From sequence record MW250785: a DNA stretch of 64,000 nt; one strand, given 5' to 3'. The first letter of the stretch is position 1. The number at the start of each line of letters is the position of its first letter. Positions 1 to 64,000 of this stretch are shown in pieces. The notes below the pieces were generated by a model that saw nothing but the letters and a program-made list of their open reading frames with translations, was not told the DNA's origin and did no database searches. Both the position numbers and the translations under genes were made by a program. The stretch is from Escherichia phage UPEC03.

Positions 1-748
1 TTCAGGTTAAAAGAGTACGCGGCGATCAAGAAAAATACATCAAGGTTCCGATCACCTATGCATCGAAAGAGAAGTTTCTCGCTTCCATGAACAAACTTAA
101 CTACACGTTGAGTCAGGAAAACGTTGCTAAAACGGAAACGATTTTACCGCGCATGAACTTATCACTGGTGGATCTGCAATATAACGCAATCCGTAAAACC
201 AGTATCGCGGTCAACCAAAAAATGACACAGTTAGCAACCCCACGAAAAACGATCACACAGTTTAACCCTGTGCCATATCGTCTGATTTTCGAACTGGGTG
301 TGTATACGCGATATGAAGATGATATGTTCCAGATCGCAGAACAGATTTTGCCATATTTTCAACCGCATTTCAACTGCAAGATTACCGAACTGCATAAGAA
401 CGAAATCACAGTTGACCGAGACATCAAAATCAGTCTCCAATCGGTTGCGCCGGATACCACATTCGAGGGCGATGCAAATCAACGCCGTCATGTTGAGTGG
501 TCATTCATGTTTGAATTACAGGGTTATCTGTACCCGCCTGTAACCGATGTTAAGGGCGAAATCAGAACCGTTTACACGGATTTCTTTTCCAACATGAACC
601 CGTTAGATAAAGATAACTTTGAATCCGTGGATAGTCAAGCCGATCCGGTAGATCTGCCTATGCAGGACTACACTGGCGAAGAATATATTCAGACGTACTC
701 GCACGATAAGCCGATCCCGTCTGGTGATGAACCTCCTAAGCCGAGGGA

Positions 749-752
<4 letters not shown>
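1..752 (+). CDS. 15: Tail sheath stabilizer/completion protein gp15 (5' end outside window)
   Basis: Frame continues from window start; translation (…VPITYASKEKF…ETILPRMNLSLVD…YTRYEDDMFQIAEQILPYFQPHFN…) matches recalled T4 gp15; stop overlaps next start. Confidence 0.9.
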
Positions 753-3095
<2,343 letters not shown>

Positions 3096-3113
3096 ATTAG
3101 AGGAAATTCTATA

Positions 3114-5105
3114 ATGGCTTTACAATCTCCAGGTATTGAAACCAAAGAAACATCGGTACAATCTACCGTTGTTCGAAATTCAACTGGTCGCGCTGCCATT
3201 GTCGGTAAATTTTCATGGGGGCCAGCTTATCAGATCCGTCAGATTTCTAACGAAGTCGAAATGGTAAACTATTTTGGTTCCCCAGACAACTTGACCGCTG
3301 ACTATTTCATGAGTGCTGTTAACTTCTTGCAGTACGGTAATGATCTCCGTGTGGTTCGCGTTGTCGATAAAGATGCCGCTAAAAACGCAAGCGCAATTTT
3401 CAACCAGATCAAAACAACTATCGCATCACAGGGTTCTAACTACACTGTAAACGATGTGATTAAAGTAAAATACAACAGCGTTGTTGTAGAAGAAAACGGC
3501 AAAGTGTCCAAAGTTGACAGTAACGGCAAGATCCTCTCGGTAATCATTCCAAGCGAAAAAATCGTTGCCCGTGCTAAACAGATTGGTACTTACCCAGATA
3601 TTTCTACTGGCTGGACTACCGAAATTGTTTCTCAGTCTTCCGGTGTTTCTGCGTCGATTACGATTGACGGCATCGAAAGCAATTCTGGGATCACTCTGTT
3701 GAACCTGGATATTGCAAAAGAAACAATTCAGGGAACCGCTTTCCAGACTCTTACCCAGAAATATCAGTTGCCGTCTGTTGTGGCTCTGTATCCTGGTGAA
3801 CTGGGTTCAACTGTTCAGGTGGAGATTATCTCCAAAGCTGCTTACGATTCTGGCGCTATGATTTCCGGCTACCCTTCTGGGGTTTCCGTTAAGAACAGCG
3901 GTCGTTCTGTAATGACCTACGGGCCACAGACCGATAACCAGTACGCTTTTGTTGTGCGTCGTGGTGGTATTGTACAGGAATCCTTCATCGTGTCAACTGA
4001 GAAGACCGATAAAGATATCTACGGCGTAAACATCTTCATGGATGACTTTTTCGCTAACGGTGGCTCTCAGTACGTTTACGGTACTTCCCTGAACTGGCCT
4101 AAAGGCTTCTCCGGTATCCTTGAGTTCGGCGGTGGTTTGTCCTCAAACGACACTGTAGGCGCTGATGAACTGATGACTGGTTGGGATATGTTCGCTGATC
4201 GTGAAGCGCTGCATGTACCTCTGCTGATTGCTGGTGCGTGTGCTGGTGAAACCGTAGAGATTATGTCTACCGTTCAGAAACATGTTATTTCAATCGGTGA
4301 TGAACGTCAGGATTGTACCGTGTTTGTGTCGCCTCCGCGCTCACTTCTGGTGAATATCCCGCTGGCAACTGCGGTTGATAACATGATTGAATGGCGTACT
4401 GGCTATAAACTCAGTGGTGGTGCTGCTGTTGATAACAATCTGAACGTAAGTTCAAGCTATGGCTTCCTGGATGGTAACTATAAATATCAGTATGATAAAT
4501 ACAATGACGTGAACCGTTGGGTTCCGCTGGCAGGTGATATCGCTGGCCTGTGTGTTTACACTGATAGCGTTTCTCAACCGTGGATGTCTCCAGCAGGTTA
4601 CAACCGTGGTCAGATCCGCAACTGTATCAAACTGGCTATCGAACCGCGCACAGCACATCGTGACGCAATGTATCAGGTTCAGATTAACCCGGTAACTGGT
4701 TTCGCGGGTGGTTCCGGCTTCGTTCTGTTCGGTGATAAAACACTGACTAACGTACCGAGTCCATTTGACCGTATCAACGTTCGTCGCTTGTTCAACATGA
4801 TCAAGAAAGACATCGGTGATAACGCGAAATACAAACTGTTTGAAAACAACGACGATTTCACCCGTTCTTCGTTCCGTATGGATACAGGTCAGTACATGAC
4901 TAATATTCGTGCGCTGGGTGGTTGCTACGATTACCGTGTAATCTGTGACACCACGAACAACACGCCGGACGTAATCGACCGTAACGAGTTTGTAGCAACG
5001 GTCTACGTGAAACCGCCTCGTTCTATCAACTACATCACTCTGAACTTCGTAGCAACGTCTACAGGCGCAGATTTCGATGAACTGGTAGGGCCGCAAGCCG
5101 TATAA
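3114..5105 (+). CDS. 18: Tail sheath protein gp18
   Basis: 663 aa; N-terminus SPGIE.KET.VQSTVV and overall size match T4 gp18; RBS GAGG upstream. Confidence 0.95.
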   Translation: MALQSPGIETKETSVQSTVVRNSTGRAAIVGKFSWGPAYQIRQISNEVEMVNYFGSPDNLTADYFMSAVNFLQYGNDLRVVRVVDKDAAKNASAIFNQIKTTIASQGSNYTVNDVIKVKYNSVVVEENGKVSKVDSNGKILSVIIPSEKIVARAKQIGTYPDISTGWTTEIVSQSSGVSASITIDGIESNSGITLLNLDIAKETIQGTAFQTLTQKYQLPSVVALYPGELGSTVQVEIISKAAYDSGAMISGYPSGVSVKNSGRSVMTYGPQTDNQYAFVVRRGGIVQESFIVSTEKTDKDIYGVNIFMDDFFANGGSQYVYGTSLNWPKGFSGILEFGGGLSSNDTVGADELMTGWDMFADREALHVPLLIAGACAGETVEIMSTVQKHVISIGDERQDCTVFVSPPRSLLVNIPLATAVDNMIEWRTGYKLSGGAAVDNNLNVSSSYGFLDGNYKYQYDKYNDVNRWVPLAGDIAGLCVYTDSVSQPWMSPAGYNRGQIRNCIKLAIEPRTAHRDAMYQVQINPVTGFAGGSGFVLFGDKTLTNVPSPFDRINVRRLFNMIKKDIGDNAKYKLFENNDDFTRSSFRMDTGQYMTNIRALGGCYDYRVICDTTNNTPDVIDRNEFVATVYVKPPRSINYITLNFVATSTGADFDELVGPQAV

Positions 5106-5150
5106 AGTCAAGGGGGCTGAAAAGCCCCCATAAATAATCCGAGGTTAAAA

Positions 5151-5636
5151 ATGCTTACTGACATTTTACGCGCCTTTGAATCCGGTGATTTCGCACGTCC
5201 GAACCTGTTCGAAGTAGAGATCCCGTATCTGGGCAAAAACTTTAAATTCAAGTGTAAAGCGGCAACCATGCCAGCGGCTACAGTTGAAAAAGTTCCGGTA
5301 GGATACCAAAACCGCAAAATCAACGTTGCTGGTGACCGTACCTATGATGACTGGACAATCACGATCTATAACGATGACGCGCATAATACGCGTGACGCTC
5401 TGGTAGCATGGTCAAACATGATGCACGGAATGGGCGATCAGATTAGTGGTGATATTCCAGCGAACTACAAAAAAACCGCTACGGTGAAACAGAAAAACCG
5501 TAACGATGAAATTACCGCCGATCACACCATCCACGGGCTGTTCCCTACTAACGTAGGCGAAGTTACCCTGGACTGGGATTCGAATAATGAAGTGTCAACC
5601 TTTGAGGTTACTTTCGCTCTGGACTGGTGGGAATAA
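5151..5636 (+). CDS. 19: Tail tube protein gp19
   Basis: 161 aa; RAFESGDFARPNLFEVEIPYLG and C-terminal DWDSNNEVSTFEVTFALDWWE match T4 gp19. Confidence 0.95.
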   Translation: MLTDILRAFESGDFARPNLFEVEIPYLGKNFKFKCKAATMPAATVEKVPVGYQNRKINVAGDRTYDDWTITIYNDDAHNTRDALVAWSNMMHGMGDQISGDIPANYKKTATVKQKNRNDEITADHTIHGLFPTNVGEVTLDWDSNNEVSTFEVTFALDWWE

Positions 5637-5640
5637 AGGC

Positions 5641-5648
5641 TATAAATA
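5641..5648 (+). promoter_or_regulatory. T4-type late promoter TATAAATA (gene 20)
   Basis: Exact TATAAATA ~40 nt upstream of gene 20 start, followed by a short hairpin. Confidence 0.6.
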
Positions 5649-5689
5649 CAGGGGTAGCAATACCCCTATCATTATTTTTCGGAGTTACT

Positions 5690-7264
5690 ATGAACTTTTT
5701 GGGCTTTGGCAATGTACTTAGCTTTTTCAAGAATTTCGCCCGTGAGGACGAATTAGATCTTGAACAGCAATTAAAAAATGATACAGGTTCGGTCGCGCCT
5801 CCTAAAAATAATGATGGTGCTTATGAAATCGAAACTGATCTGACTAATCAGAAATACGCAAGCGTATTCCAGCAGTTTTATTCTGGACAAGATCCGGCGA
5901 TTCAGAACAAAGAACAATTAATTAATACATATCGCGGCATCATGTCTTACCCAGAAGTTGAGAACGCTGTTTCTGAAATTATTGACGATGCGATCGTGAA
6001 TGAACAGGGCAAAGATATCATTACTTTGGATCTTGCCAAAACAGATTTTAGTAAGGCGATTCAAGACAAAATCGTAGAAGAATTTGATAACGTTCTAAAT
6101 ATCTATGATTTTGATAACATGGGTGCGCGTCTGTTCCGTGATTGGTATGTGGATTCCCGTATCTACTTCCATAAAATCATGCATAAAGACGAAAGCAAAG
6201 GTATCCGCGAACTGCGTCAACTTGATCCGCGTTCGATGGAACTGATCCGCGAATCTATCACTGAAACCCTTGATGGTGGCGTGAAAGTATTCCGTGGTTA
6301 TCGCGAATTTTTCGTGTATAGCGCTCCTAAAAATGGCTATACATACAACGGGCAGATCTACCAGCATAACCAGAAGGTTAAAATCCCGCGCTCCGCTATC
6401 GTGTATGCGCATTCTGGCCTGGAAGATTGCAGTAACAACATTATCGGATATCTGCACCGCGCAGTCAAGCCAGCAAACCAATTGCGTTTACTGGAAGATG
6501 CGATGGTCATCTACCGTATCACCCGCGCACCTGAACGCCGTGTGTTCTACATCGATGTAGGTCAGATGGGTGGCAACAAAGCGACACAGTACGTAAATAA
6601 CATCGCACAGGGGCTTAAAAACCGCGTTGTGTACGATGCTAAAACGGGTACTGTTAAGAACCAGCAAAACAACCTGTCAATGACAGAAGATTACTGGTTA
6701 ATGCGTCGTGACGGTAAAGCTATCACCGAAGTAGACACGCTTCCAGGCGGTGCTAACTTCTCTGATATGGATGATATCAAATGGTTTAACCGTAAGCTCT
6801 ATGAAGCACTGCGTGTGCCATTAAGCCGTATGCCTCGCGATGATGGGGGTATGCAAATTGGTGGTGGTGGCGAAATCACCCGTGATGAACTGAAATTCAG
6901 TAAGTTTATCCGCACACTGCAAATTCAGTTCAGCCCTGTGCTTTCCGATCCGTTAAAAACTAACCTGATCGCGAAAAAAATCATCACAGAGGAAGAATGG
7001 GAAGAAAACGTTAGCAAAATTTCCTTCATTTTCCAGCAGGATTCATATTACGCGGAAATGAAAGATATTGAGATTATGGAACGTCGCCTAACGTTAATGT
7101 CACAGGTTGAAGGTGTAGTTGGGAAATATGTCTCCCATAAATACATCATGAAAGAGATTCTTCGAATGTCTGATGAAGACATTGACGAACAAGCGAAGCT
7201 GATCGAAGAAGAATCCAAAGAAGAACGGTTCAAAAATCCCGAAGAGGAAGAGGAAAACTTTTGA
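5690..7264 (+). CDS. 20: Portal vertex protein gp20
   Basis: Strong similarity to T4 gp20 (IGYLHRAVKPANQLRLLEDA, MTEDYWLMRRDGKAITEVDTLPG); start chosen at ATG with GGAG RBS (track ORF begins upstream at 5627). Confidence 0.93.
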   Translation: MNFLGFGNVLSFFKNFAREDELDLEQQLKNDTGSVAPPKNNDGAYEIETDLTNQKYASVFQQFYSGQDPAIQNKEQLINTYRGIMSYPEVENAVSEIIDDAIVNEQGKDIITLDLAKTDFSKAIQDKIVEEFDNVLNIYDFDNMGARLFRDWYVDSRIYFHKIMHKDESKGIRELRQLDPRSMELIRESITETLDGGVKVFRGYREFFVYSAPKNGYTYNGQIYQHNQKVKIPRSAIVYAHSGLEDCSNNIIGYLHRAVKPANQLRLLEDAMVIYRITRAPERRVFYIDVGQMGGNKATQYVNNIAQGLKNRVVYDAKTGTVKNQQNNLSMTEDYWLMRRDGKAITEVDTLPGGANFSDMDDIKWFNRKLYEALRVPLSRMPRDDGGMQIGGGGEITRDELKFSKFIRTLQIQFSPVLSDPLKTNLIAKKIITEEEWEENVSKISFIFQQDSYYAEMKDIEIMERRLTLMSQVEGVVGKYVSHKYIMKEILRMSDEDIDEQAKLIEEESKEERFKNPEEEEENF

Positions 7265-7518
7265 TGAAAGAATTTATCGAAGCAATCAAAAGCGGTGATC
7301 TGGTGGAAGCGAAGAAACAATTCTATTCCATCATGGAAGACCGTACCGAAGCCCTTCGCCAAGAAATGCGCGTTGAACTCGCGGAAGCTGTACGTATCGA
7401 AGGTGAAACCGACGAAGACGACAACGATGACGATGACGACGACAAAGGCGGCGATGATAAAGGCGACGACAAAGACAAAAAGCCGTCTGATAAAAAAGAC
7501 GACGATAAAGACGAATAA
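7264..7518 (+). CDS. 67: Prohead core protein gp67 (acidic)
   Basis: Small ORF between 20 and 68; N-terminus MKEFIEAIKSGDLVEAKK similar to T4 gp67, acidic Asp/Glu-rich tail. Confidence 0.8.
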   Translation: MKEFIEAIKSGDLVEAKKQFYSIMEDRTEALRQEMRVELAEAVRIEGETDEDDNDDDDDDKGGDDKGDDKDKKPSDKKDDDKDE

Positions 7519-7530
7519 GAGGTGTAAATA

Positions 7531-7938
7531 ATGCAACTCGAACTCGAAGAAATCAGCGTCGAAGATCTCGAACCCCATTTAACCGAAGCGAAAGCCCGTG
7601 TTGATGTTCTGGGGATCGATGACGGCACTGTGAAGATCATCGAAAATTTGGCGGTCAATGAACCTCATTTAGCCCTGGCTATGATGTCCATTGTCGAGGG
7701 TTTGAGTTTAGATGAAGTCATTGTTAAACACGTAGATTCACGCGGTAATGTGGAACGTAAAAAAGACCGCAAAACCCGTGAACGTAATGCGTATCAAACA
7801 ACTGGTTTAACTAAATCTCAACGTCGCCAAATTGCGCGTCGTGCGCTAAAAACAAAACGTGCAAACCCTTCTATTACAACCCGCGCACAGCGTAAGCGTA
7901 AAAAAGCGCTCCGTAAACGCGCCGCATTAGGGCTATAA
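7531..7938 (+). CDS. 68: Prohead core protein gp68
   Basis: 135 aa ORF in conserved position between 67 and 21, basic C-terminus; RBS AAGAGG. Confidence 0.75.
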   Translation: MQLELEEISVEDLEPHLTEAKARVDVLGIDDGTVKIIENLAVNEPHLALAMMSIVEGLSLDEVIVKHVDSRGNVERKKDRKTRERNAYQTTGLTKSQRRQIARRALKTKRANPSITTRAQRKRKKALRKRAALGL

Positions 7939-7940
7939 AT

Positions 7941-8600
7941 ATGAATGAATCCCAACTCAATGAAAACGGCGATATGCTGCTAATCGAGGAATGGGGTTTA
8001 CCTTGTGCGGATATTTCCGATTCAATTTTAGAATCGGTCGGTGAGTCGAAAAAAGACGGTAAACTTCGGATTGAAGGTATTTTCCTCCAAGCCGAAAAAG
8101 TTAACCGCAATAAGCGACTGTATCCGAAAAAAGTATTAGAAGAAGCAGTAAACGATTATATCAGAACTCAGGTTAATACCCGTCAAGCTCTGGGTGAAAT
8201 GAATCACCCGCCGCGACCGAATGTCGATCCGCGTAATGCTTGCATCCTAATTGAAAAATTATGGTGGAAAGGTAATGACGTTTGGGGTCGCGCTGTTGTT
8301 GTCGAAGGTGATAACGGTGATGGGGATAAACTCGCGGCGTTAATTCGCGCAGGTTGGGTTCCAGGTGTTTCTTCTCGCGGACTGGGTAAACTTTCCGATT
8401 CTGGAAAAGGTTACGGTATCGTACAAGAAGGGTTTAAATTGGCAGTAGGCGTTGATGTTGTTTGGGGGCCAAGCGCTCCAGATGCTTACGTTAAGCCGAT
8501 TACCGAATCTCAGTCAAGCAAAACGCTTGTTGAGAATAATAGTGCTGATGATGACGCTTTCAGAAAACTCTCTGAACGTTTGAAAAGTCTATATAAATAA
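7941..8600 (+). CDS. 21: Prohead core scaffold/protease gp21
   Basis: 219 aa; RLYPKKVLEEAVNDYI, GEMNHPPRPNVDP, WWKGNDVWGRA, GWVPGVSSRGLG match T4 gp21. Confidence 0.95.
   Translation: MNESQLNENGDMLLIEEWGLPCADISDSILESVGESKKDGKLRIEGIFLQAEKVNRNKRLYPKKVLEEAVNDYIRTQVNTRQALGEMNHPPRPNVDPRNACILIEKLWWKGNDVWGRAVVVEGDNGDGDKLAALIRAGWVPGVSSRGLGKLSDSGKGYGIVQEGFKLAVGVDVVWGPSAPDAYVKPITESQSSKTLVENNSADDDAFRKLSERLKSLYK
8592..8599 (+). promoter_or_regulatory. T4-type late promoter TATAAATA (gene 22)
   Basis: Exact TATAAATA ~28 nt upstream of gene 22. Confidence 0.6.
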
Positions 8601-8626
8601 TATCATATCAAACAGGAAACTTAGAA

Positions 8627-9421
8627 ATGCTTAAAGAACAACTGTTGGCAGAAGCCCAGAACCTGGATACCCCAGTTGAGTTAGACAGCATTTTCGAATC
8701 AGTTGAACTTTCTGATGATGCGAAAGCAAACTTCACCACTGTATTCGAACAAGCTGTAAAAGCAGGTGCTGCGAAACTCGCTGAAACCCACATCGCCCAG
8801 ATCGCGGAACGCTCCGATGAACTGGTTGAAGCCCAGGTTGCCGAAAAAGCTGGCGAAATCGAAAATAAACTGTACGAAGATGCGAATAAATACTTCGACC
8901 ACATCGCGCAGGAATGGCTCTCTGAAAACAAAGAAGCTGTGTCCCGTGATATCAAGGCCGATCTGTTCGAATCTCTGGTAATGGGAATGAAAGAACTGTT
9001 CGTTGAACACAACGTAGTTATCCCAGAAGCGCAGGTTGATGTTGTTGCAGAACTCGAAGATGAACTGACCGAGAATCAGCAGGAAGTTAAACGCCTGTTC
9101 GAAGCTAATCAGGCTCAGGCTAAAGAGATCGCCAACATGAAACGCGATACCATCGTTTCAGAAAAAACAAAAGATCTGACTGAATCGCAAATTGAAAAGG
9201 TTCAGAACCTGATCGAAGGTTTGGAATATTCCGACAAGTTCGAATCCAAACTTACCGCAATCGTTGAAATGGTAGCGACTAAAGCGGAAAAACAGGTTGA
9301 AGAGAGTACCACTACTCAGACAACCACTAAAGATGACTTTGTTCCGGTGAATGAAAATACACCTCCAGCAGAGAAATCGAAGATCAATAAATATGTACAA
9401 GCGGCTAAAGCCCTTTCCTAA
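8627..9421 (+). CDS. 22: Prohead core scaffolding protein gp22
   Basis: 264 aa acidic coiled-coil protein in conserved position; TATAAATA late promoter upstream. Confidence 0.85.
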   Translation: MLKEQLLAEAQNLDTPVELDSIFESVELSDDAKANFTTVFEQAVKAGAAKLAETHIAQIAERSDELVEAQVAEKAGEIENKLYEDANKYFDHIAQEWLSENKEAVSRDIKADLFESLVMGMKELFVEHNVVIPEAQVDVVAELEDELTENQQEVKRLFEANQAQAKEIANMKRDTIVSEKTKDLTESQIEKVQNLIEGLEYSDKFESKLTAIVEMVATKAEKQVEESTTTQTTTKDDFVPVNENTPPAEKSKINKYVQAAKALS

Positions 9422-9440
9422 TCTTATAAGGTAAGAAACA

Positions 9441-11015
9441 ATGTCTAAGAAAAACGAATTGATGGAAAAATGGAACGATCTTCTGGAATCTCAGGAAGGT
9501 TTACCGGATATCGCTACCAAATCCAAAAAACAACTGGTTGCAGCAATTCTGGAAACTCAGGAAAAGGATGCTGATACTGATCCAGTATATCGCGACGAAA
9601 AAATCATTGAATCCTTCGGCGGTTTCCTGGCGGAAGCAGAGATCGCGGGTGATCACGGTTACGACGCAACCAACATTGCCTCTGGTAAATCCAGCGGTGC
9701 AATCACCAACATCGGCCCTGCTGTAATCGGTATGGTTCGCCGTGCGATTCCTAACCTGATCGCATTCGACATTTGCGGTGTTCAGCCTATGACTGGCCCT
9801 ACTGGTCAGGTGTTCGCACTCCGTGCTGTATACGGTAAAGATCCTCTGGCTGGCGGTACTCCTGCAAACGTTCGTGAAGCATTCCATCCGATGTTCGCTC
9901 CAGACACCATGTATTCTGGTGAAGGTGCAAACACCGCGTTTGCTGCTATCGCTTCCGGTACTGCTATCGCTTCCGGCGCTATCGTTAAGCACGTATTCCA
10001 GGAAACTGGTATCGCGTACTTCCAGAACGTAACCTCCGGCAACGTAACCGTAACTGGTGCTGATGCTGCTGCTCTGGATGCTGCTGTAATCGCAGAAAAC
10101 GAGAAAGGCACTCTGGCTGAAATTTCCGAAGGTATGGCTACCAGCGTAGCAGAACTCCAGGAAAACTTCAACGGTTCCAGCGCTAACCCGTGGAACGAAA
10201 TGGCTTTCCGTATCGACAAACAGGTTATCGAAGCCCGTAGCCGTCAACTGAAAGCACAGTATTCCGTTGAACTGGCGCAGGATCTTCGCGCTGTACACGG
10301 TATGGACGCTGACGCCGAACTGTCTGCAATCCTGGCAACTGAAATCATGCTGGAAATCAACCGCGAAATCGTTGACCTGATCAACTACACCGCGCAGATT
10401 GGTAAGACTGGTTTCACTCAGACCGTTGGCTCTAAAGCTGGTGCGTTTGACTTCCAAGATCCAGTAGATATTCGCGGCGCTCGTTGGGCTGGTGAAAGCT
10501 ATAAAGCTCTGCTGATTCAGATCGACAAAGAAGCGAACGAAATCGCGCGTCAAACTGGTCGTGGTGCTGGTAACTTCATCATCGCTTCCCGTAACGTGGT
10601 TTCCGCTCTGGCTCGTATCGACAGCGGCATCACTCCGGCAGGTCAGGGTCTCCAGAAAACTCTGAACGTAGACACCACTAAAGCGGTATTCGCTGGTGTA
10701 CTGGGTGGCACTTACAAAGTGTACATCGACCAGTACGCTCGCCAGGATTACTTCACCGTGGGCTACAAGGGTGATAACGAAATGGATGCTGGTATCTACT
10801 ACGCTCCATACGTTGCGCTGACTCCGCTGCGTGGTTCTGATCCTAAGAACTTCCAGCCAGTAATGGGCTTCAAAACTCGTTACGGTATCGGTATCAACCC
10901 GTTTGCGAACTCTCGCTCTCAGGCTCCGGCAGATCGTATCACCTCTGGTATGATCAGCAAAGAAATGTGCGGTAAAAACGCATACTTCCGCCGCGTGTGG
11001 GTTAAGGGCTTATAA
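9441..11015 (+). CDS. 23: Major capsid protein gp23
   Basis: 524 aa; extensive identity to recalled T4 gp23 (GPAVIGMVRRAIPNLIAFDICGVQPM, YYAPYVALTPLRGSDPKNFQPVMGFKTRYGIGINPFA). Confidence 0.97.
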   Translation: MSKKNELMEKWNDLLESQEGLPDIATKSKKQLVAAILETQEKDADTDPVYRDEKIIESFGGFLAEAEIAGDHGYDATNIASGKSSGAITNIGPAVIGMVRRAIPNLIAFDICGVQPMTGPTGQVFALRAVYGKDPLAGGTPANVREAFHPMFAPDTMYSGEGANTAFAAIASGTAIASGAIVKHVFQETGIAYFQNVTSGNVTVTGADAAALDAAVIAENEKGTLAEISEGMATSVAELQENFNGSSANPWNEMAFRIDKQVIEARSRQLKAQYSVELAQDLRAVHGMDADAELSAILATEIMLEINREIVDLINYTAQIGKTGFTQTVGSKAGAFDFQDPVDIRGARWAGESYKALLIQIDKEANEIARQTGRGAGNFIIASRNVVSALARIDSGITPAGQGLQKTLNVDTTKAVFAGVLGGTYKVYIDQYARQDYFTVGYKGDNEMDAGIYYAPYVALTPLRGSDPKNFQPVMGFKTRYGIGINPFANSRSQAPADRITSGMISKEMCGKNAYFRRVWVKGL

Positions 11016-11040
11016 GTTGTTGAAAAACAACGACTTTTTA

Positions 11041-11068
11041 AAGGGAACCTTCGGGTTCCCTTTTTGTT
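11041..11068 (+). terminator. Intrinsic terminator after gene 23
   Basis: aaagggaacc-ttcg-ggttcccttt hairpin followed by T-run. Confidence 0.8.
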
Positions 11069-11070
11069 TA

Positions 11071-11078
11071 TATAAATA
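11071..11078 (+). promoter_or_regulatory. T4-type late promoter TATAAATA (upstream of GIY-YIG gene)
   Basis: Exact TATAAATA directly after gene 23 terminator. Confidence 0.55.
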
Positions 11079-11101
11079 ATGAAAACTATTGAGGCTATAT
11101 T

Positions 11102-11737
11102 ATGAAACATATAATTTATAAAATAACAAACAAGATAAACGATAGAATCTATATCGGCGCACATTCGACAGATGATATTAACGATTCATACATGGGTTCT
11201 GGTAAAGCAATCAAAGCGGCTCAACGGAAATATGGAATTGAGAACTTCGTAAAAGAGATCTTGTTCGTGTTTGATACAAGCGAAGAGATGTATGAAAAGG
11301 AAAGGGAGATTGTAAACCTAGATTTCGTCAATCGTCCAGATGTGTACAATATGGGCGTGGGTGGTTCTGGTGGCCCTATGCTGGGAATGTTTCATTCAGA
11401 AGAAAAGAAACATGAAATCTCCAAAAGAACTCGTGAAAGAATGACACCAGAAGTAAAAGAACGCCTTTCAAAAATAAAAACAGGAAAGAAACAATCGGAA
11501 GAATCCAACAGGAAGCGTTCAGAGACTATCAAAGCTATGTACAAGGGTTCTGCATTCGACAGAACCGGATCTAAGCTCACAGACGCACACAAGGCCAAAA
11601 TAAGCCGTTCTGTGTCGATAGATGGAGTTGTTTACGCAAGCGGTTCCGATGCTTCTAAAGCGTTGGGGCTTTCTCGATCTGGCCTTGATTACCGTTTAAA
11701 GAGTGACAAATTTCCTGAATGGAAATTCGTTGCATAA
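11102..11737 (+). CDS. GIY-YIG homing endonuclease (seg-like)
   Basis: N-terminal YKITNKINDRIYIGAHS…MGSGK GIY-YIG motif; AT-rich; sits between genes 23 and 24 where T4 carries segD; TATAAATA late promoter upstream. Confidence 0.8.
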   Translation: MKHIIYKITNKINDRIYIGAHSTDDINDSYMGSGKAIKAAQRKYGIENFVKEILFVFDTSEEMYEKEREIVNLDFVNRPDVYNMGVGGSGGPMLGMFHSEEKKHEISKRTRERMTPEVKERLSKIKTGKKQSEESNRKRSETIKAMYKGSAFDRTGSKLTDAHKAKISRSVSIDGVVYASGSDASKALGLSRSGLDYRLKSDKFPEWKFVA

Positions 11738-11775
11738 ATAAACAATATACTCCCTATAATTCAGGAACCAAAGAA

Positions 11776-13074
11776 ATGAGTGATAAACACTACACAATTC
11801 ACAAGTTGATGCGTCAGTCTGCGCTTCCGTCTGGTAAACGAGAAAAAGTTATCAACGAAGCAACAGGCACGACCGACATCAACGTACAGAACACGCGCCC
11901 AGAACTGGTTTCTTTGACTCGCGCGGTTAACAACCTGATCTATCATGAACTGGTTGCTGTACAAGAAACAGAACTCCCTGTTGCAACACTGTTCGGTGTT
12001 CGCTATCGCAACCCTAACGGTGATATGACTTTCTCCAGTGCTGCAACCTATTCAGGCCGAATCTCTGGACGTACAGACATCGACGAAATCGATCTGACTA
12101 AAGCCTACGTTAAAGGTGATTTGTTCAAGCATGACGGCACTGACGTTGTTTATGAGGTTATCGAACCGATTACCCTGAACACTCTGGATACTGACAAAGA
12201 CACCGCGATCATGAAAGCTGTGTTCCAAAGCAAAATTCGACTGGTGAGTGAAGCCGCTGACACTTCTAAGTATGAAACCAGCGAAGATATCGCGTCAACC
12301 TCCTTCCAGATGGATCGCTGGAATATTCCGGTACGTTCGCGTAAGTTTAAAACCGAAATGACGGTTGAACTGATGCAGGATTTGGAAGCGAACCAGTTCG
12401 AAGCTGATGGGGTGATCGAAGACATCCTGGGAACCGTGGCAAGTGAAGAAGTCAACAAAGACATTATTCAAACACTGATCACCGTTTCCAAACGTTACAA
12501 CGTTGATGGACTCGTTACGGATGGTATTTTTGACGGTACTACCGCATACACCGCGAAGGATGCTCCAGCATTGGGTCGTATCCTGTATCAATTAGCGTGT
12601 GAAATGGGGCAGGAAATGAATAGAACGACTTCATTTGATGCTACCTACGTCCTCGCAACAGCGCGTGTTGTAGGCATTCTGGCTGCGTCTGGTTGGATGC
12701 ACGAAACCGACGAACAACACCCACTGGCAACAGGTAAGCTGAACAACGGTTATTATGTCTATACAGACACAACCAGTCCGTTCGATTATATGCTGACTGG
12801 CTGCAAATATGATCTGGGTGATATGGATCACGTAGGCTCTCTGTTCTTTGCTCCGTATACCGAAGCTGACGAAGCAGGTTCAATCAAAGTATCCGTAGAT
12901 CCGGCATCCCTGCAACCAAAAGTTGCTATTCTGATGCGTTACGGTCTTTCCGTGAACCCGTACACAGCAGAAAGCGAATCCGATCACCTGATCAAAGGTG
13001 ATGATTGGTCTGCTCTTGCAGGTAAATCTAAGCTGAGTCAGATCGTAGGTATTAAGTTACCTAAACTGGGTTAA
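11776..13074 (+). CDS. 24: Capsid vertex protein gp24
   Basis: gp23-paralog pattern (NLIYHELVAVQET, SRKFKTEMTVELMQDLEAN, ILAASGW, PYTAESE) matching T4 gp24; start at ATG (MSDKHY) within track ORF 11719. Confidence 0.9.
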   Translation: MSDKHYTIHKLMRQSALPSGKREKVINEATGTTDINVQNTRPELVSLTRAVNNLIYHELVAVQETELPVATLFGVRYRNPNGDMTFSSAATYSGRISGRTDIDEIDLTKAYVKGDLFKHDGTDVVYEVIEPITLNTLDTDKDTAIMKAVFQSKIRLVSEAADTSKYETSEDIASTSFQMDRWNIPVRSRKFKTEMTVELMQDLEANQFEADGVIEDILGTVASEEVNKDIIQTLITVSKRYNVDGLVTDGIFDGTTAYTAKDAPALGRILYQLACEMGQEMNRTTSFDATYVLATARVVGILAASGWMHETDEQHPLATGKLNNGYYVYTDTTSPFDYMLTGCKYDLGDMDHVGSLFFAPYTEADEAGSIKVSVDPASLQPKVAILMRYGLSVNPYTAESESDHLIKGDDWSALAGKSKLSQIVGIKLPKLG

Positions 13075-13120
13075 CAAGTTTTGTTTTGAGAAGACCATTA
13101 TAGTAATAAAGATCTATAAG

Positions 13121-13293
13121 GTCAAACGAGCGAAGCGAGTTTTCACGAACGAAGTGAGTGATGGGTAAGTACGATGTACTGTTTATAATATTTATATTTT
13201 ATATATAGAGAAAACAGTACATTTCCGTATACTTTTTAACCAACATTCACTCACTACGTTCGTTCATGTACTCGCTTCGCTCGTAGATTTGAC
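13121..13293. repeat. Long imperfect inverted repeat (~40-bp arms, 15-bp perfect core ACGAGCGAAGCGAGT) with nested 9-bp hairpin
   Basis: Left arm 13121-13160 pairs with right arm 13248-13293 by reverse-complement reading; inner gtactgttt / aaacagtac around an AT-rich loop; flanked by direct repeats TTTGTTTTGAG at 13080-13090 and 13322-13332. Confidence 0.7.
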
Positions 13294-13316
13294 TTCTTGA
13301 TCTAACTGGTTATAAT
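13289..13316 (+). promoter_or_regulatory. Sigma70-like promoter TTGACT-N16-TATAAT (uvsY)
   Basis: Consensus -35/-10; the -35 lies within the right arm of the long inverted repeat. Confidence 0.6.
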
Positions 13317-13339
13317 GTTACTTTGTTTTGAGGTGATAC

Positions 13340-13762
13340 ATGGCTGAACTAAAACTTGAAGATCTACAGGCTGAACTTGAAGAGGATATGCGTATTGATC
13401 CGTTGAAGTTACAAAGCGAATCAGCAGACATTCCGAAGATTTGGTCAAAATGGCTTCGATACCATTCGAATGCTAAGAAAAAACTTATTCAACTCCAGGC
13501 GAAGAAAGAAGCGATTGTAAAAGATCGGTTACTGTTCTACACTGGTAGACACGAAAGCGAAATGACCGATGTCATTTACACTGGTTCGGGTGAAATCAAA
13601 ATTGCTATCTCCGGTGATCCTAAGACCGTTGAAGTTAACAAGCTGATCCAATACTTCGAACTGATTGCAGAGTTTACCGGAAAAGCTCTGGATATCGTTA
13701 AGAACAAAGGCTACTCCATCAAAAACATGTTGGAGATCCGTAAACTTGAGAGTGGTGCATAA
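13340..13762 (+). CDS. uvsY: Recombination mediator UvsY
   Basis: 140 aa; LEDLQAELEEDM…KLQSES…SKWL…HS similar to T4 UvsY; preceded by TTGACT-N16-TATAAT promoter and GAGG RBS. Confidence 0.85.
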   Translation: MAELKLEDLQAELEEDMRIDPLKLQSESADIPKIWSKWLRYHSNAKKKLIQLQAKKEAIVKDRLLFYTGRHESEMTDVIYTGSGEIKIAISGDPKTVEVNKLIQYFELIAEFTGKALDIVKNKGYSIKNMLEIRKLESGA

Positions 13763-13763
13763 A

Positions 13764-13946
13764 ATGGCAGAAGAATTTGATTGCAAATGCGTTGTGTGCA
13801 AACAACCGATGAACTCCCGTAATACGGCGTTTGTCAATGAAGCTGGCCCGATCTGCGGTGTCGTATGTTTGCAATATCTCAACGAAAGGAATGATCGCGG
13901 TATCAATGAAGCCGACGATCTGAACGAAGTTCAAATGTTGCTATAG
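13764..13946 (+). CDS. Small Cys-rich (zinc-ribbon-like) protein, uvsY-distal
   Basis: 60 aa ORF, ATG overlapping uvsY stop; CKCVVCK…CGVVC motif. Confidence 0.5.
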   Translation: MAEEFDCKCVVCKQPMNSRNTAFVNEAGPICGVVCLQYLNERNDRGINEADDLNEVQMLL

Positions 13947-13954
13947 GTGGGAAT

Positions 13955-14092
13955 ATGAAAGACTATTCAAAAATCGACTTTAACGAAGTATTTCGTTTGC
14001 TGGGATTGATGGAAGAATGTGTGACCAGGGTTCATGCACTTCGAATTTCGTTTGAAAGCGGTTGTATCGAAGACGAACGCCCAGATTTATAG
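13955..14092 (+). CDS. Hypothetical small protein (45 aa)
   Basis: ATG with GGTGG RBS; not in ORF track (<60 aa). Confidence 0.3.
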   Translation: MKDYSKIDFNEVFRLLGLMEECVTRVHALRISFESGCIEDERPDL

Positions 14093-14288
14093 CAGTAAAT
14101 AGATGTGTACCCCTTGTGGGGCTTGGGCTTACCGTGTGGCGTACCCATTTGCGCCGTCCGATAGAATTTACTTTCGGTGGGGTGATTGGTAAGATACCTT
14201 CGAGTAAAGGCCAGTTAATTGTAATTCAGAATAGTACAGCACTGAAATAAAATAAATGTACGTGTCGGAACAAACGGTTTCCGAAATT

Positions 14289-14323
14289 AAAAAGCCCCTT
14301 CCTTTCGGTTGGGGCTTTCTTTT
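14289..14323. terminator. Bidirectional intrinsic terminator between convergent + strand genes and uvsW.1
   Basis: A-run, hairpin (agcccc…ggggct), T-run. Confidence 0.7.
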
Positions 14324-14553
14324 TAAAACTTCTCTTCTTCTCCGGTTTCAAGTTCGGCTTTCAGTTCTTCTCGCCGTCCCTTGATCGCGTCACGCATTGA
14401 AATGTCATCGGATGCTGCAACCTCGACTTCTTTCACGCGGGTGTTGTAATACTTTTCAAGTTCTTTCAAACCTTCTAGTGTCCGGCACGAAGCAACCTTA
14501 TTCATGAAATCATCAATCGCTGCTTCGTTTACGAATGTAGTAAAACTTTTCAT
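14323..14553 (-). CDS. uvsW.1: UvsW.1 small protein
   Basis: 76 aa ORF immediately downstream of uvsW on the same strand, as in T4. Confidence 0.75.
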   Translation of the reverse strand: MKSFTTFVNEAAIDDFMNKVASCRTLEGLKELEKYYNTRVKEVEVAASDDISMRDAIKGRREELKAELETGEEEKF

Positions 14554-14562
14554 TTTGGCCTC

Positions 14563-16062
14563 TTAAATTTCTACCTGTTTGATCGCGTAGTCGAATCGTT
14601 CTTCATTGTAGATCCGCACACGTTCCATAGCATGTTTCATACCGTAGTTTGTCGCACTGTATTTATTTTTGGCTGTCTTAGACTTTGACAGCGTAGCCAG
14701 GTTATCAACGATATCCCATACAGTAGCGAGCGCTTTCGATCCGTGCTTACGAAGTACACGACCGATAGACTGTTTCACCACAACAGCAGATTTGCAAGGG
14801 TGCGCAAAAATGATGTGGTGTAGGTTCTTGATTGAGATACCCGTACTCAGTACCCCGATCGAACCGATGACGATTAAACCTTTCGTCGATTCCGCGATTT
14901 TCTTCATTTCGTTACGATCGTCAATGTCTGTATCACCATTGACCAACACCACGTTATCGTAAACCTTGCTCAACTTCTCATACAGCCATTTTCCGTGTTC
15001 TTTGTAACGGAACATCACAAAGGCGTTTTCGTTCTTCTCACGGGCTAATTTGAGCGCTAATTTTAGAATCCACGCGTTGCGCCGTGTGTGGCTGGTTACG
15101 TACTTGATTTCCGTCTGGTAGTCCGCACCCTTCAATTTTTTGACCTCTTCTTCTTTGTATCGAAGGAAGATCGTGTTAATTTTCAGGTTGGTGACTTGTC
15201 CATCATCCATCAAACGACGTGTATCAACTGGTTTAAAGACTTTACCGAACGCACCGATGTATTGCATCATGTTCGTTTTCCCTTCTTTCAGGGAACCGGA
15301 TAAACCCAGTTTGAAGATACATTGATCCATCGTGTCGATAATCTTTTTGATGCTCATGCCTGTTGAGAGGTGGCATTCATCAACCATCAAACACATGAAC
15401 TGTTGGAACCATTCGGCAGGCATTTTAACCGCTGATTGCCAGGTAGAAACGTAAATCAGTGCATTACTGTTTTTCGCTGTACCGGAACGGATACCCAGCA
15501 TTGCCGATTTCGGGAACAAACGATAGTTTGCGATGTCCTCGATCATTTGGTCAACAAGTGCGGTAGTCGGAACGATGATCAACACTTTCCCGCTGTAATG
15601 TTCCAGACACCAACGAGAGATAAGCCCCTGAATCAGAGATTTACCTGCTGATGTTGGCAGGTTCAGAACACCGCGACGGTTTTTGATACCGTGGAACACT
15701 GATTCGCGTTGATACCAGTACGGGTCGATCTGTTTGTCGCCGTCATAAACCGGATGTTCGCTAACCCACTTATCAAAATCTTCTTGCGTGATATCCTCTG
15801 TTTCGTGGATCTTTGGATCAACCCAGATTGAATACCCGCGTGATTCTGCGAATTTGGATACCAGATAGGCTAACCCATACGGGAGTTTCCCGTTGTAGTC
15901 CATCAAGTAAATGTAACCGTTCCATCCACCATATTTGTATTTGGCCTGATACTGATAGCCTGGGGGCTGGAAGCTGAAATAGTCACGCAGTTCATAGACA
16001 ATGTTTGGTTCTGCCTGAATCTGTACGTGGCTTGTGTTTAAAAATTTGACTTCAATATCCAC
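14563..16062 (-). CDS. uvsW: UvsW DNA/RNA helicase (SF2)
   Basis: 499 aa; NLPTSAGKS Walker A, MVDECH DExH box, long blocks matching recalled T4 UvsW. Confidence 0.95.
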   Translation of the reverse strand: MDIEVKFLNTSHVQIQAEPNIVYELRDYFSFQPPGYQYQAKYKYGGWNGYIYLMDYNGKLPYGLAYLVSKFAESRGYSIWVDPKIHETEDITQEDFDKWVSEHPVYDGDKQIDPYWYQRESVFHGIKNRRGVLNLPTSAGKSLIQGLISRWCLEHYSGKVLIIVPTTALVDQMIEDIANYRLFPKSAMLGIRSGTAKNSNALIYVSTWQSAVKMPAEWFQQFMCLMVDECHLSTGMSIKKIIDTMDQCIFKLGLSGSLKEGKTNMMQYIGAFGKVFKPVDTRRLMDDGQVTNLKINTIFLRYKEEEVKKLKGADYQTEIKYVTSHTRRNAWILKLALKLAREKNENAFVMFRYKEHGKWLYEKLSKVYDNVVLVNGDTDIDDRNEMKKIAESTKGLIVIGSIGVLSTGISIKNLHHIIFAHPCKSAVVVKQSIGRVLRKHGSKALATVWDIVDNLATLSKSKTAKNKYSATNYGMKHAMERVRIYNEERFDYAIKQVEI

Positions 16063-16132
16063 TATGATTACCCTATGTACAAAGTATATACGTATTTATG
16101 TCATAAATATTGGATAAACACTGGAGATACCA

Positions 16133-16792
16133 ATGAACATTGATTACGAAAAAGTTGATGGGTTCCGTACCCTCGACGCAAAAGAACAGAAAGGTGCTTT
16201 AGCCGATTACGCTATGACTGTGTTTGCGGTTAAGCTGAACAAACAAAAATCCTTCGATAACATGCTGGCGGATCTGGTTGCTGCTTTACCGGAAGATGAA
16301 GAAAAACCGGAACTGCTGATCGATTCCCCTGAACCGGAAATCGTTGCATATAAAGGTGAGGTGACTATGGGTGAACCTGTCATCGAAGCCCCGAACGTTC
16401 CCGATGTGGTTATTGATGCTTCTGCGGATTTTATGGAGTACGTTAAAGAGGTCGCGCCGGAAGTAGCCGATCAAATCCAATTAGTACCTGATGTCGTAGA
16501 AGCTCCTGTAAGCGCTTCTGACGAGTCCAAAGGCGAACTGGTATGGTTGGAAGGGTTTAGCCCAACAATCTTCATGATGGGGCGCTCTGCGAGTTCTAAC
16601 GGGTATTATACCTGTCCGTGGTGGATCTATGACTGGATTAAGCAAACCCCAGACTGGTACAAAGATCCTGATAGCTGTCCACATGCAAGCGCAATCGACA
16701 CAATCAAATCACTTGCGTTCTATATCGTGCGTGATGGTGAAGTTCGTGTTCGCGAAACCAGAAATAGCCGATTCGAAACATTTAAGTTTTAG
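16133..16792 (+). CDS. Hypothetical acidic protein
   Basis: 219 aa ORF, first gene of a + strand early cluster; no family recognised. Confidence 0.55.
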   Translation: MNIDYEKVDGFRTLDAKEQKGALADYAMTVFAVKLNKQKSFDNMLADLVAALPEDEEKPELLIDSPEPEIVAYKGEVTMGEPVIEAPNVPDVVIDASADFMEYVKEVAPEVADQIQLVPDVVEAPVSASDESKGELVWLEGFSPTIFMMGRSASSNGYYTCPWWIYDWIKQTPDWYKDPDSCPHASAIDTIKSLAFYIVRDGEVRVRETRNSRFETFKF

Positions 16793-16813
16793 CACTTTTT
16801 GCTAAAAAACTTG

Positions 16814-16842
16814 TTGACACATACCCTCGTTTAAAGTATATT
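16814..16842 (+). promoter_or_regulatory. Sigma70-like early promoter TTGACA-N17-TATATT
   Basis: Consensus -35 with A-rich upstream (aaaaacttg), typical of T4 early promoters. Confidence 0.6.
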
Positions 16843-16891
16843 TGTACTCGAAGGCGGGGGAATGGCTCTCGCAGTGAAGAAGGAAAGCAAA

Positions 16892-17206
16892 ATGAAAAAC
16901 GAAATGATGAAAAACGCTTACTACCCAGTTCTGTTTGTTTGGGTTGATGGTAAAGTGAAGAAAGTAGTCAATTCAAATGCTCCTTACTATACTGTTGGTG
17001 AAGCTCTGCGCCACGCTTACGAAGCTGATTATCCTGTTCCTGCTGAACCTGGTTACGCTCGTTGGAACGGTTCAAAATGGATTGCTGATACCTGGGACAA
17101 CTACGAAGAAGCAAGAATGGAAGATCCTGATTTCGTTACTCGTCAGATGGAAGCGCACATGATTGCAGACCGTCGCCTTGATAACGAATCTCGCGGTTTC
17201 TATTAA
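16892..17206 (+). CDS. Hypothetical protein
   Basis: ORF downstream of TTGACA-N17-TATATT promoter; start chosen at ATG with AAGGAAAG RBS (track start 16862). Confidence 0.55.
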   Translation: MKNEMMKNAYYPVLFVWVDGKVKKVVNSNAPYYTVGEALRHAYEADYPVPAEPGYARWNGSKWIADTWDNYEEARMEDPDFVTRQMEAHMIADRRLDNESRGFY

Positions 17207-17213
17207 AATTCAA

Positions 17214-17236
17214 AGGGGGCTACGCCCCCTTTTTTG
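17214..17236 (+). terminator. Intrinsic terminator
   Basis: agggggc-tac-gccccct hairpin + TTTTTT. Confidence 0.75.
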
Positions 17237-17246
17237 TAGGTAAAAT

Positions 17247-17819
17247 ATGACTGAATTAAATCACGAATGCCTGAAAGACTTATCAGAAGGTAAAGAGATC
17301 GGAAACGTCATCTTCCTTGATATCGACGGCGTTCTAAATAATATGCGGTGCATGAAATTTGGTGAGCATATGGACATTGAATGTGCTCGACACCTGCGCC
17401 GGATCGTAAATCATGCGAACTGTGATATTGTCATTTCCTCTACATGGAGGATCGGCAACACAACCCATACTCTACGGGAAATCTTCTATCCGTGGGGATT
17501 GTATCGCATCATTGGGAAAACCTGTACGAATCTAACAGACCGACAAGCAGGACGCGGTGATGAAATCAAAGCATGGATCGACACCTTCGGATGTAAGAAT
17601 TACCTTATCCTTGATGACGATACCGATATGCTGCCGGAACAGAGTGAACATTTCATCAATACCGATGGGTTCGTAGGGCTGACAGAAGAACAATCCACTT
17701 ACGCGATCCGTAATGTGTTCGGTGTAACAAACCCGTTCTGTCCTGAATGCAACGGCTATGGGCGCGTGAACCAATATGATAAATGTCCGTCTTGTGACGG
17801 CAAAATTTTACTTCTCTAA
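17247..17819 (+). CDS. HAD-superfamily phosphatase-like protein with C-terminal CxxCxGxG zinc ribbon
   Basis: FLDIDGVLNN (HAD motif I), ILDDD; C-terminal CPECNGYGR…CPSCDGK. Confidence 0.55.
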   Translation: MTELNHECLKDLSEGKEIGNVIFLDIDGVLNNMRCMKFGEHMDIECARHLRRIVNHANCDIVISSTWRIGNTTHTLREIFYPWGLYRIIGKTCTNLTDRQAGRGDEIKAWIDTFGCKNYLILDDDTDMLPEQSEHFINTDGFVGLTEEQSTYAIRNVFGVTNPFCPECNGYGRVNQYDKCPSCDGKILLL

Positions 17820-17846
17820 ATAGAGAAAAACTAAGAGGTTTTGAAA

Positions 17847-18350
17847 ATGGCTACAGAAAAATGGACTACGGTACACCCGATCCCGTGGCGTAACACCAGC
17901 TTTACCTATCTGCCGTGGTGGATCTTTGATATCATCGTGGCTGCGAATGCTGCAAGCGAAGACTGGCGTGATTATGCCGAAGAAAAATACGCGAAAGAAT
18001 TCGACACACTGAAACAGGCGTATATTGATTACACCGATGTTGATTTCATCGAATCCCGTAACGGTTATCTGTATAAGCTGAGTGATTTTACTCCTGCTGA
18101 TCCTGTCGTAACAATTACACCAAAAACCGCTCCTGCTGATTTCAAAGTAGGTGATGCGGATCTGGCTGCAACTGATCTGTTTACCATCGATCCTTCTGGT
18201 ACAGAAATGACTCTGAGTGTTGACTCTTCCGGTCATGGTTCTATCGTTGGTGGTAAACTTCATGCGGTTAGTGAAGGTGATGTTGTCGTAACAGCAACCT
18301 CTGGATCTGTTACTGCAACTCTGACGGTAAACGTTAAACCTGCACCATAA
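17847..18350 (+). CDS. Hypothetical protein with bacterial Ig-like (Big_2-type) C-terminal domain
   Basis: C-terminal AVSEGDVVVTATSGSVTATLTVNVK typical of Ig-like beta-sandwich; RBS AAGAGG. Confidence 0.5.
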   Translation: MATEKWTTVHPIPWRNTSFTYLPWWIFDIIVAANAASEDWRDYAEEKYAKEFDTLKQAYIDYTDVDFIESRNGYLYKLSDFTPADPVVTITPKTAPADFKVGDADLAATDLFTIDPSGTEMTLSVDSSGHGSIVGGKLHAVSEGDVVVTATSGSVTATLTVNVKPAP

Positions 18351-18370
18351 TAACAACTAAGAAGGTAAAA

Positions 18371-18871
18371 ATGCTACTATTTGAATTCAATGATGTATTC
18401 GCAAAATTCAGCGACGCAATCGAAGCCAAATTTGGCAAACGCCCACAAAACATGACAGATGCAGAATATGAAGCTGCTGTATCGTCCCTGGTTCGTACAG
18501 ATTTCTATGAAAAACTGGCGATCGAGGTGTTGGGTTGGGATATGATGAAATGGGGCATGACCTATCGCGATCGCGAAGTCGGTTTTATTCTCGTCAACGA
18601 AGCAAAAAGCCCGTCCTGGGTGAATAGTCAAAAAATCGCGTACATGGATAAAGTATGCGCACAGATGGGTATTGTACGTTTAGACTTCTGGACTTGTCGG
18701 GATCTGAACGAACTGAAAGCCCACGCTTACCGTTGCCCTCTGATCTCCCGCAACGATAAGCATCGTCAAGCATGGGATAGCGCGGGTAAATATCGAAGCG
18801 TTTACCTGAACGACGATATGAACATCACTATTCAGGATGTGAACCGCTCCTTTGCGGATTACACACCGTAA
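18371..18871 (+). CDS. Hypothetical protein
   Basis: 166 aa ORF followed by strong bidirectional hairpin terminator. Confidence 0.55.
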   Translation: MLLFEFNDVFAKFSDAIEAKFGKRPQNMTDAEYEAAVSSLVRTDFYEKLAIEVLGWDMMKWGMTYRDREVGFILVNEAKSPSWVNSQKIAYMDKVCAQMGIVRLDFWTCRDLNELKAHAYRCPLISRNDKHRQAWDSAGKYRSVYLNDDMNITIQDVNRSFADYTP

Positions 18872-18873
18872 AC

Positions 18874-18906
18874 AAAAAAGGGAACCGCAATGGTTCCCTT
18901 TCTTTT
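18874..18906. terminator. Bidirectional intrinsic terminator
   Basis: A-run, gggaacc-gcaa-tggttccc hairpin, T-run; separates + strand cluster from - strand kinase/nucleotidase pair. Confidence 0.8.
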
Positions 18907-19370
18907 TATGCAATTTTTCTGATTTCTTTCAATGCTTCTTCTTTGCTACCAACGAAGAGAATCGCTTTACCTCCGGCTTTTCTGAATGGCAACACAGCTT
19001 TTGCCCTGTCATCAATCAGTATACCTTTGTCCGCATATGCTGCTTTCTCTCCGCTGCTTTTGGTGTAGTGGAATTCAGGCAGATAACCGAACACCTTCAT
19101 CAACGCTTTTCTTTTTTGTTCTGCTACCGCATCGGAATTGTATTTCCCTACGCTGGTTAAGATCGCAACCTGACCTAAAGTTCTCAAATGACAGAACAGG
19201 TCGATGCCCTCTTGTAATGGTTCCAGATTTTCGTAGAAGTCAGTTTTTGATATTTCCTGTTTTGCTTTTTTCAATTCTTCTTCCGGCATTCTCGCCGGGT
19301 CACCGTACATCGGAATAAAAGAACCTTCCCAGTCAAACAGTACACCATCCATATCAAAGAAAAATTTCAT
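18906..19370 (-). CDS. HAD-family 5'(3')-deoxyribonucleotidase-like protein
   Basis: MKFFFDMDGVLFDW matches the NT5C-type DxDGVLxDF motif; start trimmed from track ORF to the Met preceding the motif. Confidence 0.6.
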   Translation of the reverse strand: MKFFFDMDGVLFDWEGSFIPMYGDPARMPEEELKKAKQEISKTDFYENLEPLQEGIDLFCHLRTLGQVAILTSVGKYNSDAVAEQKRKALMKVFGYLPEFHYTKSSGEKAAYADKGILIDDRAKAVLPFRKAGGKAILFVGSKEEALKEIRKIA

Positions 19371-19419
19371 ATCAGTTCCTCGGTTTGTGTGTGCATAATA
19401 TTCATATATGTTCCCATTG

Positions 19420-20253
19420 TCAACCCCATGTATCAGTTTTCGGTGCGTATGCTGCAACTTTAGCCACTAACTCTTTATCAAGCTGATCAATGGATTTCTG
19501 CGGCTTGCCTTTTGCCTTAACTTTTATGTAGTTAGACTTAACAACAAACATACCGCCTTTGTCAGATTTCTTGATTTCGCTGTCAATGCCTACTTTGTTG
19601 AAACTGATCCAGATATCGCCGTCCATGTACTGTTTCAGAGAGTCGCCCATATTCAGGATCTTCGCCATAGTGAGCGCTGCCCCTTCGTGGGTATCCATGA
19701 GGATTTCTTTAGGCACAACACGATCGCGTTTAAGGTTCTGTTGCATCGCAATATGAACATCGTTCATAACCCAAACGATATGGATGTTTTCTTTCTGATA
19801 ACCCAGCGCTTCAACATCACGGGCGATACTTGCCAGCTTGCTCATGCTTTTTAGGGTTACGTCAAAGATCAGGTTTGGTTTACGGTCTTCCGGTGCTGCT
19901 GCGATACCCGCGTACACACGCGCCTGGTTTTTGTTGGATACGTTGAACACGTCTGCGATCACATGATGCAGTGTTGCTACGTTGTCCGGGTTTTTCAGGT
20001 TCATTGTTTTGACATCGTGACCAGTTTTCGCTTTGATCTCTGCTGCCAGTTTGGTACTACCCATGACCAATTTTTTGAGTGCGTCAACGTCCAGGGTGAT
20101 CCCTTCGATACCTAACAGCTTTTCGAGGGTGAACCCTTTACCAGAACCCGCACCGCCAGCCAGGATGACTACCTGACCAAATTTAGGATAAGCCTTACCG
20201 CCGAAGGTGATCAGCGCTTCATCAAGGCTCGTAAAGTCTTTGAATGATTTCAT
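19420..20253 (-). CDS. P-loop kinase-like protein (Walker A GGAGSGKG)
   Basis: 277 aa; VVILAGGAGSGKGF P-loop near N-terminus; family not resolved (does not resemble recalled T4 dNMP kinase gp1). Confidence 0.55.
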   Translation of the reverse strand: MKSFKDFTSLDEALITFGGKAYPKFGQVVILAGGAGSGKGFTLEKLLGIEGITLDVDALKKLVMGSTKLAAEIKAKTGHDVKTMNLKNPDNVATLHHVIADVFNVSNKNQARVYAGIAAAPEDRKPNLIFDVTLKSMSKLASIARDVEALGYQKENIHIVWVMNDVHIAMQQNLKRDRVVPKEILMDTHEGAALTMAKILNMGDSLKQYMDGDIWISFNKVGIDSEIKKSDKGGMFVVKSNYIKVKAKGKPQKSIDQLDKELVAKVAAYAPKTDTWG

Positions 20254-20287
20254 CTTAGAACTCCATGTGTTTATTTAAAAGTATTTA

Positions 20288-20316
20288 TTGACACGGTTTA
20301 TGAGTGTGTTTATAGT
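20288..20316 (+). promoter_or_regulatory. Sigma70-like early promoter TTGACA-N17-TATAGT
   Basis: Consensus -35/-10; spacer contains TTATGAGTGTG, shared with the promoter at 24651. Confidence 0.6.
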
Positions 20317-20429
20317 GTAATTTTTCGACGGATTACCTGTCCAGAACAAAAGAAGACGTTGAAAAAGAATTTGTTGACTTGTCGGGCGAATAACGATAAG
20401 CTGTAATCTCTGAAAACAAGGAGATAACC

Positions 20430-20747
20430 ATGAATACCATTCACTGCCGCAAAGAGTTCGTTGAGTTCTATCACGGATCATGTACTGCTGCCGGAATTGA
20501 AAGCATGTTGTTGCCTCCTTGTGCTTCTGATACTCTGTCTGAAAAAGGCAGAAAGAAAAATCTGGATCGTGTTTTCTTCACTGCTGATATCGGGCTGGCT
20601 CGTATCTATGCTGGAAGGGCTGCACGTTCAATAGGTGGTGATCCGGTACTGTATCGGGTTGTGTGTCCGGTAGATGTGGTATGCATGAACGATGACAAAG
20701 GCGCAAGCGTTTATCATGCTGCATGGGCTTTCTGTGAGGAATTATGA
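20430..20747 (+). CDS. Candidate Arr-like (rifampin ADP-ribosyltransferase-fold) small protein
   Basis: 105 aa; FYHGS…, RVFFTAD…, VLYRVVCPVD resembles the Arr H-Y-D pattern as recalled; two sigma70-like promoters upstream. Confidence 0.3.
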   Translation: MNTIHCRKEFVEFYHGSCTAAGIESMLLPPCASDTLSEKGRKKNLDRVFFTADIGLARIYAGRAARSIGGDPVLYRVVCPVDVVCMNDDKGASVYHAAWAFCEEL

Positions 20748-20917
20748 AAGATAAGGTGTTAGCGTATCTCGTTTTCTTGCTGGGATATCGCGTTGAAGTG
20801 ATGGGTGGTTATTCTTCTTTGTATGGGGATTTAACCGCGATCTGGATGGTTGCGTTGGGGGTTATGTTTACCTTTATGGCGATCTGTATTGCGAATGAGG
20901 CTGATCAAAATGCTTGA
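20744..20917 (+). CDS. Small hydrophobic (membrane) peptide
   Basis: 57 aa ORF; ATG overlaps upstream stop and its stop overlaps next ATG (translational coupling); hydrophobic LAYLVFLLGY…AIWMVALGVMFTFMAICIA. Confidence 0.4.
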   Translation: MKDKVLAYLVFLLGYRVEVMGGYSSLYGDLTAIWMVALGVMFTFMAICIANEADQNA

Positions 20918-21275
20918 ATTTTATCCTGCTGGTTGCAAGTCAAATCCGCCTGATGCATCGTTCCAATCCTGGATTTATTTTCACAGGGAACTAAACGACA
21001 TCATCGAAAGTCAGTGGAAAGACCATCCTGAACGAAGTGCCCCCGATTTAGTCGATAGCGTAACAGATGTACGCACCCTGGAAAAAGGGCTGTATGATTG
21101 TCTGGTTCAGGGAATGATGTGTAAATTGATTTTGTGGTATGCTCCGATCGGTTCAGATCTAACTCGCAAAATCGCCCGTGGTTATATCATGACGAAACGT
21201 GAGTTTGACCAGATCTGGAACGAACCCGACTGTTTCGAACGCGAAAAATACGAAAATGAGGTTAGTTGTATATGA
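20910..21275 (+). CDS. Hypothetical protein
   Basis: ORF; start at ATG (MLEFYPAG) in frame with track ORF 20850. Confidence 0.5.
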   Translation: MLEFYPAGCKSNPPDASFQSWIYFHRELNDIIESQWKDHPERSAPDLVDSVTDVRTLEKGLYDCLVQGMMCKLILWYAPIGSDLTRKIARGYIMTKREFDQIWNEPDCFEREKYENEVSCI

Positions 21276-21598
21276 AACTATTTCATGTTGTGTATGGTGG
21301 AATGAAAAACATCGACATCGCCGCGTTATCTGCTGGGATGCTGGACGAACTCGAAGCACAGATCGGGAAACGATTCAAAGCCAGTATCACCGAAACGCAA
21401 ACTTTGTTTGTCGATCACCCTACGGATATGGAAAACCTTGTCAACACTCTGGATGATCTGATGATCCCGTGTGCTGATGGTTGGAACGAAGCATCCGGTG
21501 TTCATGTAGTTGTAACTTTTGTTCTTAAAAATGTTGACAGCAGAAATGCCGAAGTGTTAGAGTTTATTCGTAAAATTGATTCTACTAAAGGAAAGTAA
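21272..21598 (+). CDS. Hypothetical protein
   Basis: ORF with GAGG RBS, overlapping-stop coupling. Confidence 0.5.
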   Translation: MKLFHVVYGGMKNIDIAALSAGMLDELEAQIGKRFKASITETQTLFVDHPTDMENLVNTLDDLMIPCADGWNEASGVHVVVTFVLKNVDSRNAEVLEFIRKIDSTKGK

Positions 21599-21600
21599 CT

Positions 21601-21945
21601 ATGAAAATCGTTCAGCGTAATATCAGCGAAGTTAGCCAGCAGGAAAAAGTACAGATTCATTTCAAATTCAATGATCTGAAACTGGGCTATGCACAGATCG
21701 CCCGTGAGCACATGCTCGATAACGGCGACATTTACGTGATTGTTCAGGAAATTGAGCGAATTCGTGCTTTCCGCGCAGAAAATCCAAAAGTGAAACATGC
21801 TCTGCGCCGTGTGTACATCAATAAACATCGTGAAGAACAGCGTAAGCCTAAGACAAAAGCTAAACGCGATCCGCGTCCAGATAACAAACGTAAAGCAATC
21901 AACGGCGCTATGGCGCTGGCGTTCCAGGAAGCGGGTTTGGTGTAA
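21601..21945 (+). CDS. Hypothetical protein with basic C-terminus
   Basis: 114 aa ORF. Confidence 0.5.
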   Translation: MKIVQRNISEVSQQEKVQIHFKFNDLKLGYAQIAREHMLDNGDIYVIVQEIERIRAFRAENPKVKHALRRVYINKHREEQRKPKTKAKRDPRPDNKRKAINGAMALAFQEAGLV

Positions 21946-21954
21946 GGGGTTTAT

Positions 21955-22497
21955 ATGTCTTCAATGATGAATCGCTGGTCGGGCGTGATAACTTCGACTA
22001 TCAAAAAGGATTTGGTGAAGGTTGAGACAAAACCAAAGCCAGTAGAATCGGAAACGGTATCCCCGAAAAAGGTTCAAACTTTGGTATCCCTCGATCCTGC
22101 TGAGTTAGAACACCGCCGCCGTGCAAAACAAATTGAATTCGATCTGCGTGTCGCTCGTTCATACAACAGTAAAAACGATGATGCGCGTAACCGCAACCTT
22201 CAATTTGCTCTGACGTTAAGCGACTGGGCGAAGTTAATGAGTGAACCCGTATGTTCTTACTCCGGCAGACCGTTTAGCAATAAAGGCGGTTGCTCTGACT
22301 CCCGAACAATGGAACGAATCAACGCTTCTCTGGGGTATACGGTTGAAAACACGATCGCAGTAACCAGCGCCGCGAATAGCGAGAAATCAAATCTCGATGC
22401 GTTTATGAAGGGTTCTGTGATCCTTCCAGAAGTAAAACTGAAACTGTTACGCAAAGCTGCGTATCAAATTGAAAAACAACTGAAAATCAAAGGTTAA
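21955..22497 (+). CDS. HNH-like (His-Me finger-type) domain protein
   Basis: CSYSGRPF…ERINASLGYTVENTIAVTSAANSEKSN resembles HNH core. Confidence 0.35.
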   Translation: MSSMMNRWSGVITSTIKKDLVKVETKPKPVESETVSPKKVQTLVSLDPAELEHRRRAKQIEFDLRVARSYNSKNDDARNRNLQFALTLSDWAKLMSEPVCSYSGRPFSNKGGCSDSRTMERINASLGYTVENTIAVTSAANSEKSNLDAFMKGSVILPEVKLKLLRKAAYQIEKQLKIKG

Positions 22498-22500
22498 ATT

Positions 22501-23547
22501 ATGTTTGTGAAATATTCTTCTCTGACTAACCATTATGAAGGTAAATTCATCAATGGTGTGATCATGAATGGTTTTACTGGTTGTGTGTGGGTTGCGCGTG
22601 AAAAGATCCACGGGGCTAATTTTAGCCTGATTACCTCGGACGGTATCAAAGTCATTCCGGCAAAACGTAGCGGTGAAATTCTCCCTGCTGAACAGTTCTA
22701 CGGTTGTGAACCAGTAGTTGCAAAATACTCCGAACCTGTTCGTAAGCTGTGGGAAATTTTAGCAAATACCTGTGAATATAAGGAATATGCTGATACTGGT
22801 TCTTTGGTTGTTCAGGTATACGGCGAATTTGCGGGGCGTGGTGTTCAGAAAGATGTTGACTACGGCGAAAAAGATTTCTACGTATTTGATATCCGCGTTA
22901 ATGGTCAATTCCTCCCTGATAACGTTGTTGCAAATTACGCTGTTGCTGTTGGCCTGAAAATGGCTCCACTGCTGGCATACGGTACGTTTGACGAGATCCG
23001 CGCATTGCCTATCACCTTTGATTCGGTGGTTAACCTGGCGAACTCCGGTGCGATCCCTGCAAAGAACGGTGTTGAACCTGAGTTCAAAAACTTCATGATG
23101 CTGAAAGATGATGAAGGTGAGAACATCGCAGAAGGTTTCGTGATGAAGCCTGTTCAACCCGCTTTCATGCCGAACGGTGAACGTGTTGCAATCAAATGCA
23201 AAACGACGAAGTTCACCGAGAAGAAGAACAAGCAAGCGAACCGCTTCAATGCTCCTTCTGAACTGTCAGAAACAGACAAAGTGAAGCTGAACGAATTCAC
23301 CTGCTTCCTGACTGAAAACCGTGTGAAAAACGTCCTGTCAAAAATTGACAGCGCGAATCTCACCGCGAAAGATTTCGGTCGCGTGATGGGGCTGACGGTA
23401 CAGGATGCGCTGGAAGAAATCGAACGTAACTACGGACCTTTCCTGGAACAGTTCGAAAATCCAACGCTGGCGAAGAAAACCTTCACTAACGAAGCGTCAA
23501 ATCTGGTTCGTGAGAACTGGGGCGCAATCCTGAACAATGAATTTTAA
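22501..23547 (+). CDS. rnlB: RNA ligase 2 (RnlB/Rnl2)
   Basis: 348 aa; WVAREKIHGANFSL (ligase KxHG motif I), DFYVFDI, VAIKCK, GRVMGLTVQDALEE match recalled T4 Rnl2. Confidence 0.92.
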   Translation: MFVKYSSLTNHYEGKFINGVIMNGFTGCVWVAREKIHGANFSLITSDGIKVIPAKRSGEILPAEQFYGCEPVVAKYSEPVRKLWEILANTCEYKEYADTGSLVVQVYGEFAGRGVQKDVDYGEKDFYVFDIRVNGQFLPDNVVANYAVAVGLKMAPLLAYGTFDEIRALPITFDSVVNLANSGAIPAKNGVEPEFKNFMMLKDDEGENIAEGFVMKPVQPAFMPNGERVAIKCKTTKFTEKKNKQANRFNAPSELSETDKVKLNEFTCFLTENRVKNVLSKIDSANLTAKDFGRVMGLTVQDALEEIERNYGPFLEQFENPTLAKKTFTNEASNLVRENWGAILNNEF

Positions 23548-24118
23548 ATCTGTTCTCGAAAACGCAAAAACGGCTACCCTGATCGGTAGCCGTGAACCCC
23601 CTGAACGTATCGCGAGTATAGCCATAAAGATTGGACGTGCTTTAAGTGATCGGGGGATCTTCGCTTACTCTGGTGGTGCTCCTGGAATGGATAGCCATTT
23701 CATGTTTGACTACTCACCAGAAAGACGGCGTATAATCCTCCCTGAGAACGGTTTTAACGGGTTGTATTCGAATGGTAAGGATATCATCGACTATACAGAA
23801 TACGACACGTACAAAGCCGCTGACGAAGCGAGAAAGGTAGCTGGACACTTCGACAACCAAAACGAATGGACACAACGCCGATACGCTCGCAATTCAATGC
23901 AGGTATTAACCGAAAACCTGGACAAACCTACAGATTTTGTTCTATTCTGGGCGGTAGAGAAAGATTTTTGTGTTAAAGGTGGTACTGCGATTGCTGCAAG
24001 GCTTGCCAGATTGTATAAAGTTCCAACGTTCAACCTTTGGAATCAAAACGTTCTGGATGAAGTCTGCGATACTTTAGGGATTAACACTAAACCTCCTACT
24101 CTGGATTTTCTCTGGTGA
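23537..24118 (+). CDS. DprA/Smf-like (SLOG Rossmann) domain protein
   Basis: GSREPPE…IGRALSDRGIFAYSGGAPGMDSHF resembles DprA GSR…SGGAxGxDxxxH motif. Confidence 0.4.
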   Translation: MNFKSVLENAKTATLIGSREPPERIASIAIKIGRALSDRGIFAYSGGAPGMDSHFMFDYSPERRRIILPENGFNGLYSNGKDIIDYTEYDTYKAADEARKVAGHFDNQNEWTQRRYARNSMQVLTENLDKPTDFVLFWAVEKDFCVKGGTAIAARLARLYKVPTFNLWNQNVLDEVCDTLGINTKPPTLDFLW

Positions 24119-24187
24119 TAACTCCCGAACAATCACGTAATTACGAACGCCTCTCTGTTGAAGAGGCATTAAAAAAGGCGAAACATA

Positions 24188-24631
24188 ATGGTAGAAATCA
24201 ATGGAATCGGTGTGAACGCACAGGCGGGAAGCGGGACATCGTGGGTCAAACGCGAAACACAAGATGATCCCCGCTGTGGACGTAGCCCGACACTGGCGGA
24301 ACGTGCGCGTAAACTGGTTGATGAAATCAACGCGAAAATGGTCGAAGCATCCCGTAAAGACATTTCCGAGTATGTCCTGAAATATCCGACTAAACAAGCA
24401 TATACCTTTGATATGAAACGTTTTATCGGTAAGGTTATGGATCAGGAATGTACCGAAAAAGCATATGCGGATCTGGGTGAATGGCTGGCGGAAGAAGGGT
24501 TTACTTTCGATACCCAGCGCAACCGACAAGCTGCGTTACTCAATACCTTCGCGGGTTCGCGTCGTATTACCAACTTTAGCGATCCTAAGCGTGACGGATA
24601 TAGCGATCTGACTTATTACATCACCTGGTGA
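24188..24631 (+). CDS. Hypothetical protein
   Basis: 147 aa ORF. Confidence 0.5.
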   Translation: MVEINGIGVNAQAGSGTSWVKRETQDDPRCGRSPTLAERARKLVDEINAKMVEASRKDISEYVLKYPTKQAYTFDMKRFIGKVMDQECTEKAYADLGEWLAEEGFTFDTQRNRQAALLNTFAGSRRITNFSDPKRDGYSDLTYYITW

Positions 24632-24650
24632 AAATAATTCGAAAAACTTG

Positions 24651-24678
24651 TTGACGGGAGTTATGAGTGTGGTAATAT
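24651..24678 (+). promoter_or_regulatory. Sigma70-like early promoter TTGACG-N16-TAATAT
   Basis: A-rich upstream, shared spacer block TTATGAGTGTG. Confidence 0.55.
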
Positions 24679-24718
24679 AGCTCCCGTAGACAAGACACTA
24701 ACCTAAAAGGAAAACATC

Positions 24719-24970
24719 ATGGAAATCAAATTAGTACCTACTTGCGCTGGCTACTGCTTGGCACTGAATGGTGTAGCACACAACGGTAAAGGCTTACGGG
24801 CTAACGTTGAAGCAATGCTGAACGAACTGGGTGCGGTTTATGAATATGATGACGTTGCAACCAGCGTTAAAATCATAAGCCTTGAAAAAGATGGTGTTAA
24901 CTGTGCGGGTTGGTGGGATTGCTACATCGACTATAGCGACAACCGGGTCTTCTTACTGACCAGCAATTAA
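24719..24970 (+). CDS. Hypothetical small protein
   Basis: 83 aa ORF downstream of TTGACG…TAATAT promoter. Confidence 0.5.
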   Translation: MEIKLVPTCAGYCLALNGVAHNGKGLRANVEAMLNELGAVYEYDDVATSVKIISLEKDGVNCAGWWDCYIDYSDNRVFLLTSN

Positions 24971-24979
24971 GGATCGAAC

Positions 24980-25444
24980 ATGTTTGGAATGAATGAGTGT
25001 TCAGAAGCGGAAGCGCTCGAAGATTGGGCTGACTTTGATGACCTTGATCTCGATAATGAAGATGGAGAATTCTTCTGTGTTGGGCGCGGGGTTGAAAGAA
25101 CAAAGCGTGAACTTCGAAGCCGTTTAGCAATGGGGCGTACTGTTGGATCTGGAAAGAAACAACAAGTTAAATATTCCGATGGTTCGATTCGAAATGAAAC
25201 GGTTGTCAAAGAAGTAAAGGGGCGTGTCATTACGTCCGAGCGGCAGAAGGACATCAAACAATTGTACGATGTTGCAAAAGCCGCTAAAGTAGGAACCATG
25301 ATCACTTGTCCTACGTGCAAAGAGTTGCACAAGAAGACGACATATCATAAGGTGTTCTGCTCTAATGGTAAAAAATCCAGGAAAGACTGTAAGAGTAAAT
25401 ACTGGAACACGATCCATCCAGAACGGTTGGATCGTATATTTTAA
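24980..25444 (+). CDS. Hypothetical protein with CxxC zinc-ribbon
   Basis: 154 aa ORF; acidic N-terminus, CPTCKELH…C. Confidence 0.5.
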   Translation: MFGMNECSEAEALEDWADFDDLDLDNEDGEFFCVGRGVERTKRELRSRLAMGRTVGSGKKQQVKYSDGSIRNETVVKEVKGRVITSERQKDIKQLYDVAKAAKVGTMITCPTCKELHKKTTYHKVFCSNGKKSRKDCKSKYWNTIHPERLDRIF

Positions 25445-25466
25445 TCAAAACGTGGAGTACGTTTAA

Positions 25467-26900
25467 ATGCAAAAATTTAATGAACTGAATAGCCTGATCA
25501 CCTCAACTGATTCCTATAAAGTGTCCCACTGGTTGCAGTATCCACAAGGCACTGATGCAGCGATGTTCTATATTGAATCTCGCGGTGGTAAGTTTGATGA
25601 AGTAGTAACCGCTGGCGTTAACTTCGTTGCGCGGGTTCTTGCTGAACCAATTACCATGAAACAAGTTGAGTTGGCACGGGTACTTTACCGTAAGCACTTT
25701 GGGAAAGAGATTTTCAACTACAAAGGGTGGAAGAAGATCGCAGAACTGGGTTATGTCCCTGTTACTTTCCGTGCGATCCCAGAAGGTACGGTTGTTCCGG
25801 TTAAAAATGCCGTTGCGACTGTGTACGCCGAACGTGAATTCTCATGGGTGGCTGGGTGGCTGGAGACAATGACGATTCGCGGTATCTGGTATCCGTCATC
25901 TGTAGCAACGCTATCGCGCGAGTGTAAAAAGGTTCTGGCTCATTACCTTGATATGACTTCTGACCTGACTGGTGAAGCATATAACATCACACTGGGTACA
26001 CGTCTGCATGATTTCGGGGCGCGTGGCGCGACCTCTGCTGAATCTGCTGGTATTGGTGGGCTGGCACACCTCTATAACTTCATCGGGACTGATACCGTTG
26101 AAGGTATGATTATGGCAATCAGTCTGTTTGCGGACTATCAAACTCTGTTTGACGAAGTTGAAAACGTCGAAGCAATCGGTGTTTCAATTCCGGCTCGCGA
26201 ACATTCGACTACGATTTCCTACGGTAAAGAGAACGAAGACGAAGCATACAAAAACAGCATCGAAATGTTCGGTACAGGGTTCTACGCTTGTGTGTATGAT
26301 TCCTGGGACTATAAAGGCGCTGTAGATCGCATCGCTGAATATAAAGAGCAAATCATTGCTGCGGGTGGTACTCTGGTTGTTCGTCCTGATTCCGGTGATA
26401 TGATTGATAACATCATGTACACCCTGCGTAAACTGGGCGAAATCTTCGGATACACCGTAAACAGCAAAGGTTATAAAGTTCTGCATAATTCAGTTCGAAT
26501 CATCCAGGGCGACGAGATCCACGGGCCTGAAACAATCAACCGTGTGTTAAGTTGGATGGAAGCGAACAAGTGGGCGAGTGAGAACATCGCGTTCGGTATG
26601 GGCGGCGGTTTGCTGCAAGAAGTTACCCGCGACACTCAAAAGTATGCTGAAAAACTGTGCGCTATCCGCGTGAATGGTGTGTGGAAAGGTGTTTACAAAT
26701 GCCCGAAAGGTTCCGAATGGAAACAGAGTAAGAAAGGTTTGCTGATGACCATCACTAACGGTGTGGAATTCAAAACAATCGACACTCTGGAAACTGAGAT
26801 TCCTGACGGGTGGCGTGATGCGATGATTACGTATTACGACAACGGTGTATTAAACACCTCCGATACAGTAGGGGTTATCCGTGAGCGAGCAAGGATTTAA
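25467..26900 (+). CDS. nadV: Nicotinamide phosphoribosyltransferase (Nampt/NadV family)
   Basis: 477 aa; N-terminal …TDSYKVSHWLQYP… signature and overall length typical of Nampt; phage NadV is known from KVP40-type T4-like phages. Confidence 0.85.
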   Translation: MQKFNELNSLITSTDSYKVSHWLQYPQGTDAAMFYIESRGGKFDEVVTAGVNFVARVLAEPITMKQVELARVLYRKHFGKEIFNYKGWKKIAELGYVPVTFRAIPEGTVVPVKNAVATVYAEREFSWVAGWLETMTIRGIWYPSSVATLSRECKKVLAHYLDMTSDLTGEAYNITLGTRLHDFGARGATSAESAGIGGLAHLYNFIGTDTVEGMIMAISLFADYQTLFDEVENVEAIGVSIPAREHSTTISYGKENEDEAYKNSIEMFGTGFYACVYDSWDYKGAVDRIAEYKEQIIAAGGTLVVRPDSGDMIDNIMYTLRKLGEIFGYTVNSKGYKVLHNSVRIIQGDEIHGPETINRVLSWMEANKWASENIAFGMGGGLLQEVTRDTQKYAEKLCAIRVNGVWKGVYKCPKGSEWKQSKKGLLMTITNGVEFKTIDTLETEIPDGWRDAMITYYDNGVLNTSDTVGVIRERARI

Positions 26901-27189
26901 TATCCGCGCCAACGATAACGGATCAGTAGTCTTCTACAACAATCAGCCCCTTGTCGCTCGCAAGGGGCTTTTTTGTAAGTTGGTGGGCTACGGGTTCAAG
27001 TTGGAACAGGTGGACAACGCGACACTAAAAGAGGTTGTTCGAATTGCTTATCTGCTGAAAGATAAAAAAGATGAACACCGTGCTATTGCAATGCTTGAGA
27101 AATTAGGCGAAAATTATTGCTTCGTGGTGAATCGTGGGTATAAGTACGAAACGATCGCCTTATTTGAGAAAGGACTTGGTGAATTATGA
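26881..27189 (+). CDS. Hypothetical protein
   Basis: 102 aa ORF with GTG start overlapping nadV 3' end. Confidence 0.45.
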   Translation: MSEQGFNIRANDNGSVVFYNNQPLVARKGLFCKLVGYGFKLEQVDNATLKEVVRIAYLLKDKKDEHRAIAMLEKLGENYCFVVNRGYKYETIALFEKGLGEL

Positions 27190-28025
27190 TTACCACAATC
27201 AAAGAAGGGGTTGACCTCCATTTAGGCGACTCCGTAAAGCTGATTAAACAGCTTGAATCTGGTTCTGTTGACTTGACCATAACTTCGCCTCCGTATGACA
27301 ACTTGCGCCATTATAACGGCTCTGGTGATGTCTGGGGTGAACACGTATGGAAAGAGTTGATATCGGAACTGTACCGCGTTACCGCTCCTGGTGGTGTGGT
27401 TGTGTGGGTTGTGGGTGACGCGACTATCAACGGTAGTGAAACGGGTACATCTTTCCGTCAAGCCTTGTACGCGATCGAACAAGGTTTTCGGTTGCATGAT
27501 ACGATGATCTATCACAAAACCGCTCTACCGAAGAACCATAACCGATACGAACAGGACTTTGAATACATGTTCGTGTGGACAAAAGGCGCACCAAAAACAT
27601 TCAACCCGATCCGCATTCCGTGTAAGTTCCCTGAAAAGGAAACCGCACGACAAAACAGCTACTTTTCCGAAACCAACGAAAAGAACCGTTCAGCCCGTTC
27701 CGGTAAGAAACGTAAACCTGTTGGCAAGGATAAAATTAAGGGTAATATCTGGTATTACGCTGTAGGGCGCAATCACTCAACGAAGGACGAGATTGCATTC
27801 AAACACCCAGCAATATTTCCTGAACAACTGGCAGAAGATCACATTAAAACGTGGACGGTTGAAGGGGACTTGGTTCTTGATATTTTCTCTGGTTCTGGTA
27901 CAGTTATGAAAATGTCGATACTAACCAACAGACGGTTCAAAGGCTTCGAACTGATGGAGAATTATTATCACGATTCTATTCTTCGTGTTCAGCCATACGT
28001 TAACAATCTGGAATCTTTTCTATGA
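27186..28025 (+). CDS. DNA amino-methyltransferase, beta-class (N4-cytosine or N6-adenine)
   Basis: Motif IV TITSPPY near N-terminus, motif I DIFSGSGT near C-terminus (beta permutation); the SPPY variant is more typical of N4C-MTases. Confidence 0.8.
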   Translation: MITTIKEGVDLHLGDSVKLIKQLESGSVDLTITSPPYDNLRHYNGSGDVWGEHVWKELISELYRVTAPGGVVVWVVGDATINGSETGTSFRQALYAIEQGFRLHDTMIYHKTALPKNHNRYEQDFEYMFVWTKGAPKTFNPIRIPCKFPEKETARQNSYFSETNEKNRSARSGKKRKPVGKDKIKGNIWYYAVGRNHSTKDEIAFKHPAIFPEQLAEDHIKTWTVEGDLVLDIFSGSGTVMKMSILTNRRFKGFELMENYYHDSILRVQPYVNNLESFL

Positions 28026-28873
28026 GTTATTTGGGTGTTATCCCGTATACAGGTAACAAGCAATCGCTATTGCCTGAACTCTTCAAGCTGTTCCCCGAAA
28101 GAAGTTCATACATGCGTTTCATTGATTGTTTTTGCGGTGGTCTTAGTGTGTCGTTAAACGTCCCTAAACCCGTTCTAAGCAACGATTATGATAAGACGCT
28201 TATTGATATGTATGAGCGTCTTAAAACGCTTCCTGACCTGTCTCCGGTGCGAGAATTGATTGCATCGAAGGGACTGGGGAAAGACAAGAAAGAAGAGTAT
28301 CTGAAATTCCGTGATGAATACAACCAGAATAAAGATCCTTTATGGCTCTATGTCCTGATCCTGCATTCATTCAGCAACGTTAACCGGACAAACGACAAAG
28401 GCGACTTCAACGCTAATTTTGGATGCCGGACGCTCAACGATGCAACAGTAAAACGCTTTGAACATTTCAAAAAGAATGTGAAAGGCATTGAGTTTTCCAG
28501 TGGTTCATTCCGTGACATTGATATCTGTGAAAATGATTTCGTGTATTGCGATCCTCCGTATCTGATCACTGATGCGGTGTATAACAAATTCTGGAACGCA
28601 GATCACGAACGCGAGTTATATGCTTTCCTTGACTCCCTGCATGAGCGGGGTATTTGGTTTGGTTTGTCCAACGTGACTCACCATGCCGGAAAACAAAATG
28701 ATACCCTGATTGAATGGATGCAGAAATACCGCGTTCATAATCTGGATAAAAAGTATCTGTTAGGCCAGCATACCGACTCTTACGAGCAAAACAAAACGCA
28801 AGAAGTCTACGTGTGCAACTACCAGAAACGCGACGTAAATACATTCCCTTTAACACTGAACGATTTAATGTAG
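28022..28873 (+). CDS. dam: DNA adenine methyltransferase Dam (T4 Dam-like)
   Basis: IPYTGNKQSLLPEL, FIDCFCGGLSVSLNV, DFVYCDPPYLIT match recalled T4 Dam. Confidence 0.92.
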   Translation: MSYLGVIPYTGNKQSLLPELFKLFPERSSYMRFIDCFCGGLSVSLNVPKPVLSNDYDKTLIDMYERLKTLPDLSPVRELIASKGLGKDKKEEYLKFRDEYNQNKDPLWLYVLILHSFSNVNRTNDKGDFNANFGCRTLNDATVKRFEHFKKNVKGIEFSSGSFRDIDICENDFVYCDPPYLITDAVYNKFWNADHERELYAFLDSLHERGIWFGLSNVTHHAGKQNDTLIEWMQKYRVHNLDKKYLLGQHTDSYEQNKTQEVYVCNYQKRDVNTFPLTLNDLM

Positions 28874-28879
28874 GTTAAC

Positions 28880-29149
28880 ATGTTTAAAATTTATGGCTAT
28901 ATCCCTTCTGTGTATAACTGCGCTCCGTGCCTGAACTCAAAGCGCTTGCTGGACGCGAAAAAACATCCGTATGAGTTCGTGTCTGTTGCGGATTCCGTGG
29001 AAGACGGTAAACCTGTACTGAACGAAGCGGTGATCGATGAACTCGAAGCGCTTGTTGGTACGCGCCGGATGACCATGCCTCAGATTTTCCATGACGGGAA
29101 ACATGTAGGCGGGTTCGACCAACTTCGTGAGTACGTCCGCACCCTGTAA
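28880..29149 (+). CDS. nrdC: Glutaredoxin NrdC
   Basis: MFKIYGY…CAPC…MPQIFHDGKHVGGFDQLREY matches T4 NrdC thioredoxin. Confidence 0.9.
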   Translation: MFKIYGYIPSVYNCAPCLNSKRLLDAKKHPYEFVSVADSVEDGKPVLNEAVIDELEALVGTRRMTMPQIFHDGKHVGGFDQLREYVRTL

Positions 29150-29181
29150 TAAATAATGACACCTTACTGAATGGTGTTATT

Positions 29182-29664
29182 ATGCTGACGAAACGAATTA
29201 CCAAAAAAGACTACCCAACTATCAAGCAAGCTCTCTTTGAAAAACAAGGGGGCTGTTGTGCTATCTGTAAACGTCCCCTGGAGGGCGAGATCGAGAAACA
29301 TCACCTTGACCATGACCATGCTTTAGACGGCGAAAACGCCGGACGTGTGCGCGGCCTACTGTGTAACCTATGCAACGGTACAGAAGGTATTGTGAAGCAC
29401 AAATTCAACAGATCCGGTCTGGTGTCCCGTGATGTCGATTACATCCAGTGGTTAGAGAACTTGCTTGCATATCTGAAACAAGACTATTCCGAAAACCGTA
29501 TTCATGACAAATTCATACCAGATAAGGTAAAATGGTTTTCAAGACTTACCAAACCTGATATGATTGCCGAAATGGTTTCTATGGGCTTCGAGTACGCCGA
29601 CAAAGACGAACGCAAAGCCTTAACCGCAAAATATAGAAAGCAATTAATGAAGGCAACGAAATGA
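29182..29664 (+). CDS. 49: Endonuclease VII (Holliday junction resolvase) gp49
   Basis: HLDHDH…GRVRGLLCNLCN…KHKFNRSGL…VDYIQWLENLLAYLK match T4 endo VII. Confidence 0.93.
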   Translation: MLTKRITKKDYPTIKQALFEKQGGCCAICKRPLEGEIEKHHLDHDHALDGENAGRVRGLLCNLCNGTEGIVKHKFNRSGLVSRDVDYIQWLENLLAYLKQDYSENRIHDKFIPDKVKWFSRLTKPDMIAEMVSMGFEYADKDERKALTAKYRKQLMKATK

Positions 29665-31778
29665 AAGTAGAAAAACGCGACGGCAAAACCGTTGATTTTG
29701 ATAAAGAAAAAATCCGTATTGCTGTAGAAAAAGCTGGCGGGACTATGACGGATGCTGATGCCGCAATCATGCTGGTTCAGTACAATCAGATCCGTGATGG
29801 TAGCGCAATGAAGATCGCCCGTATCCAGGAACTCGTTGAAGAATCCCTGATGAAAACGAACCCAGCGGTCGCCCGTGCATACATCGAATATCGCCACGAT
29901 CGCGATATTGCCCGTGAACAGAAAAGTAAGCTGTTCAAAGATATCTCCGGCATGGTGAATCTGTCCAACAAAGAGATCACCAACGAGAACGCAAACAAAG
30001 ACGCACGGGTATTCCCGACACAGCGTGATTTGCTGGCGGGTATTGTAGCGAAGCATTTCGCCCGTAATCATATCCTTCCGAAACATATCGTAGAAGCGCA
30101 TGACTCCGGCGACATCCATTATCACGATCTGGACTATAGCCCGTTCACCCCTTACACTAACTGCTGTCTGGTTGACCTGAAAGGTATGCTGGAGAACGGT
30201 TTCAAGATGGGTAACGCGGATATTGAACCGCCTAAATCGATCGGTGTTGCTACCGCTCTCATGGCACAGATCACCGCACAGATTGCCTCTCACCAGTACG
30301 GCGGGACAACCTTTGCAAACGTGGATAAAGTGCTGGCTCCATACGTTGAAATGACTTTCCAGAAGCACGTAAAAGAAGCCAGAAAATATAACGTTAGCGA
30401 AATCAAGCGATATGCTTTAGAAAAGACTGAAAAAGATGTTTTCGATGCGTTCCAGTCTTACGAATATGAAGTTAACACCCTACATACTGCCAATGGTCAA
30501 ACCCCATTCGTTACCATCACTTTCGGTACTGGATTGGGTAAGTTCGAGCGCATGATCCAGAAAGCGATTCTAAAAAACCGTATTCGCGGACTGGGTAAAG
30601 AGGGTATCACTCCGGTATTCCCTAAACTGGTTATGTTTATGGAAGATGGTATTAATTTACATCCTGACGATCGCAACTATGACATCAAACAACTTGCCCT
30701 GGAATGTGCTTCTAAACGCATGTACCCAGATATCATTAGTTCAGCTAACAACCGTGTTATTACTGGTTCTAGTGTTCCTGTATCTCCTATGGGTTGTCGC
30801 AGTTTCCTTAGCGTGTGGCATGATGATAACGGTAATGAAGTTCTTGATGGACGTAATAACCTGGGTGTGGTGACAATCAACCTCCCACGCATCGCTATTG
30901 AAGCGGAAGCACAGGAAGAAGAAGACGCGCACGACGCATTCTGGCGCATCCTTGATGAACGTCTGGAACTGTGTTTTGAAGCCCTGATGACTCGTATCGA
31001 AAGCCTACGCGGTGTTAAAGCCAGTGTTGCGCCTATCCTGTACACAGAAGGTGCTTTTGGTGTCCGACTGAAACCGGATGATGAAATTCTGGAACTGTTC
31101 AAAAATGGGCGTAGCTCTATCAGTCTGGGTTATATTGGACTGCATGAAACGCTGCTGATGTTTGGCTCAGGCCAACACCCATTTGATCGCATCGGCTCCC
31201 AGAAATTAGGTCGATTGATCATTGAATATCTCCGCGCTGCAACCGAAGCATGGAAGAAGAAAACAGGATATGGTTTCAGCCTGTATTCAACCCCTGCGGA
31301 ATCTCTCTGCCATCGCTTCTGTAAGCTGGACTTTGAGAAGTTCGGAAGCGTCAAAGGTGTCACGGATAAAGGCTGGTACACAAACAGTTTCCATCTGGAC
31401 GTTGATCGCAAGGTAACACCGTTCGAGAAAATCGACTATGAAGCCGATTATCATTACATCGCTACTGCTGGTCATATCAGTTACGTTGAATTCCCTGATA
31501 TGAAAAACAACCTGCAAGCCCTGGAAAAAGTCTGGGATTATGCGATGGAAAAACTGGACTACTTCGGAACTAACCTTCCGGTCGATAAGTGTTTTGTATG
31601 TGGCTCTGATGACGAGTTCACGCCTACAGAAGAGGGTTTCCACTGTAAGCACTGCGGTAATCACGATCCGGCTAAAATGAATGTAACTCGTCGTACTTGC
31701 GGATATCTGGGCGCTGCTGAACGTCCGATGAACAAAGGTAAACAAAACGAAATCATTCACCGTGTGAAACATAACTAA
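29661..31778 (+). CDS. nrdD: Anaerobic ribonucleoside-triphosphate reductase NrdD
   Basis: 705 aa; N-terminal ATP-cone (VEKRDGKTVDFDKEKI), C-terminal Zn-ribbon CxxC…CxxC and glycyl-radical region (RRTCGYLG); uninterrupted ORF. Confidence 0.93.
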   Translation: MKVEKRDGKTVDFDKEKIRIAVEKAGGTMTDADAAIMLVQYNQIRDGSAMKIARIQELVEESLMKTNPAVARAYIEYRHDRDIAREQKSKLFKDISGMVNLSNKEITNENANKDARVFPTQRDLLAGIVAKHFARNHILPKHIVEAHDSGDIHYHDLDYSPFTPYTNCCLVDLKGMLENGFKMGNADIEPPKSIGVATALMAQITAQIASHQYGGTTFANVDKVLAPYVEMTFQKHVKEARKYNVSEIKRYALEKTEKDVFDAFQSYEYEVNTLHTANGQTPFVTITFGTGLGKFERMIQKAILKNRIRGLGKEGITPVFPKLVMFMEDGINLHPDDRNYDIKQLALECASKRMYPDIISSANNRVITGSSVPVSPMGCRSFLSVWHDDNGNEVLDGRNNLGVVTINLPRIAIEAEAQEEEDAHDAFWRILDERLELCFEALMTRIESLRGVKASVAPILYTEGAFGVRLKPDDEILELFKNGRSSISLGYIGLHETLLMFGSGQHPFDRIGSQKLGRLIIEYLRAATEAWKKKTGYGFSLYSTPAESLCHRFCKLDFEKFGSVKGVTDKGWYTNSFHLDVDRKVTPFEKIDYEADYHYIATAGHISYVEFPDMKNNLQALEKVWDYAMEKLDYFGTNLPVDKCFVCGSDDEFTPTEEGFHCKHCGNHDPAKMNVTRRTCGYLGAAERPMNKGKQNEIIHRVKHN

Positions 31779-31831
31779 GAACACCTAGTATTAGCGCCTT
31801 CAATAAATAAAGAAAAATTGAGGGCGCTAAT

Positions 31832-32683
31832 ATGTTTTACACAATCTACAAAATAACCAACACTATCAATGGGCGTGAATATATCGGCGCTCATAAAACT
31901 GATAATCTCGATGATCGATACATGGGTTCTGGAAAGAACATCAAACATGCTATTGATTTCTATGGCATTGAATCTTTCGTAAAGGAAATATTGTATGTTT
32001 TTGATACGGAAGAGGAAATGTATCTAAAAGAAGCTGAACTCGTAACAGACGAGTATATTTCGCTTCCTCACACATACAACATCAAACCCGGTGGTAAAGG
32101 CGGAACGGCCTACGAACAAAGCGAAGAACATCGACGCAAAAACAGTAATGCGCTAAAAGGAAGAGAAATCACTCCATTACATCGCGATCGGATCTCCCGT
32201 GCATTGAAAAATCATGTCCGTAGTGAAGAACATCAACGGAAACTGAGTGAAGCATCAAAGATTGCTGTTAGTACACCCGAACATAAAGAAAAGATGTCTG
32301 CTCATTTTACAGAACTGTATAAATCTCGTCCTGAATTGAAACAGCAAATATCATCTTCTGTCAAAGCACATTATGCTAATGAAACAGAAGAAGAGAAAAA
32401 TCAACGTCGATTGCGTCATACAGGGAAGGTTCGGTCGGAAGAAACCAAACAAAAACTATCCATTGCTCATAAAGGAAAACATACAGGAGAGAAAAATCCT
32501 ATGTTCGGCAAACCTGCATCGAATCGCCGTATGGTTTCTGGTGATGGTGTTGTGTATGGTTCCGTCAAAGAAGCTGCGGAAACACTGGGGTTGTCGCAAG
32601 GAACAATCGTTGCTCGATGCAAATCACAGAAAAATGTAAATTGGTTCTATGTAGGTGTTGACTTGCCGAATCAAATCGATTAG
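31832..32683 (+). CDS. GIY-YIG homing endonuclease (seg/I-Tev-like), paralog of 11102..11737
   Basis: [30 protein letters not shown]; N-terminal ~70 aa near-identical to the other GIY-YIG ORF. Confidence 0.8.
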
Positions 32684-32732
32684 TATTTTCTACATCGAAG
32701 CAAATCAATTTGAAATCAAATAAGGTAAAATT

Positions 32733-33329
32733 ATGTTCAAGAAAATCGTAGCATTCGTGACTGGTAAAGTTGAAACTGCAATCGAACAAAACACTTCCCC
32801 AGAAGAAGCCTGGCGCAGTGCTGCACGTATCCTGATCAAAGAGATCGACCGTCTGCAACATACTCGCGTTTCTGCTGTTCAGGAAATCGTGAAGTTGAAA
32901 AAGAAAGTCAAAGAACACAAAGACCTTCACACTGGTAAAGAGTCGGAGATCAAAAAACTGCTGGCGGCGGGGCAGGAAGTGTCCAACAGTCATTATGTGC
33001 TGGCGCTGCAACATCGTAACATCTGGCAGGGCTTGCAGACGAAGATCGAAGAACTGGAAGGGATGAACAAAGAGATTGATCTCTCTGTCGTTGAACTGGA
33101 TCGCAAACTGGCTGATGTCAAAATCAACCTGGAGATTATCGAACTGAACAAGCAAACCGAAAGTCTGGGTCTGACTGTACCGGAAGACGTGATCGCCGCT
33201 GTAGGCCACACCTCCGTAAGCGTCGATACCATTGTGACGAAGATTGATGTGTTGCTGGGTGGCAAAAATGCTGCTTCTGTAACCTCCGCTGACGTTAGCG
33301 CTTACATCGACTCCCTGAACGCGAAATAA
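32733..33329 (+). CDS. PspA/IM30-like coiled-coil protein (candidate)
   Basis: 198 aa predicted helical protein; N-terminal pattern resembles recalled E. coli PspA N-terminus; followed by intrinsic terminator. Confidence 0.35.
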   Translation: MFKKIVAFVTGKVETAIEQNTSPEEAWRSAARILIKEIDRLQHTRVSAVQEIVKLKKKVKEHKDLHTGKESEIKKLLAAGQEVSNSHYVLALQHRNIWQGLQTKIEELEGMNKEIDLSVVELDRKLADVKINLEIIELNKQTESLGLTVPEDVIAAVGHTSVSVDTIVTKIDVLLGGKNAASVTSADVSAYIDSLNAK

Positions 33330-33335
33330 GAGGAA

Positions 33336-33356
33336 GGGGCGCAAGCCCCTTTTTTG
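33336..33356 (+). terminator. Intrinsic terminator
   Basis: ggggc-gcaa-gcccc hairpin + TTTTTT. Confidence 0.75.
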
Positions 33357-33358
33357 CT

Positions 33359-34312
33359 ATGTACGATTATACTATTGAATTTGATCGCGGTGAACATTGG
33401 TTGATTTCTCGTGCGAGAAACTTCTATGTTAAACTTCCAAAAAACTTTCATACTTTACCTGACGATGATACAGATCGTTTATTGAGAATTCTCATAGATG
33501 GGAATGTTCCACAGCGCGTTTTTCAGGAAATGGTTGATCATGCGTGTTCTGAATGGGATAAAAAGTATTGCGAAGAACTGACGCATGATAGTATAGTAAA
33601 CAGCAACCTTAAAGACGCTTACGAACGAAGAAGTGTATATGACATTTTTTATGAAAAAGAGAGGAAAAGTGAAATGATGTTCGAAGACGGCAACAGTGCA
33701 TTCAAACCAGCACGTAAAACTTATCCAGACTGGCGCAAACAGTACGCAGAACAGCTATGGCACATTGACATTCCCGAAGCGCTCATGAAAGCGATTAGCC
33801 CTGCGGTTGACTACTATTCAGGCTGGAAAGATGAATATGAGTTAGAAGTCGGTTCGTTTAAGGCGCACGTCATCAAAGCGACCAGAATTCTTGATTTCGT
33901 TGAAGCTGTTGCGTCATGTGATATCGTTGAAGATATTCGTATTCCATCAATCAACGTTTCGCGGTATAGTTCTCCGGGTAACATTCGCGGGGATCGTTAT
34001 GCGAACCTGGCAAGCACTACGGATAAGCTGAACTTCCACAAAATCAATGAAAAAGGGTTTGATGGTTGTGTTCTGATTTCAATGGTGGTCGCCACAACAC
34101 AAGGCGAATACAAGCTGATCATTGATTGTGACAAAGCAAACCGCGCAGTTCCCACAGTCAAACAATGCTTTGGTGAAGATTTCAAAGTGTTGATGAAAGC
34201 CCGCGCAATGGAAAAATTCATCCATTCGTGCAAAAAGAACGTGCTGGAGAAGTATGATCCGGCGCTCACATACACCAAAATTGATAAAGATCTGGTAGGT
34301 GATTTATGCTGA
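33359..34312 (+). CDS. Hypothetical protein
   Basis: 317 aa ORF; no family recognised; start uncertain (no RBS at first ATG). Confidence 0.5.
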   Translation: MYDYTIEFDRGEHWLISRARNFYVKLPKNFHTLPDDDTDRLLRILIDGNVPQRVFQEMVDHACSEWDKKYCEELTHDSIVNSNLKDAYERRSVYDIFYEKERKSEMMFEDGNSAFKPARKTYPDWRKQYAEQLWHIDIPEALMKAISPAVDYYSGWKDEYELEVGSFKAHVIKATRILDFVEAVASCDIVEDIRIPSINVSRYSSPGNIRGDRYANLASTTDKLNFHKINEKGFDGCVLISMVVATTQGEYKLIIDCDKANRAVPTVKQCFGEDFKVLMKARAMEKFIHSCKKNVLEKYDPALTYTKIDKDLVGDLC

Positions 34313-34590
34313 TTAACAAAACGCAGTGCAAAGCGATTAACTTTCTTCTACATGAACTGATTGAAAGCGGTATTCGTTTTGAATTCGTCGATCCGATTAA
34401 CAGTGATGATCGTCATCTTCTCCGCTGGGTATCTGGTAGCAATCCGCTGGATTCAGTATCCCAGGTGGTAGAGTCTGCACTTAAACATATGCCTTGTCGT
34501 GTTCTGTTGGGTAGCGTTAACGCCTCCACATGGAATGGATCTGATGCTTATTATGTCGGATTCAAAAAAGAGTTGACGGACGACGAATGA
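34306..34590 (+). CDS. Hypothetical protein
   Basis: 94 aa ORF overlapping the upstream stop. Confidence 0.5.
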   Translation: MLINKTQCKAINFLLHELIESGIRFEFVDPINSDDRHLLRWVSGSNPLDSVSQVVESALKHMPCRVLLGSVNASTWNGSDAYYVGFKKELTDDE

Positions 34591-34599
34591 TGTTATAAT
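34573..34599 (+). promoter_or_regulatory. Sigma70-like promoter (T)TGACG-N15/16-TATAAT
   Basis: Perfect -10; followed by hairpin gcccctgtag…ctataggggc. Confidence 0.45.
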
Positions 34600-34635
34600 A
34601 TGCCCCTGTAGACAACAAACTATAGGGGCTAAATC

Positions 34636-34830
34636 ATGAAAATCAAAAATACTGCTACTGAAAATCTTTGTAACGAAATCGCGGTGACTTACTGGAAAGA
34701 AGGTCACGTAAAAGCAATGAAGGATTTTCAACAGTGGTGTGATACCCAGAAGTTAGCCAACTGGGAATACGCCGTAATCGTGGAACGGATCAAAGAACTG
34801 ATCCTTGAGAAGAAAGGCACTATAAAATGA
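34636..34830 (+). CDS. Hypothetical small protein
   Basis: 64 aa ORF downstream of TTGACG…TATAAT promoter and hairpin. Confidence 0.45.
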   Translation: MKIKNTATENLCNEIAVTYWKEGHVKAMKDFQQWCDTQKLANWEYAVIVERIKELILEKKGTIK

Positions 34831-34888
34831 TTCAACTGAAATTAGACACCCATACGCTGAACAATCTGTTCCCAGAGGCAAAAGGCTG

Positions 34889-35380
34889 ATGAACTTTGAC
34901 CGCATCTACAACATGGATATGGTCAACGGTAAAGGAATCCGTGTAGTGTTGTTTGTCACTGGCTGCAATCATAAATGCGAAGGTTGCTATAACCGTAGTA
35001 CATGGAATCCCCGCAACGGTACACCATACACCGAAGAGACTGAAAACGAGTTGATTAAACTCCTTTCAAATCCCCATGTGGACGGATTGACGCTTACAGG
35101 CGGCGATCCGTTTTACCGCACCAATCATCCAACGCTCTTAAAACTGCTCCAGCGCGTCCGTGCGACGTTCCCTGATAAAGATGTGTGGGTTTGGACGGGT
35201 TACACCCTCGAAGCCTTACAGGGCGATACAGAACGCTCTAAGCTATTACCATTCATTGATGTTCTGATCGATGGACGGTACGAAAAGGATCAACCGACTA
35301 AGAAACCGTTTCGTGGTTCTGATAATCAGCGAATGATTGAGTTCAAAAAGAATTCCATCGAAATTAAAAATATCGCTTGA
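34889..35380 (+). CDS. nrdG: Anaerobic ribonucleotide reductase activating protein NrdG (radical SAM)
   Basis: VLFVTGCNHKCEGCYN CxxxCxxC radical-SAM cluster motif; size and context with nrdD. Confidence 0.9.
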   Translation: MNFDRIYNMDMVNGKGIRVVLFVTGCNHKCEGCYNRSTWNPRNGTPYTEETENELIKLLSNPHVDGLTLTGGDPFYRTNHPTLLKLLQRVRATFPDKDVWVWTGYTLEALQGDTERSKLLPFIDVLIDGRYEKDQPTKKPFRGSDNQRMIEFKKNSIEIKNIA

Positions 35381-35436
35381 CCTGGTTTGTGGTTCTGTTA
35401 AGATATCCACATCGAAACAAACTTGAGGACGAGAAA

Positions 35437-35598
35437 ATGAAAAACGCAATCATCAAAGAAATCTGTGAACTGGTTGATGTGTATGGTTGGAGTTTAGGCG
35501 CTGCTAAAGCAGAAGCCAAATCTCGTCTGGAAGTTGTAATCAAAGCCCGTAGCAAAGATGAATTTGTTACTAAATTGCAAGCCCTCTATGAGAGATAA
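35437..35598 (+). CDS. Hypothetical small protein
   Basis: 53 aa ORF with GAGGACGAG RBS. Confidence 0.45.
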   Translation: MKNAIIKEICELVDVYGWSLGAAKAEAKSRLEVVIKARSKDEFVTKLQALYER

Positions 35599-35602
35599 TA
35601 TC

Positions 35603-36553
35603 ATGATCCTGAATTTTAAAACCCGTAAAGAAGCCCGTGACTATTGCTGGAAGTGGTCGATTCCGCTGAAAAATATCAACAAACAATCCGCTGGTTCGCA
35701 TCCGTGGACGGTGAGAACAAAAGAAACCCGCTTCGTAAGCGGTAAAGATTATAAACTGATTGATGTCGAAGGTTTCACCGATAACGGCAAAAACGTTGCT
35801 AACCGCATCCAGGCGCAACAGATCAACAAATTCATGAACGGTGTTGTAAGCATCACAAGCCGTGATGGTGATCGCTATACATTCAACGCTCCAGCAGGTG
35901 TTGCTATGAACACCCTTCGTGCATGGGAAGCGAAATACTTCACAGAAGTTATTCCTGGTAAAGCCCCAGCGCCAAAACGCGCTAAAAAGCCAAAACCAGT
36001 AGGCAAACCGTCTGTTGCTCCTGCACCAGCTAAACCGGATCTGGATTCTGAACTGGATGGTGGCGTTAACCTCGCTCCAACAACAGAACCAGTTGCGAAA
36101 CCTGCTGCACCACAGCCAGCGACAGTTGAAGCAATGCCGCATAACTTTGTTGCAAATCGTCCGTATGTTCTGGTAGATGAACTAGGTTTCTTGCGCTCTC
36201 ACACTGCGAACGAACGCATTGTGCAACACATCAAAAACAACAACGGTGTTCTGGTGTTTGACTCGGTTGACGGCGACGGTGACGCGACTATCGAACAAGA
36301 TCGTAGCCTCCAGTTTGTGATGCATCGTGAGCGTGTATTCTTCCGTGAACTCGGTACTGGTAATCCGGCAAACACTCCATCGGTTCAGACCGTTGATATT
36401 ACCAAACAGCAACGCGATAAAGAGATCATCAAAGCTGCACAGGCAGTAGAAGACGCACTGGCAGAACACCAAACGGCGATCGTAGTTGTTACACAGAAAG
36501 CTCGCGCAGTTCGTGAAGCCGCTGCAAAACTTGCACTGCTGGCACGTAAGTAA
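35603..36553 (+). CDS. Hypothetical protein with Pro/Ala/Lys-rich linker
   Basis: ORF with central low-complexity APAPKRAKKPKPVGKPSVAPAPAKP linker; followed by terminator. Confidence 0.5.
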   Translation: MILNFKTRKEARDYCWKWSIPLKNINKQSAGSHPWTVRTKETRFVSGKDYKLIDVEGFTDNGKNVANRIQAQQINKFMNGVVSITSRDGDRYTFNAPAGVAMNTLRAWEAKYFTEVIPGKAPAPKRAKKPKPVGKPSVAPAPAKPDLDSELDGGVNLAPTTEPVAKPAAPQPATVEAMPHNFVANRPYVLVDELGFLRSHTANERIVQHIKNNNGVLVFDSVDGDGDATIEQDRSLQFVMHRERVFFRELGTGNPANTPSVQTVDITKQQRDKEIIKAAQAVEDALAEHQTAIVVVTQKARAVREAAAKLALLARK

Positions 36554-36561
36554 TATAATTC

Positions 36562-36589
36562 GGGGGTGCTTACGGCATCCCCTTTTTTA
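36562..36589 (+). terminator. Intrinsic terminator
   Basis: gggggtgc…gcatcccc hairpin + TTTTTT. Confidence 0.7.
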
Positions 36590-36601
36590 TTTGAGGTAAT
36601 C

Positions 36602-37336
36602 ATGGAATTATTCGCTGGAAAAACTTACGGTTTAACCGTATCCCCTGAAATCTTTGCAGAGAAAACCTGGAAAACAGGTATCGCAAACATCATTCGTGAA
36701 AAAGGTTACGTGACGATTGATCGCACCTCGATCGGTGAGTTCGAAGACCGCGCGTTTATCATGGACGGTGGTTACGAATATGAACTCCCTGCATCACTAT
36801 GGAAATGGTTCAAGGAAGTAACGCCGGAAAATGGTGAATTCACCTCAGAAGAACCAGAAGAAGTTAATCTGAGTAAAGGTGTAGAGGCTGAAAACGTTAT
36901 GCATATCGCTACGCCGGAAGAGGTTTCCGCTGGTGTTACCGGATCGGATCTGCGTCTGATGGAGATCCCTAAATTCACGTATCGCCCTGTACAGGAAAAT
37001 CCTCTGCGCGATCTCCGCATCGATCCATCATTCGGGGCTAACCTGGAAACGTTGAGCATCGCACCGATGCCTGTACGTAAATCTGATGCAATGCTTCGTT
37101 TCGCCTTGCAACATGTTTTCAGTGGTGGTAGCATCTATCAAATCAACATGGAATCTGAACTGAAAATGCAGGAAGACCAGATTGCAAACCTGTTCGAACT
37201 GCACACCCAGTTAACCGCTGTTGAGAATATCGAAAAACTGTTAGGCAAAGAGAAAAAGCGTATTTTGCAGGATCTCAAACCATACGGAAAGAAGAATGAA
37301 AGTCGAAATCTACGGAATTCCCGAAAGTCTTCATAA
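36602..37336 (+). CDS. Hypothetical protein
   Basis: ORF starting at ATG (MELFAGK) after terminator. Confidence 0.5.
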   Translation: MELFAGKTYGLTVSPEIFAEKTWKTGIANIIREKGYVTIDRTSIGEFEDRAFIMDGGYEYELPASLWKWFKEVTPENGEFTSEEPEEVNLSKGVEAENVMHIATPEEVSAGVTGSDLRLMEIPKFTYRPVQENPLRDLRIDPSFGANLETLSIAPMPVRKSDAMLRFALQHVFSGGSIYQINMESELKMQEDQIANLFELHTQLTAVENIEKLLGKEKKRILQDLKPYGKKNESRNLRNSRKSS

Positions 37337-37574
37337 CTGTTACGGGTGTATACAAGCACAAAAGCTGTTGACAGAAAAAGGGATAGAATATACATTTTAT
37401 CCCGTTCTGAAAGAAGCGAAAAACGATCTGGGCTTTGAATACGATCGCCCACGTATCGAAGAGTTAGCAAAACGGGTAAGGCAACGTAGTTTAGCGTTTC
37501 AATACCCGCGTATTTTTGTCGATAACAAACTTATCGGCGGTTATCTGCAACTGAAACAACTTATTGGTGATTAA
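37296..37574 (+). CDS. Glutaredoxin/thioredoxin-fold protein (CxxC)
   Basis: YGIPESLHNCYGCIQAQKLL…FVDNKLIGGYLQLKQLI resembles NrdC/glutaredoxin layout. Confidence 0.6.
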   Translation: MKVEIYGIPESLHNCYGCIQAQKLLTEKGIEYTFYPVLKEAKNDLGFEYDRPRIEELAKRVRQRSLAFQYPRIFVDNKLIGGYLQLKQLIGD

Positions 37575-37913
37575 ATGAGTCGTGAAATTTTACTCCCTGC
37601 TGCAAATGCTGTTCATGCTGAAACGATGGAATACATGGAGAAATTCGTTGAACGCGATAACACCGCGATCATCACTCCTACTCACCTGGACGCGCTCGAA
37701 GATCGTCTTCATAAGCAGATTAAAGATCAATTCCCTGAAAAGGTTAGCCGCAACTTCATTCGTCAGGAAATCGTTGCAATGATGCTGAAACATTACGGCG
37801 TTGAAATCTTCGGTGTCGAACCACTGAAACCGAAGAAAGCACGTCAAATGCCTAAACAGATCACCGACGAAGCAATCAAGAAATACCAGAAGAAATACGC
37901 TAAGAATAAATGA
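37575..37913 (+). CDS. Hypothetical protein
   Basis: 112 aa ORF. Confidence 0.5.
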   Translation: MSREILLPAANAVHAETMEYMEKFVERDNTAIITPTHLDALEDRLHKQIKDQFPEKVSRNFIRQEIVAMMLKHYGVEIFGVEPLKPKKARQMPKQITDEAIKKYQKKYAKNK

Positions 37914-39337
37914 TCTTTCATACGATTGAATGTGTTCCGTCAAGTGGTAAAACAAAGGCGATTCTGAACCATATCAATCAAACGGGCGAAAAAGCAATCA
38001 TCGCTTCGATTTCCATGATGTTATCAAAACAGTCTTATGACTACTACATCAACCAGGTAAAAGGGAAACGAGCGGTGATTGTGGACACGGATCACCGAAC
38101 CAAAAGAACCAATAATGATGCGCTGCGTGAGGTTGTCAAAGATTATGATGTGATCTTTATCACTCATGCAGCACTCAAAAACATTGATGACTTTGATTTG
38201 TATAAGGATTTTTCTCTGTACATTGACGAAGTTCCTGATTTGGTTGCGTTCGAAAGTCTGCGATTTAATAGCAATATCAAGCACATACGCGAGATTTGCT
38301 TGCCGTTTAGTTGCAATGCCGATGATATCGTTGATTTAAAACTTGACGAAGAAAAACGAGAACTGGTTACACGATTAGCCTATGATGGGCTTCGTAAACG
38401 TGATGATATCGCAATGAAGATGTTCCCGCTTTACCGTGCTCTGTTAGGGGCTATTCCGGTGAAGATGCAATGTAGCGATTCGGGATATGTCTGTTACTTC
38501 GTAGAGGATCATGACGTAAGCCAGTGGAAGTTCAAAAATGTAACCATTGCTTCATCCAACATCAAAGATACGATTACAGGGAAGATCCTACAAACGTTTC
38601 ATGATGTGGAGTTCAAAGATTCACCGCTTCAAACGCTGGTTGACTTTAAGCAATATAAAAACACGAAGCGCATTAAAATACATGTGCTCGCAGAGGGGGA
38701 TTATTCGCGTTATACGGGTGATCTCTCTCAATCTGGGACGACAGTATACACCCAGATTAAAAAACGCGTGGAGGCGCTTTTAGGGGGCGAACAGTTCATC
38801 TATTGCACCAACACGTATCGATCGAAGTTTAGCGAGGGGCAGGAAATCCCGTATAACTCGCACGGATTGAACTTCTATTCGAGCTATACTAACGTGGTAG
38901 CATTATTCAGTTACAACCCGTTACCCTGGCTTCGTCAAATGTTGCGAGCGGTTGCGGTGTCCTCTGGACTCGAAGAGGAAGAATTAGTTGATGCTTATGT
39001 TGTCAGTAAATATTACGAACCAGCCTTTCAGTTATGCGCTCGTTCTGATATCCGACACAACAACAGCAAAAGAAAGATTAATTTATTTGTGCCTGATATG
39101 CGGTTAGCGAAATACATGAAGGAAAAATATTTTCCCGATGCCATTATCGAAACCACAGAAGCAGTTCAAACGAAAAGGCAACGCAAATCATTTCAAACCC
39201 TTTTCCAAATGACGGACAAAGAGAAAAACGCTTTTACGCCATACAAGAAAAGAAACAAATTAGATTATGCGAATCCTCTTCATCACGCGATTGTTAAAGA
39301 TTGGCTGAACAATTACCGTGAGAAAAAGGCGACTTGA
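37910..39337 (+). CDS. P-loop NTPase-like protein (Walker A PSSGKT, Walker B LYIDEV), function unknown
   Basis: 475 aa; N-terminal VPSSGKTKAIL and ~100 aa later FSLYIDEVPD; immediately upstream of gene 34. Confidence 0.5.
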   Translation: MIFHTIECVPSSGKTKAILNHINQTGEKAIIASISMMLSKQSYDYYINQVKGKRAVIVDTDHRTKRTNNDALREVVKDYDVIFITHAALKNIDDFDLYKDFSLYIDEVPDLVAFESLRFNSNIKHIREICLPFSCNADDIVDLKLDEEKRELVTRLAYDGLRKRDDIAMKMFPLYRALLGAIPVKMQCSDSGYVCYFVEDHDVSQWKFKNVTIASSNIKDTITGKILQTFHDVEFKDSPLQTLVDFKQYKNTKRIKIHVLAEGDYSRYTGDLSQSGTTVYTQIKKRVEALLGGEQFIYCTNTYRSKFSEGQEIPYNSHGLNFYSSYTNVVALFSYNPLPWLRQMLRAVAVSSGLEEEELVDAYVVSKYYEPAFQLCARSDIRHNNSKRKINLFVPDMRLAKYMKEKYFPDAIIETTEAVQTKRQRKSFQTLFQMTDKEKNAFTPYKKRNKLDYANPLHHAIVKDWLNNYREKKAT

Positions 39338-39352
39338 TGGTCGCCTTTTTTG
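39327..39352 (+). terminator. Intrinsic terminator before gene 34 late promoter
   Basis: aggcgac…gtcgcct hairpin + TTTTTT. Confidence 0.75.
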
Positions 39353-39354
39353 TT

Positions 39355-39362
39355 TATAAATA
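39355..39362 (+). promoter_or_regulatory. T4-type late promoter TATAAATA (gene 34)
   Basis: Exact TATAAATA after terminator, ~32 nt upstream of gene 34. Confidence 0.65.
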
Positions 39363-39393
39363 TCAGTATTGAATAAGATAAAGGAAAACGATA

Positions 39394-42300
39394 ATGGTAG
39401 CTAAATCATTCCGCGCCACAAGTGGCCTTGATGCTGCTGGCGAAAAAGTTATCAACGTTGGTAAAGCATCACGCTCTGTGTTGAGCGACGGCGTGAACGT
39501 TGACTTTTTTAACGAATTTAACACGATCCAACAATACGATTCTACCCGTGGTTATGCTGCGTTTATGGCTATCATGTACGCGCGTCGTATTTGGTACGCT
39601 CGCGCAGATATTCCATCACCAGCGGGTGCTTTCGATGAAACAAAATGGATCTCAACCCGTAACGATCCAAAATGGGTATATAACAACGTAACGAGCAATG
39701 ACGGTCTCCCTGTTGAATCCGGTACGTACTTAATGGCTGACGGTCGTTTCTCTGAATTGACCTATATTCTGCCAGATGCCCCTGTTGAGGGTGATATTAT
39801 CACTATTAAAGATGGTGGCGGTCTTGCAGGGATCAACAACCTGTTAGTGCGTTCAAACACTCGTCAGATCCGTTTACGTGATATTCAGTCAAGCTCTTAT
39901 CGACTGACTCACCCATATATGACCGTTGCGTTTATTTTTAACGGCAACTTATGGCGTGTTGCTGAAATGCGTGATAACCGTGATTCGCAGTTTGTTAATG
40001 CGACTGGTTTAACCGCTTTCCAAATGCAAGCGGGTATGGTAACATTCCGTAACAGTGGAACGGGTAAAATTACGTTGCAGTTGCCTCGCTACGCAAACGA
40101 TGGTGACTCAATCACAACTTACGATCTGGATCGCCTTGCTTCGGTGAACGTTGCGACTCTGCAAGTTTATCCTGGTAGCGGACACACGATCAGTTATGAC
40201 GGTATCAATAACGTACCCTCTGTGACTTCACAGCGTTCCGGTTATGGTATTTTCATGTTCGATCAGGCTAATAACCGTTGGGTTGTTTATGACGGTGATC
40301 AGCGCGTTCGTCTGCGTCGTATCAGTGATGACCTGAACATGTTGCCGAACGATTACGTGTTCATTACTCCTGTTGCTGGTAGTCCTCCAACTGTGCGTAA
40401 CGTTACGCTGACTCTTCCGCAAGATGTTGCCGAAGGTGATCGCGTGTATATCAGTATGTACATGATGGGGAAAACGCAGAACTGCACGATCAAAGTTAAA
40501 GATGGTTCCGGTGAAAAGATCCGCACCAACAAAAACATGATGCAGTTCCCACAGCGTAAGGATTATCCGCCTAATGATTGGTTCAGTGTTGACACTCTGA
40601 CTTTCAATGCCGATACTGACTATCTTCCATACATGGAATTGTCGTATCTGAAAGCTACGAAAGAATGGGTAGTTGCACAGTATCGCCCGATCATTGAACG
40701 TGTCGATCCAACAAACCGTTCTCGTCTGGGTGTGATTGCGCTGGCTACACAGGCAGAAGTAAACAAGAACCATGAAGATACGCCGTCTGATGAACTGGCA
40801 GTAACCCCGCGTACACTGGCGAATAAAACCGCTACTGAAACGCGTCGTGGTATCGCTCGCCTGGCAACAACTGCGGAAGTTAACCAGAACACGACAGCAA
40901 CCTTCCTTGATGACGTGATCGTGACGCCTAAAAAGCTGAACGAACGATCAGCAACAGAAGATCGTCGTGGGGTGCTGGAAATCGCAACTCAGGCAGAAAC
41001 AAACGCTGGTACTGATGACACTACCGCAATCACGCCTAAGAAGCTCGACACACGCCGCGCGACCGAAACCCTAGCAGGTATCGGAAAACTCGTTACAACG
41101 GGCGCTACGACAGCGGAGGGGGCTTTACGTGGGGATGCTGGTACTAACGTCTACAACTTCAATAACGGTGTTGATCTGATCACTCCGAAATCATTGAACG
41201 AGAAGACGGCGACCGAAAAGTCAAAAGGTCTGGTTGTTCTGGCGACTGAAAACGAAGTGGTAACTGGTGCTGCTGCGGGATCTGCTTCAATGCCGATCGT
41301 AGTAACTCCTGAAATGCTGCATCGTAAAACGTCTACTGAAACGCGTATCGGATTGATTGAGATCGCAACCCAGACAGAAACAAACACGGGAACTGACGAT
41401 CTCCGTGCTGTAACGCCTAAGAAGCTGAACGATCGTAAAGCGACTGAATCACTTGATGGTATTATTGCCCTCGCTACCACTGCGGAAGTTGCAGCAGGTA
41501 CGGTAACGAATAAGGCGGTTGTTCCGGTTAAGCTGAAAGAGTTCTTCGACGTTACAAGTCATGTTGCGGTTGCTACCGATGACGGTTTAACTCAGTCCGG
41601 CACTATCTGGACAACGATTAACCTGGGGATTGCGTCTGCTACTGAAACACAGCGCGGTACTTTACGTGTTGCGACTCAGGGTGAAACTGATGCGGGTCTT
41701 CTGGATACCGTGTTCATTACGCCTAAGAAACTGCAAGCGAAGAAAGCGACGGATACCGCCGAAGGTATTATTCGTTGTGCGACTAACGCGGAAGCGGGTG
41801 CGGGTACTGCTACTAACCTGGCAATTACTCCGGCTACCATGCAGTTCTTGAACGGTACTGATCCGGCGTGGGGTGCGACGACAACTCGACGCGGTGCGGT
41901 GTTTATCACTACCCAATCAAACACTTTCATCGGTGATAATCTGGTTGGTTCTACTCAGGCCGTTGACGATTATCTCGAAGATTTCTATGCTGTATCGCCT
42001 CGCGGTCTGAACTTTGCTCTGCAAAACTTCTTACCGAAAATGGCAACGGCACAGAATAGTTTGAGTCTGGGCGGTGTGGTTGCTGCAAGCTGGATGCGTC
42101 GTGATGCAAACCAGACGGTAACTGGAAATAACACGTTTAACGGTACAAGCAACTTCGTTGGTAACGTAACCACTAACGGAACACTGACGGCTAACGCTGC
42201 GGTAACGGTTAACAACACCGTAACCACGAACAATAACATTAACCAGTCTGCGAAAGCAAACACTGTTTATGCAAATACTGTTCTGAGTGGTGAGGCTGCG

Positions 42301-43053
42301 GGAACCAAAAACTTGCTTCGTACCTTCCGTGGTGGTGTGGCGGATACGATCTGGCATGAAACTGTTCAGGCAAGCACGTATCGCCTGGCGACGGGTACAA
42401 CGGATCTGGTTGACGTTCTGACAGTAGGTGATGTCGGTAACGGCACAATGGCGTATTCCGGTACGAACATTCGTCTGAATGGTAAAGCTCTGGCTAACAT
42501 CAACACGGCGGGTGATTTGTTTGTTGCAAGTACAGCAACGCCTACGGTACAATTACGAACCGCTGCAACTAATGGTTGGAACGGTGTAACAATCAGTAAT
42601 GACGGCGGCACAACCACTGCAACCGTGATCAACACCCGAAACTTTACCCAGCATCTTGACAGTACCTATGTCAACGTAGCGGGTGATACTATGACTGGTG
42701 CGCTGTCAGTTAGCGTAAACGGTACGGGTGGACGCTTTACCAGTGTGAGCGGTACGGCACATGTTCAGGCGGGTGATTTCTCTGGGAACGTCCAGAAAAT
42801 GCGCTTAACTGGCATTGACGATAAGGTATTGACTGAGTTCAACATCAATATCACCGATTACAACAAAGCGATGATCAACGGAAACCTGATCTATCATGCA
42901 GGTCGTAAACCGACTCCGGCAGAAATCGGGGCGGTGGCGGTAGCGGGTTCAACCGTCGATACTCTGGTTGTACGTAACTATATCAAAATCGGTAACGTGA
43001 AAATCTTCGCAAACCCAGCAACTAAGACTTGTGAATTTGTGTGGGAGGAATAA
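39394..43053 (+). CDS. 34: Long tail fiber proximal subunit gp34
   Basis: 1219 aa; repeated …ATETRRGIARLATTAEVNQNTT…RRGVLEIATQAETNAGTDDTTAITPKKL… blocks and C-terminal IGAVA…NYIKIGNVKI…FVWEE match T4 gp34; TATAAATA upstream. Confidence 0.93.
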   Translation: MVAKSFRATSGLDAAGEKVINVGKASRSVLSDGVNVDFFNEFNTIQQYDSTRGYAAFMAIMYARRIWYARADIPSPAGAFDETKWISTRNDPKWVYNNVTSNDGLPVESGTYLMADGRFSELTYILPDAPVEGDIITIKDGGGLAGINNLLVRSNTRQIRLRDIQSSSYRLTHPYMTVAFIFNGNLWRVAEMRDNRDSQFVNATGLTAFQMQAGMVTFRNSGTGKITLQLPRYANDGDSITTYDLDRLASVNVATLQVYPGSGHTISYDGINNVPSVTSQRSGYGIFMFDQANNRWVVYDGDQRVRLRRISDDLNMLPNDYVFITPVAGSPPTVRNVTLTLPQDVAEGDRVYISMYMMGKTQNCTIKVKDGSGEKIRTNKNMMQFPQRKDYPPNDWFSVDTLTFNADTDYLPYMELSYLKATKEWVVAQYRPIIERVDPTNRSRLGVIALATQAEVNKNHEDTPSDELAVTPRTLANKTATETRRGIARLATTAEVNQNTTATFLDDVIVTPKKLNERSATEDRRGVLEIATQAETNAGTDDTTAITPKKLDTRRATETLAGIGKLVTTGATTAEGALRGDAGTNVYNFNNGVDLITPKSLNEKTATEKSKGLVVLATENEVVTGAAAGSASMPIVVTPEMLHRKTSTETRIGLIEIATQTETNTGTDDLRAVTPKKLNDRKATESLDGIIALATTAEVAAGTVTNKAVVPVKLKEFFDVTSHVAVATDDGLTQSGTIWTTINLGIASATETQRGTLRVATQGETDAGLLDTVFITPKKLQAKKATDTAEGIIRCATNAEAGAGTATNLAITPATMQFLNGTDPAWGATTTRRGAVFITTQSNTFIGDNLVGSTQAVDDYLEDFYAVSPRGLNFALQNFLPKMATAQNSLSLGGVVAASWMRRDANQTVTGNNTFNGTSNFVGNVTTNGTLTANAAVTVNNTVTTNNNINQSAKANTVYANTVLSGEAAGTKNLLRTFRGGVADTIWHETVQASTYRLATGTTDLVDVLTVGDVGNGTMAYSGTNIRLNGKALANINTAGDLFVASTATPTVQLRTAATNGWNGVTISNDGGTTTATVINTRNFTQHLDSTYVNVAGDTMTGALSVSVNGTGGRFTSVSGTAHVQAGDFSGNVQKMRLTGIDDKVLTEFNINITDYNKAMINGNLIYHAGRKPTPAEIGAVAVAGSTVDTLVVRNYIKIGNVKIFANPATKTCEFVWEE

Positions 43054-43058
43054 TTTAA

Positions 43059-44654
43059 ATGGCGAATAACGAATTTATGGCGTTATTCGGCCCTGATAGT
43101 TTCACGGCGAGTGTGTTTTCAGAAGCAAACGCCGTGAAATATCGCCTTGTTGTCCGTGGAACGAATAACGATTCTGCGGTCAACTCGGTTGAGGTATCTA
43201 TCAATGGGGCTGATATTATTAACCGAAACGTACAGCGCGGTCGAGGGATTAACCTTGCTGTAATTGACGGTACGAGTTTGGCTTTGCTGGATTTCAAAAC
43301 TTTTGATATGTATGGTGATCCTACTACGAATGGGACTGCGATTAGTGATTACCTATCTACACTTCCAGCAAACAGAATTGTATGTTTCTATACGTTCGAT
43401 GCTATAAAATCTACCGATGCGTTTTTGAGTTATATGCGCACAATCGGATCAGTTGCATGGCCTGAAACACGATTCTTTAACACGCCGTCATCATCAACAA
43501 ACAACCCGCACCGTTCATCCTATTCAGCAATCTATTCATCCACGATGAAAAAGATCTGTATGGAAAACTTCGTAGGTGGTTCTGGTACTGGACTCAAAGA
43601 CAACACGACGAGTTTTGTTGAGGTTGTATTCGATGAATTCAGTGATATCGGGGTAACTGGTATTCCTGAAAGAATGGTTGATGATGTTCAGGTATATCAG
43701 AACAGTGGCAGTGCTTACGGCTTCCATTTATATGGGATGTGGGATATTGGTTCTACTGTTTTCTTGGGGGACATCTTTAAGTTCACTGGTGATGTTTATT
43801 GCTCGCAAGAACTTCGCAATGCTGGCGGCGAATGTTATCTCTATATGTGGACACAGAACGCCTCTGGTCAATGGATATCCTCTGCGGTACTGCGAACAAC
43901 TGGGTTAGCTCCTGATGAATGGCATTCTCTGTCAGGATATTTCACTATCCCTACGGACGCGCTAAACGTGAAGATGGGATGTATGGTATATCACTACCCG
44001 TCTACCGTGAAAGTGGGGCTTGCTCAGTGTCGCAATGTCCAGATCAGTAAAGTTCCACGAATCGAAACCGATCGCAACGGGGCGGCAATTGGTGTAAATG
44101 GTATCAGGATGCAAACGCTTTCCGAAGTTGATGATGCTGGAACCCAAAACCCGATTGATAAATTGCTTTCTCTGCCTGTTTCGCCTACTGGGGTTATTAG
44201 TGACAAGAAAATCAGTTCGCATAACTTTGCTGAACTTGATTATATTGTTTCTGATCCGGTTGAATACACTTCGACAAATACAGCGGAGTACCAGTTCAAA
44301 GAATGGACTGCTACCCAGCAAGCGGCGGTAACGAAAGCATCACTAAGCAGTTACGGATTAAAAGCTGGTGATACGATCCGTATGCAATGCCAAATGAAAC
44401 GCGATGCAAATGCGATTGCTAACAATAAAGGCGCATATATTGTAATGCAGTTCTGGGACGCGAATAATACGTATATTTCAGGGATCAACATGCGTGATGT
44501 TGGTACGATCCCGAACGTATATTCATTCTACAAAAACGAAGGGGTTATTCCTGCTGGTGCGGTTACGTTTGATTTCGGTTTATATCGTTATCCAAACAAC
44601 ACAAACATCGGTACGATATCCGCTAAAGACGTTAATTTGTCAATCGTGAGATAA
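43059..44654 (+). CDS. 35: Long tail fiber hinge connector gp35 (enlarged, GG/ILEI-like N-terminal domain)
   Basis: Position between 34 and 36; N-terminal GINLAVIDGTSLALLDFKTFDMYGD pattern resembles the FAM3/ILEI 'GG' fold reported for gp35 proteins; 531 aa vs ~372 in T4. Confidence 0.65.
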   Translation: MANNEFMALFGPDSFTASVFSEANAVKYRLVVRGTNNDSAVNSVEVSINGADIINRNVQRGRGINLAVIDGTSLALLDFKTFDMYGDPTTNGTAISDYLSTLPANRIVCFYTFDAIKSTDAFLSYMRTIGSVAWPETRFFNTPSSSTNNPHRSSYSAIYSSTMKKICMENFVGGSGTGLKDNTTSFVEVVFDEFSDIGVTGIPERMVDDVQVYQNSGSAYGFHLYGMWDIGSTVFLGDIFKFTGDVYCSQELRNAGGECYLYMWTQNASGQWISSAVLRTTGLAPDEWHSLSGYFTIPTDALNVKMGCMVYHYPSTVKVGLAQCRNVQISKVPRIETDRNGAAIGVNGIRMQTLSEVDDAGTQNPIDKLLSLPVSPTGVISDKKISSHNFAELDYIVSDPVEYTSTNTAEYQFKEWTATQQAAVTKASLSSYGLKAGDTIRMQCQMKRDANAIANNKGAYIVMQFWDANNTYISGINMRDVGTIPNVYSFYKNEGVIPAGAVTFDFGLYRYPNNTNIGTISAKDVNLSIVR

Positions 44655-44675
44655 AGGGGCGAAAGCCCCTTTTTC
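44655..44675 (+). terminator. Intrinsic terminator after gene 35
   Basis: aggggc-gaaa-gcccct + TTTT. Confidence 0.7.
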
Positions 44676-44705
44676 ATAAATACAGTCATTACAGGAGAAA
44701 TTTTT

Positions 44706-44894
44706 ATGGCTGATTTGAAATTAGGTACAACGCTGGGTGGTGCGGGTATCTGGAGTGCTTCTAACCTTCCTCTATTGCCCTCTGGTGGACAATTAACGTA
44801 TAAAGGCTGGAGAGTATACACAGAAAATGATCGTCCAACAGCGGAGGATATAGACGCACTATCGACGATTAACGGCGGTACTGTTGCGGTATAA
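44706..44894 (+). CDS. 36: Distal long tail fibre protein (gp36/37 family), N-terminal fragment truncated by frameshift
   Basis: MADLKLGTTLGG…IWSASNLPLLPSG N-terminus parallels the downstream fibre gene and T4 gp36; terminates inside a 91-bp tandem duplication. Confidence 0.7.
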   Translation: MADLKLGTTLGGAGIWSASNLPLLPSGGQLTYKGWRVYTENDRPTAEDIDALSTINGGTVAV

Positions 44895-44979
44895 AGGCTG
44901 GAGAGTATACACAGAAAATGATCGTCCAACAGCGGAGGATATAGACGCACTATCGACGATTAACGGCGGTACTGTTGCG
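44798..44979 (+). repeat. Perfect tandem duplication, 2 x 91 bp
   Basis: Bases 44798-44888 and 44889-44979 read identically (gtataaaggctggagagtataca…ggtactgttgcg); 91 is not a multiple of 3. Confidence 0.9.
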
Positions 44980-47028
44980 AAGAATACTACATTCAATCAG
45001 AATTTGGTTGTGGGTGCTTCATTAACTGCTAACTTGATTCAATCGAATAGTGTTCTTACCATCCAACGTAGCGCAAACCCTGCGGAAATGATTTTCTATC
45101 GTCCCGATATTACGGCAACCCCGTCATCTGAAGCATGGGTTTTAAACATGTATGCGAAAGATGGTTTGAATCGAGGCATGGGTTCGTTGATTATTTCTGC
45201 TCGTACTGACGGTGGAAATAAAGTATATCTGCGGGCGAATAAAGACGGTTCCCCTAATACAAGTTTAACGCTGGATTCGCAAACCCAACAGGTAACAGTT
45301 GAGCAAGGATCTTTTCGCGTAATCGGTACTACGAATCTTGGTGTGACGAACGCCGCATCAATGGCGGTTAGCGGTGCGGTAACTGCGAATACAGTAACCC
45401 CGACAAACTGGGCTAACCATGATGAACGATATATGACGGGCATTCCTCGCGGTATGTCTGGAACAAGTTTCGGTGCTGCTGTTGTAACTGAAAAGAACGA
45501 TGTTCTGTCGGTAGGCGGTAACATCACCGACGGCCCATATGGTAACACTACGTATTACGGGCAGGTTGTCAACTATCGCCGTACATTGAATAGTGGGGTT
45601 TCATTAGTTCAAACATACTTCGGGAACGAAATGTGGTTTCGTCTTGGATCAGGTTCTCCGGGTGCGTGGTCATGGAACCAGGGCGATGCTAATGGTTGGC
45701 GGCGTGTTTATGATACGGTCAGTCCACCAACTCCGGCAGAAGTGGGGGCAGTAAACAAAGCTGGTGATACAATGACTGGTGGTTTAGCGTTACTTGGGGA
45801 TTTGACCTTTCGAAATTTGGTAAATCGTCATATTCGTTTCGAATACACCAAAAACGACGGTTCTACCGCTGTTGACGCTTACATCTATAAAGATGGTGTA
45901 GATAGCTCTACTCGCCGTGCTGGACTTCGCATTAACTGTGCCACACCGAACAAAGCGAGCGGGAATACTTTAAACTCAGGTGATTTTGTATTCGGGGAGA
46001 ATGGTAACTTCACACTGCCTGGCGGTGGTATGATTATTCAGGACGGCCTTAACTCTGGTGTTTATTGTATTTCTGCATTGAGTACATTATCAACAGGAAC
46101 GAAGAATTACCTTCGTCGTTTCCGTGGTGGTTCTGGTGATGTGATTTTTCATGAAACCGTACAAAGTAATACATGGCGTATAGCGTCGGGTGGTTCTGAT
46201 TCACAAGATGAAATGGTTCTTTCTACTGCTGGTTCTGGTTGGGTTCGATATCGTGGAGAGGTTGTTTCGCAATCAGCTAACGGGTTGCGGATTGCGTATA
46301 ACAATAAAGGATTCTTTATCCGAAATGACTCAAACACCACATATTTCTTGTTGACTAATGATAATGATCCCTATGGCTCGTACAACAGTCTTCGCCCTTT
46401 GTATATCAACAATGATACTGGTTCTGTAACGTTAGGTCATGCTGTTGGAATAGGCGGAAACCTCAGCGTCAACGGTACATTTACCACAGCAAACAGCAGT
46501 TTGAGCAATGGTCAATTAGTATTAAACGGTTCAGGCGATTCGCAAGTTTATTTTTCACGAAGTGGTGCTAACCCTCGCGATATGAGAATTTTCCATTCTG
46601 GTGATGCTTCTCGCGGGAACCGTGTTGAAATTGCTGATTCTACATCATATCTGGTTTATTTTGAGCGTCATCCGTCAAGTGGCATTCAGTTGTCCATGAA
46701 CGGTAACGGTATCTTTAACGATGTGTATATTCGTTCTGATGAAAGACTGAAAAGTAATTTCAGTAAGATTGAAAATGCATTGGATAAAGTTGATTTGCTT
46801 GATGGTATGGTGTACGACAAAGCAAACCATATCGGGGGTGAAGAAACTACCCGCGAGGCTGGTTTAGTCGCACAACAACTGCAAGAAGTATTACCGGAAG
46901 CCGTTAAGAAAGGTGTTGATGGTGAACAGAACGAGATCTTAACTGTTTCGTCTTCTGCTGTTATTGCGTTGCTGGTTAACGCGATTAAAGAACTCCGTGA
47001 GGAAGTCAGGGAACTTAAATCCCGCTAA
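44884..47028 (+). CDS. 36: Distal long tail fibre protein (gp36/37 family), main body, with C-terminal intramolecular chaperone (S74-type) domain
   Basis: Re-encodes YKGWRVYTENDRPTAEDIDALSTINGGTVA from the second repeat copy; conserved NYLRRFRGGSGDVIFHETVQ block; C-terminal DVYIRSDERLKSNF…LVNAIKELREEV self-cleaving chaperone signature. Confidence 0.8.
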   Translation: MRYKGWRVYTENDRPTAEDIDALSTINGGTVAKNTTFNQNLVVGASLTANLIQSNSVLTIQRSANPAEMIFYRPDITATPSSEAWVLNMYAKDGLNRGMGSLIISARTDGGNKVYLRANKDGSPNTSLTLDSQTQQVTVEQGSFRVIGTTNLGVTNAASMAVSGAVTANTVTPTNWANHDERYMTGIPRGMSGTSFGAAVVTEKNDVLSVGGNITDGPYGNTTYYGQVVNYRRTLNSGVSLVQTYFGNEMWFRLGSGSPGAWSWNQGDANGWRRVYDTVSPPTPAEVGAVNKAGDTMTGGLALLGDLTFRNLVNRHIRFEYTKNDGSTAVDAYIYKDGVDSSTRRAGLRINCATPNKASGNTLNSGDFVFGENGNFTLPGGGMIIQDGLNSGVYCISALSTLSTGTKNYLRRFRGGSGDVIFHETVQSNTWRIASGGSDSQDEMVLSTAGSGWVRYRGEVVSQSANGLRIAYNNKGFFIRNDSNTTYFLLTNDNDPYGSYNSLRPLYINNDTGSVTLGHAVGIGGNLSVNGTFTTANSSLSNGQLVLNGSGDSQVYFSRSGANPRDMRIFHSGDASRGNRVEIADSTSYLVYFERHPSSGIQLSMNGNGIFNDVYIRSDERLKSNFSKIENALDKVDLLDGMVYDKANHIGGEETTREAGLVAQQLQEVLPEAVKKGVDGEQNEILTVSSSAVIALLVNAIKELREEVRELKSR

Positions 47029-47031
47029 TTA

Positions 47032-47056
47032 AAAGCCCTTCGGGGCTTTTTCTTTT
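47032..47056 (+). terminator. Intrinsic terminator after gene 36
   Basis: aaagccc-ttcg-gggcttt + T-run. Confidence 0.75.
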
Positions 47057-47064
47057 TATAAATA
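47057..47064 (+). promoter_or_regulatory. T4-type late promoter TATAAATA (gene 37)
   Basis: Exact TATAAATA after terminator, upstream of gene 37. Confidence 0.65.
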
Positions 47065-47090
47065 TCATAAAAGCATTTGAGGATCTAATA

Positions 47091-49304
47091 ATGGCAGATT
47101 TAAAAGCGGGTACTACCGTTGGCGGTAATACTATCTGGAGTCAGGCAAATTTACCTGTTCTTCCTTCTGGAAATACTTTAACATACAAAGGCTTTAAGGT
47201 ATATACCGAAAACGACAAACCAACAAAAGCCGAAATCGGGTTAGGCAACGTAACGAACGACGCACAGGTGAAGAAAGCTGGCGATGATATGACCGGATCT
47301 CTGAACATCACAGGGGCGAATAGTCAATTAACTGTTCCTTATCGCCTGTTGATGCAACGTGCGGTTGCTGGAGATCCATACGTCCTGTTTGTTCGTCCAG
47401 ACAACAACCCAATTACTAACGGATATCCTTCTACAACGCTTCGTGTAATGACTATCACTGCCCGTGCTGCGACAACTACTGATCCGGTTTCTGGCGCTCA
47501 ACTGGCAAACATTTTGTCAGATCAGACAGCACAGGGTAACGGGTCATTAACTCTGCAAGCGTTTGCAGCCCCGAACACATCTACGGGCGCAAGCGGTGCG
47601 CGTACAGCGGAAGTCTATTTGAACGGTAACGGACAGTTATCAATGATAGGTTCCGGTTTAACGATCGGGATGCAGACTGTTGTAAACGGTACGATTTTCG
47701 GTACACAAATGGCTATTAAAGGCGATTCGAACCGAAACCTGTTCTTCCAGGATGCTGGCGATAATGAATTGAGTTTGATTTATGCGGATACCGGAAAGAA
47801 CTTATATGTTCGTACTGGTGGCGGCGCATATGCTACTCGTTTCGCTTCTGATGGAACTTTAGTATTAGCAAATCATCTAACCGTTCCTGGTATTGCTACT
47901 TTTAACGGTCAAGCAGTGATGAATAGCCGTTTGTCTGTGTCTACTGATTTTGACTCTCAGGGAGTCAATAGTGCGGTTATTCGTGTTGACACAAGCGGCG
48001 ACGGAAACGCGGTTGGTGATGGTGTAACCCATTTAGGATATAAAGACGGCAACGGAAGATTCAACCATTATTTCCGTGGTACTGGATCGTTATTTGTTAA
48101 CACCAAACTTGGTATGAACATCAACGTACCATCTTATTATAACGATGTACCACAAACCACTCCAGCACAATATTTCTTGTCTACGGGTACGCAAGGCGCG
48201 AAAAATTATTTGCGTCAGTTCCGAGGCGGCAACGCGGATACGATCTGGCATGAAACTGTTCAGGGTGGCTTATATCGTTTAGCGTCTGGTAGCACTGATG
48301 CGCAAGAAGAATTCATGGTTTCTACTGCTGGCTATATCAGATCTCGCGTAGAAGTACAAAGTGCTTCGTGTGGTTCTGGCGGTCAGTTCCGCGCGGTTCA
48401 GGGTAACTTCGGCGTGATGCACCGAAATGATGGTGGTAACTATTACTTCCTGATTACTAACTCTGGCGATCCGTGGGGAACGTGGAACGGATTACGCCCA
48501 TTCACCATTGGTTTGACCACGGGTATTGTATCGATGTCCAGCGGTGTTAATATCTCCGGTGGTTTCAACATCAACGGTGCTGCTGAATTTAACAACGGTC
48601 TGGGTTGTGGTACTGCAAACGGATTGGGCGCAAACGCAATATCTCTGGGTGATACCGATACAGGTTTTGTTCAAGAAGGTGATGGTATTCTCAACGCCTA
48701 CGCGAACAGCCAACGAATTCAACGTTGGACAACAGGGGCTAGTGCAGTTTATAAGCAATTGCAGGTTCAAGGCGTTAACGGGCCAGCATTACTTCTGAAC
48801 AACACCGCAAGCAACCAGTCTGTATACATGCTTTTGCAATATGCAGGTACAAACGCTGGTTATCTGGGCTTTGGTGGTTCTGATAACACCATGACAATGC
48901 ACAACTACCAGTTGAATACAAACTTACAGTTGCGCGTAAGTGACATATATGTAAACCGTGCATTGTATGGTGAAAGCACAGGCAACTTTACTGATGTGTA
49001 TATTCGTTCAGATCGCCGTCTAAAATCGAACCTGGTTGAGATTAAAGATGCTCTGGTTAAAGTAGAACAGCTTACAGGCTATGTATACGATAAACAATCA
49101 AAAGATGCGGACGAAATTGTATACCATCGCGAATCTGGTCTGATTGCACAAGATGTTCAGGAAGTATTACCTGATGCAGTAAAAGAAGATAGTAACTCCG
49201 GTATGCTTACGATTTCACCTGCGGGTGTTAACGCGCTTCTGGTGAATGCAATCAACGAACTGCGCGAACGTCTGGAAGCAATTGAAAACAAATTAGGGGC
49301 TTAA
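47091..49304 (+). CDS. 37: Distal long tail fibre protein gp37 with C-terminal intramolecular chaperone domain
   Basis: 737 aa; N-terminus MADLKAGTTVGG; NYLRQFRGGNADTIWHETVQ block; T4 gp37-like GDGVTHLGYKDGNGRFNHYFRGTG; C-terminal DVYIRSDRRLKSN…LVNAINELRERL; TATAAATA upstream. Confidence 0.9.
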   Translation: MADLKAGTTVGGNTIWSQANLPVLPSGNTLTYKGFKVYTENDKPTKAEIGLGNVTNDAQVKKAGDDMTGSLNITGANSQLTVPYRLLMQRAVAGDPYVLFVRPDNNPITNGYPSTTLRVMTITARAATTTDPVSGAQLANILSDQTAQGNGSLTLQAFAAPNTSTGASGARTAEVYLNGNGQLSMIGSGLTIGMQTVVNGTIFGTQMAIKGDSNRNLFFQDAGDNELSLIYADTGKNLYVRTGGGAYATRFASDGTLVLANHLTVPGIATFNGQAVMNSRLSVSTDFDSQGVNSAVIRVDTSGDGNAVGDGVTHLGYKDGNGRFNHYFRGTGSLFVNTKLGMNINVPSYYNDVPQTTPAQYFLSTGTQGAKNYLRQFRGGNADTIWHETVQGGLYRLASGSTDAQEEFMVSTAGYIRSRVEVQSASCGSGGQFRAVQGNFGVMHRNDGGNYYFLITNSGDPWGTWNGLRPFTIGLTTGIVSMSSGVNISGGFNINGAAEFNNGLGCGTANGLGANAISLGDTDTGFVQEGDGILNAYANSQRIQRWTTGASAVYKQLQVQGVNGPALLLNNTASNQSVYMLLQYAGTNAGYLGFGGSDNTMTMHNYQLNTNLQLRVSDIYVNRALYGESTGNFTDVYIRSDRRLKSNLVEIKDALVKVEQLTGYVYDKQSKDADEIVYHRESGLIAQDVQEVLPDAVKEDSNSGMLTISPAGVNALLVNAINELRERLEAIENKLGA

Positions 49305-49329
49305 TGCCCCTCTTTAAGAGGAATATTTT

Positions 49330-50142
49330 ATGGCTGTTGTAGGCGTACCTGGTTGGATCGGGTCTTCTGCTGTAAGCGAAACGGGTCAAAGATGGATGTC
49401 CGCTGCTGCGGGACAACTTCGATTATCTGCTGCGGGTTATATGTCACGATTTGCGGGGATCTCCCGTGAACAATCAATAACAATTTCCGCGAGTAACGCA
49501 TACGCATGGTCAACCCTGGTCAACCAGATTAAATCATTGGGTGTATCCGGTGGTGCATTCAAAATTACTGTTGTCGGGAACATCGTTTCAAACAGTGCTG
49601 GCGCTCCGTGCCTTAACTTCACATCCGATCTTGCTGGTGTCGATTATATCGAACTGATCATTAACTCCGGTGTAGGTGTTATGGGTCGTGGTGGTGCGGG
49701 TGGTGGTGATAACACAGGTGGCCCGTATTCGTCCGGTGAAAATGGTGGTGTCGGTATTACTAACGCGATCGGAAACAAACTGCGAATAACGAACAATGGT
49801 TATATTGCGGGTGGTGGTGGTGGTGGTGGCCTGGTAAACATGCCAACTTCTACATCACGACGTGTACAGGTATCCGGTGGTGGTGGTCGACCTTTCGGTG
49901 CTGCTGGTACAGGTGGTTATGACGGTAACGGTACAGCGGCAACAATTTCCGCTCCTGGTTCCGGTGGTTCTTCGAGTCTATCACAAGCTGGTGCGGGTGG
50001 TAACTTAGGTGCGGCTGGTCAATATCCACCTAAAGCCGATGGTCGTCTGGAAGCTCAAGCGGCGGGTGCTGCGGGTGCTGCGGTTAACGGTAACGCGCCA
50101 ACGTGGAGAACTGTAGGGACAATTTACGGTTCGAGAGTTTAA
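49330..50142 (+). CDS. 38: Tail fibre adhesin gp38 (T2-type, glycine-rich motifs)
   Basis: MAVVGVPGWIGSSAVSETGQRWMS N-terminus, poly-Gly islands (GGGGGGG, GGGGRPFGAAG), C-terminal WRTVGTIYGSRV as recalled for T2/T6 gp38. Confidence 0.85.
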   Translation: MAVVGVPGWIGSSAVSETGQRWMSAAAGQLRLSAAGYMSRFAGISREQSITISASNAYAWSTLVNQIKSLGVSGGAFKITVVGNIVSNSAGAPCLNFTSDLAGVDYIELIINSGVGVMGRGGAGGGDNTGGPYSSGENGGVGITNAIGNKLRITNNGYIAGGGGGGGLVNMPTSTSRRVQVSGGGGRPFGAAGTGGYDGNGTAATISAPGSGGSSSLSQAGAGGNLGAAGQYPPKADGRLEAQAAGAAGAAVNGNAPTWRTVGTIYGSRV

Positions 50143-50195
50143 GTAAATTCCTAAATATAATCGGGGGTCGGCATCCCCGAACTTGAGGATTAAAC

Positions 50196-50840
50196 ATGGC
50201 GCTATTACAAGATAAATTGGCGGTGCTTGAACGGGTAATATCGTTCATCATGGCGGTCAAAACATGGAAACAGTTATTCATTAAATTGGTTCTTATCGTC
50301 ACTATTTTCATTATGTTCGTAACATGGTACAAGTGGGATGACTTATTTTCAGTCTGGAAAACATCTTCAATCGTTATAGACGTGCCGACGATGGAGATTG
50401 AAAAGGCAAAAAAGTTTGAATCCGCATCCATCGAACAGTTAAACATAGTGCATTTAACTACGGATGCGGATTTTTCGGCAATCTTTGGTTTCAGACCTAA
50501 GAATGTCAATTATTTTGTTGATATAATTGCGTATGAAGGGAAGTTACCGCAACAGATTAACCCGAAAAATCTGGGTGGCTATCCTATAGACAAGACATCG
50601 GAAGAGTATAATAGACATATAAACGGGCTGTACTATATCTCAGATATTGCAAGCCCGTATCTTCCAACAAAAGACCTTGTTCCGGTAGCATATACCTTTA
50701 GTTGTCCTTATTTCAATCTCGAAAACTACTATTCTGGATCGATTCTAATGGAATGGTATATACAGAAGCCCGAAGTCACCGATACGAAGTTGATGATCGT
50801 GTGCAATCAGGCCGCTAGAATTTTAGGCAGGGTTCGATGA
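50196..50840 (+). CDS. t: Holin T
   Basis: 214 aa; N-terminal TM segment; FRPKNVNYFVDIIAYEGKLP, CPYFNLENYYSGSILMEWY, CNQAARILGR match T4 holin t. Confidence 0.93.
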   Translation: MALLQDKLAVLERVISFIMAVKTWKQLFIKLVLIVTIFIMFVTWYKWDDLFSVWKTSSIVIDVPTMEIEKAKKFESASIEQLNIVHLTTDADFSAIFGFRPKNVNYFVDIIAYEGKLPQQINPKNLGGYPIDKTSEEYNRHINGLYYISDIASPYLPTKDLVPVAYTFSCPYFNLENYYSGSILMEWYIQKPEVTDTKLMIVCNQAARILGRVR

Positions 50841-51098
50841 TAATTTCAGTTTCAAACCGCTTAAAGCCCGATCGATGAAATCTTTTACTTTCGTCATCGG
50901 GCTTTTGTCGTATATGTCCCATACGCGCATGAGTTCGTAAGGTGTCGGAACATATTCATCGTTCCAGTATCCAACATTACCTATCGTAACGCGTCGGAAA
51001 CCAGCCTCTACGCTGTGATATACAAAGAACCCAGCCTTACCCACAGGGGAGACTTTAAAACCGCGTGTAGCGGCTTTCATGGCTTCGTCGTGTGTCAT
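50823..51098 (-). CDS. Small protein, candidate DUF2829/Tad2-like
   Basis: 91 aa; N-terminal MTHDEAMKAATRGFKV… and …MRVWDIYD resemble the (F/M)xEAL..LK.GKKV … DWEIV pattern recalled for DUF2829. Confidence 0.3.
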   Translation of the reverse strand: MTHDEAMKAATRGFKVSPVGKAGFFVYHSVEAGFRRVTIGNVGYWNDEYVPTPYELMRVWDIYDKSPMTKVKDFIDRALSGLKLKLSSNPA

Positions 51099-51397
51099 GA
51101 TAGAATCACTTCGCCTCTGTATTGATTGTGATAGATGTATGGACGAACACCCAGTGGGTGATTATCTATGACTAAGATCAGGTCAAGTTCGTCGTGGTTA
51201 TCATCTTCTGCAACTATATCCCAGTCGGTCGCTTTCTGTTCTTCAACACTGGCAATGAATACCTGGTTAATCTCAACCTTACGGTGAGAACGGCGAATGA
51301 TCGTATCCCCTTCGCGGAACACGATCATATCTGGGTTAATCGGGCGGTACGCGGTTTTACCCGCGCACACTTCATTAAGCATTTCTTCGTATGTCAT
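51095..51397 (-). CDS. Small protein, candidate DUF2829/Tad2-like (paralog)
   Basis: 100 aa; MTYEEMLNEVCAGKTAYRP… and …ATDWDIVAED fit the same pattern. Confidence 0.3.
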   Translation of the reverse strand: MTYEEMLNEVCAGKTAYRPINPDMIVFREGDTIIRRSHRKVEINQVFIASVEEQKATDWDIVAEDDNHDELDLILVIDNHPLGVRPYIYHNQYRGEVILS

Positions 51398-52194
51398 TAT
51401 AATACCTTTACTCGCTGAACGATTGTTTGTTTAACTTCTTTGTATTCGTTGTGAAGTTTAGGTGTCGCTTTGAAGCGAATCACATCACCCTCTTCAACAA
51501 TTTTGTTTCCGTAGTAGATAACCACGTTACCATCTACGTTGATTTTGGTCATGAAACGTTCCACTTCGGTGTAATAAGAAACTTGGGTATATCCGAGAGA
51601 AATCACTTTCTCAACAACCCCGCTCATTTCCATACGCTTACCGATTTCCCCGATGTGCTGTGCTGCTGCGATCTTCGCCTGGCGCTCTGCTTCCCATTCT
51701 GCGCGGATCTCTTCACGTTTAGCGATGTAATCCTTCTCCAGCGCTACGCCCATGCAGTAAGAGCAAATAGCCTGAAATACTGGGCTATCGTTGCCGTTTT
51801 CTTTGCACTGATCAGCCCACCACAGAATCGTATACATCGGCATATCAGCAATCACTTCACCTTTACGCTTACCGATTGGCATGATGCCCTGTTCCAGCAG
51901 TTCCAGGTTTTCGGTATCCTGTACAGACAGTTTGCCGCGACGTTCAAACAGATCGAAATCTGCGAATCCCTGGAACACCATCTGGAAAGTGTCGGTCTGG
52001 TTCAGACGATCCACCATGCGATCGAAGTATTCACGCGCTTTCGCTTCTGCTTTATCTGGGTCGGTAGACAGGTTGCAGATATAGTTATCAGAAGTGAATC
52101 CACCTCCACGACGCTCTACACGCAGGGTGTACATAGCGTTTTTAGCGCCAGAAGAAATGAAGTATGTCGCGGTAACTTTAGTCAGGTTAGTCAT
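51397..52194 (-). CDS. Hypothetical protein (266 aa)
   Basis: Start at ATG (MTNLTKV) with AAGGAG RBS; first gene of a three-gene - strand unit ending with the two DUF2829-like ORFs. Confidence 0.55.
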   Translation of the reverse strand: MTNLTKVTATYFISSGAKNAMYTLRVERRGGGFTSDNYICNLSTDPDKAEAKAREYFDRMVDRLNQTDTFQMVFQGFADFDLFERRGKLSVQDTENLELLEQGIMPIGKRKGEVIADMPMYTILWWADQCKENGNDSPVFQAICSYCMGVALEKDYIAKREEIRAEWEAERQAKIAAAQHIGEIGKRMEMSGVVEKVISLGYTQVSYYTEVERFMTKINVDGNVVIYYGNKIVEEGDVIRFKATPKLHNEYKEVKQTIVQRVKVL

Positions 52195-52270
52195 GGTGAA
52201 TCTCCTTAGTGGTTTCGTTTCGACAAGGCCAATATAGCAAAAGCCCTCAACCGAAGTCAAGGGCTTTTTA

Positions 52271-52498
52271 TCATGCGTTCGAATCTTTCATAACTTTATG
52301 AAGATGGATATCAAAAATTTTCCAGTATGCTTTTCCGCGAGGATAAATTTTTGCTTTATCAATGTCTTCGTTGCTTCCCCATGTATTGTTTGGGTTACGA
52401 CAACGATTTTTTGCATAATCCATGTGCCAGAATAAGCGCTGCACCGATGAATCTGTGCCTAATGGATCTTCTTTGCTGAACAGAATTTGTGAACTCAT
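52271..52498 (-). CDS. Hypothetical small protein
   Basis: 75 aa ORF followed by hairpin terminator. Confidence 0.45.
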   Translation of the reverse strand: MSSQILFSKEDPLGTDSSVQRLFWHMDYAKNRCRNPNNTWGSNEDIDKAKIYPRGKAYWKIFDIHLHKVMKDSNA

Positions 52499-52911
52499 AA
52501 GAAGAAACCTGTTCGAACTACTAAATCGATCTGTTTTTCCGGTATCAGTGGCGCTTTATCGTCAACGTTGCACTGATAATACATCCCGACATACTCATGA
52601 GGAACGTTGGATTCGCTCGCCCATTTCAGGTTGTCATCTGTACGCGGCCCTAACATGAGGTTAACGATATTGACAGCGTGATCCTGTTCTGGGGTATTGT
52701 TGCATCCGTTCACATAATGTCCGTGAGCGGTTTTGAGGATTTCAATGATATCTTCGTCGGCTTCAACGAGATACAGCCCCGTGTTTTCTGGGATTTCCTC
52801 AAGAATAATCAAAGCGGTTTTCATCACACTTACCTTTATGTTTCTGCTTACGTTTTGCTTCTTTAAGTGCTCGCTTGCGATCGCGGTGAGTAGAAGCGCG
52901 GTTGAAATCAT
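52495..52911 (-). CDS. Hypothetical protein
   Basis: ORF; true start may be the internal Met at 52824. Confidence 0.45.
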   Translation of the reverse strand: MISTALLLTAIASEHLKKQNVSRNIKVSVMKTALIILEEIPENTGLYLVEADEDIIEILKTAHGHYVNGCNNTPEQDHAVNIVNLMLGPRTDDNLKWASESNVPHEYVGMYYQCNVDDKAPLIPEKQIDLVVRTGFFL

Positions 52912-52929
52912 GTTTCGCTACCAGGTTGT

Positions 52930-53160
52930 TCATCGAGGATATAATGGCACATGATGTTGAATACTGACTTCGCCATACAGTTTTACGATAGTTAAGCTAT
53001 CAGATCCTTTAACAATTCTGTATTTTTCTGGAACAACGCGGTCGATTTCTTTTTTGACAAAGTTAAGCAATCCGAAGTCATCTATATCTTTTGGTGCTTT
53101 GGAAATAGAAGACAACGATACTCGTTGACGTGAATCATAGTACGAAGAAATTACAAACAT
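52930..53160 (-). CDS. Hypothetical small protein
   Basis: 76 aa ORF. Confidence 0.4.
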   Translation of the reverse strand: MFVISSYYDSRQRVSLSSISKAPKDIDDFGLLNFVKKEIDRVVPEKYRIVKGSDSLTIVKLYGEVSIQHHVPLYPR

Positions 53161-53204
53161 ATATTATTTTCCTTATTGGGGCTTTTCAGCCCCATTTTAG
53201 ATAA

Positions 53205-53459
53205 TTAATCCAGCAGTTTGCGGATTTTATCCGCGATACGTCCGGCGCGTGTTGCGCTTGCGGTATGATCGCTTTCTTTGGTAGCCAGTTCAGCCAGCTT
53301 ACGCTGATGTTCTTCTTCCGCTGCTTTGCGGTCTGCTGCTACCTGTGCGACCTGTTCGTTATCGTGAGCAATACGCGCTTCGAGTTCGGTCAGGGTTTTG
53401 TCAAAAGTTGCTACGATTTCGTCTACAGAACGGATTTTGGAAAACAGTTTCATATTCAT
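53205..53459 (-). CDS. Hypothetical coiled-coil protein
   Basis: 84 aa charged helical ORF. Confidence 0.45.
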   Translation of the reverse strand: MNMKLFSKIRSVDEIVATFDKTLTELEARIAHDNEQVAQVAADRKAAEEEHQRKLAELATKESDHTASATRAGRIADKIRKLLD

Positions 53460-53467
53460 TATCTCAA

Positions 53468-53905
53468 TTAGTATGGTTGGAATTCAAAGTCAAACAGATC
53501 ATTTAGTGCGCGGTTGTATTCAGTATAGTTCTCACCATCCCCGAACCGCATCTGAATCGCGCTTTCCGCTATTGTACCAGTAAGATTCGAGAAACCAAAG
53601 AGGTTTTTAATCTTATCGTGTGCAACGAAGTACAGAGAAGCACTATCCAGCAAGGCCACCATCGCTGATGGTTCATGTTCGCGGCGTTTGATGCGTAACA
53701 GAGTACGGTTTGCGCCAGTCTTACGGCGTTGATTTGGGGCTACGTAGAATCGAAATACTACTTTACCCGTTTTATCATCAACTACCAGGTAGAAGCCGTG
53801 TTCTTTCAGGTCAACCCCTTCGAACTTGGTGAAGTCACCGCGCTTCATGTCACCTATCTTAACAGCGTATTTGTGGATGTCAAGCCTTGTCAGAATTCTT
53901 TTCAT
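53468..53905 (-). CDS. Hypothetical protein
   Basis: 145 aa ORF. Confidence 0.5.
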   Translation of the reverse strand: MKRILTRLDIHKYAVKIGDMKRGDFTKFEGVDLKEHGFYLVVDDKTGKVVFRFYVAPNQRRKTGANRTLLRIKRREHEPSAMVALLDSASLYFVAHDKIKNLFGFSNLTGTIAESAIQMRFGDGENYTEYNRALNDLFDFEFQPY

Positions 53906-54293
53906 TTTTCTTTACCAGTTTATTTCCGAATTTTGTGTTTACACCAGTTTTCATATTCATAGTCAGTGCCAGTAAGAAGATAGGGCATGACAAAATCAAG
54001 ATCGTTGATCCGAACAGCAAACGAACTAAGCGAATCAATAACGTCCCGATCCATTTCATCGGTATCTCTACCCACTTCTGAACCGTTGCGAGTACCAGCA
54101 TAACATAACCCAGATTAAATGCAAGGGCTGTTGCGATAATACCGTAAGGTTTTTTGAAGTATGTCTGTTCGCCGTCTTCTGTACGTCCAGCGGTAACGTT
54201 GCCTCCGTTCCAGAGTTCTTTGGCGGTTTTAATGGCTGTTTCTGCCCCGCTCAAGTTCTGCCAGTAGTCAGGAATGCTCTGTAGGAATTTCAT
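53880..54293 (-). CDS. Hypothetical membrane protein
   Basis: 137 aa with two or more hydrophobic segments (IIATALAFNLGYVMLVLA, STILILSCPIFLLAL). Confidence 0.5.
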   Translation of the reverse strand: MKFLQSIPDYWQNLSGAETAIKTAKELWNGGNVTAGRTEDGEQTYFKKPYGIIATALAFNLGYVMLVLATVQKWVEIPMKWIGTLLIRLVRLLFGSTILILSCPIFLLALTMNMKTGVNTKFGNKLVKKNEKNSDKA

Positions 54294-54338
54294 AATCGAA
54301 TCCTCCGCGCCTGAATCGCTCCAGGCGCTGTTTTGGGG

Positions 54339-55238
54339 TTAGTAGTGACTGAATCCCACAGTTACATCACGCATCACCTGATAACGGCATACACGCATCT
54401 TAGCGTTGTCGTAATCTGTCGGGATTGCTACAACATCGCGAGGATTAACCTTGACCTGAATAACTTTCCCGCGTCCTCCGCCATAGTGAGGCAGATACGA
54501 TTTTGCGGCAACATGCAAACCGCATGAACAGGTTCGGTTTTTATTCTCGTCTACCTGGTTACGTGGCATTTCAACCACAACACCAGGGGAGTTATCGAAC
54601 TTACCGGAAGCCAGATCGCGGAAGTCTTCGCGAACACGTTTCCATGCGTAGAAATCTCCGTCATCTGCCAGTTCGATATCGTTATGCACCATGAACCCAT
54701 AAAGCTGATACACAGCATCGCGTGAAGGGTTTTCCATCAACTTCTCAAAGAAGTTAACCAGGTGCTCGTAAGGGCGATCGTTGTACATTTCGCGAACGAT
54801 ACGTTGCGTGATACCGCTGTCAAACACAATATCTTTGTACAGGACTTTATGCCCGATGATTTTAATGTTGCCTTTGCTGTAAATCTTCAACGCTTGCGTT
54901 GTGTCCAACAGGGTAGCAACTCCCTCAATGTCACCCTTAACCATTAAAGCATGTGCTTTTTCGAAGTTAGGGTGTGACGAATCCGCTGTGATGATCTTGC
55001 CGTCCAGTACCAGAGTAATGAACGATTCAGAACCAATCATTTTAGATTTGACATCTGTTTGTGGAAGTGGTTTCGTCGCTTCCACATTATACTTAGCGTG
55101 TTGCTCGGTAATAACGCGCCCGATGGTTCGGACGCTTACACCAAATTGTTTAGCCAGTGCGGTTTTGTTTGCGCTGGTCAGAAAGCCCTCATAAACTGCT
55201 TTCTTTTGTACATCATCAAGGATCTTAACGTTTCTCAT
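54339..55238 (-). CDS. rIIB: rIIB protein
   Basis: N-terminal HTH (LAKQFGVSVRTIGRV); C-terminal FDNSPGVVVEMPRN…CSCGLHVAAKSYLPHYGG…VKVNPRDVVAIPTDYDNAKMRVCRYQV matches T4 rIIB; ATG overlaps rIIA stop. Confidence 0.9.
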   Translation of the reverse strand: MRNVKILDDVQKKAVYEGFLTSANKTALAKQFGVSVRTIGRVITEQHAKYNVEATKPLPQTDVKSKMIGSESFITLVLDGKIITADSSHPNFEKAHALMVKGDIEGVATLLDTTQALKIYSKGNIKIIGHKVLYKDIVFDSGITQRIVREMYNDRPYEHLVNFFEKLMENPSRDAVYQLYGFMVHNDIELADDGDFYAWKRVREDFRDLASGKFDNSPGVVVEMPRNQVDENKNRTCSCGLHVAAKSYLPHYGGGRGKVIQVKVNPRDVVAIPTDYDNAKMRVCRYQVMRDVTVGFSHY

Positions 55239-57487
55239 TATTTCCACCGTATAAGGTTGACCAAATCCATCACAATTTTATCATCATTAAACATACTGCG
55301 GAATGTAGAATAAGATGAATGCAACAACATGTAATGAATTGATGGGTTGCGTTCTGCAAATAAATCGTAAGCAGTATCAACGCGTTCTTTCATATCTTTC
55401 CGCATTTTGTAATACTTCGTTGACATTTCACGAAGTAACGGGTTGCGCACCACAGTTTTTGATTTGTTTTTGCCCTCGATAACATCATAGGTAAACTTAC
55501 CATCAAGATAATCGAGCAACAGATATAATTCTGGATTATATCGGTTTTTAACCATGCGATCAAGGGTTACGCCCATAGAATCGCGCAGGGTTCGGATCTC
55601 GCTTCCGTGGTTTGATGAAATCCATGCAGGGAACCAGTTAGGTTTTATCTTCTTCGCTGCGTCCGCAAAACGTTTTACCAGATAATCATCAAGGCATTTC
55701 ATGTTGCTATCTGGAATGCGACTCCACAGAGAGTTTCGCAGAACCATCACTTCGTTCAGCCCTGTAACCGTTAACATGGTCATCATACTGCTGGCGATGC
55801 TACCCAACGAATAGTTCTGTGCTTCTCCGTCCAGTCGGCTATATTCATCAACCCCATAAAGGCGCATAGCGTACATTTCATCCAGTTTCACAAACTGTGC
55901 TTTAGTCAGGTACAGATCGTTTTTCTGTAAGTTGCCCTGATCATCCAGGAAGTAATGATATGCTGTAGGCGTTTTTGGACGCGGTTCTGAATCACCAGAA
56001 GATGATTCACGCGTTGCTTTCCAGCGCTTGCGATCTTCGGTATACGTTTCGAATTCTTTGGTCATTTCACTGGTTTTCAGTGTAACGATCTCAGATTCAT
56101 CGAAATACCCAGTTCTGATCAAGTCCTGAACAGGTTCACTATTAATCTCTTTGGTTACGAAACTGATACGATCCGAACCATTCAACATGCAGTAACCGAT
56201 CAGATATGGGCGGAGTGAACGCGCTTCATTATCGTTTTCAACAATGAACAGTTTCTTCTGTCGCCACGGTTGAATCATGCGCATAACGTCCTGGCGTTTG
56301 GTAGTTTCCGCTTTGTATGTCTCGTGACGGCGACCAGAACCCATACGTTCAAATACGCAATCTTTCCCGTCATATGGGTTAGCCCAGAAACCACAGATAT
56401 ATTTTCCGGTTGCAGTTTCACTACTTTTAAGATGCGTCAGAATTTCAGCCAACGATTCTTTACCCACACGGAAACGATTATCACGGGTTACGAACCCCTG
56501 CAACAAACCAGGCAGATTATTAAACCATACGAGTTTATCGCGGGTTGTCTTCTGCTTTTTATACTGTTCCATCAACTCTTCATCAAAGCGTTTGTTGATT
56601 TTGTCCAGTCGATCCGTAATCACTTTCTTCGTGACTTTATCAAGGCTCAACTCTTCACGCGACGGCATGAAGTCCAGCGATCCCAGAGGGAAATCCAGAA
56701 TATATGCGTAATTGCTGTTACGGTAGCAGTAGAACAGCGAGTTTTCGAACATATCCAGATCGATTGGATAACAAATGTTACCCATACGCGCGTATACGCC
56801 GGAATAGTTTTTAGACTGATAACGGATGATCCCGCGATCGTCTGCTTCTTTTGGTTGCCAGTTAACATCAACCTGAACACCGATAAAGCGCGGACGGATA
56901 CCCGTAAACGGTTCGTAAACACGCGCCGCTTCTCTTTCCCATTCTTCGATATCTTCGACTTTAACCGGAACGGTGATTTGAACGCCGTTAGGTTCGTCTG
57001 TTTCGGTTTCGTAGATTTGGTCAACGAAAGGTTCACCATTATCCATATAAGCCGTGTACGCACGTTTAACGCCGTCCTGGATGGATTCGATAGTGAATGT
57101 TTCGGTGTAGCAGAACGGGGATTTACTACCCAGTCCCAGCGCCCCGATCAGTTCGTCGGTGTCGGTTTTGGTGGATTCGAAATAGGTTGCAAACACCTCT
57201 TTAACCATCCAGTCACTTAACCCTGTGCCGTAATCACGGACGATGAAACGCGGATCGAGAACAGTTGGTAACTGAACATCGAACGGGTTCATGTTACCCG
57301 CTACCATATGACCATCAATGGCGTTACTGGAGATTTCGCGAATGATTGCGCGGATCTTGTATTTGTAAATGGTTGATGACATGATTTTGTATGTTTTCGC
57401 ACTGGTAGCCATTTTAAACTTCGTGCGTTCGCCTTTATCGAAGCCCGTAGTGTGAATGGTTTGTGGTGCTAACTGACGCAATTTCAT
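55238..57487 (-). CDS. rIIA: rIIA protein (N-terminal HATPase-like domain)
   Basis: 749 aa; TYKIMSSTIYKYKIRAIIREISSNAIDGH, LDPRFIVRDYGTGLSD, GLGSKSPFCYTETFTI match T4 rIIA. Confidence 0.93.
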   Translation of the reverse strand: MKLRQLAPQTIHTTGFDKGERTKFKMATSAKTYKIMSSTIYKYKIRAIIREISSNAIDGHMVAGNMNPFDVQLPTVLDPRFIVRDYGTGLSDWMVKEVFATYFESTKTDTDELIGALGLGSKSPFCYTETFTIESIQDGVKRAYTAYMDNGEPFVDQIYETETDEPNGVQITVPVKVEDIEEWEREAARVYEPFTGIRPRFIGVQVDVNWQPKEADDRGIIRYQSKNYSGVYARMGNICYPIDLDMFENSLFYCYRNSNYAYILDFPLGSLDFMPSREELSLDKVTKKVITDRLDKINKRFDEELMEQYKKQKTTRDKLVWFNNLPGLLQGFVTRDNRFRVGKESLAEILTHLKSSETATGKYICGFWANPYDGKDCVFERMGSGRRHETYKAETTKRQDVMRMIQPWRQKKLFIVENDNEARSLRPYLIGYCMLNGSDRISFVTKEINSEPVQDLIRTGYFDESEIVTLKTSEMTKEFETYTEDRKRWKATRESSSGDSEPRPKTPTAYHYFLDDQGNLQKNDLYLTKAQFVKLDEMYAMRLYGVDEYSRLDGEAQNYSLGSIASSMMTMLTVTGLNEVMVLRNSLWSRIPDSNMKCLDDYLVKRFADAAKKIKPNWFPAWISSNHGSEIRTLRDSMGVTLDRMVKNRYNPELYLLLDYLDGKFTYDVIEGKNKSKTVVRNPLLREMSTKYYKMRKDMKERVDTAYDLFAERNPSIHYMLLHSSYSTFRSMFNDDKIVMDLVNLIRWK

Positions 57488-57497
57488 TGTTTATATC

Positions 57498-57734
57498 TCA
57501 CTTGGTGTTGAAGATGATGTTATCACATGAATATTTCATAGGCTTTTGATCAAGCCCATACTCAACAGGTGTACACATCCGGTCAAGGTATTCGTAAACC
57601 TGTTGCTTCTGACGTTCGCGGTCTTTCATATCCATGATACCGACCACGATAGCAGTTACAAAACATATTGCAATAGTACACAGCACAGCTATTGTAATAT
57701 ATTTTCCCGTTTTTGGTGCATCATATGGTTTCAT
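57498..57734 (-). CDS. Small membrane protein (rIIA-distal)
   Basis: 78 aa ORF with one TM segment (YITIAVLCTIAICFVTAIVVGI). Confidence 0.5.
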   Translation of the reverse strand: MKPYDAPKTGKYITIAVLCTIAICFVTAIVVGIMDMKDRERQKQQVYEYLDRMCTPVEYGLDQKPMKYSCDNIIFNTK

Positions 57735-58270
57735 TGAATCGCCTCTGCATATTGTTCTGGTGTCAATTTACGCGCTACTAAGCGCCCTTTGGTTGCTCGT
57801 TTGTTTCTTGAAATGTAGATGTTTGCAATGTTGCGTTTACCTTCCTGGATCTCATTGTACATCTTTTCGGTCATATTGCACTGATAAACTTCACCGTTCG
57901 GAGTTTTCAGGAAAAACGCGTATATGTCTTTTTCGCTTTCCTGAATTACTGATTTCTCACGGATACGGCTTTTGCATGGTGTAGGCTGTGCGCCCAACTC
58001 GATAGCTTTACGCTGCCATACGATCCCGTGTCCAGCCCCTTCGGTCAGAGCATGTGCAATTTCGTGCATGAGAGTATCTAAAACGTTCTCGTAGATATCT
58101 TCCTTAACGTGAGAACGGCTCAATTCAATTGACTTGCGACTGTAATTGCATTGTCCCAGAGTACGCTTGAAACGTCCGTTGATTTTGAAAGACCAATGAG
58201 ATAAGCCATGCTTCGCCATGATGCTTTTGGCCCAGATGGTTATTTCCATATCGCTACGAGTTTTGAACAT
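57731..58270 (-). CDS. SprT-like zinc metallopeptidase domain protein
   Basis: LMHEIAHAL HExxH motif with upstream WSFKINGRFKRTLGQC SprT-like region; start at ATG with GGAGG RBS. Confidence 0.55.
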   Translation of the reverse strand: MFKTRSDMEITIWAKSIMAKHGLSHWSFKINGRFKRTLGQCNYSRKSIELSRSHVKEDIYENVLDTLMHEIAHALTEGAGHGIVWQRKAIELGAQPTPCKSRIREKSVIQESEKDIYAFFLKTPNGEVYQCNMTEKMYNEIQEGKRNIANIYISRNKRATKGRLVARKLTPEQYAEAIQ

Positions 58271-58305
58271 TTTATATCCTCCCCAATCAGTGAGGACACT
58301 ATAAC

Positions 58306-58338
58306 AAAAAAGCCTCCCGCAATGCAAGAGGCTTTTTG
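58306..58338 (-). terminator. Intrinsic terminator (- strand)
   Basis: On - strand: hairpin agcctcttgcattgcgggaggct followed by TTTTTT. Confidence 0.7.
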
Positions 58339-58342
58339 TAAA

Positions 58343-59632
58343 TTATTTCAATTTCTTCGAAAGTTCTTTCAAATCATTGAGATATTCAGTTTTCGGGGTC
58401 GTTTCTTCCCAGTATTTCAGTTGCTTACGCAGTTCGTTCGCTTCGTCTTCCAGCTTTTGACGTTCATCCGTGGTTAGATGATAGATGTTCATTGCAACCA
58501 GAATTTCGGCGTGGTTCTCGCAACCCGTCCACGTAGAGACAAGTTTAACCGCTTCGCTGCGACTAAGCCCCTTCAATGCGTCAGGCTGTGCGATCATCTG
58601 GTCGATGAAGTCAACCTTCGCCAGCGCTTTATCTAACGCTTCCTTAGTCTCCTGGATGCGTTTATCAATACGCTGTTGGTAAACACCAATACGGATATCA
58701 ACGAAGTCTTTCAGCAACGTTTCAGGACGCTCGTATGAATGCAGTTTCCCGTTAAAGATAACGTTGATGTTCGGGTTTGAGTTCTCAATCAATCCGAAAT
58801 CTTTCAGGATCTTCTCACGGGTAAGCCCGTTTGCGTACTCACGTTTAAGGGTGATTTCGTAGCGGAAATCTTCTTTCGATAGATCCTTATAGCTTACGAT
58901 ATACCCTTTTTCTTCCAGCTTATCCAGAATAGAGATATATTTCACGCGATCATACTTGACCGGAATCTCTGTGATCACCAGTTTGGTTTTACCCTGGAGT
59001 TCGTACTTGCCGTACATCGTACCGTTTTCGATGTCGCCTTTGAAATGCGGGTATTTCAGATCCAGCGTGAAATCTTTCCCGTTCAGGTAACTAACACATC
59101 CATTCAGAACCGAAACCGGATCGTGTGGTGGAATGTTGGTAGCGTATGCTTTCGCAATCCCGCTGAACCCGTTCACCAATACCATCGGAATGATTGGCAG
59201 GTAATAGGCTGGCGGTACGTGTTCAGGATCTTCATGCGGAATTGTTAAATCCTCGTCCATGTAGATAGCCTTGAACAGCGGAGACAGTTTACATTTAATG
59301 TAACGCGGTGCGCCCGGCTTCTTAACCAAACGGGAACCAAAGAACCCATCACGATCGAAAAGCGGGATGTTATTGCACCAATGCGCCGCCATAAGAGACA
59401 ATGCCTCTTCAACGGATGTTTCCCCGTGGTGATAACCATACATAGCAACACCGCCAGCGATAGAGGCTACTTTCTGGAAGCCTGTACCGCCTTTCGCTGC
59501 GGAATGCACGAAGAAACGGTGAACGGGTTTGAACCCGTCTACCAGGTGCGGGATCGCACGAGAATAAATTGTGTAGAGGGCAAACGTAAGCCCTTCTACC
59601 TGCACAACATCTTTAATACTTCTTTCCATCAT
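58343..59632 (-). CDS. 52: DNA topoisomerase II medium subunit gp52 (GyrA-like)
   Basis: VDGFKPVHRFFVH, ASIAGGVAMYGYHHGE, PAYYLPIIPMVLVNGFSGIA match T4 gp52. Confidence 0.93.
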   Translation of the reverse strand: MMERSIKDVVQVEGLTFALYTIYSRAIPHLVDGFKPVHRFFVHSAAKGGTGFQKVASIAGGVAMYGYHHGETSVEEALSLMAAHWCNNIPLFDRDGFFGSRLVKKPGAPRYIKCKLSPLFKAIYMDEDLTIPHEDPEHVPPAYYLPIIPMVLVNGFSGIAKAYATNIPPHDPVSVLNGCVSYLNGKDFTLDLKYPHFKGDIENGTMYGKYELQGKTKLVITEIPVKYDRVKYISILDKLEEKGYIVSYKDLSKEDFRYEITLKREYANGLTREKILKDFGLIENSNPNINVIFNGKLHSYERPETLLKDFVDIRIGVYQQRIDKRIQETKEALDKALAKVDFIDQMIAQPDALKGLSRSEAVKLVSTWTGCENHAEILVAMNIYHLTTDERQKLEDEANELRKQLKYWEETTPKTEYLNDLKELSKKLK

Positions 59633-61530
59633 TTCACCGAAAATTTATGTTTTCCGTTCACCCAGTCTTTACGCGGATCGGATTCATCACCGAAACACAG
59701 TTCCAGAACGTCTTTGTGTTCGTCACCCAGTACGATTGTATCGTATTTTAACTGGTCGCCCAACACCCGATCGTAATCTTCTTTACGTAAAGAACCCAGC
59801 CCTTTGATATATCGTACCTCTTTCGCCTTATCGCGGAACGGTGCGAAATCTTCAAGGGAGTAGAACCATTTTTCATCTTTACCGACTTTCGCAATGATAA
59901 TCGGTGTGCGGATATAACGGATCTTTTTCTTCTCGAACAACTCAGGCCAGCGGCTAAAGAACGCAATCAGTAGGGTGAGAATATCGCCCCCGTCAACGTC
60001 CGCATCGACCATGATCCCGATGTTGTCGTAAGTCATTTCGGAAGAGTCGCCTGGATGGAGATTCAGGATCGCCATGAGTTCAGACAATTCTTTGTTTTTG
60101 AGCACTTCTAAGTTACTCATTCCCCAGGTGTTCAACGGTTTGCCACGTAGCGGAAATGCGCCTTGTGTCTCTTCGTTTCTGCACTCGATAAACTGCCCCA
60201 CAGCGGAATCACCCTCGGTCAGAAACAAAGTGGTTTCTACCCCGTCAGTGTCGATCCCTGATGCCGGAACATGTTTTGCAACCTTCGCCTTTTTCGCTTT
60301 CTTCTTCGCTTTGGTAATGGCTGCGGCTTCTGCTGCCTGTTTGCGAATCAGAGCGGACTCAATGATCGGAGTGATTATTTCAGAAGTATCCATAATCTGT
60401 TTCGCGATCTTTTTGTAGTTCAGTCCGGCGTGGTTGTTGAACTCCCCAGCGGTGTTAGTCAGTTTTTCTTTCGTCTGACTATCAAAAGCTGGTGCATTGA
60501 AGTTATGCAAAAACACAACCAAAGTCAAGCATTCTTTTACACGGGCTTTCGGGATCTCGATAGCGTGTGTTTTCTTGATCATCGGTTCGAGTTCGGAATA
60601 GATACCGTCGATCATGGTGTCAACATGAACACCGCCGTTTTTCGTATCCAGACCGTTAACGAAGGATTTCTGTTTGAAACCGTCTTCTGTGCTCGCCAAG
60701 ATGAAACTGATTTTGTTGTTTGTCTGGGTAATCGTTTTATCGCCGTACATCGCGCCATACATCGCGAATTTGTTCGGGAGGATATCGCCGTTATATGTGA
60801 ATTTAACGGCAGGGAAAGCCACTGCAAGCGCCATAAGGCGATCTTTGATGACTTCCTTTGTCTCTTCGTCGATACCGTCCACACCGAAGATAGAGAAGTC
60901 AGGGGTAAACTTAACGGTTGTCCCTTGCTCCTTCGTCGGGCTGGTGCGGTAATCCATGTTCTGCGCCCCGTCCGTACAGTTGATCGTGACTTTGCGTTTA
61001 CCGTTGGATGTTTCGCCGATAAAGATCGCGCTGTAACAGTTTGTCAGGAAAGAACCTACACCGTTCATCCCCATTGTTACGCGGTTTTCGTCATCGAAGT
61101 TAGAACCGGATTTAGCCATTGTCCAGGCTGCAACAGGTTTAGGAACAATCTTCCCTTCCGGCGTTCTCACGTCATCTTGTGGAATACCGCGCCCGTTGTC
61201 CGAAATCGTTACCAGATTGTGATCAATCTTCACTTCGATTTTGTTCGCATATTTGAAATCAGTTCGGATCGCTTCGTCGATGGAGTTATCCAGGATTTCG
61301 TTGATGATTTTCACCAACCCTTCCACGTATTCCACTTTGCGGAATTGCCCCATGATAAAACGTTCATGGGCTTCTTTGTTCACTGAACCCACGTACATAT
61401 TCGGACGTTTGCGAATGTGATCGCGATCGCTCAAGCAGAATGATTCATCCACCTTAGCGCCCTTTGCTGGGGCTTCTGGTGCTTTCTGCGGCTCGTTATC
61501 GTCCATTAAGAAATCTAAACTCATATTCAC
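59629..61530 (-). CDS. 39: DNA topoisomerase II large subunit gp39 (GyrB-like ATPase + Toprim; includes gp60-equivalent region)
   Basis: 633 aa; EILDNSIDEAIRT, DNGRGIP, GMNGVGSFLTN, TLFLTEGDSAVG match T4 gp39; length suggests 39/60 fusion. Confidence 0.93.
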   Translation of the reverse strand: MNMSLDFLMDDNEPQKAPEAPAKGAKVDESFCLSDRDHIRKRPNMYVGSVNKEAHERFIMGQFRKVEYVEGLVKIINEILDNSIDEAIRTDFKYANKIEVKIDHNLVTISDNGRGIPQDDVRTPEGKIVPKPVAAWTMAKSGSNFDDENRVTMGMNGVGSFLTNCYSAIFIGETSNGKRKVTINCTDGAQNMDYRTSPTKEQGTTVKFTPDFSIFGVDGIDEETKEVIKDRLMALAVAFPAVKFTYNGDILPNKFAMYGAMYGDKTITQTNNKISFILASTEDGFKQKSFVNGLDTKNGGVHVDTMIDGIYSELEPMIKKTHAIEIPKARVKECLTLVVFLHNFNAPAFDSQTKEKLTNTAGEFNNHAGLNYKKIAKQIMDTSEIITPIIESALIRKQAAEAAAITKAKKKAKKAKVAKHVPASGIDTDGVETTLFLTEGDSAVGQFIECRNEETQGAFPLRGKPLNTWGMSNLEVLKNKELSELMAILNLHPGDSSEMTYDNIGIMVDADVDGGDILTLLIAFFSRWPELFEKKKIRYIRTPIIIAKVGKDEKWFYSLEDFAPFRDKAKEVRYIKGLGSLRKEDYDRVLGDQLKYDTIVLGDEHKDVLELCFGDESDPRKDWVNGKHKFSVK

Positions 61531-61569
61531 CTCGTTATTAGTTCTCAGGCATTATATAGGGTTCTATGA

Positions 61570-61595
61570 AAAAGAAAACCCCTTTCGGGGTTTTA
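61570..61595 (-). terminator. Intrinsic terminator (- strand)
   Basis: On - strand: aaaacccc-gaaa-ggggtttt followed by T-run. Confidence 0.7.
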
Positions 61596-61757
61596 CTTGT
61601 TGTACGGGAATCCGTCTTTCACCATCTGCGGCTTATCAACCGTTCGTTTCGCCTCGCCCCCGCAATCACAATCTTTCGGTTCGTCGCGGCTTGCGATGCT
61701 GGACATTTTCGGAAATTCTTTTTCGCACTTGGTGCATTTATAGGTATATGTTGGCAT
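61593..61757 (-). CDS. FmdB-like zinc-ribbon small protein
   Basis: MPTYTYKCTKCEKEF…CDCGGEAKR zinc-ribbon pattern; ATG overlaps upstream stop. Confidence 0.45.
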   Translation of the reverse strand: MPTYTYKCTKCEKEFPKMSSIASRDEPKDCDCGGEAKRTVDKPQMVKDGFPYNK

Positions 61758-62188
61758 TAATAAATCTCTGACAATGGAATAAAACGGATCGGGGTTGCGG
61801 CTTTGCTGAAAACACATTGCTTGTTCCCTGCAAACATGAGATCAGTTTCGTACACCATACAAATATATCCCTGATTCTCCAAAATTTGCCGCTCCCAGCT
61901 ATCGAACCATTTAGACAACTTCTGCAATGAAGAGAAGCCGAAAATATAGCTACGATAATTTTTACCATGTTTTTTGAGGTTACGCATTAAACGAAGGTCT
62001 TCGCATGGTGCGGGGTGACGAGTCTCGGAGATACCGAAGTTTAAACCGAACTCGATTCCATGAATATCGAGATACTCATAGAGATCGTCTTCATCACCGA
62101 CACAACCCGTGTACGGGCCTAATTGCTTACACCATCCATCATATTTGGATAATATAGACGCTTTCAATTCAACGCGATAAACCAACAT
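61757..62188 (-). CDS. Hypothetical protein
   Basis: 143 aa ORF. Confidence 0.5.
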   Translation of the reverse strand: MLVYRVELKASILSKYDGWCKQLGPYTGCVGDEDDLYEYLDIHGIEFGLNFGISETRHPAPCEDLRLMRNLKKHGKNYRSYIFGFSSLQKLSKWFDSWERQILENQGYICMVYETDLMFAGNKQCVFSKAATPIRFIPLSEIY

Positions 62189-62208
62189 GATCCGATCCTC
62201 GTAATTGA

Positions 62209-62808
62209 TTAACTACAAGTAGAGTACCACTTATCTAATTTCTTATCAAGCAGTTTATTGATCACTTGCGCGATTTCTGTTGTTCCGTGGGTTGTACCCA
62301 GTTTCAGATAAATCACATCCAACGCACACACGATCGCATCAACGCTTTCTTCGACGATATCACCGCCGCGTTGAGGCTGAACGAGACATTCGGAGATCTC
62401 CCCAACCTCTGCGGACAGGTGGTGAACCACGTCGCTAACGGTTCGTTTTTTGACGCTATGAGCGGTCTTGAAAAACTTATCCAGAACTACAGCGGAATTT
62501 TCGCGCGGTACTTCCTCACCTTTATTGACGTGGATCGTAATTTCAGTTTCTGGTTCTGGTGCAACCCATACCGGATTGAAAAGCCCTTTCATATCGTTGA
62601 ACTTGATAGGAACGGGAATACCTTCAAGATAAAGAATCCCTGTTTCTTCATACACCATACTGATCCGGCGTGGTGAATTGAAGTCCATCGGGTTCTTACG
62701 CAACGCATCATACATACGACGAATCGGGTCGGCTTCGGATGCCATTTGACACACAGCCATTAACATAGATTTCGGGGCGTACATATCACCAATTTTATAC
62801 TTGCTCAT
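62209..62808 (-). CDS. Hypothetical protein with MazG-like NTP pyrophosphohydrolase-type C-terminal region (candidate)
   Basis: HHLSAEVGEISECLV…EESVDAIVCALDVIYL resembles MazG EExxE helical core. Confidence 0.35.
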   Translation of the reverse strand: MSKYKIGDMYAPKSMLMAVCQMASEADPIRRMYDALRKNPMDFNSPRRISMVYEETGILYLEGIPVPIKFNDMKGLFNPVWVAPEPETEITIHVNKGEEVPRENSAVVLDKFFKTAHSVKKRTVSDVVHHLSAEVGEISECLVQPQRGGDIVEESVDAIVCALDVIYLKLGTTHGTTEIAQVINKLLDKKLDKWYSTCS

Positions 62809-63094
62809 TTACAATACCTTTATGATAACCAACAATAAAACAGTTCACTTCTGGACGTTCGCCGGGAAAATGCACACATTGCATGACGCGTTCAGCCATG
62901 AGTTCTTCGCCCAAATAAACAGAGGTTGTTTCTTCGTTGTAATGGCAATCATACGAAGTTTTAACACTCATACCAGGCAATCCGGCAATATGCATAAACT
63001 TTGAGTTCGTGCATGGTTTTCCCTCGATGCTTTTTCCGTTTACATCAAACGTCATATGCATTTCGGTTTTGCTGTTCTTTGGGCGTCTGCTCAT
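62795..63094 (-). CDS. Hypothetical protein
   Basis: 99 aa ORF. Confidence 0.45.
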   Translation of the reverse strand: MSRRPKNSKTEMHMTFDVNGKSIEGKPCTNSKFMHIAGLPGMSVKTSYDCHYNEETTSVYLGEELMAERVMQCVHFPGERPEVNCFIVGYHKGIVNEQV

Positions 63095-63681
63095 TTATTC
63101 ACAACCTCATTATATGTTTTCAGGTTCCATTCATGCACTTCCGGCACTTTGGAGTAATGATCCAGGAATACTAACTGGACTTGCATAACACTAGCACGAT
63201 CCATATTGAAAAGGAAGCGTTGCGGGGAAGTAATACACAGAAAATCTTCGGTACTTCCTCTGCTTGCGCTAAACTCTTTTGTTTCTCCGCCGTCAAATTT
63301 AGCATATACAGGCGTAGAAAAATACGGGGCGAATAGTTCGCGTTTGGAATCGTCCGTAATCGCACTGAAACACACGTCTACGAGCTTTCCGGTTCCTTCC
63401 CGTCTGATGGTGAGCATTGTCCCTTTCGTGCGCCCTAAGACGTTTACAGAGCGCGTAGTGACATCACCAAAAGCGTTTGTGTAACTCACAGTCTCCACAA
63501 AGCCCATATCACGACGCTGTTGTAGCATTGCTTCGTGTTGTGCTTCTGCATCCTGTTCTACTACTCGTTGTGCGGCTTCATACGCCGCTTTGTTCGGATC
63601 TCTTGATTGCCATGCGAAGAATAAAACCCCTGCGGCTATCAGTCCGAAGATTGACCAACTTGCGGTCGCTGATAGTTTCAT
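63091..63681 (-). CDS. Hypothetical protein with N-terminal signal-anchor/TM
   Basis: N-terminal WSIFGLIAAGVLFFAW hydrophobic segment. Confidence 0.5.
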   Translation of the reverse strand: MKLSATASWSIFGLIAAGVLFFAWQSRDPNKAAYEAAQRVVEQDAEAQHEAMLQQRRDMGFVETVSYTNAFGDVTTRSVNVLGRTKGTMLTIRREGTGKLVDVCFSAITDDSKRELFAPYFSTPVYAKFDGGETKEFSASRGSTEDFLCITSPQRFLFNMDRASVMQVQLVFLDHYSKVPEVHEWNLKTYNEVVNK

Positions 63682-63713
63682 TTTAATATTCCAAAGGGGC
63701 CGAAGCCCCGATT

Positions 63714-63995
63714 TTAGCGAAGATAGCGAACGTACCCGCTACGGTCGATCGCGTTCTCTGGGTTGTTGAAGATATTACCGCGAATACCCTTAGCAGGTGC
63801 TTTCCATCCTGCGGCTTTCAGGATATTGCCGTCATTGTCGATGAAGCCAGCAACTGAACGCTGATTGAACATTTCACCAGTTTCTTTGTTGCGGGTATCC
63901 TGCACGATACGGTGATACTTACGGCCTTTTTCCAGAACGAACACAGTTTCGGTGTAATCGCTGAACCACATGCCAGTGTTACGGCCTTTATGCAT
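63714..63995 (-). CDS. Hypothetical protein
   Basis: 93 aa ORF at window edge. Confidence 0.45.
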   Translation of the reverse strand: MHKGRNTGMWFSDYTETVFVLEKGRKYHRIVQDTRNKETGEMFNQRSVAGFIDNDGNILKAAGWKAPAKGIRGNIFNNPENAIDRSGYVRYLR

Positions 63996-64000
63996 CGCGT

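Follow-up and report, generated by a model that had tools for sequence, protein, structure and literature searches.

The gene at 25467..26900 on the + strand of the UPEC03 window, by which we mean the whole 64,000-nucleotide stretch of Escherichia phage UPEC03 analysed here (record MW250785), very likely encodes the Nampt half of the known NARP2 pathway, with its partner gene natV outside the window, at a distance of ~72 kb on the circular map. The window covers about 36% of a ~178-kb RB43-like T4-type phage genome (Straboviridae, Pseudotevenvirus), and the apparent anomaly of a nadV gene without a partner arises because only a 64-kb slice of this 178-kb genome was in view. According to the NARP paper, NARP2 consists of an Nampt and an Nmnat encoded in the same genome, so that co-occurrence rather than adjacency defines the pathway; the Nampt turns nicotinamide and PRPP into NMN, the Nmnat combines NMN with ATP to yield NAD+, and of the phages with a Nampt of the KVP40 type, 94% encode an Nmnat as well.

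The first enzyme of this pathway, NadV, is represented in the window by an open reading frame (ORF) of 477 aa with an ATG start, and inspection of the sequence places a GGAG ribosome-binding site 9 nt 5' of the start codon. The protein matches Pfam NAMPT_N over residues 10-93 (E=2.4e-23) and NAPRTase over residues 179-426 (E=7.9e-38), passes the curated cutoff of 405 bits for NCBIfam PRK09198 with a full-length match of 459.8 bits, and matches PHROG 448, 'nicotinamide phosphoribosyl transferase', with E=2.8e-164. Among solved structures it aligns end to end with the bacterial enzyme 7yqo (E=2.4e-106) and with human NAMPT (E=1e-85). For the human enzyme, we take Tyr18 and Phe193 to stack against nicotinamide, Asp219 to set specificity for nicotinamide versus nicotinate and His247 to be autophosphorylated, and we take Arg196, Arg311, Asp313, Gly353, Asp354, Gly383-385, Arg392, Lys400, Lys415 and Lys423 to be further functional residues. 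When these catalytic positions were mapped onto NadV by alignment, 16/16 were conserved: human Y18, F193, R196, D219 and H247 correspond to Y17, F183, R186, D209 and H246 of the phage protein, R311, D313, G353 and D354 to R306, D308, G348 and D349, and G383-385, R392, K400, K415 and K423 to G379-381, R388, K396, K411 and K419, with identical residues throughout. Phage NadV thus has the same substrate-binding residues and autophosphorylated His as cellular NAMPT (Xanthomonas 7yqo; human 2gvg/3dgr), from which it differs in being virus-encoded and in lacking the ~10-residue vertebrate insertion after about residue 40. The ORF, the family matches (Pfam, PRK09198 and PHROG 448) and the catalytic residues bear out the claim of the original prediction that a full-length nicotinamide phosphoribosyltransferase is encoded here.

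Membership in the wider family leaves two enzymes to be told apart, and the classification as Nampt or Namat, which the original prediction had put forward as a check, came out as Nampt both by identity and by tree. NadV is 49.2% identical to KVP40 NadV (E=1e-144), 48% to its counterpart in Aeromonas phage PX29 and 38.5% to that of Stenotrophomonas phage YB07, and only 26.5-30% identical to three Adps-linked Namats (REP8, Tyson and phiPsa315). A neighbour-joining tree groups it with KVP40, PX29 and YB07, and the Namats form a clean separate clade. Given this contrast in identity and the split in the tree, we place NadV, on its sequence, in the Nampt subfamily and not among the Namats. In all three of the Namats examined, Ser takes the place of the second glycine in the GGG loop (NadV G380).

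Were NadV instead a Namat, its place would be at the second step of NARP1, the direct conversion of ADPR-PP and nicotinamide to NAD+, and it would need an Adps partner in place of an NMNAT. The two enzymes are homologous, carry the same annotation and have nearly all catalytic residues in common, and the NARP paper describes a weak side activity of the KVP40 Nampt on ADPR-PP. We nevertheless regard this reading as almost certainly wrong and have ruled it out: beyond the distance of NadV from the Namat clade, tblastn with the REP8 and Tyson Adps proteins found no Adps/Prs-like gene in the 64-kb window or in the whole genome of Enterobacter phage HK6, a close relative (best E ~0.2), and the HK6 annotation names no Adps or Prs gene either. 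The same paper, moreover, labels the Nampts of the close relatives Cronobacter phage GAP161, Escherichia phage RB16 and Klebsiella phage KP15 'Nmnat-associated' rather than Adps-associated (its Table S2), and found no phage with NARP1 and NARP2 together. Compared with NARP1 as known from Bas63/SpbetaL1, and here through REP8, Tyson, phiPsa315 and C11, NadV has a homologous phosphoribosyltransferase fold, the same annotation and the same NAD+ product, but Namat uses ADPR-PP made by an adjacent Prs-like Adps.

With NadV classified as a Nampt, the expected partner is an NMNAT. No NMNAT, Nudix, NadR or Prs/Adps gene was found in the 64-kb window, where tblastn with HK6 NatV, KVP40 NatV, KVP40 NadR, a phage Nudix protein and two phage Adps/Prs proteins as queries gave only matches with E>0.5. 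Within the window, this agrees with the earlier observation that no NMNAT/Nudix or PRPP-synthetase-like partner lies near nadV; the absence reflects the 64-kb limit of the window and is not a property of the phage.

Close relatives with complete genomes provide the missing part. The nadV region is 98.8% identical at the nucleotide level to Cronobacter phage vB_CsaM_leN and to HK6, many phages of the group match the first 25 kb of the window at 97.7-98.3% identity, and the best NadV match in INPHARED is 99.6% identical at the protein level. A 66-nt stretch of nadV had no exact match in IMG/VR, nor did the protein collections searched contain a NadV identical in sequence. From alignment offsets, the window corresponds to ~165.5-177.8 kb plus 1-51.6 kb of the HK6 map. 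Reading the whole HK6 annotation identified natV at 118782..119837 of that genome, encoding a protein of 351 aa annotated as a "bifunctional protein". The N-terminal part of this protein matches the cytidylyltransferase-like domain CTP_transf_like (E=1.6e-8), its C-terminal part matches NUDIX (E=5e-14), and its full length matches NCBIfam PRK05379 (bifunctional NMN adenylyltransferase/Nudix hydrolase) with E=3.4e-75; since the score of 253.5 bits is below the 397-bit equivalog cutoff, we treat the protein as a diverged member of that family. Over 348 aa it shares 40.2% identity with KVP40 NatV (E=3e-76), and it contains the HNGH nucleotidyltransferase motif. The Nudix box did not fit a strict regular expression, and by eye it reads G-x5-E-x7-RE-U-x-EE-x in both HK6 NatV and KVP40 NatV, with the final Gly replaced by Arg in HK6 NatV and by Asn in the active KVP40 protein.

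The two genes travel together. Comparison of the best 60 NadV records with the best 60 NatV records in the phage collection showed 58/60 in common. The two unshared NadV records are a 61.6-kb partial genome and one record probably falling just outside the best 60 for NatV, and the two unshared NatV records are both from leE, whose NadV probably ranks just below the best 60. Every complete relative among the best 60 NadV records carries natV, and in the 58 shared records the circular distance between nadV and natV is 69.2-74.6 kb, with a median of 72.5 kb. Counts by identity run in parallel for the two proteins, with 62 NadV records at ≥90% and 117 at 60-80%, and 61 NatV records at ≥80% and 115 at 60-80%. 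On the HK6 map the expected natV site lies roughly 46 kb past one end of the window and 67 kb past the other; because this is outside the 64 kb analysed, we infer the presence of natV in the genome of UPEC03 itself, strongly, from its relatives. A bifunctional NMNAT/Nudix protein had already been described as common in pseudo-T-even phages in the 2015 literature.

These data bear directly on the idea that UPEC03 has an orphan Nampt, has no natV and leaves the conversion of NMN into NAD+ to host NadR or NadD. Such phages do exist, about 6% of those with a KVP40-type Nampt having no detectable Nmnat according to the NARP paper, and no NMNAT gene was found within the 64-kb window; however, each complete relative among the best 60 has natV at the conserved distance of ~72 kb, the window is 98-99% identical to natV-carrying genomes, and the natV site on the HK6 map falls well outside the window. 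We therefore consider an orphan enzyme very improbable. The original prediction had argued from the lack of a canonical partner to dependence on host NadR/NadD, a step that the co-occurrence of natV in 58/60 of the best NadV records does not support. It had also proposed searching the rest of the genome for natV or Prs-like genes and had counted a canonical partner elsewhere against its own reading: natV is present in every complete relative checked, and no Prs-like gene was found in HK6.

Separation of nadV from natV is normal for NARP2. In KVP40, natV (KVP40.0162) occupies 94507-95532 and nadV (KVP40.0264) 138214-139707, and because this prototype of the pathway itself has a 43-kb gap between the two genes, their non-adjacency in the UPEC03 group is not unusual. 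KVP40.0065, a 481-aa protein that we had considered as the KVP40 NadV, was rejected because it matches a different gene of the window, and the true nadV is KVP40.0264. At the other extreme, natV in YB07, a Stenotrophomonas phage of the genus Menderavirus, lies directly 5' of nadV in an apparent operon; its NadV belongs to the Nampt clade and its NatV is 31% identical to the HK6 protein, but the genes adjoin there and are ~72 kb apart here, where each of them is accompanied by separate promoter-like and terminator-like signals.

The pair in the phage group of UPEC03 is, accordingly, already known NARP2, since orthologues from the group are listed in the defining paper, among them the GAP161 NadV, which is 99.0% identical to that of UPEC03. 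Its closest well-studied counterpart is KVP40, which has the same two enzymes (49% identity for NadV and 40% for the NatV of UPEC03 relatives, with the same NMNAT plus Nudix architecture). Both phages are T4-like Straboviridae in which the genes are dispersed, by 43 kb in KVP40 and by about 72 kb here, but they differ in genus and host, the present group being Pseudotevenvirus on Enterobacteriaceae. KVP40 additionally encodes NadR, PnuC, a Sir2/CobB protein and a second short NAPRTase-family ORF. With KVP40 NadR as query, neither the window nor HK6 yielded a NadR-like NR kinase/NMNAT; HK6 NatV alone was matched, through its N-terminal nucleotidyltransferase motif (E=0.002). A reading of the HK6 annotation found no PnuC-like transporter. 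NARP3 of Bas30, which combines a PnuC-like transporter with a NadR-like enzyme, is another phage route to NAD+ against NAD+-depleting immunity, but starts from imported nicotinamide riboside.

Signals around nadV are consistent with a transcription unit of its own. A consensus scan identified a sigma-70-like promoter at 24651..24678 (+ strand), consisting of TTGACG, a 16-nt spacer and TAATAT with a TG before the -10 element (extended -10), and a terminator-like hairpin at 26945..26979 (+ strand), with a 10-bp stem of which 6 pairs are G-C followed by a T run, although the regional totals of such promoter and terminator matches were not significantly above those in shuffled sequences. The predicted promoter lies in an 87-nt gap 5' of an 83-aa ORF and precedes that ORF, a 154-aa ORF and nadV; we regard it as a candidate start of the nadV transcription unit, and a 'putative middle promoter' is annotated at the equivalent position in KP15. 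The hairpin begins 45 nt after the nadV stop codon, inside a 102-aa ORF, and is probably the 3' boundary or an attenuator of the nadV transcript. Compared with KP15, the stem-loop and the start of the T run differ by one substitution, which is in the loop, and the flanks are much less identical. In HK6, natV lies between two predicted signals, a sigma-70-like promoter scoring 11/12 and a terminator hairpin of 13 bp. nadV and natV would then form two independent early-type units, each bounded by a promoter and a terminator, and with a sigma-70-type promoter each unit could be expressed early by host RNA polymerase.

The small ORFs packed around nadV were also considered as partners. The 83-aa ORF (24719..24970, + strand), which is probably co-transcribed with nadV, belongs to PHROG 7372 and is 71% identical to its KP15 homologue. 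The 154-aa ORF (24980..25444, + strand), directly 5' of nadV and with a Cys-rich C-terminus, belongs to PHROG 7424 (E=1.2e-87), and the 102-aa ORF (26881..27189, + strand), which has a GTG start and overlaps the nadV stop by 20 nt, belongs to PHROG 7497 and is 69% identical to its KP15 homologue. All three PHROG families are of unknown function. As originally described, the 154-aa and 102-aa ORFs are unknowns: neither had a match in Pfam or NCBIfam, and their PHROG matches were to families of unknown function only.

Tight packing with nadV, probable co-transcription and identities of 62-71% in the Slopekvirus KP15 might suggest that one or more of the 154-aa, 102-aa and 83-aa ORFs encode non-canonical functional partners of NadV, as had been proposed for the first two. 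In KP15, however, the whole block from srd/RNA ligase 2 to dam is syntenic, so that the persistence of the three ORFs beside nadV reflects this block synteny and not a specific linkage. None of the three stands beside nadV in PX29, KVP40 or YB07, and the 154-aa ORF has a sole KVP40 homologue (29% identity, E=3e-8) that lies about 12 kb from KVP40 nadV. The ORFs also have no recognisable enzymatic domain, and the canonical pathway is complete without them. On this lack of co-conservation we rejected them as partners of NadV, a role that we find scarcely credible.

A further neighbour is a DprA-like/SLOG-fold gene (PHROG 768) at 23537..24118, which directly follows RNA ligase 2 and lies 1.35 kb upstream of nadV. 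In YB07, phiPsa315 and C11, a SLOG homologue and a Nampt-family gene lie no more than a few kb apart. SLOG and RNA ligase genes are both found near a Nampt-family gene in NARP2 phages of Pseudotevenvirus and Slopekvirus and in the NARP1 phages C11 (Pakpunavirus) and phiPsa315 (Otagovirus), with SLOG only in the Menderavirus YB07, and in Xoo-sp13 the SLOG gene sits beside a Nudix gene and near a YbiA/NADAR-like gene. Members of the SLOG family occur in 1,102 phage records, and many of these come from groups that do not appear in the match lists for NadV and NatV. We rejected the SLOG protein as a dedicated NARP2 partner, the family being far wider than the NARP pathways, and a search of the literature on SLOG/YspA together with NAD found nothing directly relevant. 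The link between SLOG and NARP is at most a loose association, and it is improbable, in our judgement, that the nadV neighbourhood is a loose recurrent module with SLOG and RNA ligase as opposed to an arbitrary accessory region. If the SLOG protein did bind or process nucleotides derived from NAD+ or ADP-ribose, both NARP pathways would have in it a hitherto unrecognised accessory.

In the proposed NARP2 pathway, NadV would join nicotinamide and PRPP to form NMN, which the N-terminal NMNAT domain of NatV would adenylate with ATP to give NAD+. The C-terminal Nudix domain of NatV could split ADP-ribose into AMP and ribose-5-phosphate, the latter returning to host PRPP synthetase; the corresponding domain of NatV in KVP40 reportedly hydrolyses ADP-ribose. 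Operating during infection, the pathway would raise NAD+ and could overcome defences that deplete it, type I Thoeris and DSR2 among them. The specificity of the UPEC03 enzymes, the timing of their expression and their effect on defence we infer by analogy, the KVP40 enzymes being biochemically validated and those of the RB43 group known here from sequence; the NARP paper showed PRPP preference and NAD+ production for the KVP40 proteins only.

The same biochemistry would also be compatible with a mainly metabolic benefit, in which NAD+ serves replication and nucleotide metabolism in any host. NARP2 raises NAD+ even in defence-free cells, because it starts from PRPP, and nadV lies among the nucleotide-metabolism genes nrdC, nrdD, nrdG and RNA ligase 2. 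Against this stand the findings of the NARP paper that defence by type I Thoeris and by DSR2 is lost in the presence of the KVP40 pair, which also raises NAD+ in infection and rescues an engineered phage, and its argument that the use of PRPP is costly for a phage making DNA. We consider a mainly metabolic benefit a serious alternative, although an unlikely one, and NAD+ reconstitution, as originally suggested, is supported as the most likely role.

As a discovery this result carries little weight, and its lesson is mainly methodological. Tens of kilobases often separate the NARP2 genes, and the annotation of natV varies between "bifunctional protein", "cytidyltransferase" and "hypothetical protein"; with genes so dispersed and annotation so uneven, "orphan Nampt" calls made from partial windows or from adjacency give false leads. 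For the phages themselves, by analogy with KVP40, the presence of NARP2 in therapy candidates against Enterobacter, Cronobacter and Klebsiella would predict some resistance to NAD+-depleting defences.

A strong terminator-like hairpin followed by a T run lies on the + strand at window positions 26945..26979, 45 nt after the nadV stop codon and within the downstream 102-aa ORF. Between the window and Klebsiella phage KP15, this hairpin is nearly invariant, with its sole change in the loop, while the flanking coding sequence has strongly diverged. Third-codon positions within the hairpin are likewise conserved, which suggests that selection acts on the RNA structure. Within NadV itself, the codon at about 26604..26606 specifies G380, the central glycine of the GGG loop; its human counterpart, G384, binds the PRPP 5'-phosphate. 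This residue is glycine in all five Nampt-clade proteins and serine in all three Adps-linked Namats that were aligned, and, in this tiny sample of 5 + 3 proteins, it may discriminate between PRPP and ADPR-PP.

Just downstream of nadV, two DNA methyltransferases are encoded back to back on the + strand, an N6_N4_Mtase family protein (27186..28025) followed by a Dam-type D12 class enzyme (28022..28873). The Dam homologue in KP15 has 86% identity, and the first methylase had no match in the fetched KP15 syntenic stretch, so it appears from this comparison to be a variable member of the nadV block. Upstream, the 154-aa ORF (24980..25444, +) is rich in cysteine towards its C-terminus (CPTC...C...C), which hints at a small zinc-binding domain; the ORF's KVP40 homologue is weak (29% identity, E=3e-8, L010:9940-10278 in a fetched KVP40 locus) and does not adjoin the KVP40 nadV. 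Further upstream, a 180-aa ORF (21955..22497, +) matches the Srd-like PHROG 'decoy of host sigma70' (E=1.8e-73); HNH/endonuclease VII PHROGs match the same region, and the ORF is without a Pfam match.

A DprA-like/SLOG-fold gene (23537..24118, +; PHROG 768, with a weak Pfam DNA_processg_A match) is located 1.35 kb upstream of nadV, directly after RNA ligase 2. Homologues were located in four loci from other phages (L013:6810-7313, L022:4135-4566, L024:4792-5373 and L023:5085-5561). A Nampt or Namat gene lies a few kb from the SLOG homologue in Menderavirus YB07, Otagovirus phiPsa315 and Pakpunavirus C11, and the phiPsa315 and C11 clusters also contain Adps and RNA ligase. In Xoo-sp13, the SLOG homologue adjoins a Nudix gene, with a YbiA-like gene nearby. 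The association with Nampt/Namat genes is nevertheless loose, because the SLOG family is present in 1,102 phage records.

The NAD-related gene set of KVP40 is far larger than that of the RB43 group (L010:18630-19523, L005:39099-40079, L010:20-685 and L008:23288-24028 in the fetched KVP40 loci). Among its members are KVP40.0259, which is a second, short ORF of the NAPRTase family located ~3 kb upstream of nadV, a Sir2/CobB protein, and NadR together with PnuC, a pair similar to the now-named NARP3. A search of HK6 for a homologue of NadR found none.

Lastly, labels for natV are very inconsistent across public records (HK6 locus L003:18782-19837; database matches H86-H145 and H218-H277), ranging over 'bifunctional protein', 'cytidyltransferase', 'hypothetical protein', 'ADP-ribose pyrophosphatase' and 'protein of unknown function'. 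Text-based searches for the Nampt partner in these genomes would often overlook it.

Follow-up and report, generated by a model that had tools for sequence, protein, structure and literature searches.

A T4 Dam orthologue and an inserted orphan class-beta methyltransferase, probably N4-cytosine specific, in an RB43/Margaery-type phage

Introduction

A serine in motif IV (SPPY) is the textbook signature of N4-cytosine DNA methyltransferases, and to our knowledge few phage-encoded enzymes of this kind have been characterised. The characterised SPPY enzymes in the literature that we searched, namely N4CMT, M.DraR1, the Haloferax CTAG enzyme HVO_0794 and M.PspGI, all make N4-methylcytosine (m4C). 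N4CMT loses its activity when the motif is mutated to APPA, and authors treat SPPY versus DPPY as a predictor of the modified base. DPPY is not an absolute predictor, as both M.NruI, which makes N6-methyladenine (m6A), and M.Sbo13I, which makes m4C, carry it.

Among the T4-like phages, the RB43 and RB49 groups are reported to have no genes for non-canonical bases and to be capable of transduction, and the DNA of the RB43 group is reported to be canonical (PMC8056088). The DNA of the Slopekvirus KP27 has been reported to resist EcoRI, NsiI, SnaBI and EcoRII although their sites are retained. Here we analyse a 64,000-nucleotide stretch of Escherichia phage UPEC03 (record MW250785; hereafter the window), in which a preliminary description made from the sequence alone had pointed out two tandem amino-methyltransferase genes, termed M1 and M2 below. 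Our searches of the literature on Karamvirus, Pseudotevenvirus and the named relatives returned no methylome or restriction data on either gene, nor any methylome or biochemistry for M1 or its close homologues.

Results

Phage lineage and gene organization

The window is 98% identical to Enterobacter phage EC-F1 (Pseudotevenvirus, RB43/Margaery group) and matches about the opening 64 kb of that genome record. Megablast of the locus gave about 30 full-length matches at 97–98% identity, EC-F1 being the best; the phages concerned infect Enterobacter, Cronobacter, Citrobacter and Klebsiella. Both genes are therefore already catalogued in some 30 near-identical genomes, where M2 is labelled 'DNA adenine methylase' and the naming of M1 is inconsistent: 'type II N4-methylcytosine DNA methyltransferase (group beta)', 'DNA methylase' and 'yhdJ'/'fokIM' are all in use. 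In EC-F1 itself the pair is annotated as "N4-methylcytosine MTase (group beta)" and "DNA adenine methylase". The features of the locus are presented in Table 1.

Table 1. Features of the orf102-M1-M2 locus (positions in the window).
Feature	Position	Strand	Basis or remark
Terminator-like GC-rich hairpin and T-run	26945..26969	+	10-bp stem, 6 GC pairs, TTTTTTG tail
orf102 (102 aa)	26881..27189	+	ORF list; PHROG 7497, E=7e-63, no assigned function
Left-hand TATGA copy of M1 insertion	27185-27189		Comparison with M1-less KKP_3664 and Miro
M1, class-beta DNA amino-methyltransferase (279 aa)	27186..28025	+	ORF list, raw sequence, PF01555; predicted N4-cytosine-specific
M1 motif IV TSPPY, T33-Y37, catalytic loop	27282..27296	+	act tcg cct ccg tat
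M1 motif I FSGSGT, F234-T239, AdoMet-binding loop	27885..27902	+	Raw sequence
M1 stop/M2 start ATGA overlap, the right-hand TATGA copy of M1 insertion	28022..28025	+	
M2, T4 Dam orthologue, class-alpha D12 family N6-adenine methyltransferase (283 aa)	28022..28873	+	PF02086, TIGR00571, 1yfj
M2 motif IV DPPY, aa 177-180	28550..28561	+	gat cct ccg tat; aligned to T4 Dam D171-Y174

By the ORF list and raw sequence, orf102, M1 and M2 run in one direction on the plus strand, each overlapping the next; the stop codon of orf102 overlaps the start of M1 at 27186-27189 in an ATGA of the same kind as that between M1 and M2. Both M1 and M2 are intact, genuine genes and not chance ORFs. The preliminary description had the two translationally coupled: the ATGA overlap is there, and coupling is what an overlap of 4 nt would suggest. 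The genes around the pair encode NAMPT, orf102, glutaredoxin/NrdC, endonuclease VII and NrdD, and overlaps of 4 nt are frequent throughout this cluster, that between endonuclease VII and nrdD being one example.

The terminator-like hairpin sits just past the NAMPT gene, within the orf102 reading frame, and its stem is kept in the Citrobacter phage KKP_3664, the Klebsiella phage Miro and the Yersinia phage JC221. No dedicated promoter for M1/M2 emerged, as sigma-70-like matches were at chance level (16, with an expectation of 13.4), and the two genes had no T4 late promoter (TATAAATA) close by. Across related phages orf102 is the upstream partner of dam, adjoining dam in KKP_3664 and Miro and M1 in JC221, and its dN/dS is 0.08–0.21.

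M2 is a T4 Dam orthologue

In M2 motif I (FCGG, residues 37–40) precedes DPPY, which is the class-alpha order (I, TRD, IV). The protein scores 120 bits with PF02086 (cut-off 22) and 154.9 bits with the Dam model TIGR00571, which passes the curated cut-off of 114.85. It matches the sequence of the T4 Dam structure (PDB 1yfj) end to end (E=7e-84) and is 55% identical to T4 Dam from the T4 record, which agrees with the preliminary description in calling it T4 Dam-like. The catalytic DPPY and the AdoMet loop of T4 Dam are both kept. Among the DNA-contact and GATC-reading residues of the T4 Dam-DNA structures, K11, F111, S112, N113, R116, N118 and R130 are retained in M2 and four are changed (M114 to V, I115 to N, P126 to N, K129 to C).

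GATC occurs 417 times in the window and 1168 times in EC-F1, the latter being 0.96 of the Markov expectation, and the site is thus not avoided by the phage genome. We conclude that M2 is the Dam of this phage; it is predicted to be active, and most likely writes Gm6ATC.

M1 belongs to a large class-beta family with a fixed motif IV serine

M1 scores 132 bits with PF01555 (N6_N4_Mtase, cut-off 26.7) over residues 28–262, and its motifs run IV, TRD, I, the permuted order of class beta; the preliminary description, which had read TSPPY followed by FSGSGT as a beta-class enzyme, was right on this point. The fold matches solved beta-class enzymes. Residues T33, S34, P35, P36 and Y37 are invariant columns in the family, and motif I aligns with motif I of TTHA0409, N4CMT, CcrM and M.MboIIA. 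The closest solved sequences are TTHA0409 (Thermus), rotifer N4CMT, M.PvuII and M.MboIIA, every match being weak; TTHA0409, the best PDB sequence match, is itself an SPPY enzyme to which the papers mentioning it assign no specificity.

When 1.8 billion cluster representatives (50% identity) were searched exhaustively with HMMER, 11,622 clusters were hit at E<=0.001, of which 533 reached E<1e-30. More than 8000 metagenome sequences have about 60–70% identity to M1, and the TRD itself is highly conserved. M1 belongs to a very large family, known mostly from metagenome contigs. SPPY was present, as [VIL]TSPPY, in all 120 of the closest database homologues (60–97% identity). We then scored motif IV in the best 150 of the 533 cluster representatives (E<1e-30), which have about 40–55% identity to M1. 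A single SPPY was found in 138 and SPPY together with a second xPPY/F/H match elsewhere in 4, the remainder consisting of one SPPW, two SCPY and five N-terminally truncated sequences; none of the 150 had Asp or Asn at the position of the serine. This pattern indicates that the motif IV serine is an old and stably kept feature of the family. Because the TSPPY loop is present and its serine is fixed throughout the family, we infer that M1 is probably an N4-cytosine methyltransferase acting on a short target sequence. The remark in the preliminary description that SPPY is more typical of N4-cytosine enzymes agrees with the characterised examples cited above.

The main competitor to this assignment is that M1, its SPPY notwithstanding, methylates adenine at N6, in which case the phage would lay down two different m6A marks and no m4C. 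Two m6A methylases do occur together elsewhere, as DpnM/DpnA and the two MboI methylases. M1 is set apart from the N6-adenine enzymes neither by sequence profiles nor by comparison of folds. A profile built from 22 members of the M1 family scored adenine enzymes about as high as SPPY enzymes: TTHA0409 (SPPY, base unassigned) gave 83.3 bits, M.MboIIA (DPPY, N6A) 82.6, N4CMT (SPPY, N4C) 81.9, CcrM (DPPY, N6A) 75, M1.HpyAVI (N6A) 73.6 and M.PvuII (SPPF, N4C) 59. Among the enzymes compared, only M.MboIIA aligned to the profile over the full length, TRD included. The nearest curated NCBIfam models are also adenine-specific, but M1 scored far under their cut-offs (YhdJ, NF008572, 62.3 bits against 292; CcrM, NF050803, 38.6 against 830), that is 4- to 20-fold too low, and the names given at JGI and in GenBank were assigned automatically. 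In addition, among the characterised SPPY enzymes in the literature searched none makes m6A, and a serine fixed over the sampled clusters with no D or N variant argues for its chemical importance. We therefore regard adenine as the unlikely target and cytosine as the preferred one.

Genome composition was also searched for a target of M1, by comparing k-mer counts (observed/expected) in M1-positive EC-F1 and 59 kb of JC221 with those in the M1-negative Slopekvirus mtp5. No 4- to 6-mer was tolerated only where M1 was present. TCCGGA, CACGTG and CTCATC were purged in the M1-positive genomes, which is the opposite direction to protection by M1, and the differences between M1-positive and M1-negative genomes probably reflect the restriction repertoires of their hosts. 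That composition yields no M1 target would also fit an enzyme acting on RNA, on single-stranded replication intermediates or on host DNA, with a role in regulation or host takeover rather than in anti-restriction. Some class-beta relatives use single-stranded DNA or RNA, METTL3/14 and MTA1 are distant fold matches of M1, and the loop at residues 160–200 is basic and modelled with low confidence. We consider such a substrate improbable, and more so than adenine in phage DNA.

M1 is a precise insertion under purifying selection

In KKP_3664, which is of the same genus, and in the Slopekvirus Miro, orf102 overlaps dam directly (...CTATGAGTTATTTGG). The same orf102/dam junction sequences are parted in the window by exactly the M1 ORF, with TATGA at each junction. 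M1 is thus a precise ORF-sized insertion that one sub-lineage carries between orf102 and dam. Of about 154 phage records in which at least 80% of the 4.3-kb locus is covered, about 30 encode M1 with an identity of at least 80%; the gene is confined to the Margaery/EC-F1 sub-lineage and to JC221, where it occupies the same position (84% amino acid identity) with an extra 73-aa ORF ahead of dam. The preliminary description had called a second methyltransferase unusual next to Dam. This holds in so far as most of the locus-sharing records lack the insertion, but with some 30 carriers the arrangement is hardly singular.

More distant homologues of M1 occur in unrelated contexts in large phage-like contigs. 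No restriction endonuclease gene lies beside M1 in the window or beside its homologues in the three contexts examined, and a restriction-modification system was accordingly rejected as an explanation of the gene.

Absence of M1 from most locus-sharing phages marks it as dispensable, and together with the k-mer comparison, in which no phenotype could be traced to it, might suggest a hitch-hiker in decay or without activity, in effect a selfish cassette which leaves no methyl mark. The condition of the gene speaks strongly against this. The ORF is intact with all family-invariant residues retained, and its GC content and GC3 match those of the neighbouring genes. For M1, dN/dS comes to 0.028 in the comparison with JC221 and to 0.095 in that with Margaery. 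Between the window phage and JC221, M1 is better conserved (84% amino acid identity) than Dam (70%) or orf102 (50%), and proteins at least 99% identical to M1 are encoded by no fewer than 25 isolates, whose hosts span four genera. M1 is under strong purifying selection, and its dN/dS and its conservation above that of Dam and orf102 therefore indicate an expressed, selected gene and not debris; of the alternatives considered here, the hitch-hiker is by far the least credible.

The phage is predicted to have ordinary cytosine

The preliminary description had proposed a search for dCMP hydroxymethylase (gene 42), and had suggested that the N4-cytosine assignment would be informative about whether the phage uses hydroxymethylcytosine (hmC). 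In tblastn searches of the window and of the whole EC-F1 genome, T4 gp42 matched only thymidylate synthase (22% identity, E=1e-4) and beta-glucosyltransferase had no match, while a gp56 homologue was present (46% identity). Margaery has no gene separating uvsX from gp43, the place of beta-gt and gene 42 in T4. Because the closest complete genome, EC-F1, is without the hmC pathway genes, the DNA of this phage is predicted to contain ordinary cytosine, which is compatible with N4 methylation. The prediction on hmC thus follows from the absence of gp42 and beta-gt in EC-F1, and does not need the specificity of M1. With neither gene present, an hmC-linked role for M1 and M2 was rejected.

Additional methyltransferases and avoidance of restriction sites

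Beyond the window EC-F1 encodes two more methyltransferases, making four in total. One is a C5 enzyme with a full-length match to M.HhaI (E=1e-64, PF00145) and the other, 243 aa long, has an NPPF loop and matches N6_Mtase/MTS weakly. From the 178-kb EC-F1 genome 28 of the 64 hexamer palindromes are wholly missing and two more are present once, where 22–52 copies of each were expected. Near-absence extends to several 5-mers and Type IIS sites (GGWCC, CGTCTC, CTGAAG, RCCGGY-type and CCWWGG-type), and CGATCG, GATATC, GAATTC, TGATCA and TCGCGA are at or over expectation. Counts in the window were zero for the same hexamers, and a genome of the sister genus (Slopekvirus mtp5) has an avoided set which is similar to that of EC-F1 and not identical.

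These observations suggest a division of labour in which the rarer 5–6-bp sites are purged and the frequent short sites are methylated. The layered anti-restriction strategy put forward in the preliminary description is supported and, if anything, understated given four methyltransferases and such extreme site avoidance in EC-F1; the anti-restriction role is itself inferred.

Discussion

The pair is made up of an ordinary T4 Dam orthologue and an orphan class-beta methylase which probably modifies cytosine at N4. Our overall reading of orf102-M1-M2, to which we give a probability of about 0.65, is that of a Dam acting at GATC together with an inserted orphan N4-cytosine methylase, both serving in anti-restriction. 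The three genes form a co-directional overlapping string in the early/middle region of an RB43/Margaery-type Pseudotevenvirus. M2 would write m6A at GATC, which the genome leaves unpurged, and M1, as a functional orphan class-beta cassette, would methylate cytosine at N4 within a short sequence. M1, Dam and the two further methyltransferases may in this way pre-emptively mask sites too frequent for mutational removal, whereas many 5–6 bp restriction sites have been purged from the genome.

As it stands the finding has little significance, since both enzyme classes are well known and proteins identical to M1 have already been deposited, partly under the same label. If M1 makes m4C the significance would be modest. 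Such a mark would help to explain, alongside site avoidance, how T4-like therapy phages with cytosine DNA, infecting Enterobacter, Klebsiella, Cronobacter and Citrobacter, evade restriction, and the target of a single member of the M1 family would annotate thousands of phage genes. More tentatively, and with the odds in our view against it, the whole family of orphan phage enzymes with an invariant SPPY could write one shared m4C mark at one short conserved motif in many hosts and environments, which would make N4-methylcytosine a common and overlooked modification of phage DNA. More speculatively still, M1 could modify the cytosine of GATC itself, and this site would then carry both m6A (from Dam) and m4C.

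In comparison with known systems, M1 resembles the class-beta N4-cytosine enzymes N4CMT (8S9M) and M.PvuII (1BOO), and TTHA0409 (2ZIE), only weakly beyond motifs IV and I, and the TRD is unrelated. M.PvuII sits in a restriction-modification system and N4CMT carries a chromodomain, whereas M1 is an orphan phage gene. The N6-adenine enzymes of class beta, M.MboIIA (1G60), M.BceJIV (8URK), M.RsrI and CcrM, carry DPPY where the M1 family has SPPY. At the level of the genome, the RB43 and RB49 groups and the Slopekvirus phages KP15 and KP27 are of the same type, without gp42 and with Dam and a C5 methyltransferase; M1 itself is missing from the Slopekvirus phages Miro (at the locus) and mtp5 (genome-wide) and from the Pseudotevenvirus KKP_3664. 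M2 shares with T4 Dam the alpha-class motif order, FxGG and DPPY (PDB 1YFJ/1Q0S; PF02086, TIGR00571) and differs from it in a 17-residue C-terminal tail, small N-terminal insertions and the M114V and P126N changes. T4 dam lies between genes 56 and 61, whereas M2 lies between NAMPT/orf102 and nrdC-49-nrdD, and whereas T4 Dam acts on glucosyl-hmC DNA, M2 is predicted to act on cytosine DNA.

Restriction-site avoidance and methyltransferases

Restriction-site avoidance is extreme both in the window and in its closest complete genome, the Enterobacter phage EC-F1 (178 kb), the observation covering the whole window and the EC-F1 loci L001 and L005-L007. AAGCTT, GGATCC, CAGCTG, CCATGG, CCGCGG, CTGCAG and CGTACG are examples of sites with zero copies in the whole window. 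In EC-F1, 28 of the 64 hexamer palindromes do not occur and a further 2 occur once, where 22-52 copies of each of these 30 were expected. The same genome is close to devoid of GGWCC, CGTCTC, CTGAAG, ACCGGC and CCAAGG, while CGATCG, GATATC, GAATTC, TGATCA, TCGCGA and TTCGAA were found at or above expected counts. Related phages purge different sets of sites: TCCGGA and GGATCC, each with 0 copies here, are present in 95 and 72 copies respectively in Slopekvirus mtp5.

With M1 (the class-beta enzyme) and M2 (the T4 Dam orthologue) included, EC-F1 encodes four methyltransferases. One of the two additional enzymes is a C5-cytosine methyltransferase whose match to M.HhaI is full-length (E=1e-64), with GCGC as candidate target. 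The other is a 243 aa protein with an NPPF loop and weak matches only to the MTS/N6_Mtase Pfam families.

Feature coordinates
Feature	Location	Detail
Nicotinamide phosphoribosyltransferase	window 25467-26900	NAMPT_N and NAPRTase domains
Terminator-like hairpin	window 26945-26969	AGCCCCTTGTCGCTCGCAAGGGGCT then TTTTTTG
TATGA pentamers flanking M1	window 27185-27189 and 28021-28025	
Insertion-site comparison	L008 2085-2090; L010 4837-5058	
M2 C-terminal extension	window 28820-28870	aa 267-283, YQKRDVNTFPLTLNDLM
T4 gp56 homologue	EC-F1 69442-69975 (L005)	dCTPase/dUTPase, 46% identity
Two additional methyltransferases	EC-F1 71732-72463 and 126482-127405 (L005, L006)	outside window

M1 insertion site and upstream hairpin

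The M1 insertion is flanked on either side by TATGA, so that the overlap of the orf102 stop with the dam start is restored at each end. At the same site Yersinia phage JC221 carries an extra 73-aa ORF with M1 on one side and dam on the other, a sign that the site may be a hot spot at which cassettes the size of an ORF are inserted.

A strong terminator-like hairpin lies directly 3' of the NAMPT gene, yet within the reading frame of orf102, whose start differs among GenBank annotations (102 aa or 68 aa). The stem is kept in JC221 and in the M1-less phages KKP_3664 and Miro, and the amino acids encoded by this segment are likewise conserved; the hairpin may serve both as coding sequence and as an attenuator.

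Other observations

A nicotinamide phosphoribosyltransferase is encoded directly upstream. Elsewhere in the genome, the corresponding position is annotated as a cytidyltransferase in Margaery and as an NMN adenylyltransferase/NUDIX protein in JC221; together these would constitute a phage NAD salvage pathway. The gp56 homologue is kept despite the absence of gp42, a retention flagged as unexplained in RB43-type phages (PMC8056088).

Some members of the M1 family (P0269 and P0143; 591 aa and 299 aa) are fused to a second amino-methyltransferase-like segment whose loop reads NPPY or NPPF, and are candidate natural dual-domain enzymes. M2 ends in a C-terminal extension of 17 residues, which T4 Dam lacks.

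Follow-up and report, generated by a model that had tools for sequence, protein, structure and literature searches.

What is the protein encoded directly upstream of gene 34 in Escherichia phage UPEC03? The preliminary description of this locus, which lies in a 64,000-nucleotide stretch of record MW250785 (the window hereafter), drew attention to a 475-aa open reading frame at 37910-39337 with an N-terminal Walker A motif (VPSSGKT) and a Walker B motif (LYIDEVPD). Our analysis confirmed the reading frame and both motifs. The ORF starts with ATG on the + strand and encodes a protein of 55 kDa, the motifs occupy residues 9-15 and 103-110, and gene 34 (1219 aa, 39394-43053) begins 56 bp after the gene. 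To judge from the alignments and the predicted structure, the protein is very probably a catalytically competent SF2 helicase or translocase, an accessory fourth helicase of these T4-like phages.

37910-39337, + strand: SF2 helicase-like ATPase gene (PHROG 2467), based on the ORF, the PHROG match, the AF2 model and dN/dS

The gene, its start and its transcription setting

The ORF is far beyond what chance would produce, since a first large protein search returned 93 full-length homologues, tblastn located the protein in 241 phage records and dN/dS against close relatives is 0.015-0.14. The helicase-like gene is under strong purifying selection. The protein matches PHROG 2467, a phage protein family of unknown function, over its full length (E 4.7e-192; residues 1-474 against profile positions 8-499 of 502). 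The start of the 475-aa ORF is the right one, since it overlaps the stop codon of the upstream gene (ATGA) and the N-terminus that carries Walker A is kept across all homologues aligned. An internal GTG start (421 aa) is given in some GenBank records, which loses Walker A. A truncated start that deletes Walker A is used in phage Margaery, and the Miller record probably also has a truncated start without Walker A and overlaps two CDSs in the same way.

At the helicase locus, the window shares 99.9% identity with Enterobacter phage phi5, which belongs to the RB43 group and is a Pseudotevenvirus. Phage homologues occupy one locus, with 36-50% identity, across Escherichia, Aeromonas, Proteus and Vibrio hosts. 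Within the T4-like phages the gene was very probably inherited vertically, in the branches of RB43, RB49, Aeromonas, Proteus and Serratia. It follows 55.2 there and, except in the RB43 group, directly precedes 55; T4 does not have it. Among the matches listed, the phage copies are called 'hypothetical' save two with the label 'DNA primase', in the pipeline-annotated records of Klebsiella phages H17 and H18. Nothing on the family came up in the literature under RB43 helicases, DUF6538, GIsul2 or the locus tags of RB49 and of Aeromonas phages 25, 44RR and 65. The helicase family is well conserved yet uncharacterised, and we found no studied member.

Two features lie at the junction with gene 34:

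39322-39351, + strand: intrinsic terminator of the helicase unit (RNA fold -18.1 kcal/mol, z -5.45)
39355-39362, + strand: T4-type late promoter TATAAATA for gene 34, from a motif scan

The terminator is a strong hairpin with a T-run after it. Its stem includes the helicase stop codon, and the record of phage Margaery has an annotated terminator at the corresponding position. The late promoter motif TATAAATA has 8 matches in the window against 2.3 expected, none of them on the + strand between 13.2 kb and 39.35 kb. Since the terminator is followed by a late promoter before gene 34 and no late promoter motif precedes it on the + strand from 13.2 kb, the helicase-like gene closes a non-late (prereplicative) transcription unit. 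This agrees with the position at the early/late boundary proposed in the preliminary description. A scan for a MotA-box-like middle promoter pattern gave no enrichment, so that the promoter class is not assignable, and a sigma-70 promoter scan stayed at background level.

Motifs, domain layout and fold

The motifs were examined in two alignments, one of 38 phage homologues and one of 63 diverged relatives with a mean column identity of 20%. The features of the protein are as follows:

37934-37957, + strand: motif I / Walker A, VPSSGKTK (residues 9-16), from the alignment and its match to DEAD-box motif I
37997-38035, + strand: motif Ia-like IIASISMMLSKQS (residues 30-42), from conservation and alignment
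38150-38176, + strand: conserved strand VIFITHAAL (residues 81-89) at the motif Ib position, from conservation and the model
38216-38239, + strand: motif II / Walker B, LYIDEVPD (residues 103-110), from invariance in both alignments
38243-38524, + strand: inserted accessory domain between motifs II and III (residues 112-205), from the secondary structure of the model
38537-38560, + strand: putative motif III-like NVTIASSN (residues 210-217), from its position and the model
38657-39154, + strand: second RecA-like domain (residues ~250-415), from motifs IV-, V- and VI-like
39167-39334, + strand: basic three-helix C-terminal tail (residues 420-475, pI 10.2), from the model and pI

Residues K14, D106, E107, G319, N321, Q374, R378 and R382 are invariant in the 63-sequence alignment. 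The first RecA-like domain contains SSGKT at residues 11-15 and DEVP at residues 106-109. In Walker A, P10, G13, K14 and T15 are invariant among the 38 phage homologues, K14 also among the 63 diverged relatives, and the segment aligns with motif I of DEAD-box proteins. The motif Ia-like segment IIASISMMLSKQS aligns with motif Ia ('PTRELAxQ') in Mss116 and RhlE; the phage homologues all keep its A32 and L38, and nearly all keep S33, S35, S39, Q41 and S42. V81, T85, H86 and L89 of VIFITHAAL are invariant in the same 38 sequences, and the model has a β strand at residues 81-85. The Walker B box is DEVP, not DEAD or DEAH, with D106 and E107 invariant in both alignments.

The insertion of ~95 residues (112-205) is located at the position of the XPD/DinG Arch domain, which in XPD sits between motifs II and III. 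Fold matches to DinG and XPD align 297-346 residues compared with ~255 for other SF2 proteins, in a whole-chain comparison without per-domain superposition. NVTIASSN, which forms a strand at residues 210-215 in the model, is probably motif III, as suggested by its position. T212 and N217 are nearly invariant among the phage homologues, and A216 among the diverged relatives.

The second RecA-like domain contains the motif IV-like FIYCTNTYR (residues 296-304), the motif V-like YNSHGLNFY (315-323), the segment NVVALFSYNPLPW (328-340) and the motif VI-like FQLCARSDIR (373-382). The view that the protein has no recognisable helicase C-terminal motifs is thus superseded: a second helicase domain is present, with diverged motifs IV, V and VI. 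By position and invariance, FQLCARSDIR would be motif VI and would provide the glutamine and the arginine finger(s). Its spacing is Q, R+4 and R+8, compared with the usual Q, R+4 and R+7, and motif V ends in N rather than D. With the DEVP box, the motif V asparagine and the wider arginine spacing in motif VI, a non-canonical activity is conceivable.

The C-terminal tail of ~56 residues, with helices at residues 428-431, 436-449 and 456-474 in the model, is conserved in the phage proteins and in distant relatives, and the R.R.SF...M..E..AF motif is also found in the relatives P0097, P0099 and P0101. The tail is possibly a nucleic-acid- or partner-binding module.

The AF2 model of the protein (pLDDT 88.2, pTM 0.78) contains two tandem RecA-like domains, as expected of an SF2 helicase. 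In a Foldseek search against the PDB, the best 14 matches are XPD, DinG or CasDinG (E 4e-10 to 3e-7), with TM-scores of just 0.4-0.5. Over the whole chain, the fold puts DinG, XPD and CasDinG ahead of DEAD-box proteins by 4-6 Z units; CasDinG and DdmD are among the fold matches. A BFVD fold search returned phage helicases that are unnamed or generically named.

A single-sequence search gave no significant Pfam, NCBIfam, PADLOC or PDB sequence match. The protein remains the uncharacterised ATPase that it was first taken for, but the family is no longer obscure, as its fold and profile matches place it among the SF2 helicases. The 63-sequence profile matches domain 1 of SF2 proteins in the PDB at 2e-6 to 1e-3, including DEAD-box proteins, reverse gyrase, Mfd, PriA and UvrB, and best the RecA1 domains of Mss116 and DDX52 at 2e-6 to 3e-6. 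The hhalign probability is 92.5% for E. coli RhlE and 9.8% for E. coli DinG. Some close and many distant homologues have N-terminal Pfam DEAD (PF00270) or ResIII (PF04851) domains, and Pfam Helicase_C for RecA2 found no match in any relative searched. A second large protein search with a wider profile added no named homologue except 'DEAD/DEAH box helicase'. We firmly assign the protein, on its predicted structure and its alignments, to the SF2 helicases with a DinG/XPD-like layout and without an Fe-S cluster. The likeness to DinG and XPD comes from the predicted structure; by sequence profile the protein appears nearer to DEAD-box RNA helicases.

We propose that the two RecA-like motor domains would bind and hydrolyse ATP at their interface. 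The expected ATP-site residues are K14 of Walker A, D106 and E107 of Walker B, and Q374, R378 and R382 of motif VI. The inserted domain and the basic tail would handle the substrate or a partner. The helicase would be translationally coupled to the gp55.2 homologue encoded upstream, within a prereplicative unit closed before the late promoter of gene 34. It is encoded as a fourth helicase in addition to gp41, Dda and UvsW. Most likely it is an ATP-driven DNA helicase that aids replication, recombination or transcription-replication traffic. DinG-type enzymes remove R-loops or bound proteins, and such a task would be the most natural guess here. We infer a DNA rather than an RNA substrate, and likewise the polarity and the biological role.

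The profile matches also raise the idea of a DEAD-box-type RNA helicase or RNA-protein remodeller, involved in transcript release, mRNA turnover or translation at the late switch. The best profile matches are indeed to DEAD-box RecA1 domains (Mss116, DDX52 and RhlE, at the values given above), and in most T4-like phages the gene immediately precedes gene 55, which encodes the late sigma factor. A Q motif upstream of Walker A defines DEAD-box proteins. The profile alignment to these proteins, however, starts at Walker A, and the 8 residues before it leave no room for a Q motif. In addition, the box is DEVP and not DEAD, motif III is not SAT, a large insertion separates motifs II and III, and the fold favours the DNA helicases DinG, XPD and CasDinG by the Z-score difference noted above. 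We consider an RNA helicase improbable.

That the protein is no helicase but a P-loop NTPase from a new family (KAP, Zot-like, AAA+ or packaging) and has replaced RNase H is hardly credible. The absence of Pfam, NCBIfam and PDB matches in the single-sequence search speaks for it and nothing else does, and it is refuted by the SF2 fold and profile matches and by phi5, in which rnh is in its usual cluster. The KAP, Zot-like and AAA+ families, which had been put forward as candidates, were rejected: profile and structure searches gave no such Pfam match and no such fold among the best matches, and returned SF2 proteins instead. The packaging function suggested earlier likewise found no support.

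Neighbouring genes and bacterial relatives

The helicase-like gene belongs to an nrdD-nrdG-nrdH-55.2 block, and homologues of T4 nrdG, nrdH and 55.2 lie directly upstream of it in the window. Its immediate neighbour is the following:

37575-37913, + strand: gene of the gp55.2 homologue, upstream, from hhalign, tblastn and PHROGs; its stop codon overlaps the helicase start (ATGA)

T4 gp55.2 aligned to an alignment of the upstream protein with an hhalign probability of 99% (E 2.8e-18). The upstream ORF also gave a tblastn match to T4 gp55.2 at 3e-9 and has PHROGs in common with annotated gp55.2 proteins. In T4, gp55.2 is an inhibitor of E. coli topoisomerase I (PMC4396842).

RB49 and Aeromonas phage 65 share the gene order nrdD-nrdG-nrdH-55.2-[helicase]-55-a-gt.4-47-46. 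The order recurs in Aeromonas phage 25, where two further genes, including a DprA-like one, stand between 55.2 and the helicase. Of 31 T4-like loci, 30 have a 55.2 homologue on the same strand no more than 2 kb upstream; in ~20 of these it is directly adjacent to the helicase start or overlaps it. In T4, 55.2 is kept without the helicase, and an unrelated 87-aa gene, 55.1, is located between 55.2 and 55. We rejected T4 gp55.1 as a remnant of the helicase (hhalign probability 0.4%). One locus, L038, has the helicase without 55.2. Since the gene order is conserved throughout T4-like genomes, T4 has 55.2 without the helicase and L038 the helicase without 55.2, the adjacency is weak evidence of a partnership. 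It is rather doubtful that the helicase and the gp55.2 homologue are a functional pair that clears or exploits R-loops, or that a captured initiator helicase defines replication starts. As a pair, the block of topoisomerase I would lead to more negative supercoiling and R-loops, and an Fe-S-less DinG-like helicase would act on phage R-loops, for example in R-loop-primed replication. T4 would have lost the helicase and would rely on UvsW and Dda.

The position beside gene 34 is secondary. The T4 genes rnh, dsbA, 33, 59, 32 and 55 have no match within the window. In phi5, rnh is found in the usual 32-59-33-dsbA-rnh cluster and faces 55-a-gt.4-47-46 rather than gene 34, whereas in T4 rnh faces gene 34. 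The RB43 group has thus exchanged two junctions, a rearrangement that placed the helicase next to gene 34. From the gene orders, the ancestral neighbours of the helicase are 55.2 upstream and 55 downstream. The helicase as a replacement of rnh was therefore rejected, and the suggestion that RNase H had been displaced at gene 34 did not hold, as it is intact in its usual phi5 cluster.

The same neighbourhood bears on a role in counter-defence or inter-phage competition, in which the protein would, from a hyperplastic region, for example strip or evade a host immune complex. T4 gp55.1 acts on a host protein. In T4 the small accessory genes of the 55.x region form a variable block, and gp55.2 acts on topoisomerase I (PMC4396842). 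The defence helicases CasDinG and DdmD are among the fold matches, and a TIR-domain gene is present in one bacterial islet with a relative. PADLOC gave no match, and the defence-interference function considered in the preliminary description thus has no support from it. The conservation at a single locus, with 36-50% identity over very different hosts, is a better fit to a core-like housekeeping role than to an arms race, and dN/dS is low. A counter-defence role is quite improbable.

An exhaustive HMMER scan returned 383 cluster representatives. Three distant bacterial relatives (P0093, P0098 and P0102) are in small islets composed of a tyrosine integrase (DUF6538 and Phage_integrase), the helicase and a serine resolvase, and the islet of P0098 carries the TIR-domain gene as cargo. 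P0148 is near a resolvase, and no integrase was seen on its short contig. About 42 of the 141 family representatives are longer proteins of 750-900 aa. P0122 (~800 aa) carries PriCT_1 at its C-terminus with a score that passes the Pfam threshold, and P0148 shows a weak echo of this domain; other long relatives have DxD-containing extensions, and the tail of P0105 gave weak HTH matches. The DNA next to the bacterial homologues, searched for iterons and for repeats like those of origins, yielded short repeats at chance level and one 23-nt palindrome, and no arrays. The islets and the primase-associated domains point to a replication role in the bacterial elements and probably account for the 'DNA primase' label on phage records.

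These relatives suggest that the phage protein might come from a mobile element, as a domesticated helicase of replication initiation or of the primosome that was captured for a site-specific start or restart of replication. The job of the family would be origin opening in small integrative elements, with the basic tail or an HTH recognising DNA. Consistent with this, distant relatives are core genes of the integrase-helicase-resolvase islets, ~42 of 141 representatives have the longer form, PriCT_1, DxD or weak HTH features occur in some relatives, and the phage protein itself was automatically labelled 'DNA primase'. But primase and PriCT domains are both absent from the phage protein, and the phage already encodes gp41, gp59 and gp61. 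There is no repeat-rich origin-like DNA beside the phage gene, where the 56-bp spacer is all that is found, and no iteron arrays flank the bacterial homologues. The phage clade is just 20-27% identical to the islet proteins. We regard a captured initiator as unlikely, though the least unlikely of the alternatives to an accessory SF2 helicase.

Comparison with known helicase systems

Phage DNA replication is understood with T4 as the reference, and the three helicases of T4 are textbook enzymes. That a large proportion of the T4-like phages of Enterobacteria, Aeromonas, Proteus and Vibrio have a fourth one, strongly conserved at one locus, is a gap in that model. The analysis corrects two annotation errors, the truncated start that deletes Walker A and the 'DNA primase' label, and defines K14, D106/E107 and R378/R382 as targets for point mutants. 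It also connects the phage gene with a family of helicases, so far undescribed, whose bacterial members belong to the core of small integrase-resolvase islets. SF2 helicases are a known kind of enzyme; the value lies in a well-defined uncharacterised family rather than in a surprise of kind.

The islet genes of Pseudomonas and other bacteria that are annotated as 'DEAD/DEAH box helicase' are homologous over the whole helicase core and have the same invariant residues and inserted domain. They differ from the phage protein in their 20-27% identity to it and in residing in integrative elements rather than in virulent phages, and they are equally uncharacterised. Many of the islet-type relatives have an extra primase-associated domain, which the phage protein lacks. 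A primase or primase-helicase was rejected, as the 475 aa contain no primase catalytic or PriCT domain.

The DEAD-box and ResIII proteins (PF00270, PF04851) share motifs I, Ia and II with the phage protein, and relatives of the latter are at or near the Pfam thresholds. This likeness is confined to RecA1. The query is below Pfam detection and has no DEAD box, SAT motif or room for the Q motif.

In the XPD/Rad3/DinG family, the nearest are the Fe-S-less forms, type IV CRISPR CasDinG and Staphylococcus aureus DinG. The phage protein is without the four conserved cysteines of the XPD/DinG Fe-S cluster, and the stretch from Walker A to Walker B is too short to house an Fe-S domain: the columns with at least 50% Cys are three (reference positions 130, 215 and 376), with none within residues 15-106. 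XPD and DinG have a DEAH box and Pfam DEAD_2 and Helicase_C_2 domains, whereas the box here is DEVP and no Pfam match is found at E up to 10. The XPD/DinG types are ~550-900 aa long; the phage protein has 475 aa and its own basic C-terminal tail. Membership in the XPD/DinG family was therefore rejected, given the missing four-cysteine cluster, DEVP in place of DEAH, the lack of a family Pfam match and the low hhalign probability to DinG.

The protein is also none of the known T4 housekeeping helicases, an assignment that the preliminary description had named as one that would refute its reading. Orthology to gp41, Dda or UvsW was rejected, since UvsW is encoded separately in the window (14563-16062, - strand, E 1.4e-184 to PDB 2OCA), and Dda and gp41 are annotated elsewhere in the 99.9%-identical phage phi5, along with gp59, gp61 and rnh. 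What the 475-aa protein does share with UvsW is the SF2 type and, in T4-like phages, a gene that lies outside the late transcription units.

Transcription unit and start of the helicase gene

Two open reading frames upstream of the helicase gene are of note.

35558-36582, +, 331-aa ORF (PHROG 7419), including the hairpin that follows it
37575-37913, +, unannotated 112-aa ORF, homologous to T4 gp55.2

The 331-aa protein contains a mid-protein linker rich in proline and alanine, and its gene is followed on the 3' side by a strong terminator-like hairpin at 36562-36582. The helicase transcription unit therefore probably begins downstream of 36.6 kb. The helicase start codon overlaps the stop codon of the gp55.2 homologue; in T4, gp55.2 is an inhibitor of host topoisomerase I (PMC4396842).

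In the GenBank record of Citrobacter phage Margaery, the helicase gene (L001 6166-7428, window equivalent 38075-39337) begins at an internal GTG (V56), which yields 421 aa and loses the Walker A motif. Miller looks to have the same short start, as here again the match overlaps a pair of CDS. The full-length gene is labelled 'DNA primase' in Klebsiella phages phi1_146015 and phi1_146010, both annotated with pharokka. The internal start and this label both look wrong.

Bacterial relatives of the helicase

The bacterial relatives are core genes of small islets, found in Pseudomonas and metagenomes, in which a DUF6538 tyrosine integrase and a serine resolvase accompany the helicase relative. One islet carries a TIR-domain gene as cargo. 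On a limited literature search, the islet may represent an undescribed element type.

L003 8405-14798, islet
L005 1529-6329, islet
L009 5867-11274, islet
L010 886-4557, islet

In relatives of ~800 aa, the helicase is joined to an additional domain that carries DxD-type motifs and comprises the C-terminal 300-400 residues of P0122, P0128 and P0148 and the N-terminal 360 residues of P0138. Together with the PriCT_1 domain of P0122, which exceeds the Pfam threshold, these motifs suggest a fusion of an SF2 helicase with a primase-like domain in an unusual, helicase-first order.

Gene content and order compared with other phages

Several other genes in the window were also assigned.

14563-16062, -, clear orthologue of UvsW (match to T4 UvsW, PDB 2OCA, at E 1.4e-184)
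25467-28873, +, nicotinamide phosphoribosyltransferase gene, short ORF and two methyltransferase genes (annotation of a Klebsiella phage relative)
27186-28025 and 28022-28873, +, the two adjacent DNA methyltransferase genes (same annotation source)
31832-32683, +, free-standing homing endonuclease gene (annotation in a Klebsiella phage relative)

The ORFs around the UvsW orthologue are on the + strand, opposite to its own. The short ORF separates the nicotinamide phosphoribosyltransferase gene from the methyltransferase pair. The homing endonuclease gene sits between nrdD and nrdG, a region where T4 has mobC and I-TevII.

A DprA-like recombination-mediator gene (L013 4423-4998) lies immediately upstream of the helicase gene in Aeromonas phage 25 and overlaps it, whereas the DprA-like gene of the window (23537-24118) is 14 kb away.

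Two junctions are exchanged in RB43-group phages compared with T4. In the window, at 37296-43053, genes 34-35-36-37 come directly after nrdH-55.2-helicase, and in Enterobacter phage phi5 the 32-59-33-dsbA-rnh cluster faces 55-a-gt.4-47-46 (L044 21037-26881, record positions 155036-160880). The breakpoints of the swap coincide exactly with the terminator and late promoter downstream of the helicase gene. In T4, by contrast, the order is 55.2-55.1-55 and rnh faces gene 34.

Follow-up and report, generated by a model that had tools for sequence, protein, structure and literature searches.

Long-tail-fibre module of a Pseudotevenvirus with two gp36-37-type genes, probably encoding alternative distal half-fibres

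Within the 64,000-nt stretch of Escherichia phage UPEC03 analysed here (record MW250785; the window), a long-tail-fibre locus is encoded entirely on the plus strand in the order gp34, a 531-aa gp35, two distal-subunit genes of about 740 aa (the paralogs p1 and p2), gp38 and holin (Table 1). The same gene order is present in Enterobacter phage vB_EkoM5VN, showing 94% nucleotide identity to the window, as well as in leB and RB16. As judged from sequence, the window belongs to a Pseudotevenvirus (RB43/RB16/leB group), and the region is the normal long-tail-fibre module of a T4-type phage. The two-paralog layout is genus-wide (60 of the 60 records listed), and a gp36-type N-terminus occurs at two places in all 60 best records listed. 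A locus with two distal genes is already known, as RB43 record AY266307 annotated gp36-37.1, gp36-37.2 and gp38 in 2003, while T4-style 36-37-38 naming is used in many records. The genes and domains named in an initial annotation of the window are real, apart from a split "gene 36" and a misplaced sequence block in gp34.

Table 1. Features of the long-tail-fibre module (nucleotide positions of the window; aa, residues of the respective protein).
Feature	Position (nt)	Strand	Size or aa range	Evidence and remarks
Hairpin + T-run (39327-39351), then T4-type late promoter TATAAATA (39355-39362)	39327-39362	+		Upstream of gene 34
gp34, proximal half-fibre subunit	39394-43053	+	1219 aa	Homology, relatives' annotation
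Shared block, copy 1 (gp34), NLLRTFRGGVADTIWHETVQ	42307-42405	+	aa 973-992	With 31-nt exact repeat 42340-42370
gp35, enlarged knee protein	43059-44654	+	531 aa	Pfam ILEI, E 9e-11
gp35 D1			aa 28-195	GG/ILEI lectin-like domain
gp35 D2			aa 205-332	β-sandwich; disordered linker after D2
gp35 D3	44229-44651	+	aa 391-531	Second β-sandwich copy
Hairpin AGGGGC-GAAA-GCCCCT + T-run, then late-promoter-like CATAAATA (44675-44682)	44655-44682	+		Upstream of p1
p1, 5' fragment (RB43 gp36-37.1 type)	44706-44894	+	62 codons	gp36-type N-terminus
Perfect 91-bp tandem duplication (44798-44888 and 44889-44979)	44798-44979	+		TRF: 2.0 copies, 100% identity
p1, remainder	44884-47028	+	714-aa ORF	First start TTG
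Shared block, copy 2 (p1), NYLRRFRGGSGDVIFHETVQ	46102-46200	+
p1 Peptidase_S74	46735-46908	+		Pfam E 6.7e-14; predicted cleavage Ser 46735-46737
Terminator-like hairpin (47031-47050), then late promoter TATAAATA (47057-47064)	47031-47064	+		Between p1 and p2
p2 (RB43 gp36-37.2 type)	47091-49304	+	737 aa	gp36-type N-terminus; T4 gp37-like segment aa 291-345
Shared block, copy 3 (p2), NYLRQFRGGNADTIWHETVQ	48201-48299	+		With 31-nt exact repeat 48234-48264
p2 Peptidase_S74	49008-49184	+		Pfam E 2.6e-14; predicted cleavage Ser = residue 640
gp38, T2/S16-type glycine-rich tip adhesin	49330-50142	+	270 aa	Pfam Gp38_N + GP38 (E 9e-49)
Holin t	50196-50840	+		Pfam Phage_holin_T, E 2.9e-55; marks end of fibre module

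The gp34 protein shares 45% identity with T4 gp34 (972 aa) and 99% with its vB_EkoM5VN homologue. As had been noticed initially, gp35 is about 160 aa longer than the T4 protein (531 versus 372 aa, +159 aa). T4 gp35 is covered completely by an alignment with residues 4-356, and its residues 218-296 are matched a second time by residues 422-504 (31% identity, E 2e-6). In the AlphaFold2 model (pLDDT 78), D2 and D3 have an identical order of strands and helices at an offset of 200 residues; the top Foldseek match of gp35 is the tandem CBM22 structure 4xup, and D1 is structurally similar to the POMGnT1 stem and FAM3 (TM-scores of 0.6-0.73, normalised to the target). Alignment and model together identify the additional stretch of gp35 as a duplicate of its C-terminal β-sandwich domain.

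Both distal paralogs carry a Peptidase_S74 domain, the profile being covered end to end (1-58 of 58), together with Gp34_trimer and gp37_trimer domains in p2 and a Gp34_trimer-like domain in p1 (Pfam). The S-x4-K dyad of this family with Arg at +3 (PMC3742443) is found in the motif IRS-D-x-R-L-K of p1 (Ser647/Lys652) and p2 (Ser640/Lys645), so that domain and Ser/Lys motif bear out the self-cleaving chaperone module previously assigned to both proteins. Over the last approximately ten mature residues (NDVYIRS), p1 and p2 do not differ, and their N-termini are indeed alike (45% identity over 113 aa), with 47 and 52% identity to T4 gp36 residues 1-72 and 1-48, respectively. A T4 gp37-type N-terminus is matched by neither paralog, and the gp36 body domain Phage_T4_gp36 (PF03903) was found by Pfam in neither. 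Overall, p1 and p2 show 33-45% identity and differ in shaft length. Among PDB sequences, p1 matches the Mu fibre 5yvq, T4 gp34 and S16 gp37 (6F45_A), the latter also being matched by the p2 C-terminus, and the p1 tip resembles part of T-even gp37 distal regions.

The gp38 protein is, as proposed, of the T2 type, matching S16 gp38 (PDB 6F45_D, E 1.7e-30) over residues 5-268. Of the two paralogs, only p2 bears the motif LGxxxISLGDTDTG...GDGIL, which is also present in gp37 of RB18, S16 and JC221, and gp38 N-termini are conserved regardless of p2 tip type. Self-cleavage followed by capping with gp38 is the fate of most T-even-like gp37 proteins (PMC9569957), and the gp37 controls from RB18 (T2/K3-type) and S16 carry Peptidase_S74 themselves. 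The idea of a hybrid between T2-like and chaperone strategies hence draws a false contrast: as T2/S16-type gp37 normally possesses S74 plus a gp38 cap, the locus simply uses the T2/S16 strategy.

In the window, p1 is interrupted by the perfect 91-bp tandem duplication, which had been overlooked before. As 91 is not a multiple of 3, the reading frame is shifted, and translation from ATG 44706 would run for 62 codons into a TAA (44892-44894) created by the duplication; the copy-to-copy junction reads GTTGCG followed by GTATAAAGG. Removal of one copy yields a 743-aa protein with 98.8% identity to the vB_EkoM5VN homologue. Accordingly, the size of about 740 aa originally given for "gene 36" is valid for the repaired gene, but not for the split ORF found here. 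The p1 loci read in vB_EkoM5VN, leB, RB16, EcRAM-01, EcL22g and Dev_CS701 are intact. The duplication is missing from vB_EkoM5VN and leB, was found neither in any of the 34 matching phage records nor in IMG/VR, and does not occur in the Logan assembly SRR16019039. Apart from this, that assembly matches the window at 100% identity over 42341-58142 (15.8 kb) and, by its sequence, represents the same phage assembled independently. It breaks exactly at the window's only other exact repeat of at least 25 nt (31 nt), so that a repeat of 91 bp, if present at consensus frequency, would have been expected to break the contig too. Most likely, the duplication arose during assembly or represents a minority variant and stands outside the biology of the phage; repeats of this kind often stem from circular contigs whose overlapping ends were left untrimmed. 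It is doubtful that it represents a genuine mutation of the sequenced stock knocking out p1, perhaps reversibly by recombination between the copies. The duplication is present in the sequence as given, tandem duplications arise and are resolved in T4-type phages, and a p1-null phage would be viable if the fibres are parallel, but its absence from the identical assembly, the 34 related records and IMG/VR speaks against this. If the duplication is real, the isolate lacks a functional p1, which would show p1 to be dispensable rather than used.

Transcription signals precede gene 34, p1 and p2, with the late-promoter motif TATAAATA occurring 8 times in the window versus 2.3 expected by chance. The hairpin and promoter upstream of p1 are conserved in vB_EkoM5VN and leB, and reading of the intergenic sequence between p2 and gp38 revealed no late promoter. 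From gp34 through gp35 to p1, the locus is 96-100% identical to vB_EkoM5VN, while p2 and the gp38 N-terminus are 100% identical to EcL22g, whose p1 shows 58-81% identity over most of the gene and 97% at the extreme 5' end. The switch from vB_EkoM5VN-like to EcL22g-like sequence falls at 47.0-47.1 kb, within the terminator/promoter region between p1 and p2. As read from these signals and identities, p1 and p2 each form a late transcription unit of their own and reassort independently of each other. This intergenic region is the clearest breakpoint, rather than the block NxLRxFRGGxxDxI(W/F)HETVQ in gp34, p1 and p2 that had been suggested as a likely site of exchange. The three copies of the block form a 99-nt repeat family and are near-identical at the protein level, but not at the DNA level, where the p1 and p2 copies show 63 and 72% identity, respectively, to the gp34 copy; gp34 and p2 have one exact 31-nt stretch in common. 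The positions at about 46.1 and 48.2 kb were given correctly, whereas the gp34 copy lies at 42.3 and not 41.3 kb. A breakpoint close to the block was seen in one comparison only (leB and Dev_CS701 versus p1).

Among seven genus members, the N-terminal 60 aa of p1 and p2 are 94-98% conserved, p1 residues 331-630 show 28-61% identity, and no part of the locus varies more than the last approximately 100 mature residues of p1 (28-45% pairwise identity). With a hypervariable p1 tip and an invariant p2 N-terminus, the former is not expected to be the docking surface of the latter. The "YNIWK" tip type is common to RB16 p1, RB16 p2 and leB p1; on this sequence evidence, tip modules occur in either paralog position. 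Other arrangements are found in JC221 (enlarged gp35, one fused distal gene with S74, plus gp38), POP12 (enlarged gp35, one fused distal gene) and three metagenomic relatives likewise with the enlarged gp35, namely L018 (two distal genes, a single 132-aa ORF behind the second), L019 (fibre plus 154-aa ORF, then fibre plus 131-aa ORF) and L020 (S74 fibre, Gp38_N adhesin, then Caudo_TAP chaperone and a second fibre). As the first L020 fibre has its own terminal cap, it cannot be an internal connector. All distal fibre genes in these five begin with MADLKxGTT.

With moderate confidence, we favour the reading that the locus is an RB43-type module in which p1 and p2 are alternative complete gp36-37 distal half-fibres, employed in parallel and providing two specificities. 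The data show which genes and domains are present, their homologies, the transcription signals, the mosaicism and the pattern among relatives; that the proteins are cleaved, dock on gp35, become capped and both enter the virion is our inference. While gp34 would form the proximal half-fibre and gp35 the knee, p1 and p2 would each be a fused gp36-37 subunit, neither a "gp36" nor a "gp37", docking on gp35 via the gp36-type N-terminus, which would be followed by a β-helical shaft and the tip. After trimerisation, the C-terminal intramolecular chaperone would be cut off at the Ser-Lys dyad. Presumably, p2 and gp38 share a transcript and this S16/T2-type adhesin caps the p2 tip, whereas p1, as its own late unit, would contribute a second specificity by its hypervariable distal part. 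Virions would carry both kinds of distal half-fibre in parallel, either on separate fibres or attached to one knee, giving two receptor specificities. According to Trojet et al. (2011, PMC3157838), the size of the RB43 fibre points to a single gp37 trimer in each fibre; neither proteomic data on virions nor images of fibres from a Pseudotevenvirus turned up in our literature search. As the mature ends of p1 and p2 are alike and gp38 N-termini conserved, gp38 might also cap both, which would weaken the two-specificities part. The resemblance of the p1 tip to part of T-even gp37 distal regions likewise counts against the parallel reading.

One form of the parallel arrangement, a branched knee in which gp35 D3 serves as second socket so that each fibre bears both distal half-fibres, is conceivable but unlikely. 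Duplication of the T4 gp35 C-terminal domain in the extra approximately 160 aa would fit, as would the finding that only 65 of 1411 phage records match the enlarged gp35 over its full length and the presence of two distal genes in five of seven sampled lineages with this gp35, while AS-gz, the nearest short-gp35 relative, has one. However, POP12 and JC221 combine an enlarged gp35 with a single distal gene, the modelled D2/D3 fold is CBM-like, so that the extra domain could equally bind glycans, tail or whiskers, and forked fibres go unmentioned in published RB43 descriptions (PMC3157838).

Very improbable is the originally proposed fibre of two chaperone-processed trimers plus tip adhesin in series, i.e., gp35, a p1 trimer in the gp36 role, a p2 trimer and gp38. 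The gene order mirrors T4 36-37-38, many records are annotated in this way, and mature p1 and p2 together (647 + 640 aa, about 1287) come near T4 gp36 plus gp37 (1247 aa), a length that by itself also fits a serial fibre. Nevertheless, the p2 N-terminus is of gp36 and not gp37 type, the hypervariable mature p1 tip would have to meet a 94-98% conserved p2 N-terminus, JC221 and POP12 make do with one protein of this kind for the distal half, the first L020 fibre has its own gp38-type cap and each L019 fibre its own accessory ORF, p1 and p2 have separate promoters and reassort independently, and the RB43 fibre size fits one gp37 trimer. Equally remote is one functional paralog per virion, mixed heterotrimers or p1 as a dispensable or decaying spare, although p1 is frameshifted in the window and Trojet et al. 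(2011, PMC3157838), calling the function unclear, raised heterotrimers or expression of one paralog as options: heterotrimers are unlikely given 33-45% identity and different shaft lengths, p1 is under selection, being intact in the relatives whose loci were read, with a gp36-type N-terminus at two places in all 60 listed records and with catalytic dyad and conserved N-terminus kept, it has its own late-promoter-like motif, and the frameshift is missing from the independent assembly of the same phage.

Compared with known systems, the locus agrees in layout with RB43 and RB16 of the same genus (AY266307; PMC3157838), sharing gp34, a 531-533-aa gp35, two tandem gp36-type/S74 genes of about 715-820 aa, gp38 and holin at 70-100% nucleotide identity over conserved parts, but differing from both in the tip modules of the two paralogs. 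In contrast to the 172-174-aa gp38 with Gp38_N only of RB43, RB16, leB and vB_EkoM5VN, the window encodes the 270-aa glycine-rich S16/T2-type also found in the Enterobacter phages EcRAM-01, EC-F1/F2, EC-W2 and EcL22g. The T2/T6/S16 tip (PDB 6F45; PMC9569957) is resembled by p2, with S74, Ser/Lys dyad and match to 6F45_A, and by gp38, corresponding to 6F45_D over its full length. In T2/S16, however, a separate 221-aa gp36 links gp35 to gp37, whereas in the window the gp36 N-terminus is fused onto a gp37-like protein and a second protein of this gp36-37 type is added. With T4, the locus has in common a 45% identical gp34, a gp35 core of 26% identity with the same ILEI domain, the N-terminal 50-70 aa of gp36 and the motif NYLRKVRAKSGGTIYHEIV at gp37 residue 219; T4 differs by its 372-aa gp35 with a single β-sandwich, a separate 221-aa gp36 with PF03903, a gp37 with Collar/needle tip lacking S74 and a gp38 that is an unrelated assembly chaperone. 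Two consecutive distal-fibre genes are likewise present in Aeh1 (Trojet et al., 2011, PMC3157838) and L018-L020, in Aeh1, L019 and L020 each with its own small accessory ORF, but these accessories are Tfa/Caudo_TAP-like chaperones or a short Gp38_N protein, while p1 of the window has an intramolecular chaperone only. Finally, the full S74 domain with conserved Ser, Lys (+5) and Arg (+3) is shared with the chaperones of endosialidase and the T5 L-shaped fibre (PMC3742443), whereas in the window it is borne on T4-type long-tail-fibre shafts, twice in one locus.

The tail-fibre locus at 39394-50142 consists of five genes, all in one orientation, and is followed by the holin gene t. By megablast, the region is assigned to the genus Pseudotevenvirus, with Enterobacter phage vB_EkoM5VN (94% identity, 93% covered) being the best match, followed by phages of about 178 kb infecting Enterobacter, Cronobacter, Citrobacter and Klebsiella. 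Over the 10.7 kb of the locus, the top records show 88-95% identity across 75-94% of its length, and its flanks are 96-100% identical to genus members. From ORFs and Pfam matches, the gene order gp34, enlarged gp35, two fused gp36-37 genes (p1 and p2, corresponding to gp36-37.1 and gp36-37.2 of phage RB43), gp38 and holin t can be deduced, and the feature tables of vB_EkoM5VN, leB, RB16, EcRAM-01 and Dev_CS701 show the same order and sizes. Likewise, two gp36-type N-termini were found in all of the 60 best-matching records. The RB43 GenBank record of 2003 (AY266307) already lists "gp 36-37.1", "gp 36-37.2, organized in a similar manner" and gp38, and the duplication of g37 in RB43 and Aeh1 was later noted, with its function called unclear and the size of the RB43 fibre fitting a single gp37 trimer (Trojet et al. 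2011, PMC3157838). For RB43, this architecture was described in 2003-2011, and the locus is ordinary for the genus.

Genes of the tail-fibre locus and the adjoining holin gene in the window
Gene	Position (nt)	Product
gp34	39394-43053	1219 aa
gp35	43059-44654	531 aa
p1, first distal-subunit gene	ATG at 44706, end 47028	
p2, second distal-subunit gene	47091-49304	737 aa
gp38	49330-50142	270 aa
holin t	50196-50840	

None of the fibre proteins of the locus matched an NCBIfam model, and gp34 did not match any Pfam family. Residues 943-1165 of gp34 fail to align with T4 gp34, the C-terminal trimerisation domain of which (PF21446) is detected in both distal paralogs instead. Within gene 34, several families of internal direct repeats (40816-41770, units of 37-65 nt) lie at distances divisible by three (108 to 609 nt, among them several of 381 and 306 nt) and encode the shaft motif ...TPKKL...ATE...GI..LAT..E.... 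Directly upstream of gene 34 lies a conserved 475-aa ORF (37910-39337) without Pfam or NCBIfam match, and several relatives, among them Yersinia phage JC221 and the metagenomic contigs L018-L020, have a gene of 474-475 aa at this place as well.

The initial annotation had described two distal genes of about 740 aa, which is correct for p2, whereas p1 is frameshifted in the window. A perfect 91-bp tandem duplication (44798-44979) is located within the 5' end of p1 and, since 91 is not divisible by three, the frame opened by the ATG reads 62 codons and then runs into a TAA. The rest of p1 forms a 714-aa ORF for which TTG is the earliest possible start. After removal of one copy, a 743-aa p1 is obtained that shares 98.8% identity with its vB_EkoM5VN counterpart. 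Neither vB_EkoM5VN nor leB has the duplication, and its copy-to-copy junction (ACTGTTGCG running into GTATAAAGG) was present in none of the 34 phage records matching the region and gave no match in IMG/VR. Exact-protein look-ups of gp38 and gp35 led to two Logan assembly contigs from run SRR16019039, with the same look-up of the p2 protein giving no match. Apart from the duplication, these contigs are 100% identical to the window at 42341-48263 and 48235-58142, and they have the 91 bp only once, with p1 uninterrupted at 743 aa. Both terminate inside a 31-nt exact repeat (copies at 42340 and 48234), so that a 91-bp repeat at consensus frequency would have broken the contig as well. Hence, the duplication is probably an assembly artefact, possibly an untrimmed assembly overlap, or else a minority variant, and the break in p1 is probably an artefact of the sequence, as an independently assembled sequence of the same phage has the gene whole. 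Annotation pipelines would call p1 broken owing to these 91 bp, although it probably is not.

Both distal proteins start with a gp36-type head. The N-terminus of T4 gp36 is matched by p1 at 47% identity over 72 aa and by p2 at 52% over 48 aa (residues 1-48 in both proteins). This homology is limited to the first 50-70 residues or so, and the gp36 body domain PF03903 was detected by Pfam in neither p1 nor p2 (T4 gp36 control, 9.6e-53). A gp37-type N-terminus was likewise found in neither, and the sole T4 gp37 match of p2 is internal (p2 291-345 versus T4 355-408). Accordingly, p1 and p2 are gp36-37 fusions. Outside Pseudotevenvirus, a second match to a gp36-type N-terminus is seen in about 300 records of Jiaodavirus, Schizotequatrovirus and some Slopekvirus (for example, PQ537382.1 and ON190024.1). 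The Jiaodavirus fibre locus is classical, with the second match elsewhere in the genome, and the Vibrio phage locus differs too much to be compared.

As had been proposed from sequence motifs, both paralogs end in an intramolecular chaperone, with Pfam reporting Peptidase_S74 at E 6.7e-14 for p1 and 2.6e-14 for p2, besides a Gp34_trimer-like segment in each. Endosialidase-type chaperones of this kind employ a Ser-Lys catalytic dyad and also need an oxyanion-stabilising arginine (PMC3742443). In both p1 and p2, the motif IRS-D-x-R-L-K provides a serine and, five residues on, a lysine matching this dyad (Ser647/Lys652 in p1, Ser640/Lys645 in p2), and the arginine at +3 fits the oxyanion-stabilising residue. 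Cleavage is predicted to leave 647 (p1) and 640 (p2) mature residues and to release 96-97 residues. In a comparison of seven genus members, conservation is 94-98% over the N-terminal 60 residues of both paralogs and 80-83% over the chaperone domains, falling to 28-61% for p1 residues 331-630 and to 28-45% for the last 100 or so mature residues of p1. Judged by its conservation, the p1 end has the pattern of a putative receptor-binding tip. One tip type (...LIRG...YNIWKxT...MDxH...) is common to RB16 p1, RB16 p2 and leB p1 (L005, the RB16 locus, 6791-11460; L002, the leB locus, 7813-10092), indicating that tip modules move between the two gene positions; the tips of p1 and p2 in the window are of other types.

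The two distal genes also differ in their closest relatives. The stretch from gp34 through gp35 to p1 is 96-100% identical to vB_EkoM5VN, and p2 together with the N-terminus of gp38 is 100% identical to EcL22g, the p1 of which reaches only 58-81% along most of its length. The switch falls in the intergenic region at 47.0-47.1 kb, and the phage is a new mosaic member of the genus, combining a vB_EkoM5VN-like p1 cassette with an EcL22g-like p2 and S16-type gp38 cassette. A hairpin with T-run and a late-promoter motif lie upstream of each paralog (CATAAATA at 44675 and TATAAATA at 47057), and no such signals were found between p2 and gp38. In the C-terminal half of gp38 (49700-50142), identity to EcL22g falls from 100% to 78-86% and that to EcRAM-01 stays at 92-94%, marking a further mosaic breakpoint inside the glycine-rich specificity domain.

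The block NxLRxFRGGxxDxI(W/F)HETVQ had been suggested as a likely site of homologous exchange. Its three copies in gp34, p1 and p2 are real and constitute a 99-nt repeat family (42307, 46102 and 48201), the gp34 copy being 1 kb away from the 41.3 kb initially assigned to it. As main recombination breakpoint, however, the block was dismissed, since the clearest switch in sliding-window comparison is the intergenic one and breaks near the p1 copy appear only in the comparisons with leB and Dev_CS701. The same motif is found in T4 gp37 (residue 219), which makes the block an old conserved fibre motif. The gp34 and p2 copies share a 31-nt exact repeat (42340-42370 and 48234-48264), the only exact repeat of at least 25 nt in the 64-kb window besides the 91-bp duplication. 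As the surrounding block is just 72% identical between the two genes, gene conversion or a strong constraint at codon level may be involved.

With 531 aa versus 372 aa in T4, gp35 is 159 aa longer, in agreement with the initial estimate. Its residues 4-356 align to the whole of T4 gp35, and T4 gp35 218-296 is matched once more by residues 422-504 (31%, E 2e-6). In an AlphaFold2 model (31 homologues, pLDDT 78), a GG/ILEI domain (28-195) precedes two β-sandwiches (205-332 and 391-531), which are connected through a disordered linker and agree in the order of their secondary-structure elements. Pfam detects ILEI in both this gp35 and T4 gp35, FAM3C is among its PDB sequence matches, and the best Foldseek match of the model is a tandem CBM22 pair, with the first domain matching the POMGnT1 stem and FAM3 proteins. 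Second alignment, model and fold match together identify the enlargement as a duplicated C-terminal CBM-like domain. The extra copy corresponds to nt 44229-44651, and the knee protein is made wholly of carbohydrate-binding-type folds.

Full-length matches (at least 80% coverage) to this gp35 were obtained in 65 of 1411 phage records with a gp35 match. In more distant phages that also have the enlarged gp35, one or two fused distal genes are present, all starting with MADLKxGTT in the five genomes compared. Yersinia phage JC221 has a single gene of 816 aa with S74 and, in addition, a T2-type gp38, and Pectobacterium phage POP12 a single 800-aa gene. Among metagenomic relatives, L018 (9625-14112) encodes two fibres with a single 132-aa ORF after the second, L019 (9636-14509) a fibre with a 154-aa ORF and then a fibre with a 131-aa ORF, and L020 (9637-14731) a fibre with S74, a Gp38_N adhesin, a Caudo_TAP-like chaperone and a second fibre, so that a gp38-type cap follows the first fibre. 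Tip devices in these three contigs vary between S74 with a short Gp38_N adhesin, Caudo_TAP-like chaperones and a shared ...PGTWMxCGR... C-terminus. Aeromonas phage AS-gz, of the relatives examined the nearest with a short gp35, has one fused distal gene of 1152 aa. A rule by which the duplicated gp35 domain always goes with two distal genes was rejected, as POP12 and JC221 have one, and the looser correlation holds for five of seven lineages.

In the T4 fibre, the gp36-type end faces the knee. On comparative evidence, p1 and p2 would rather probably represent two alternative, complete distal half-fibres, which is favoured by the gp36-type heads on both, the hypervariable first tip, the independent cassettes, the presence of one or two cassettes in relatives and the gp38-type cap that one of them has on its first cassette. 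It seems unlikely, by comparison, that every long tail fibre is forked, with the duplicated CBM-like domain of gp35 as second socket. One knee would then hold two different distal half-fibres simultaneously, one self-matured and the other gp38-capped, giving a T4-type phage with two receptor specificities per fibre. The extra domain may be such a socket, a glycan-binding module or something else. The initially proposed arrangement of two trimers in series, with p1 between knee and p2, is not supported. The head of p2 is gp36-type, where a T4-type second subunit would have a gp37-type N-terminus, the p1 tip is unlike a surface obliged to hold an invariant p2 head, and the first fibre of L020, with a terminal cap to itself, cannot serve as an internal connector. 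The initial annotation is thus largely right as to the parts, with the missed duplication and the position of the gp34 block corrected, and wrong in how the parts fit together.

The locus bears on the role of the duplicated gene 37 in RB43-like phages, a question left by the 2011 literature. Searches of the literature on RB43-like phages yielded nothing usable on virion proteomics or fibre imaging. Pseudotevenvirus phages serve as components of phage cocktails for Enterobacter, Klebsiella and Cronobacter. If p1 and p2 are alternative half-fibres, host-range prediction and engineering must weigh the tips of p1 and p2 together with gp38, and gp38 alone would not suffice.

The T2-type assignment of gp38 is borne out by Pfam (Gp38_N, E 8.8e-18; GP38, E 9.4e-49) and by an end-to-end alignment with the S16 adhesin (PDB 6F45_D, E 1.7e-30). 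The gene starts 26 nt downstream of p2, and gene order and co-transcription point to gp38 capping p2. Only p2 contains LGxxAISLGDTDTG...GDGIL, common to the gp37 of RB18, S16 and JC221; p1 lacks it. The final mature residues NDVYIRS are the same in p1 and p2, gp38 N-termini are conserved irrespective of the p2 tip type, and gp38 may cap p1 as well. The fibre is not a hybrid of T2-like and chaperone-domain strategies, as initially suggested, since control scans detected Peptidase_S74 also at the C-terminus of gp37 from RB18 (T2/K3-type) and S16 (T4 gp37 is without it), and gp37 of most T-even-like phages has a self-cleaving chaperone and afterwards receives gp38 as a cap (PMC9569957). The p2-gp38 pair is therefore an ordinary T2/S16 arrangement, sharing with that tip system the S74 domain with Ser-Lys dyad and the adjoining gp38 with Gp38_N and glycine-rich domain. 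Similarly, gp35 has the lectin-like domain followed by a β-sandwich known from GG/ILEI-domain knee proteins, but with the β-sandwich present twice.
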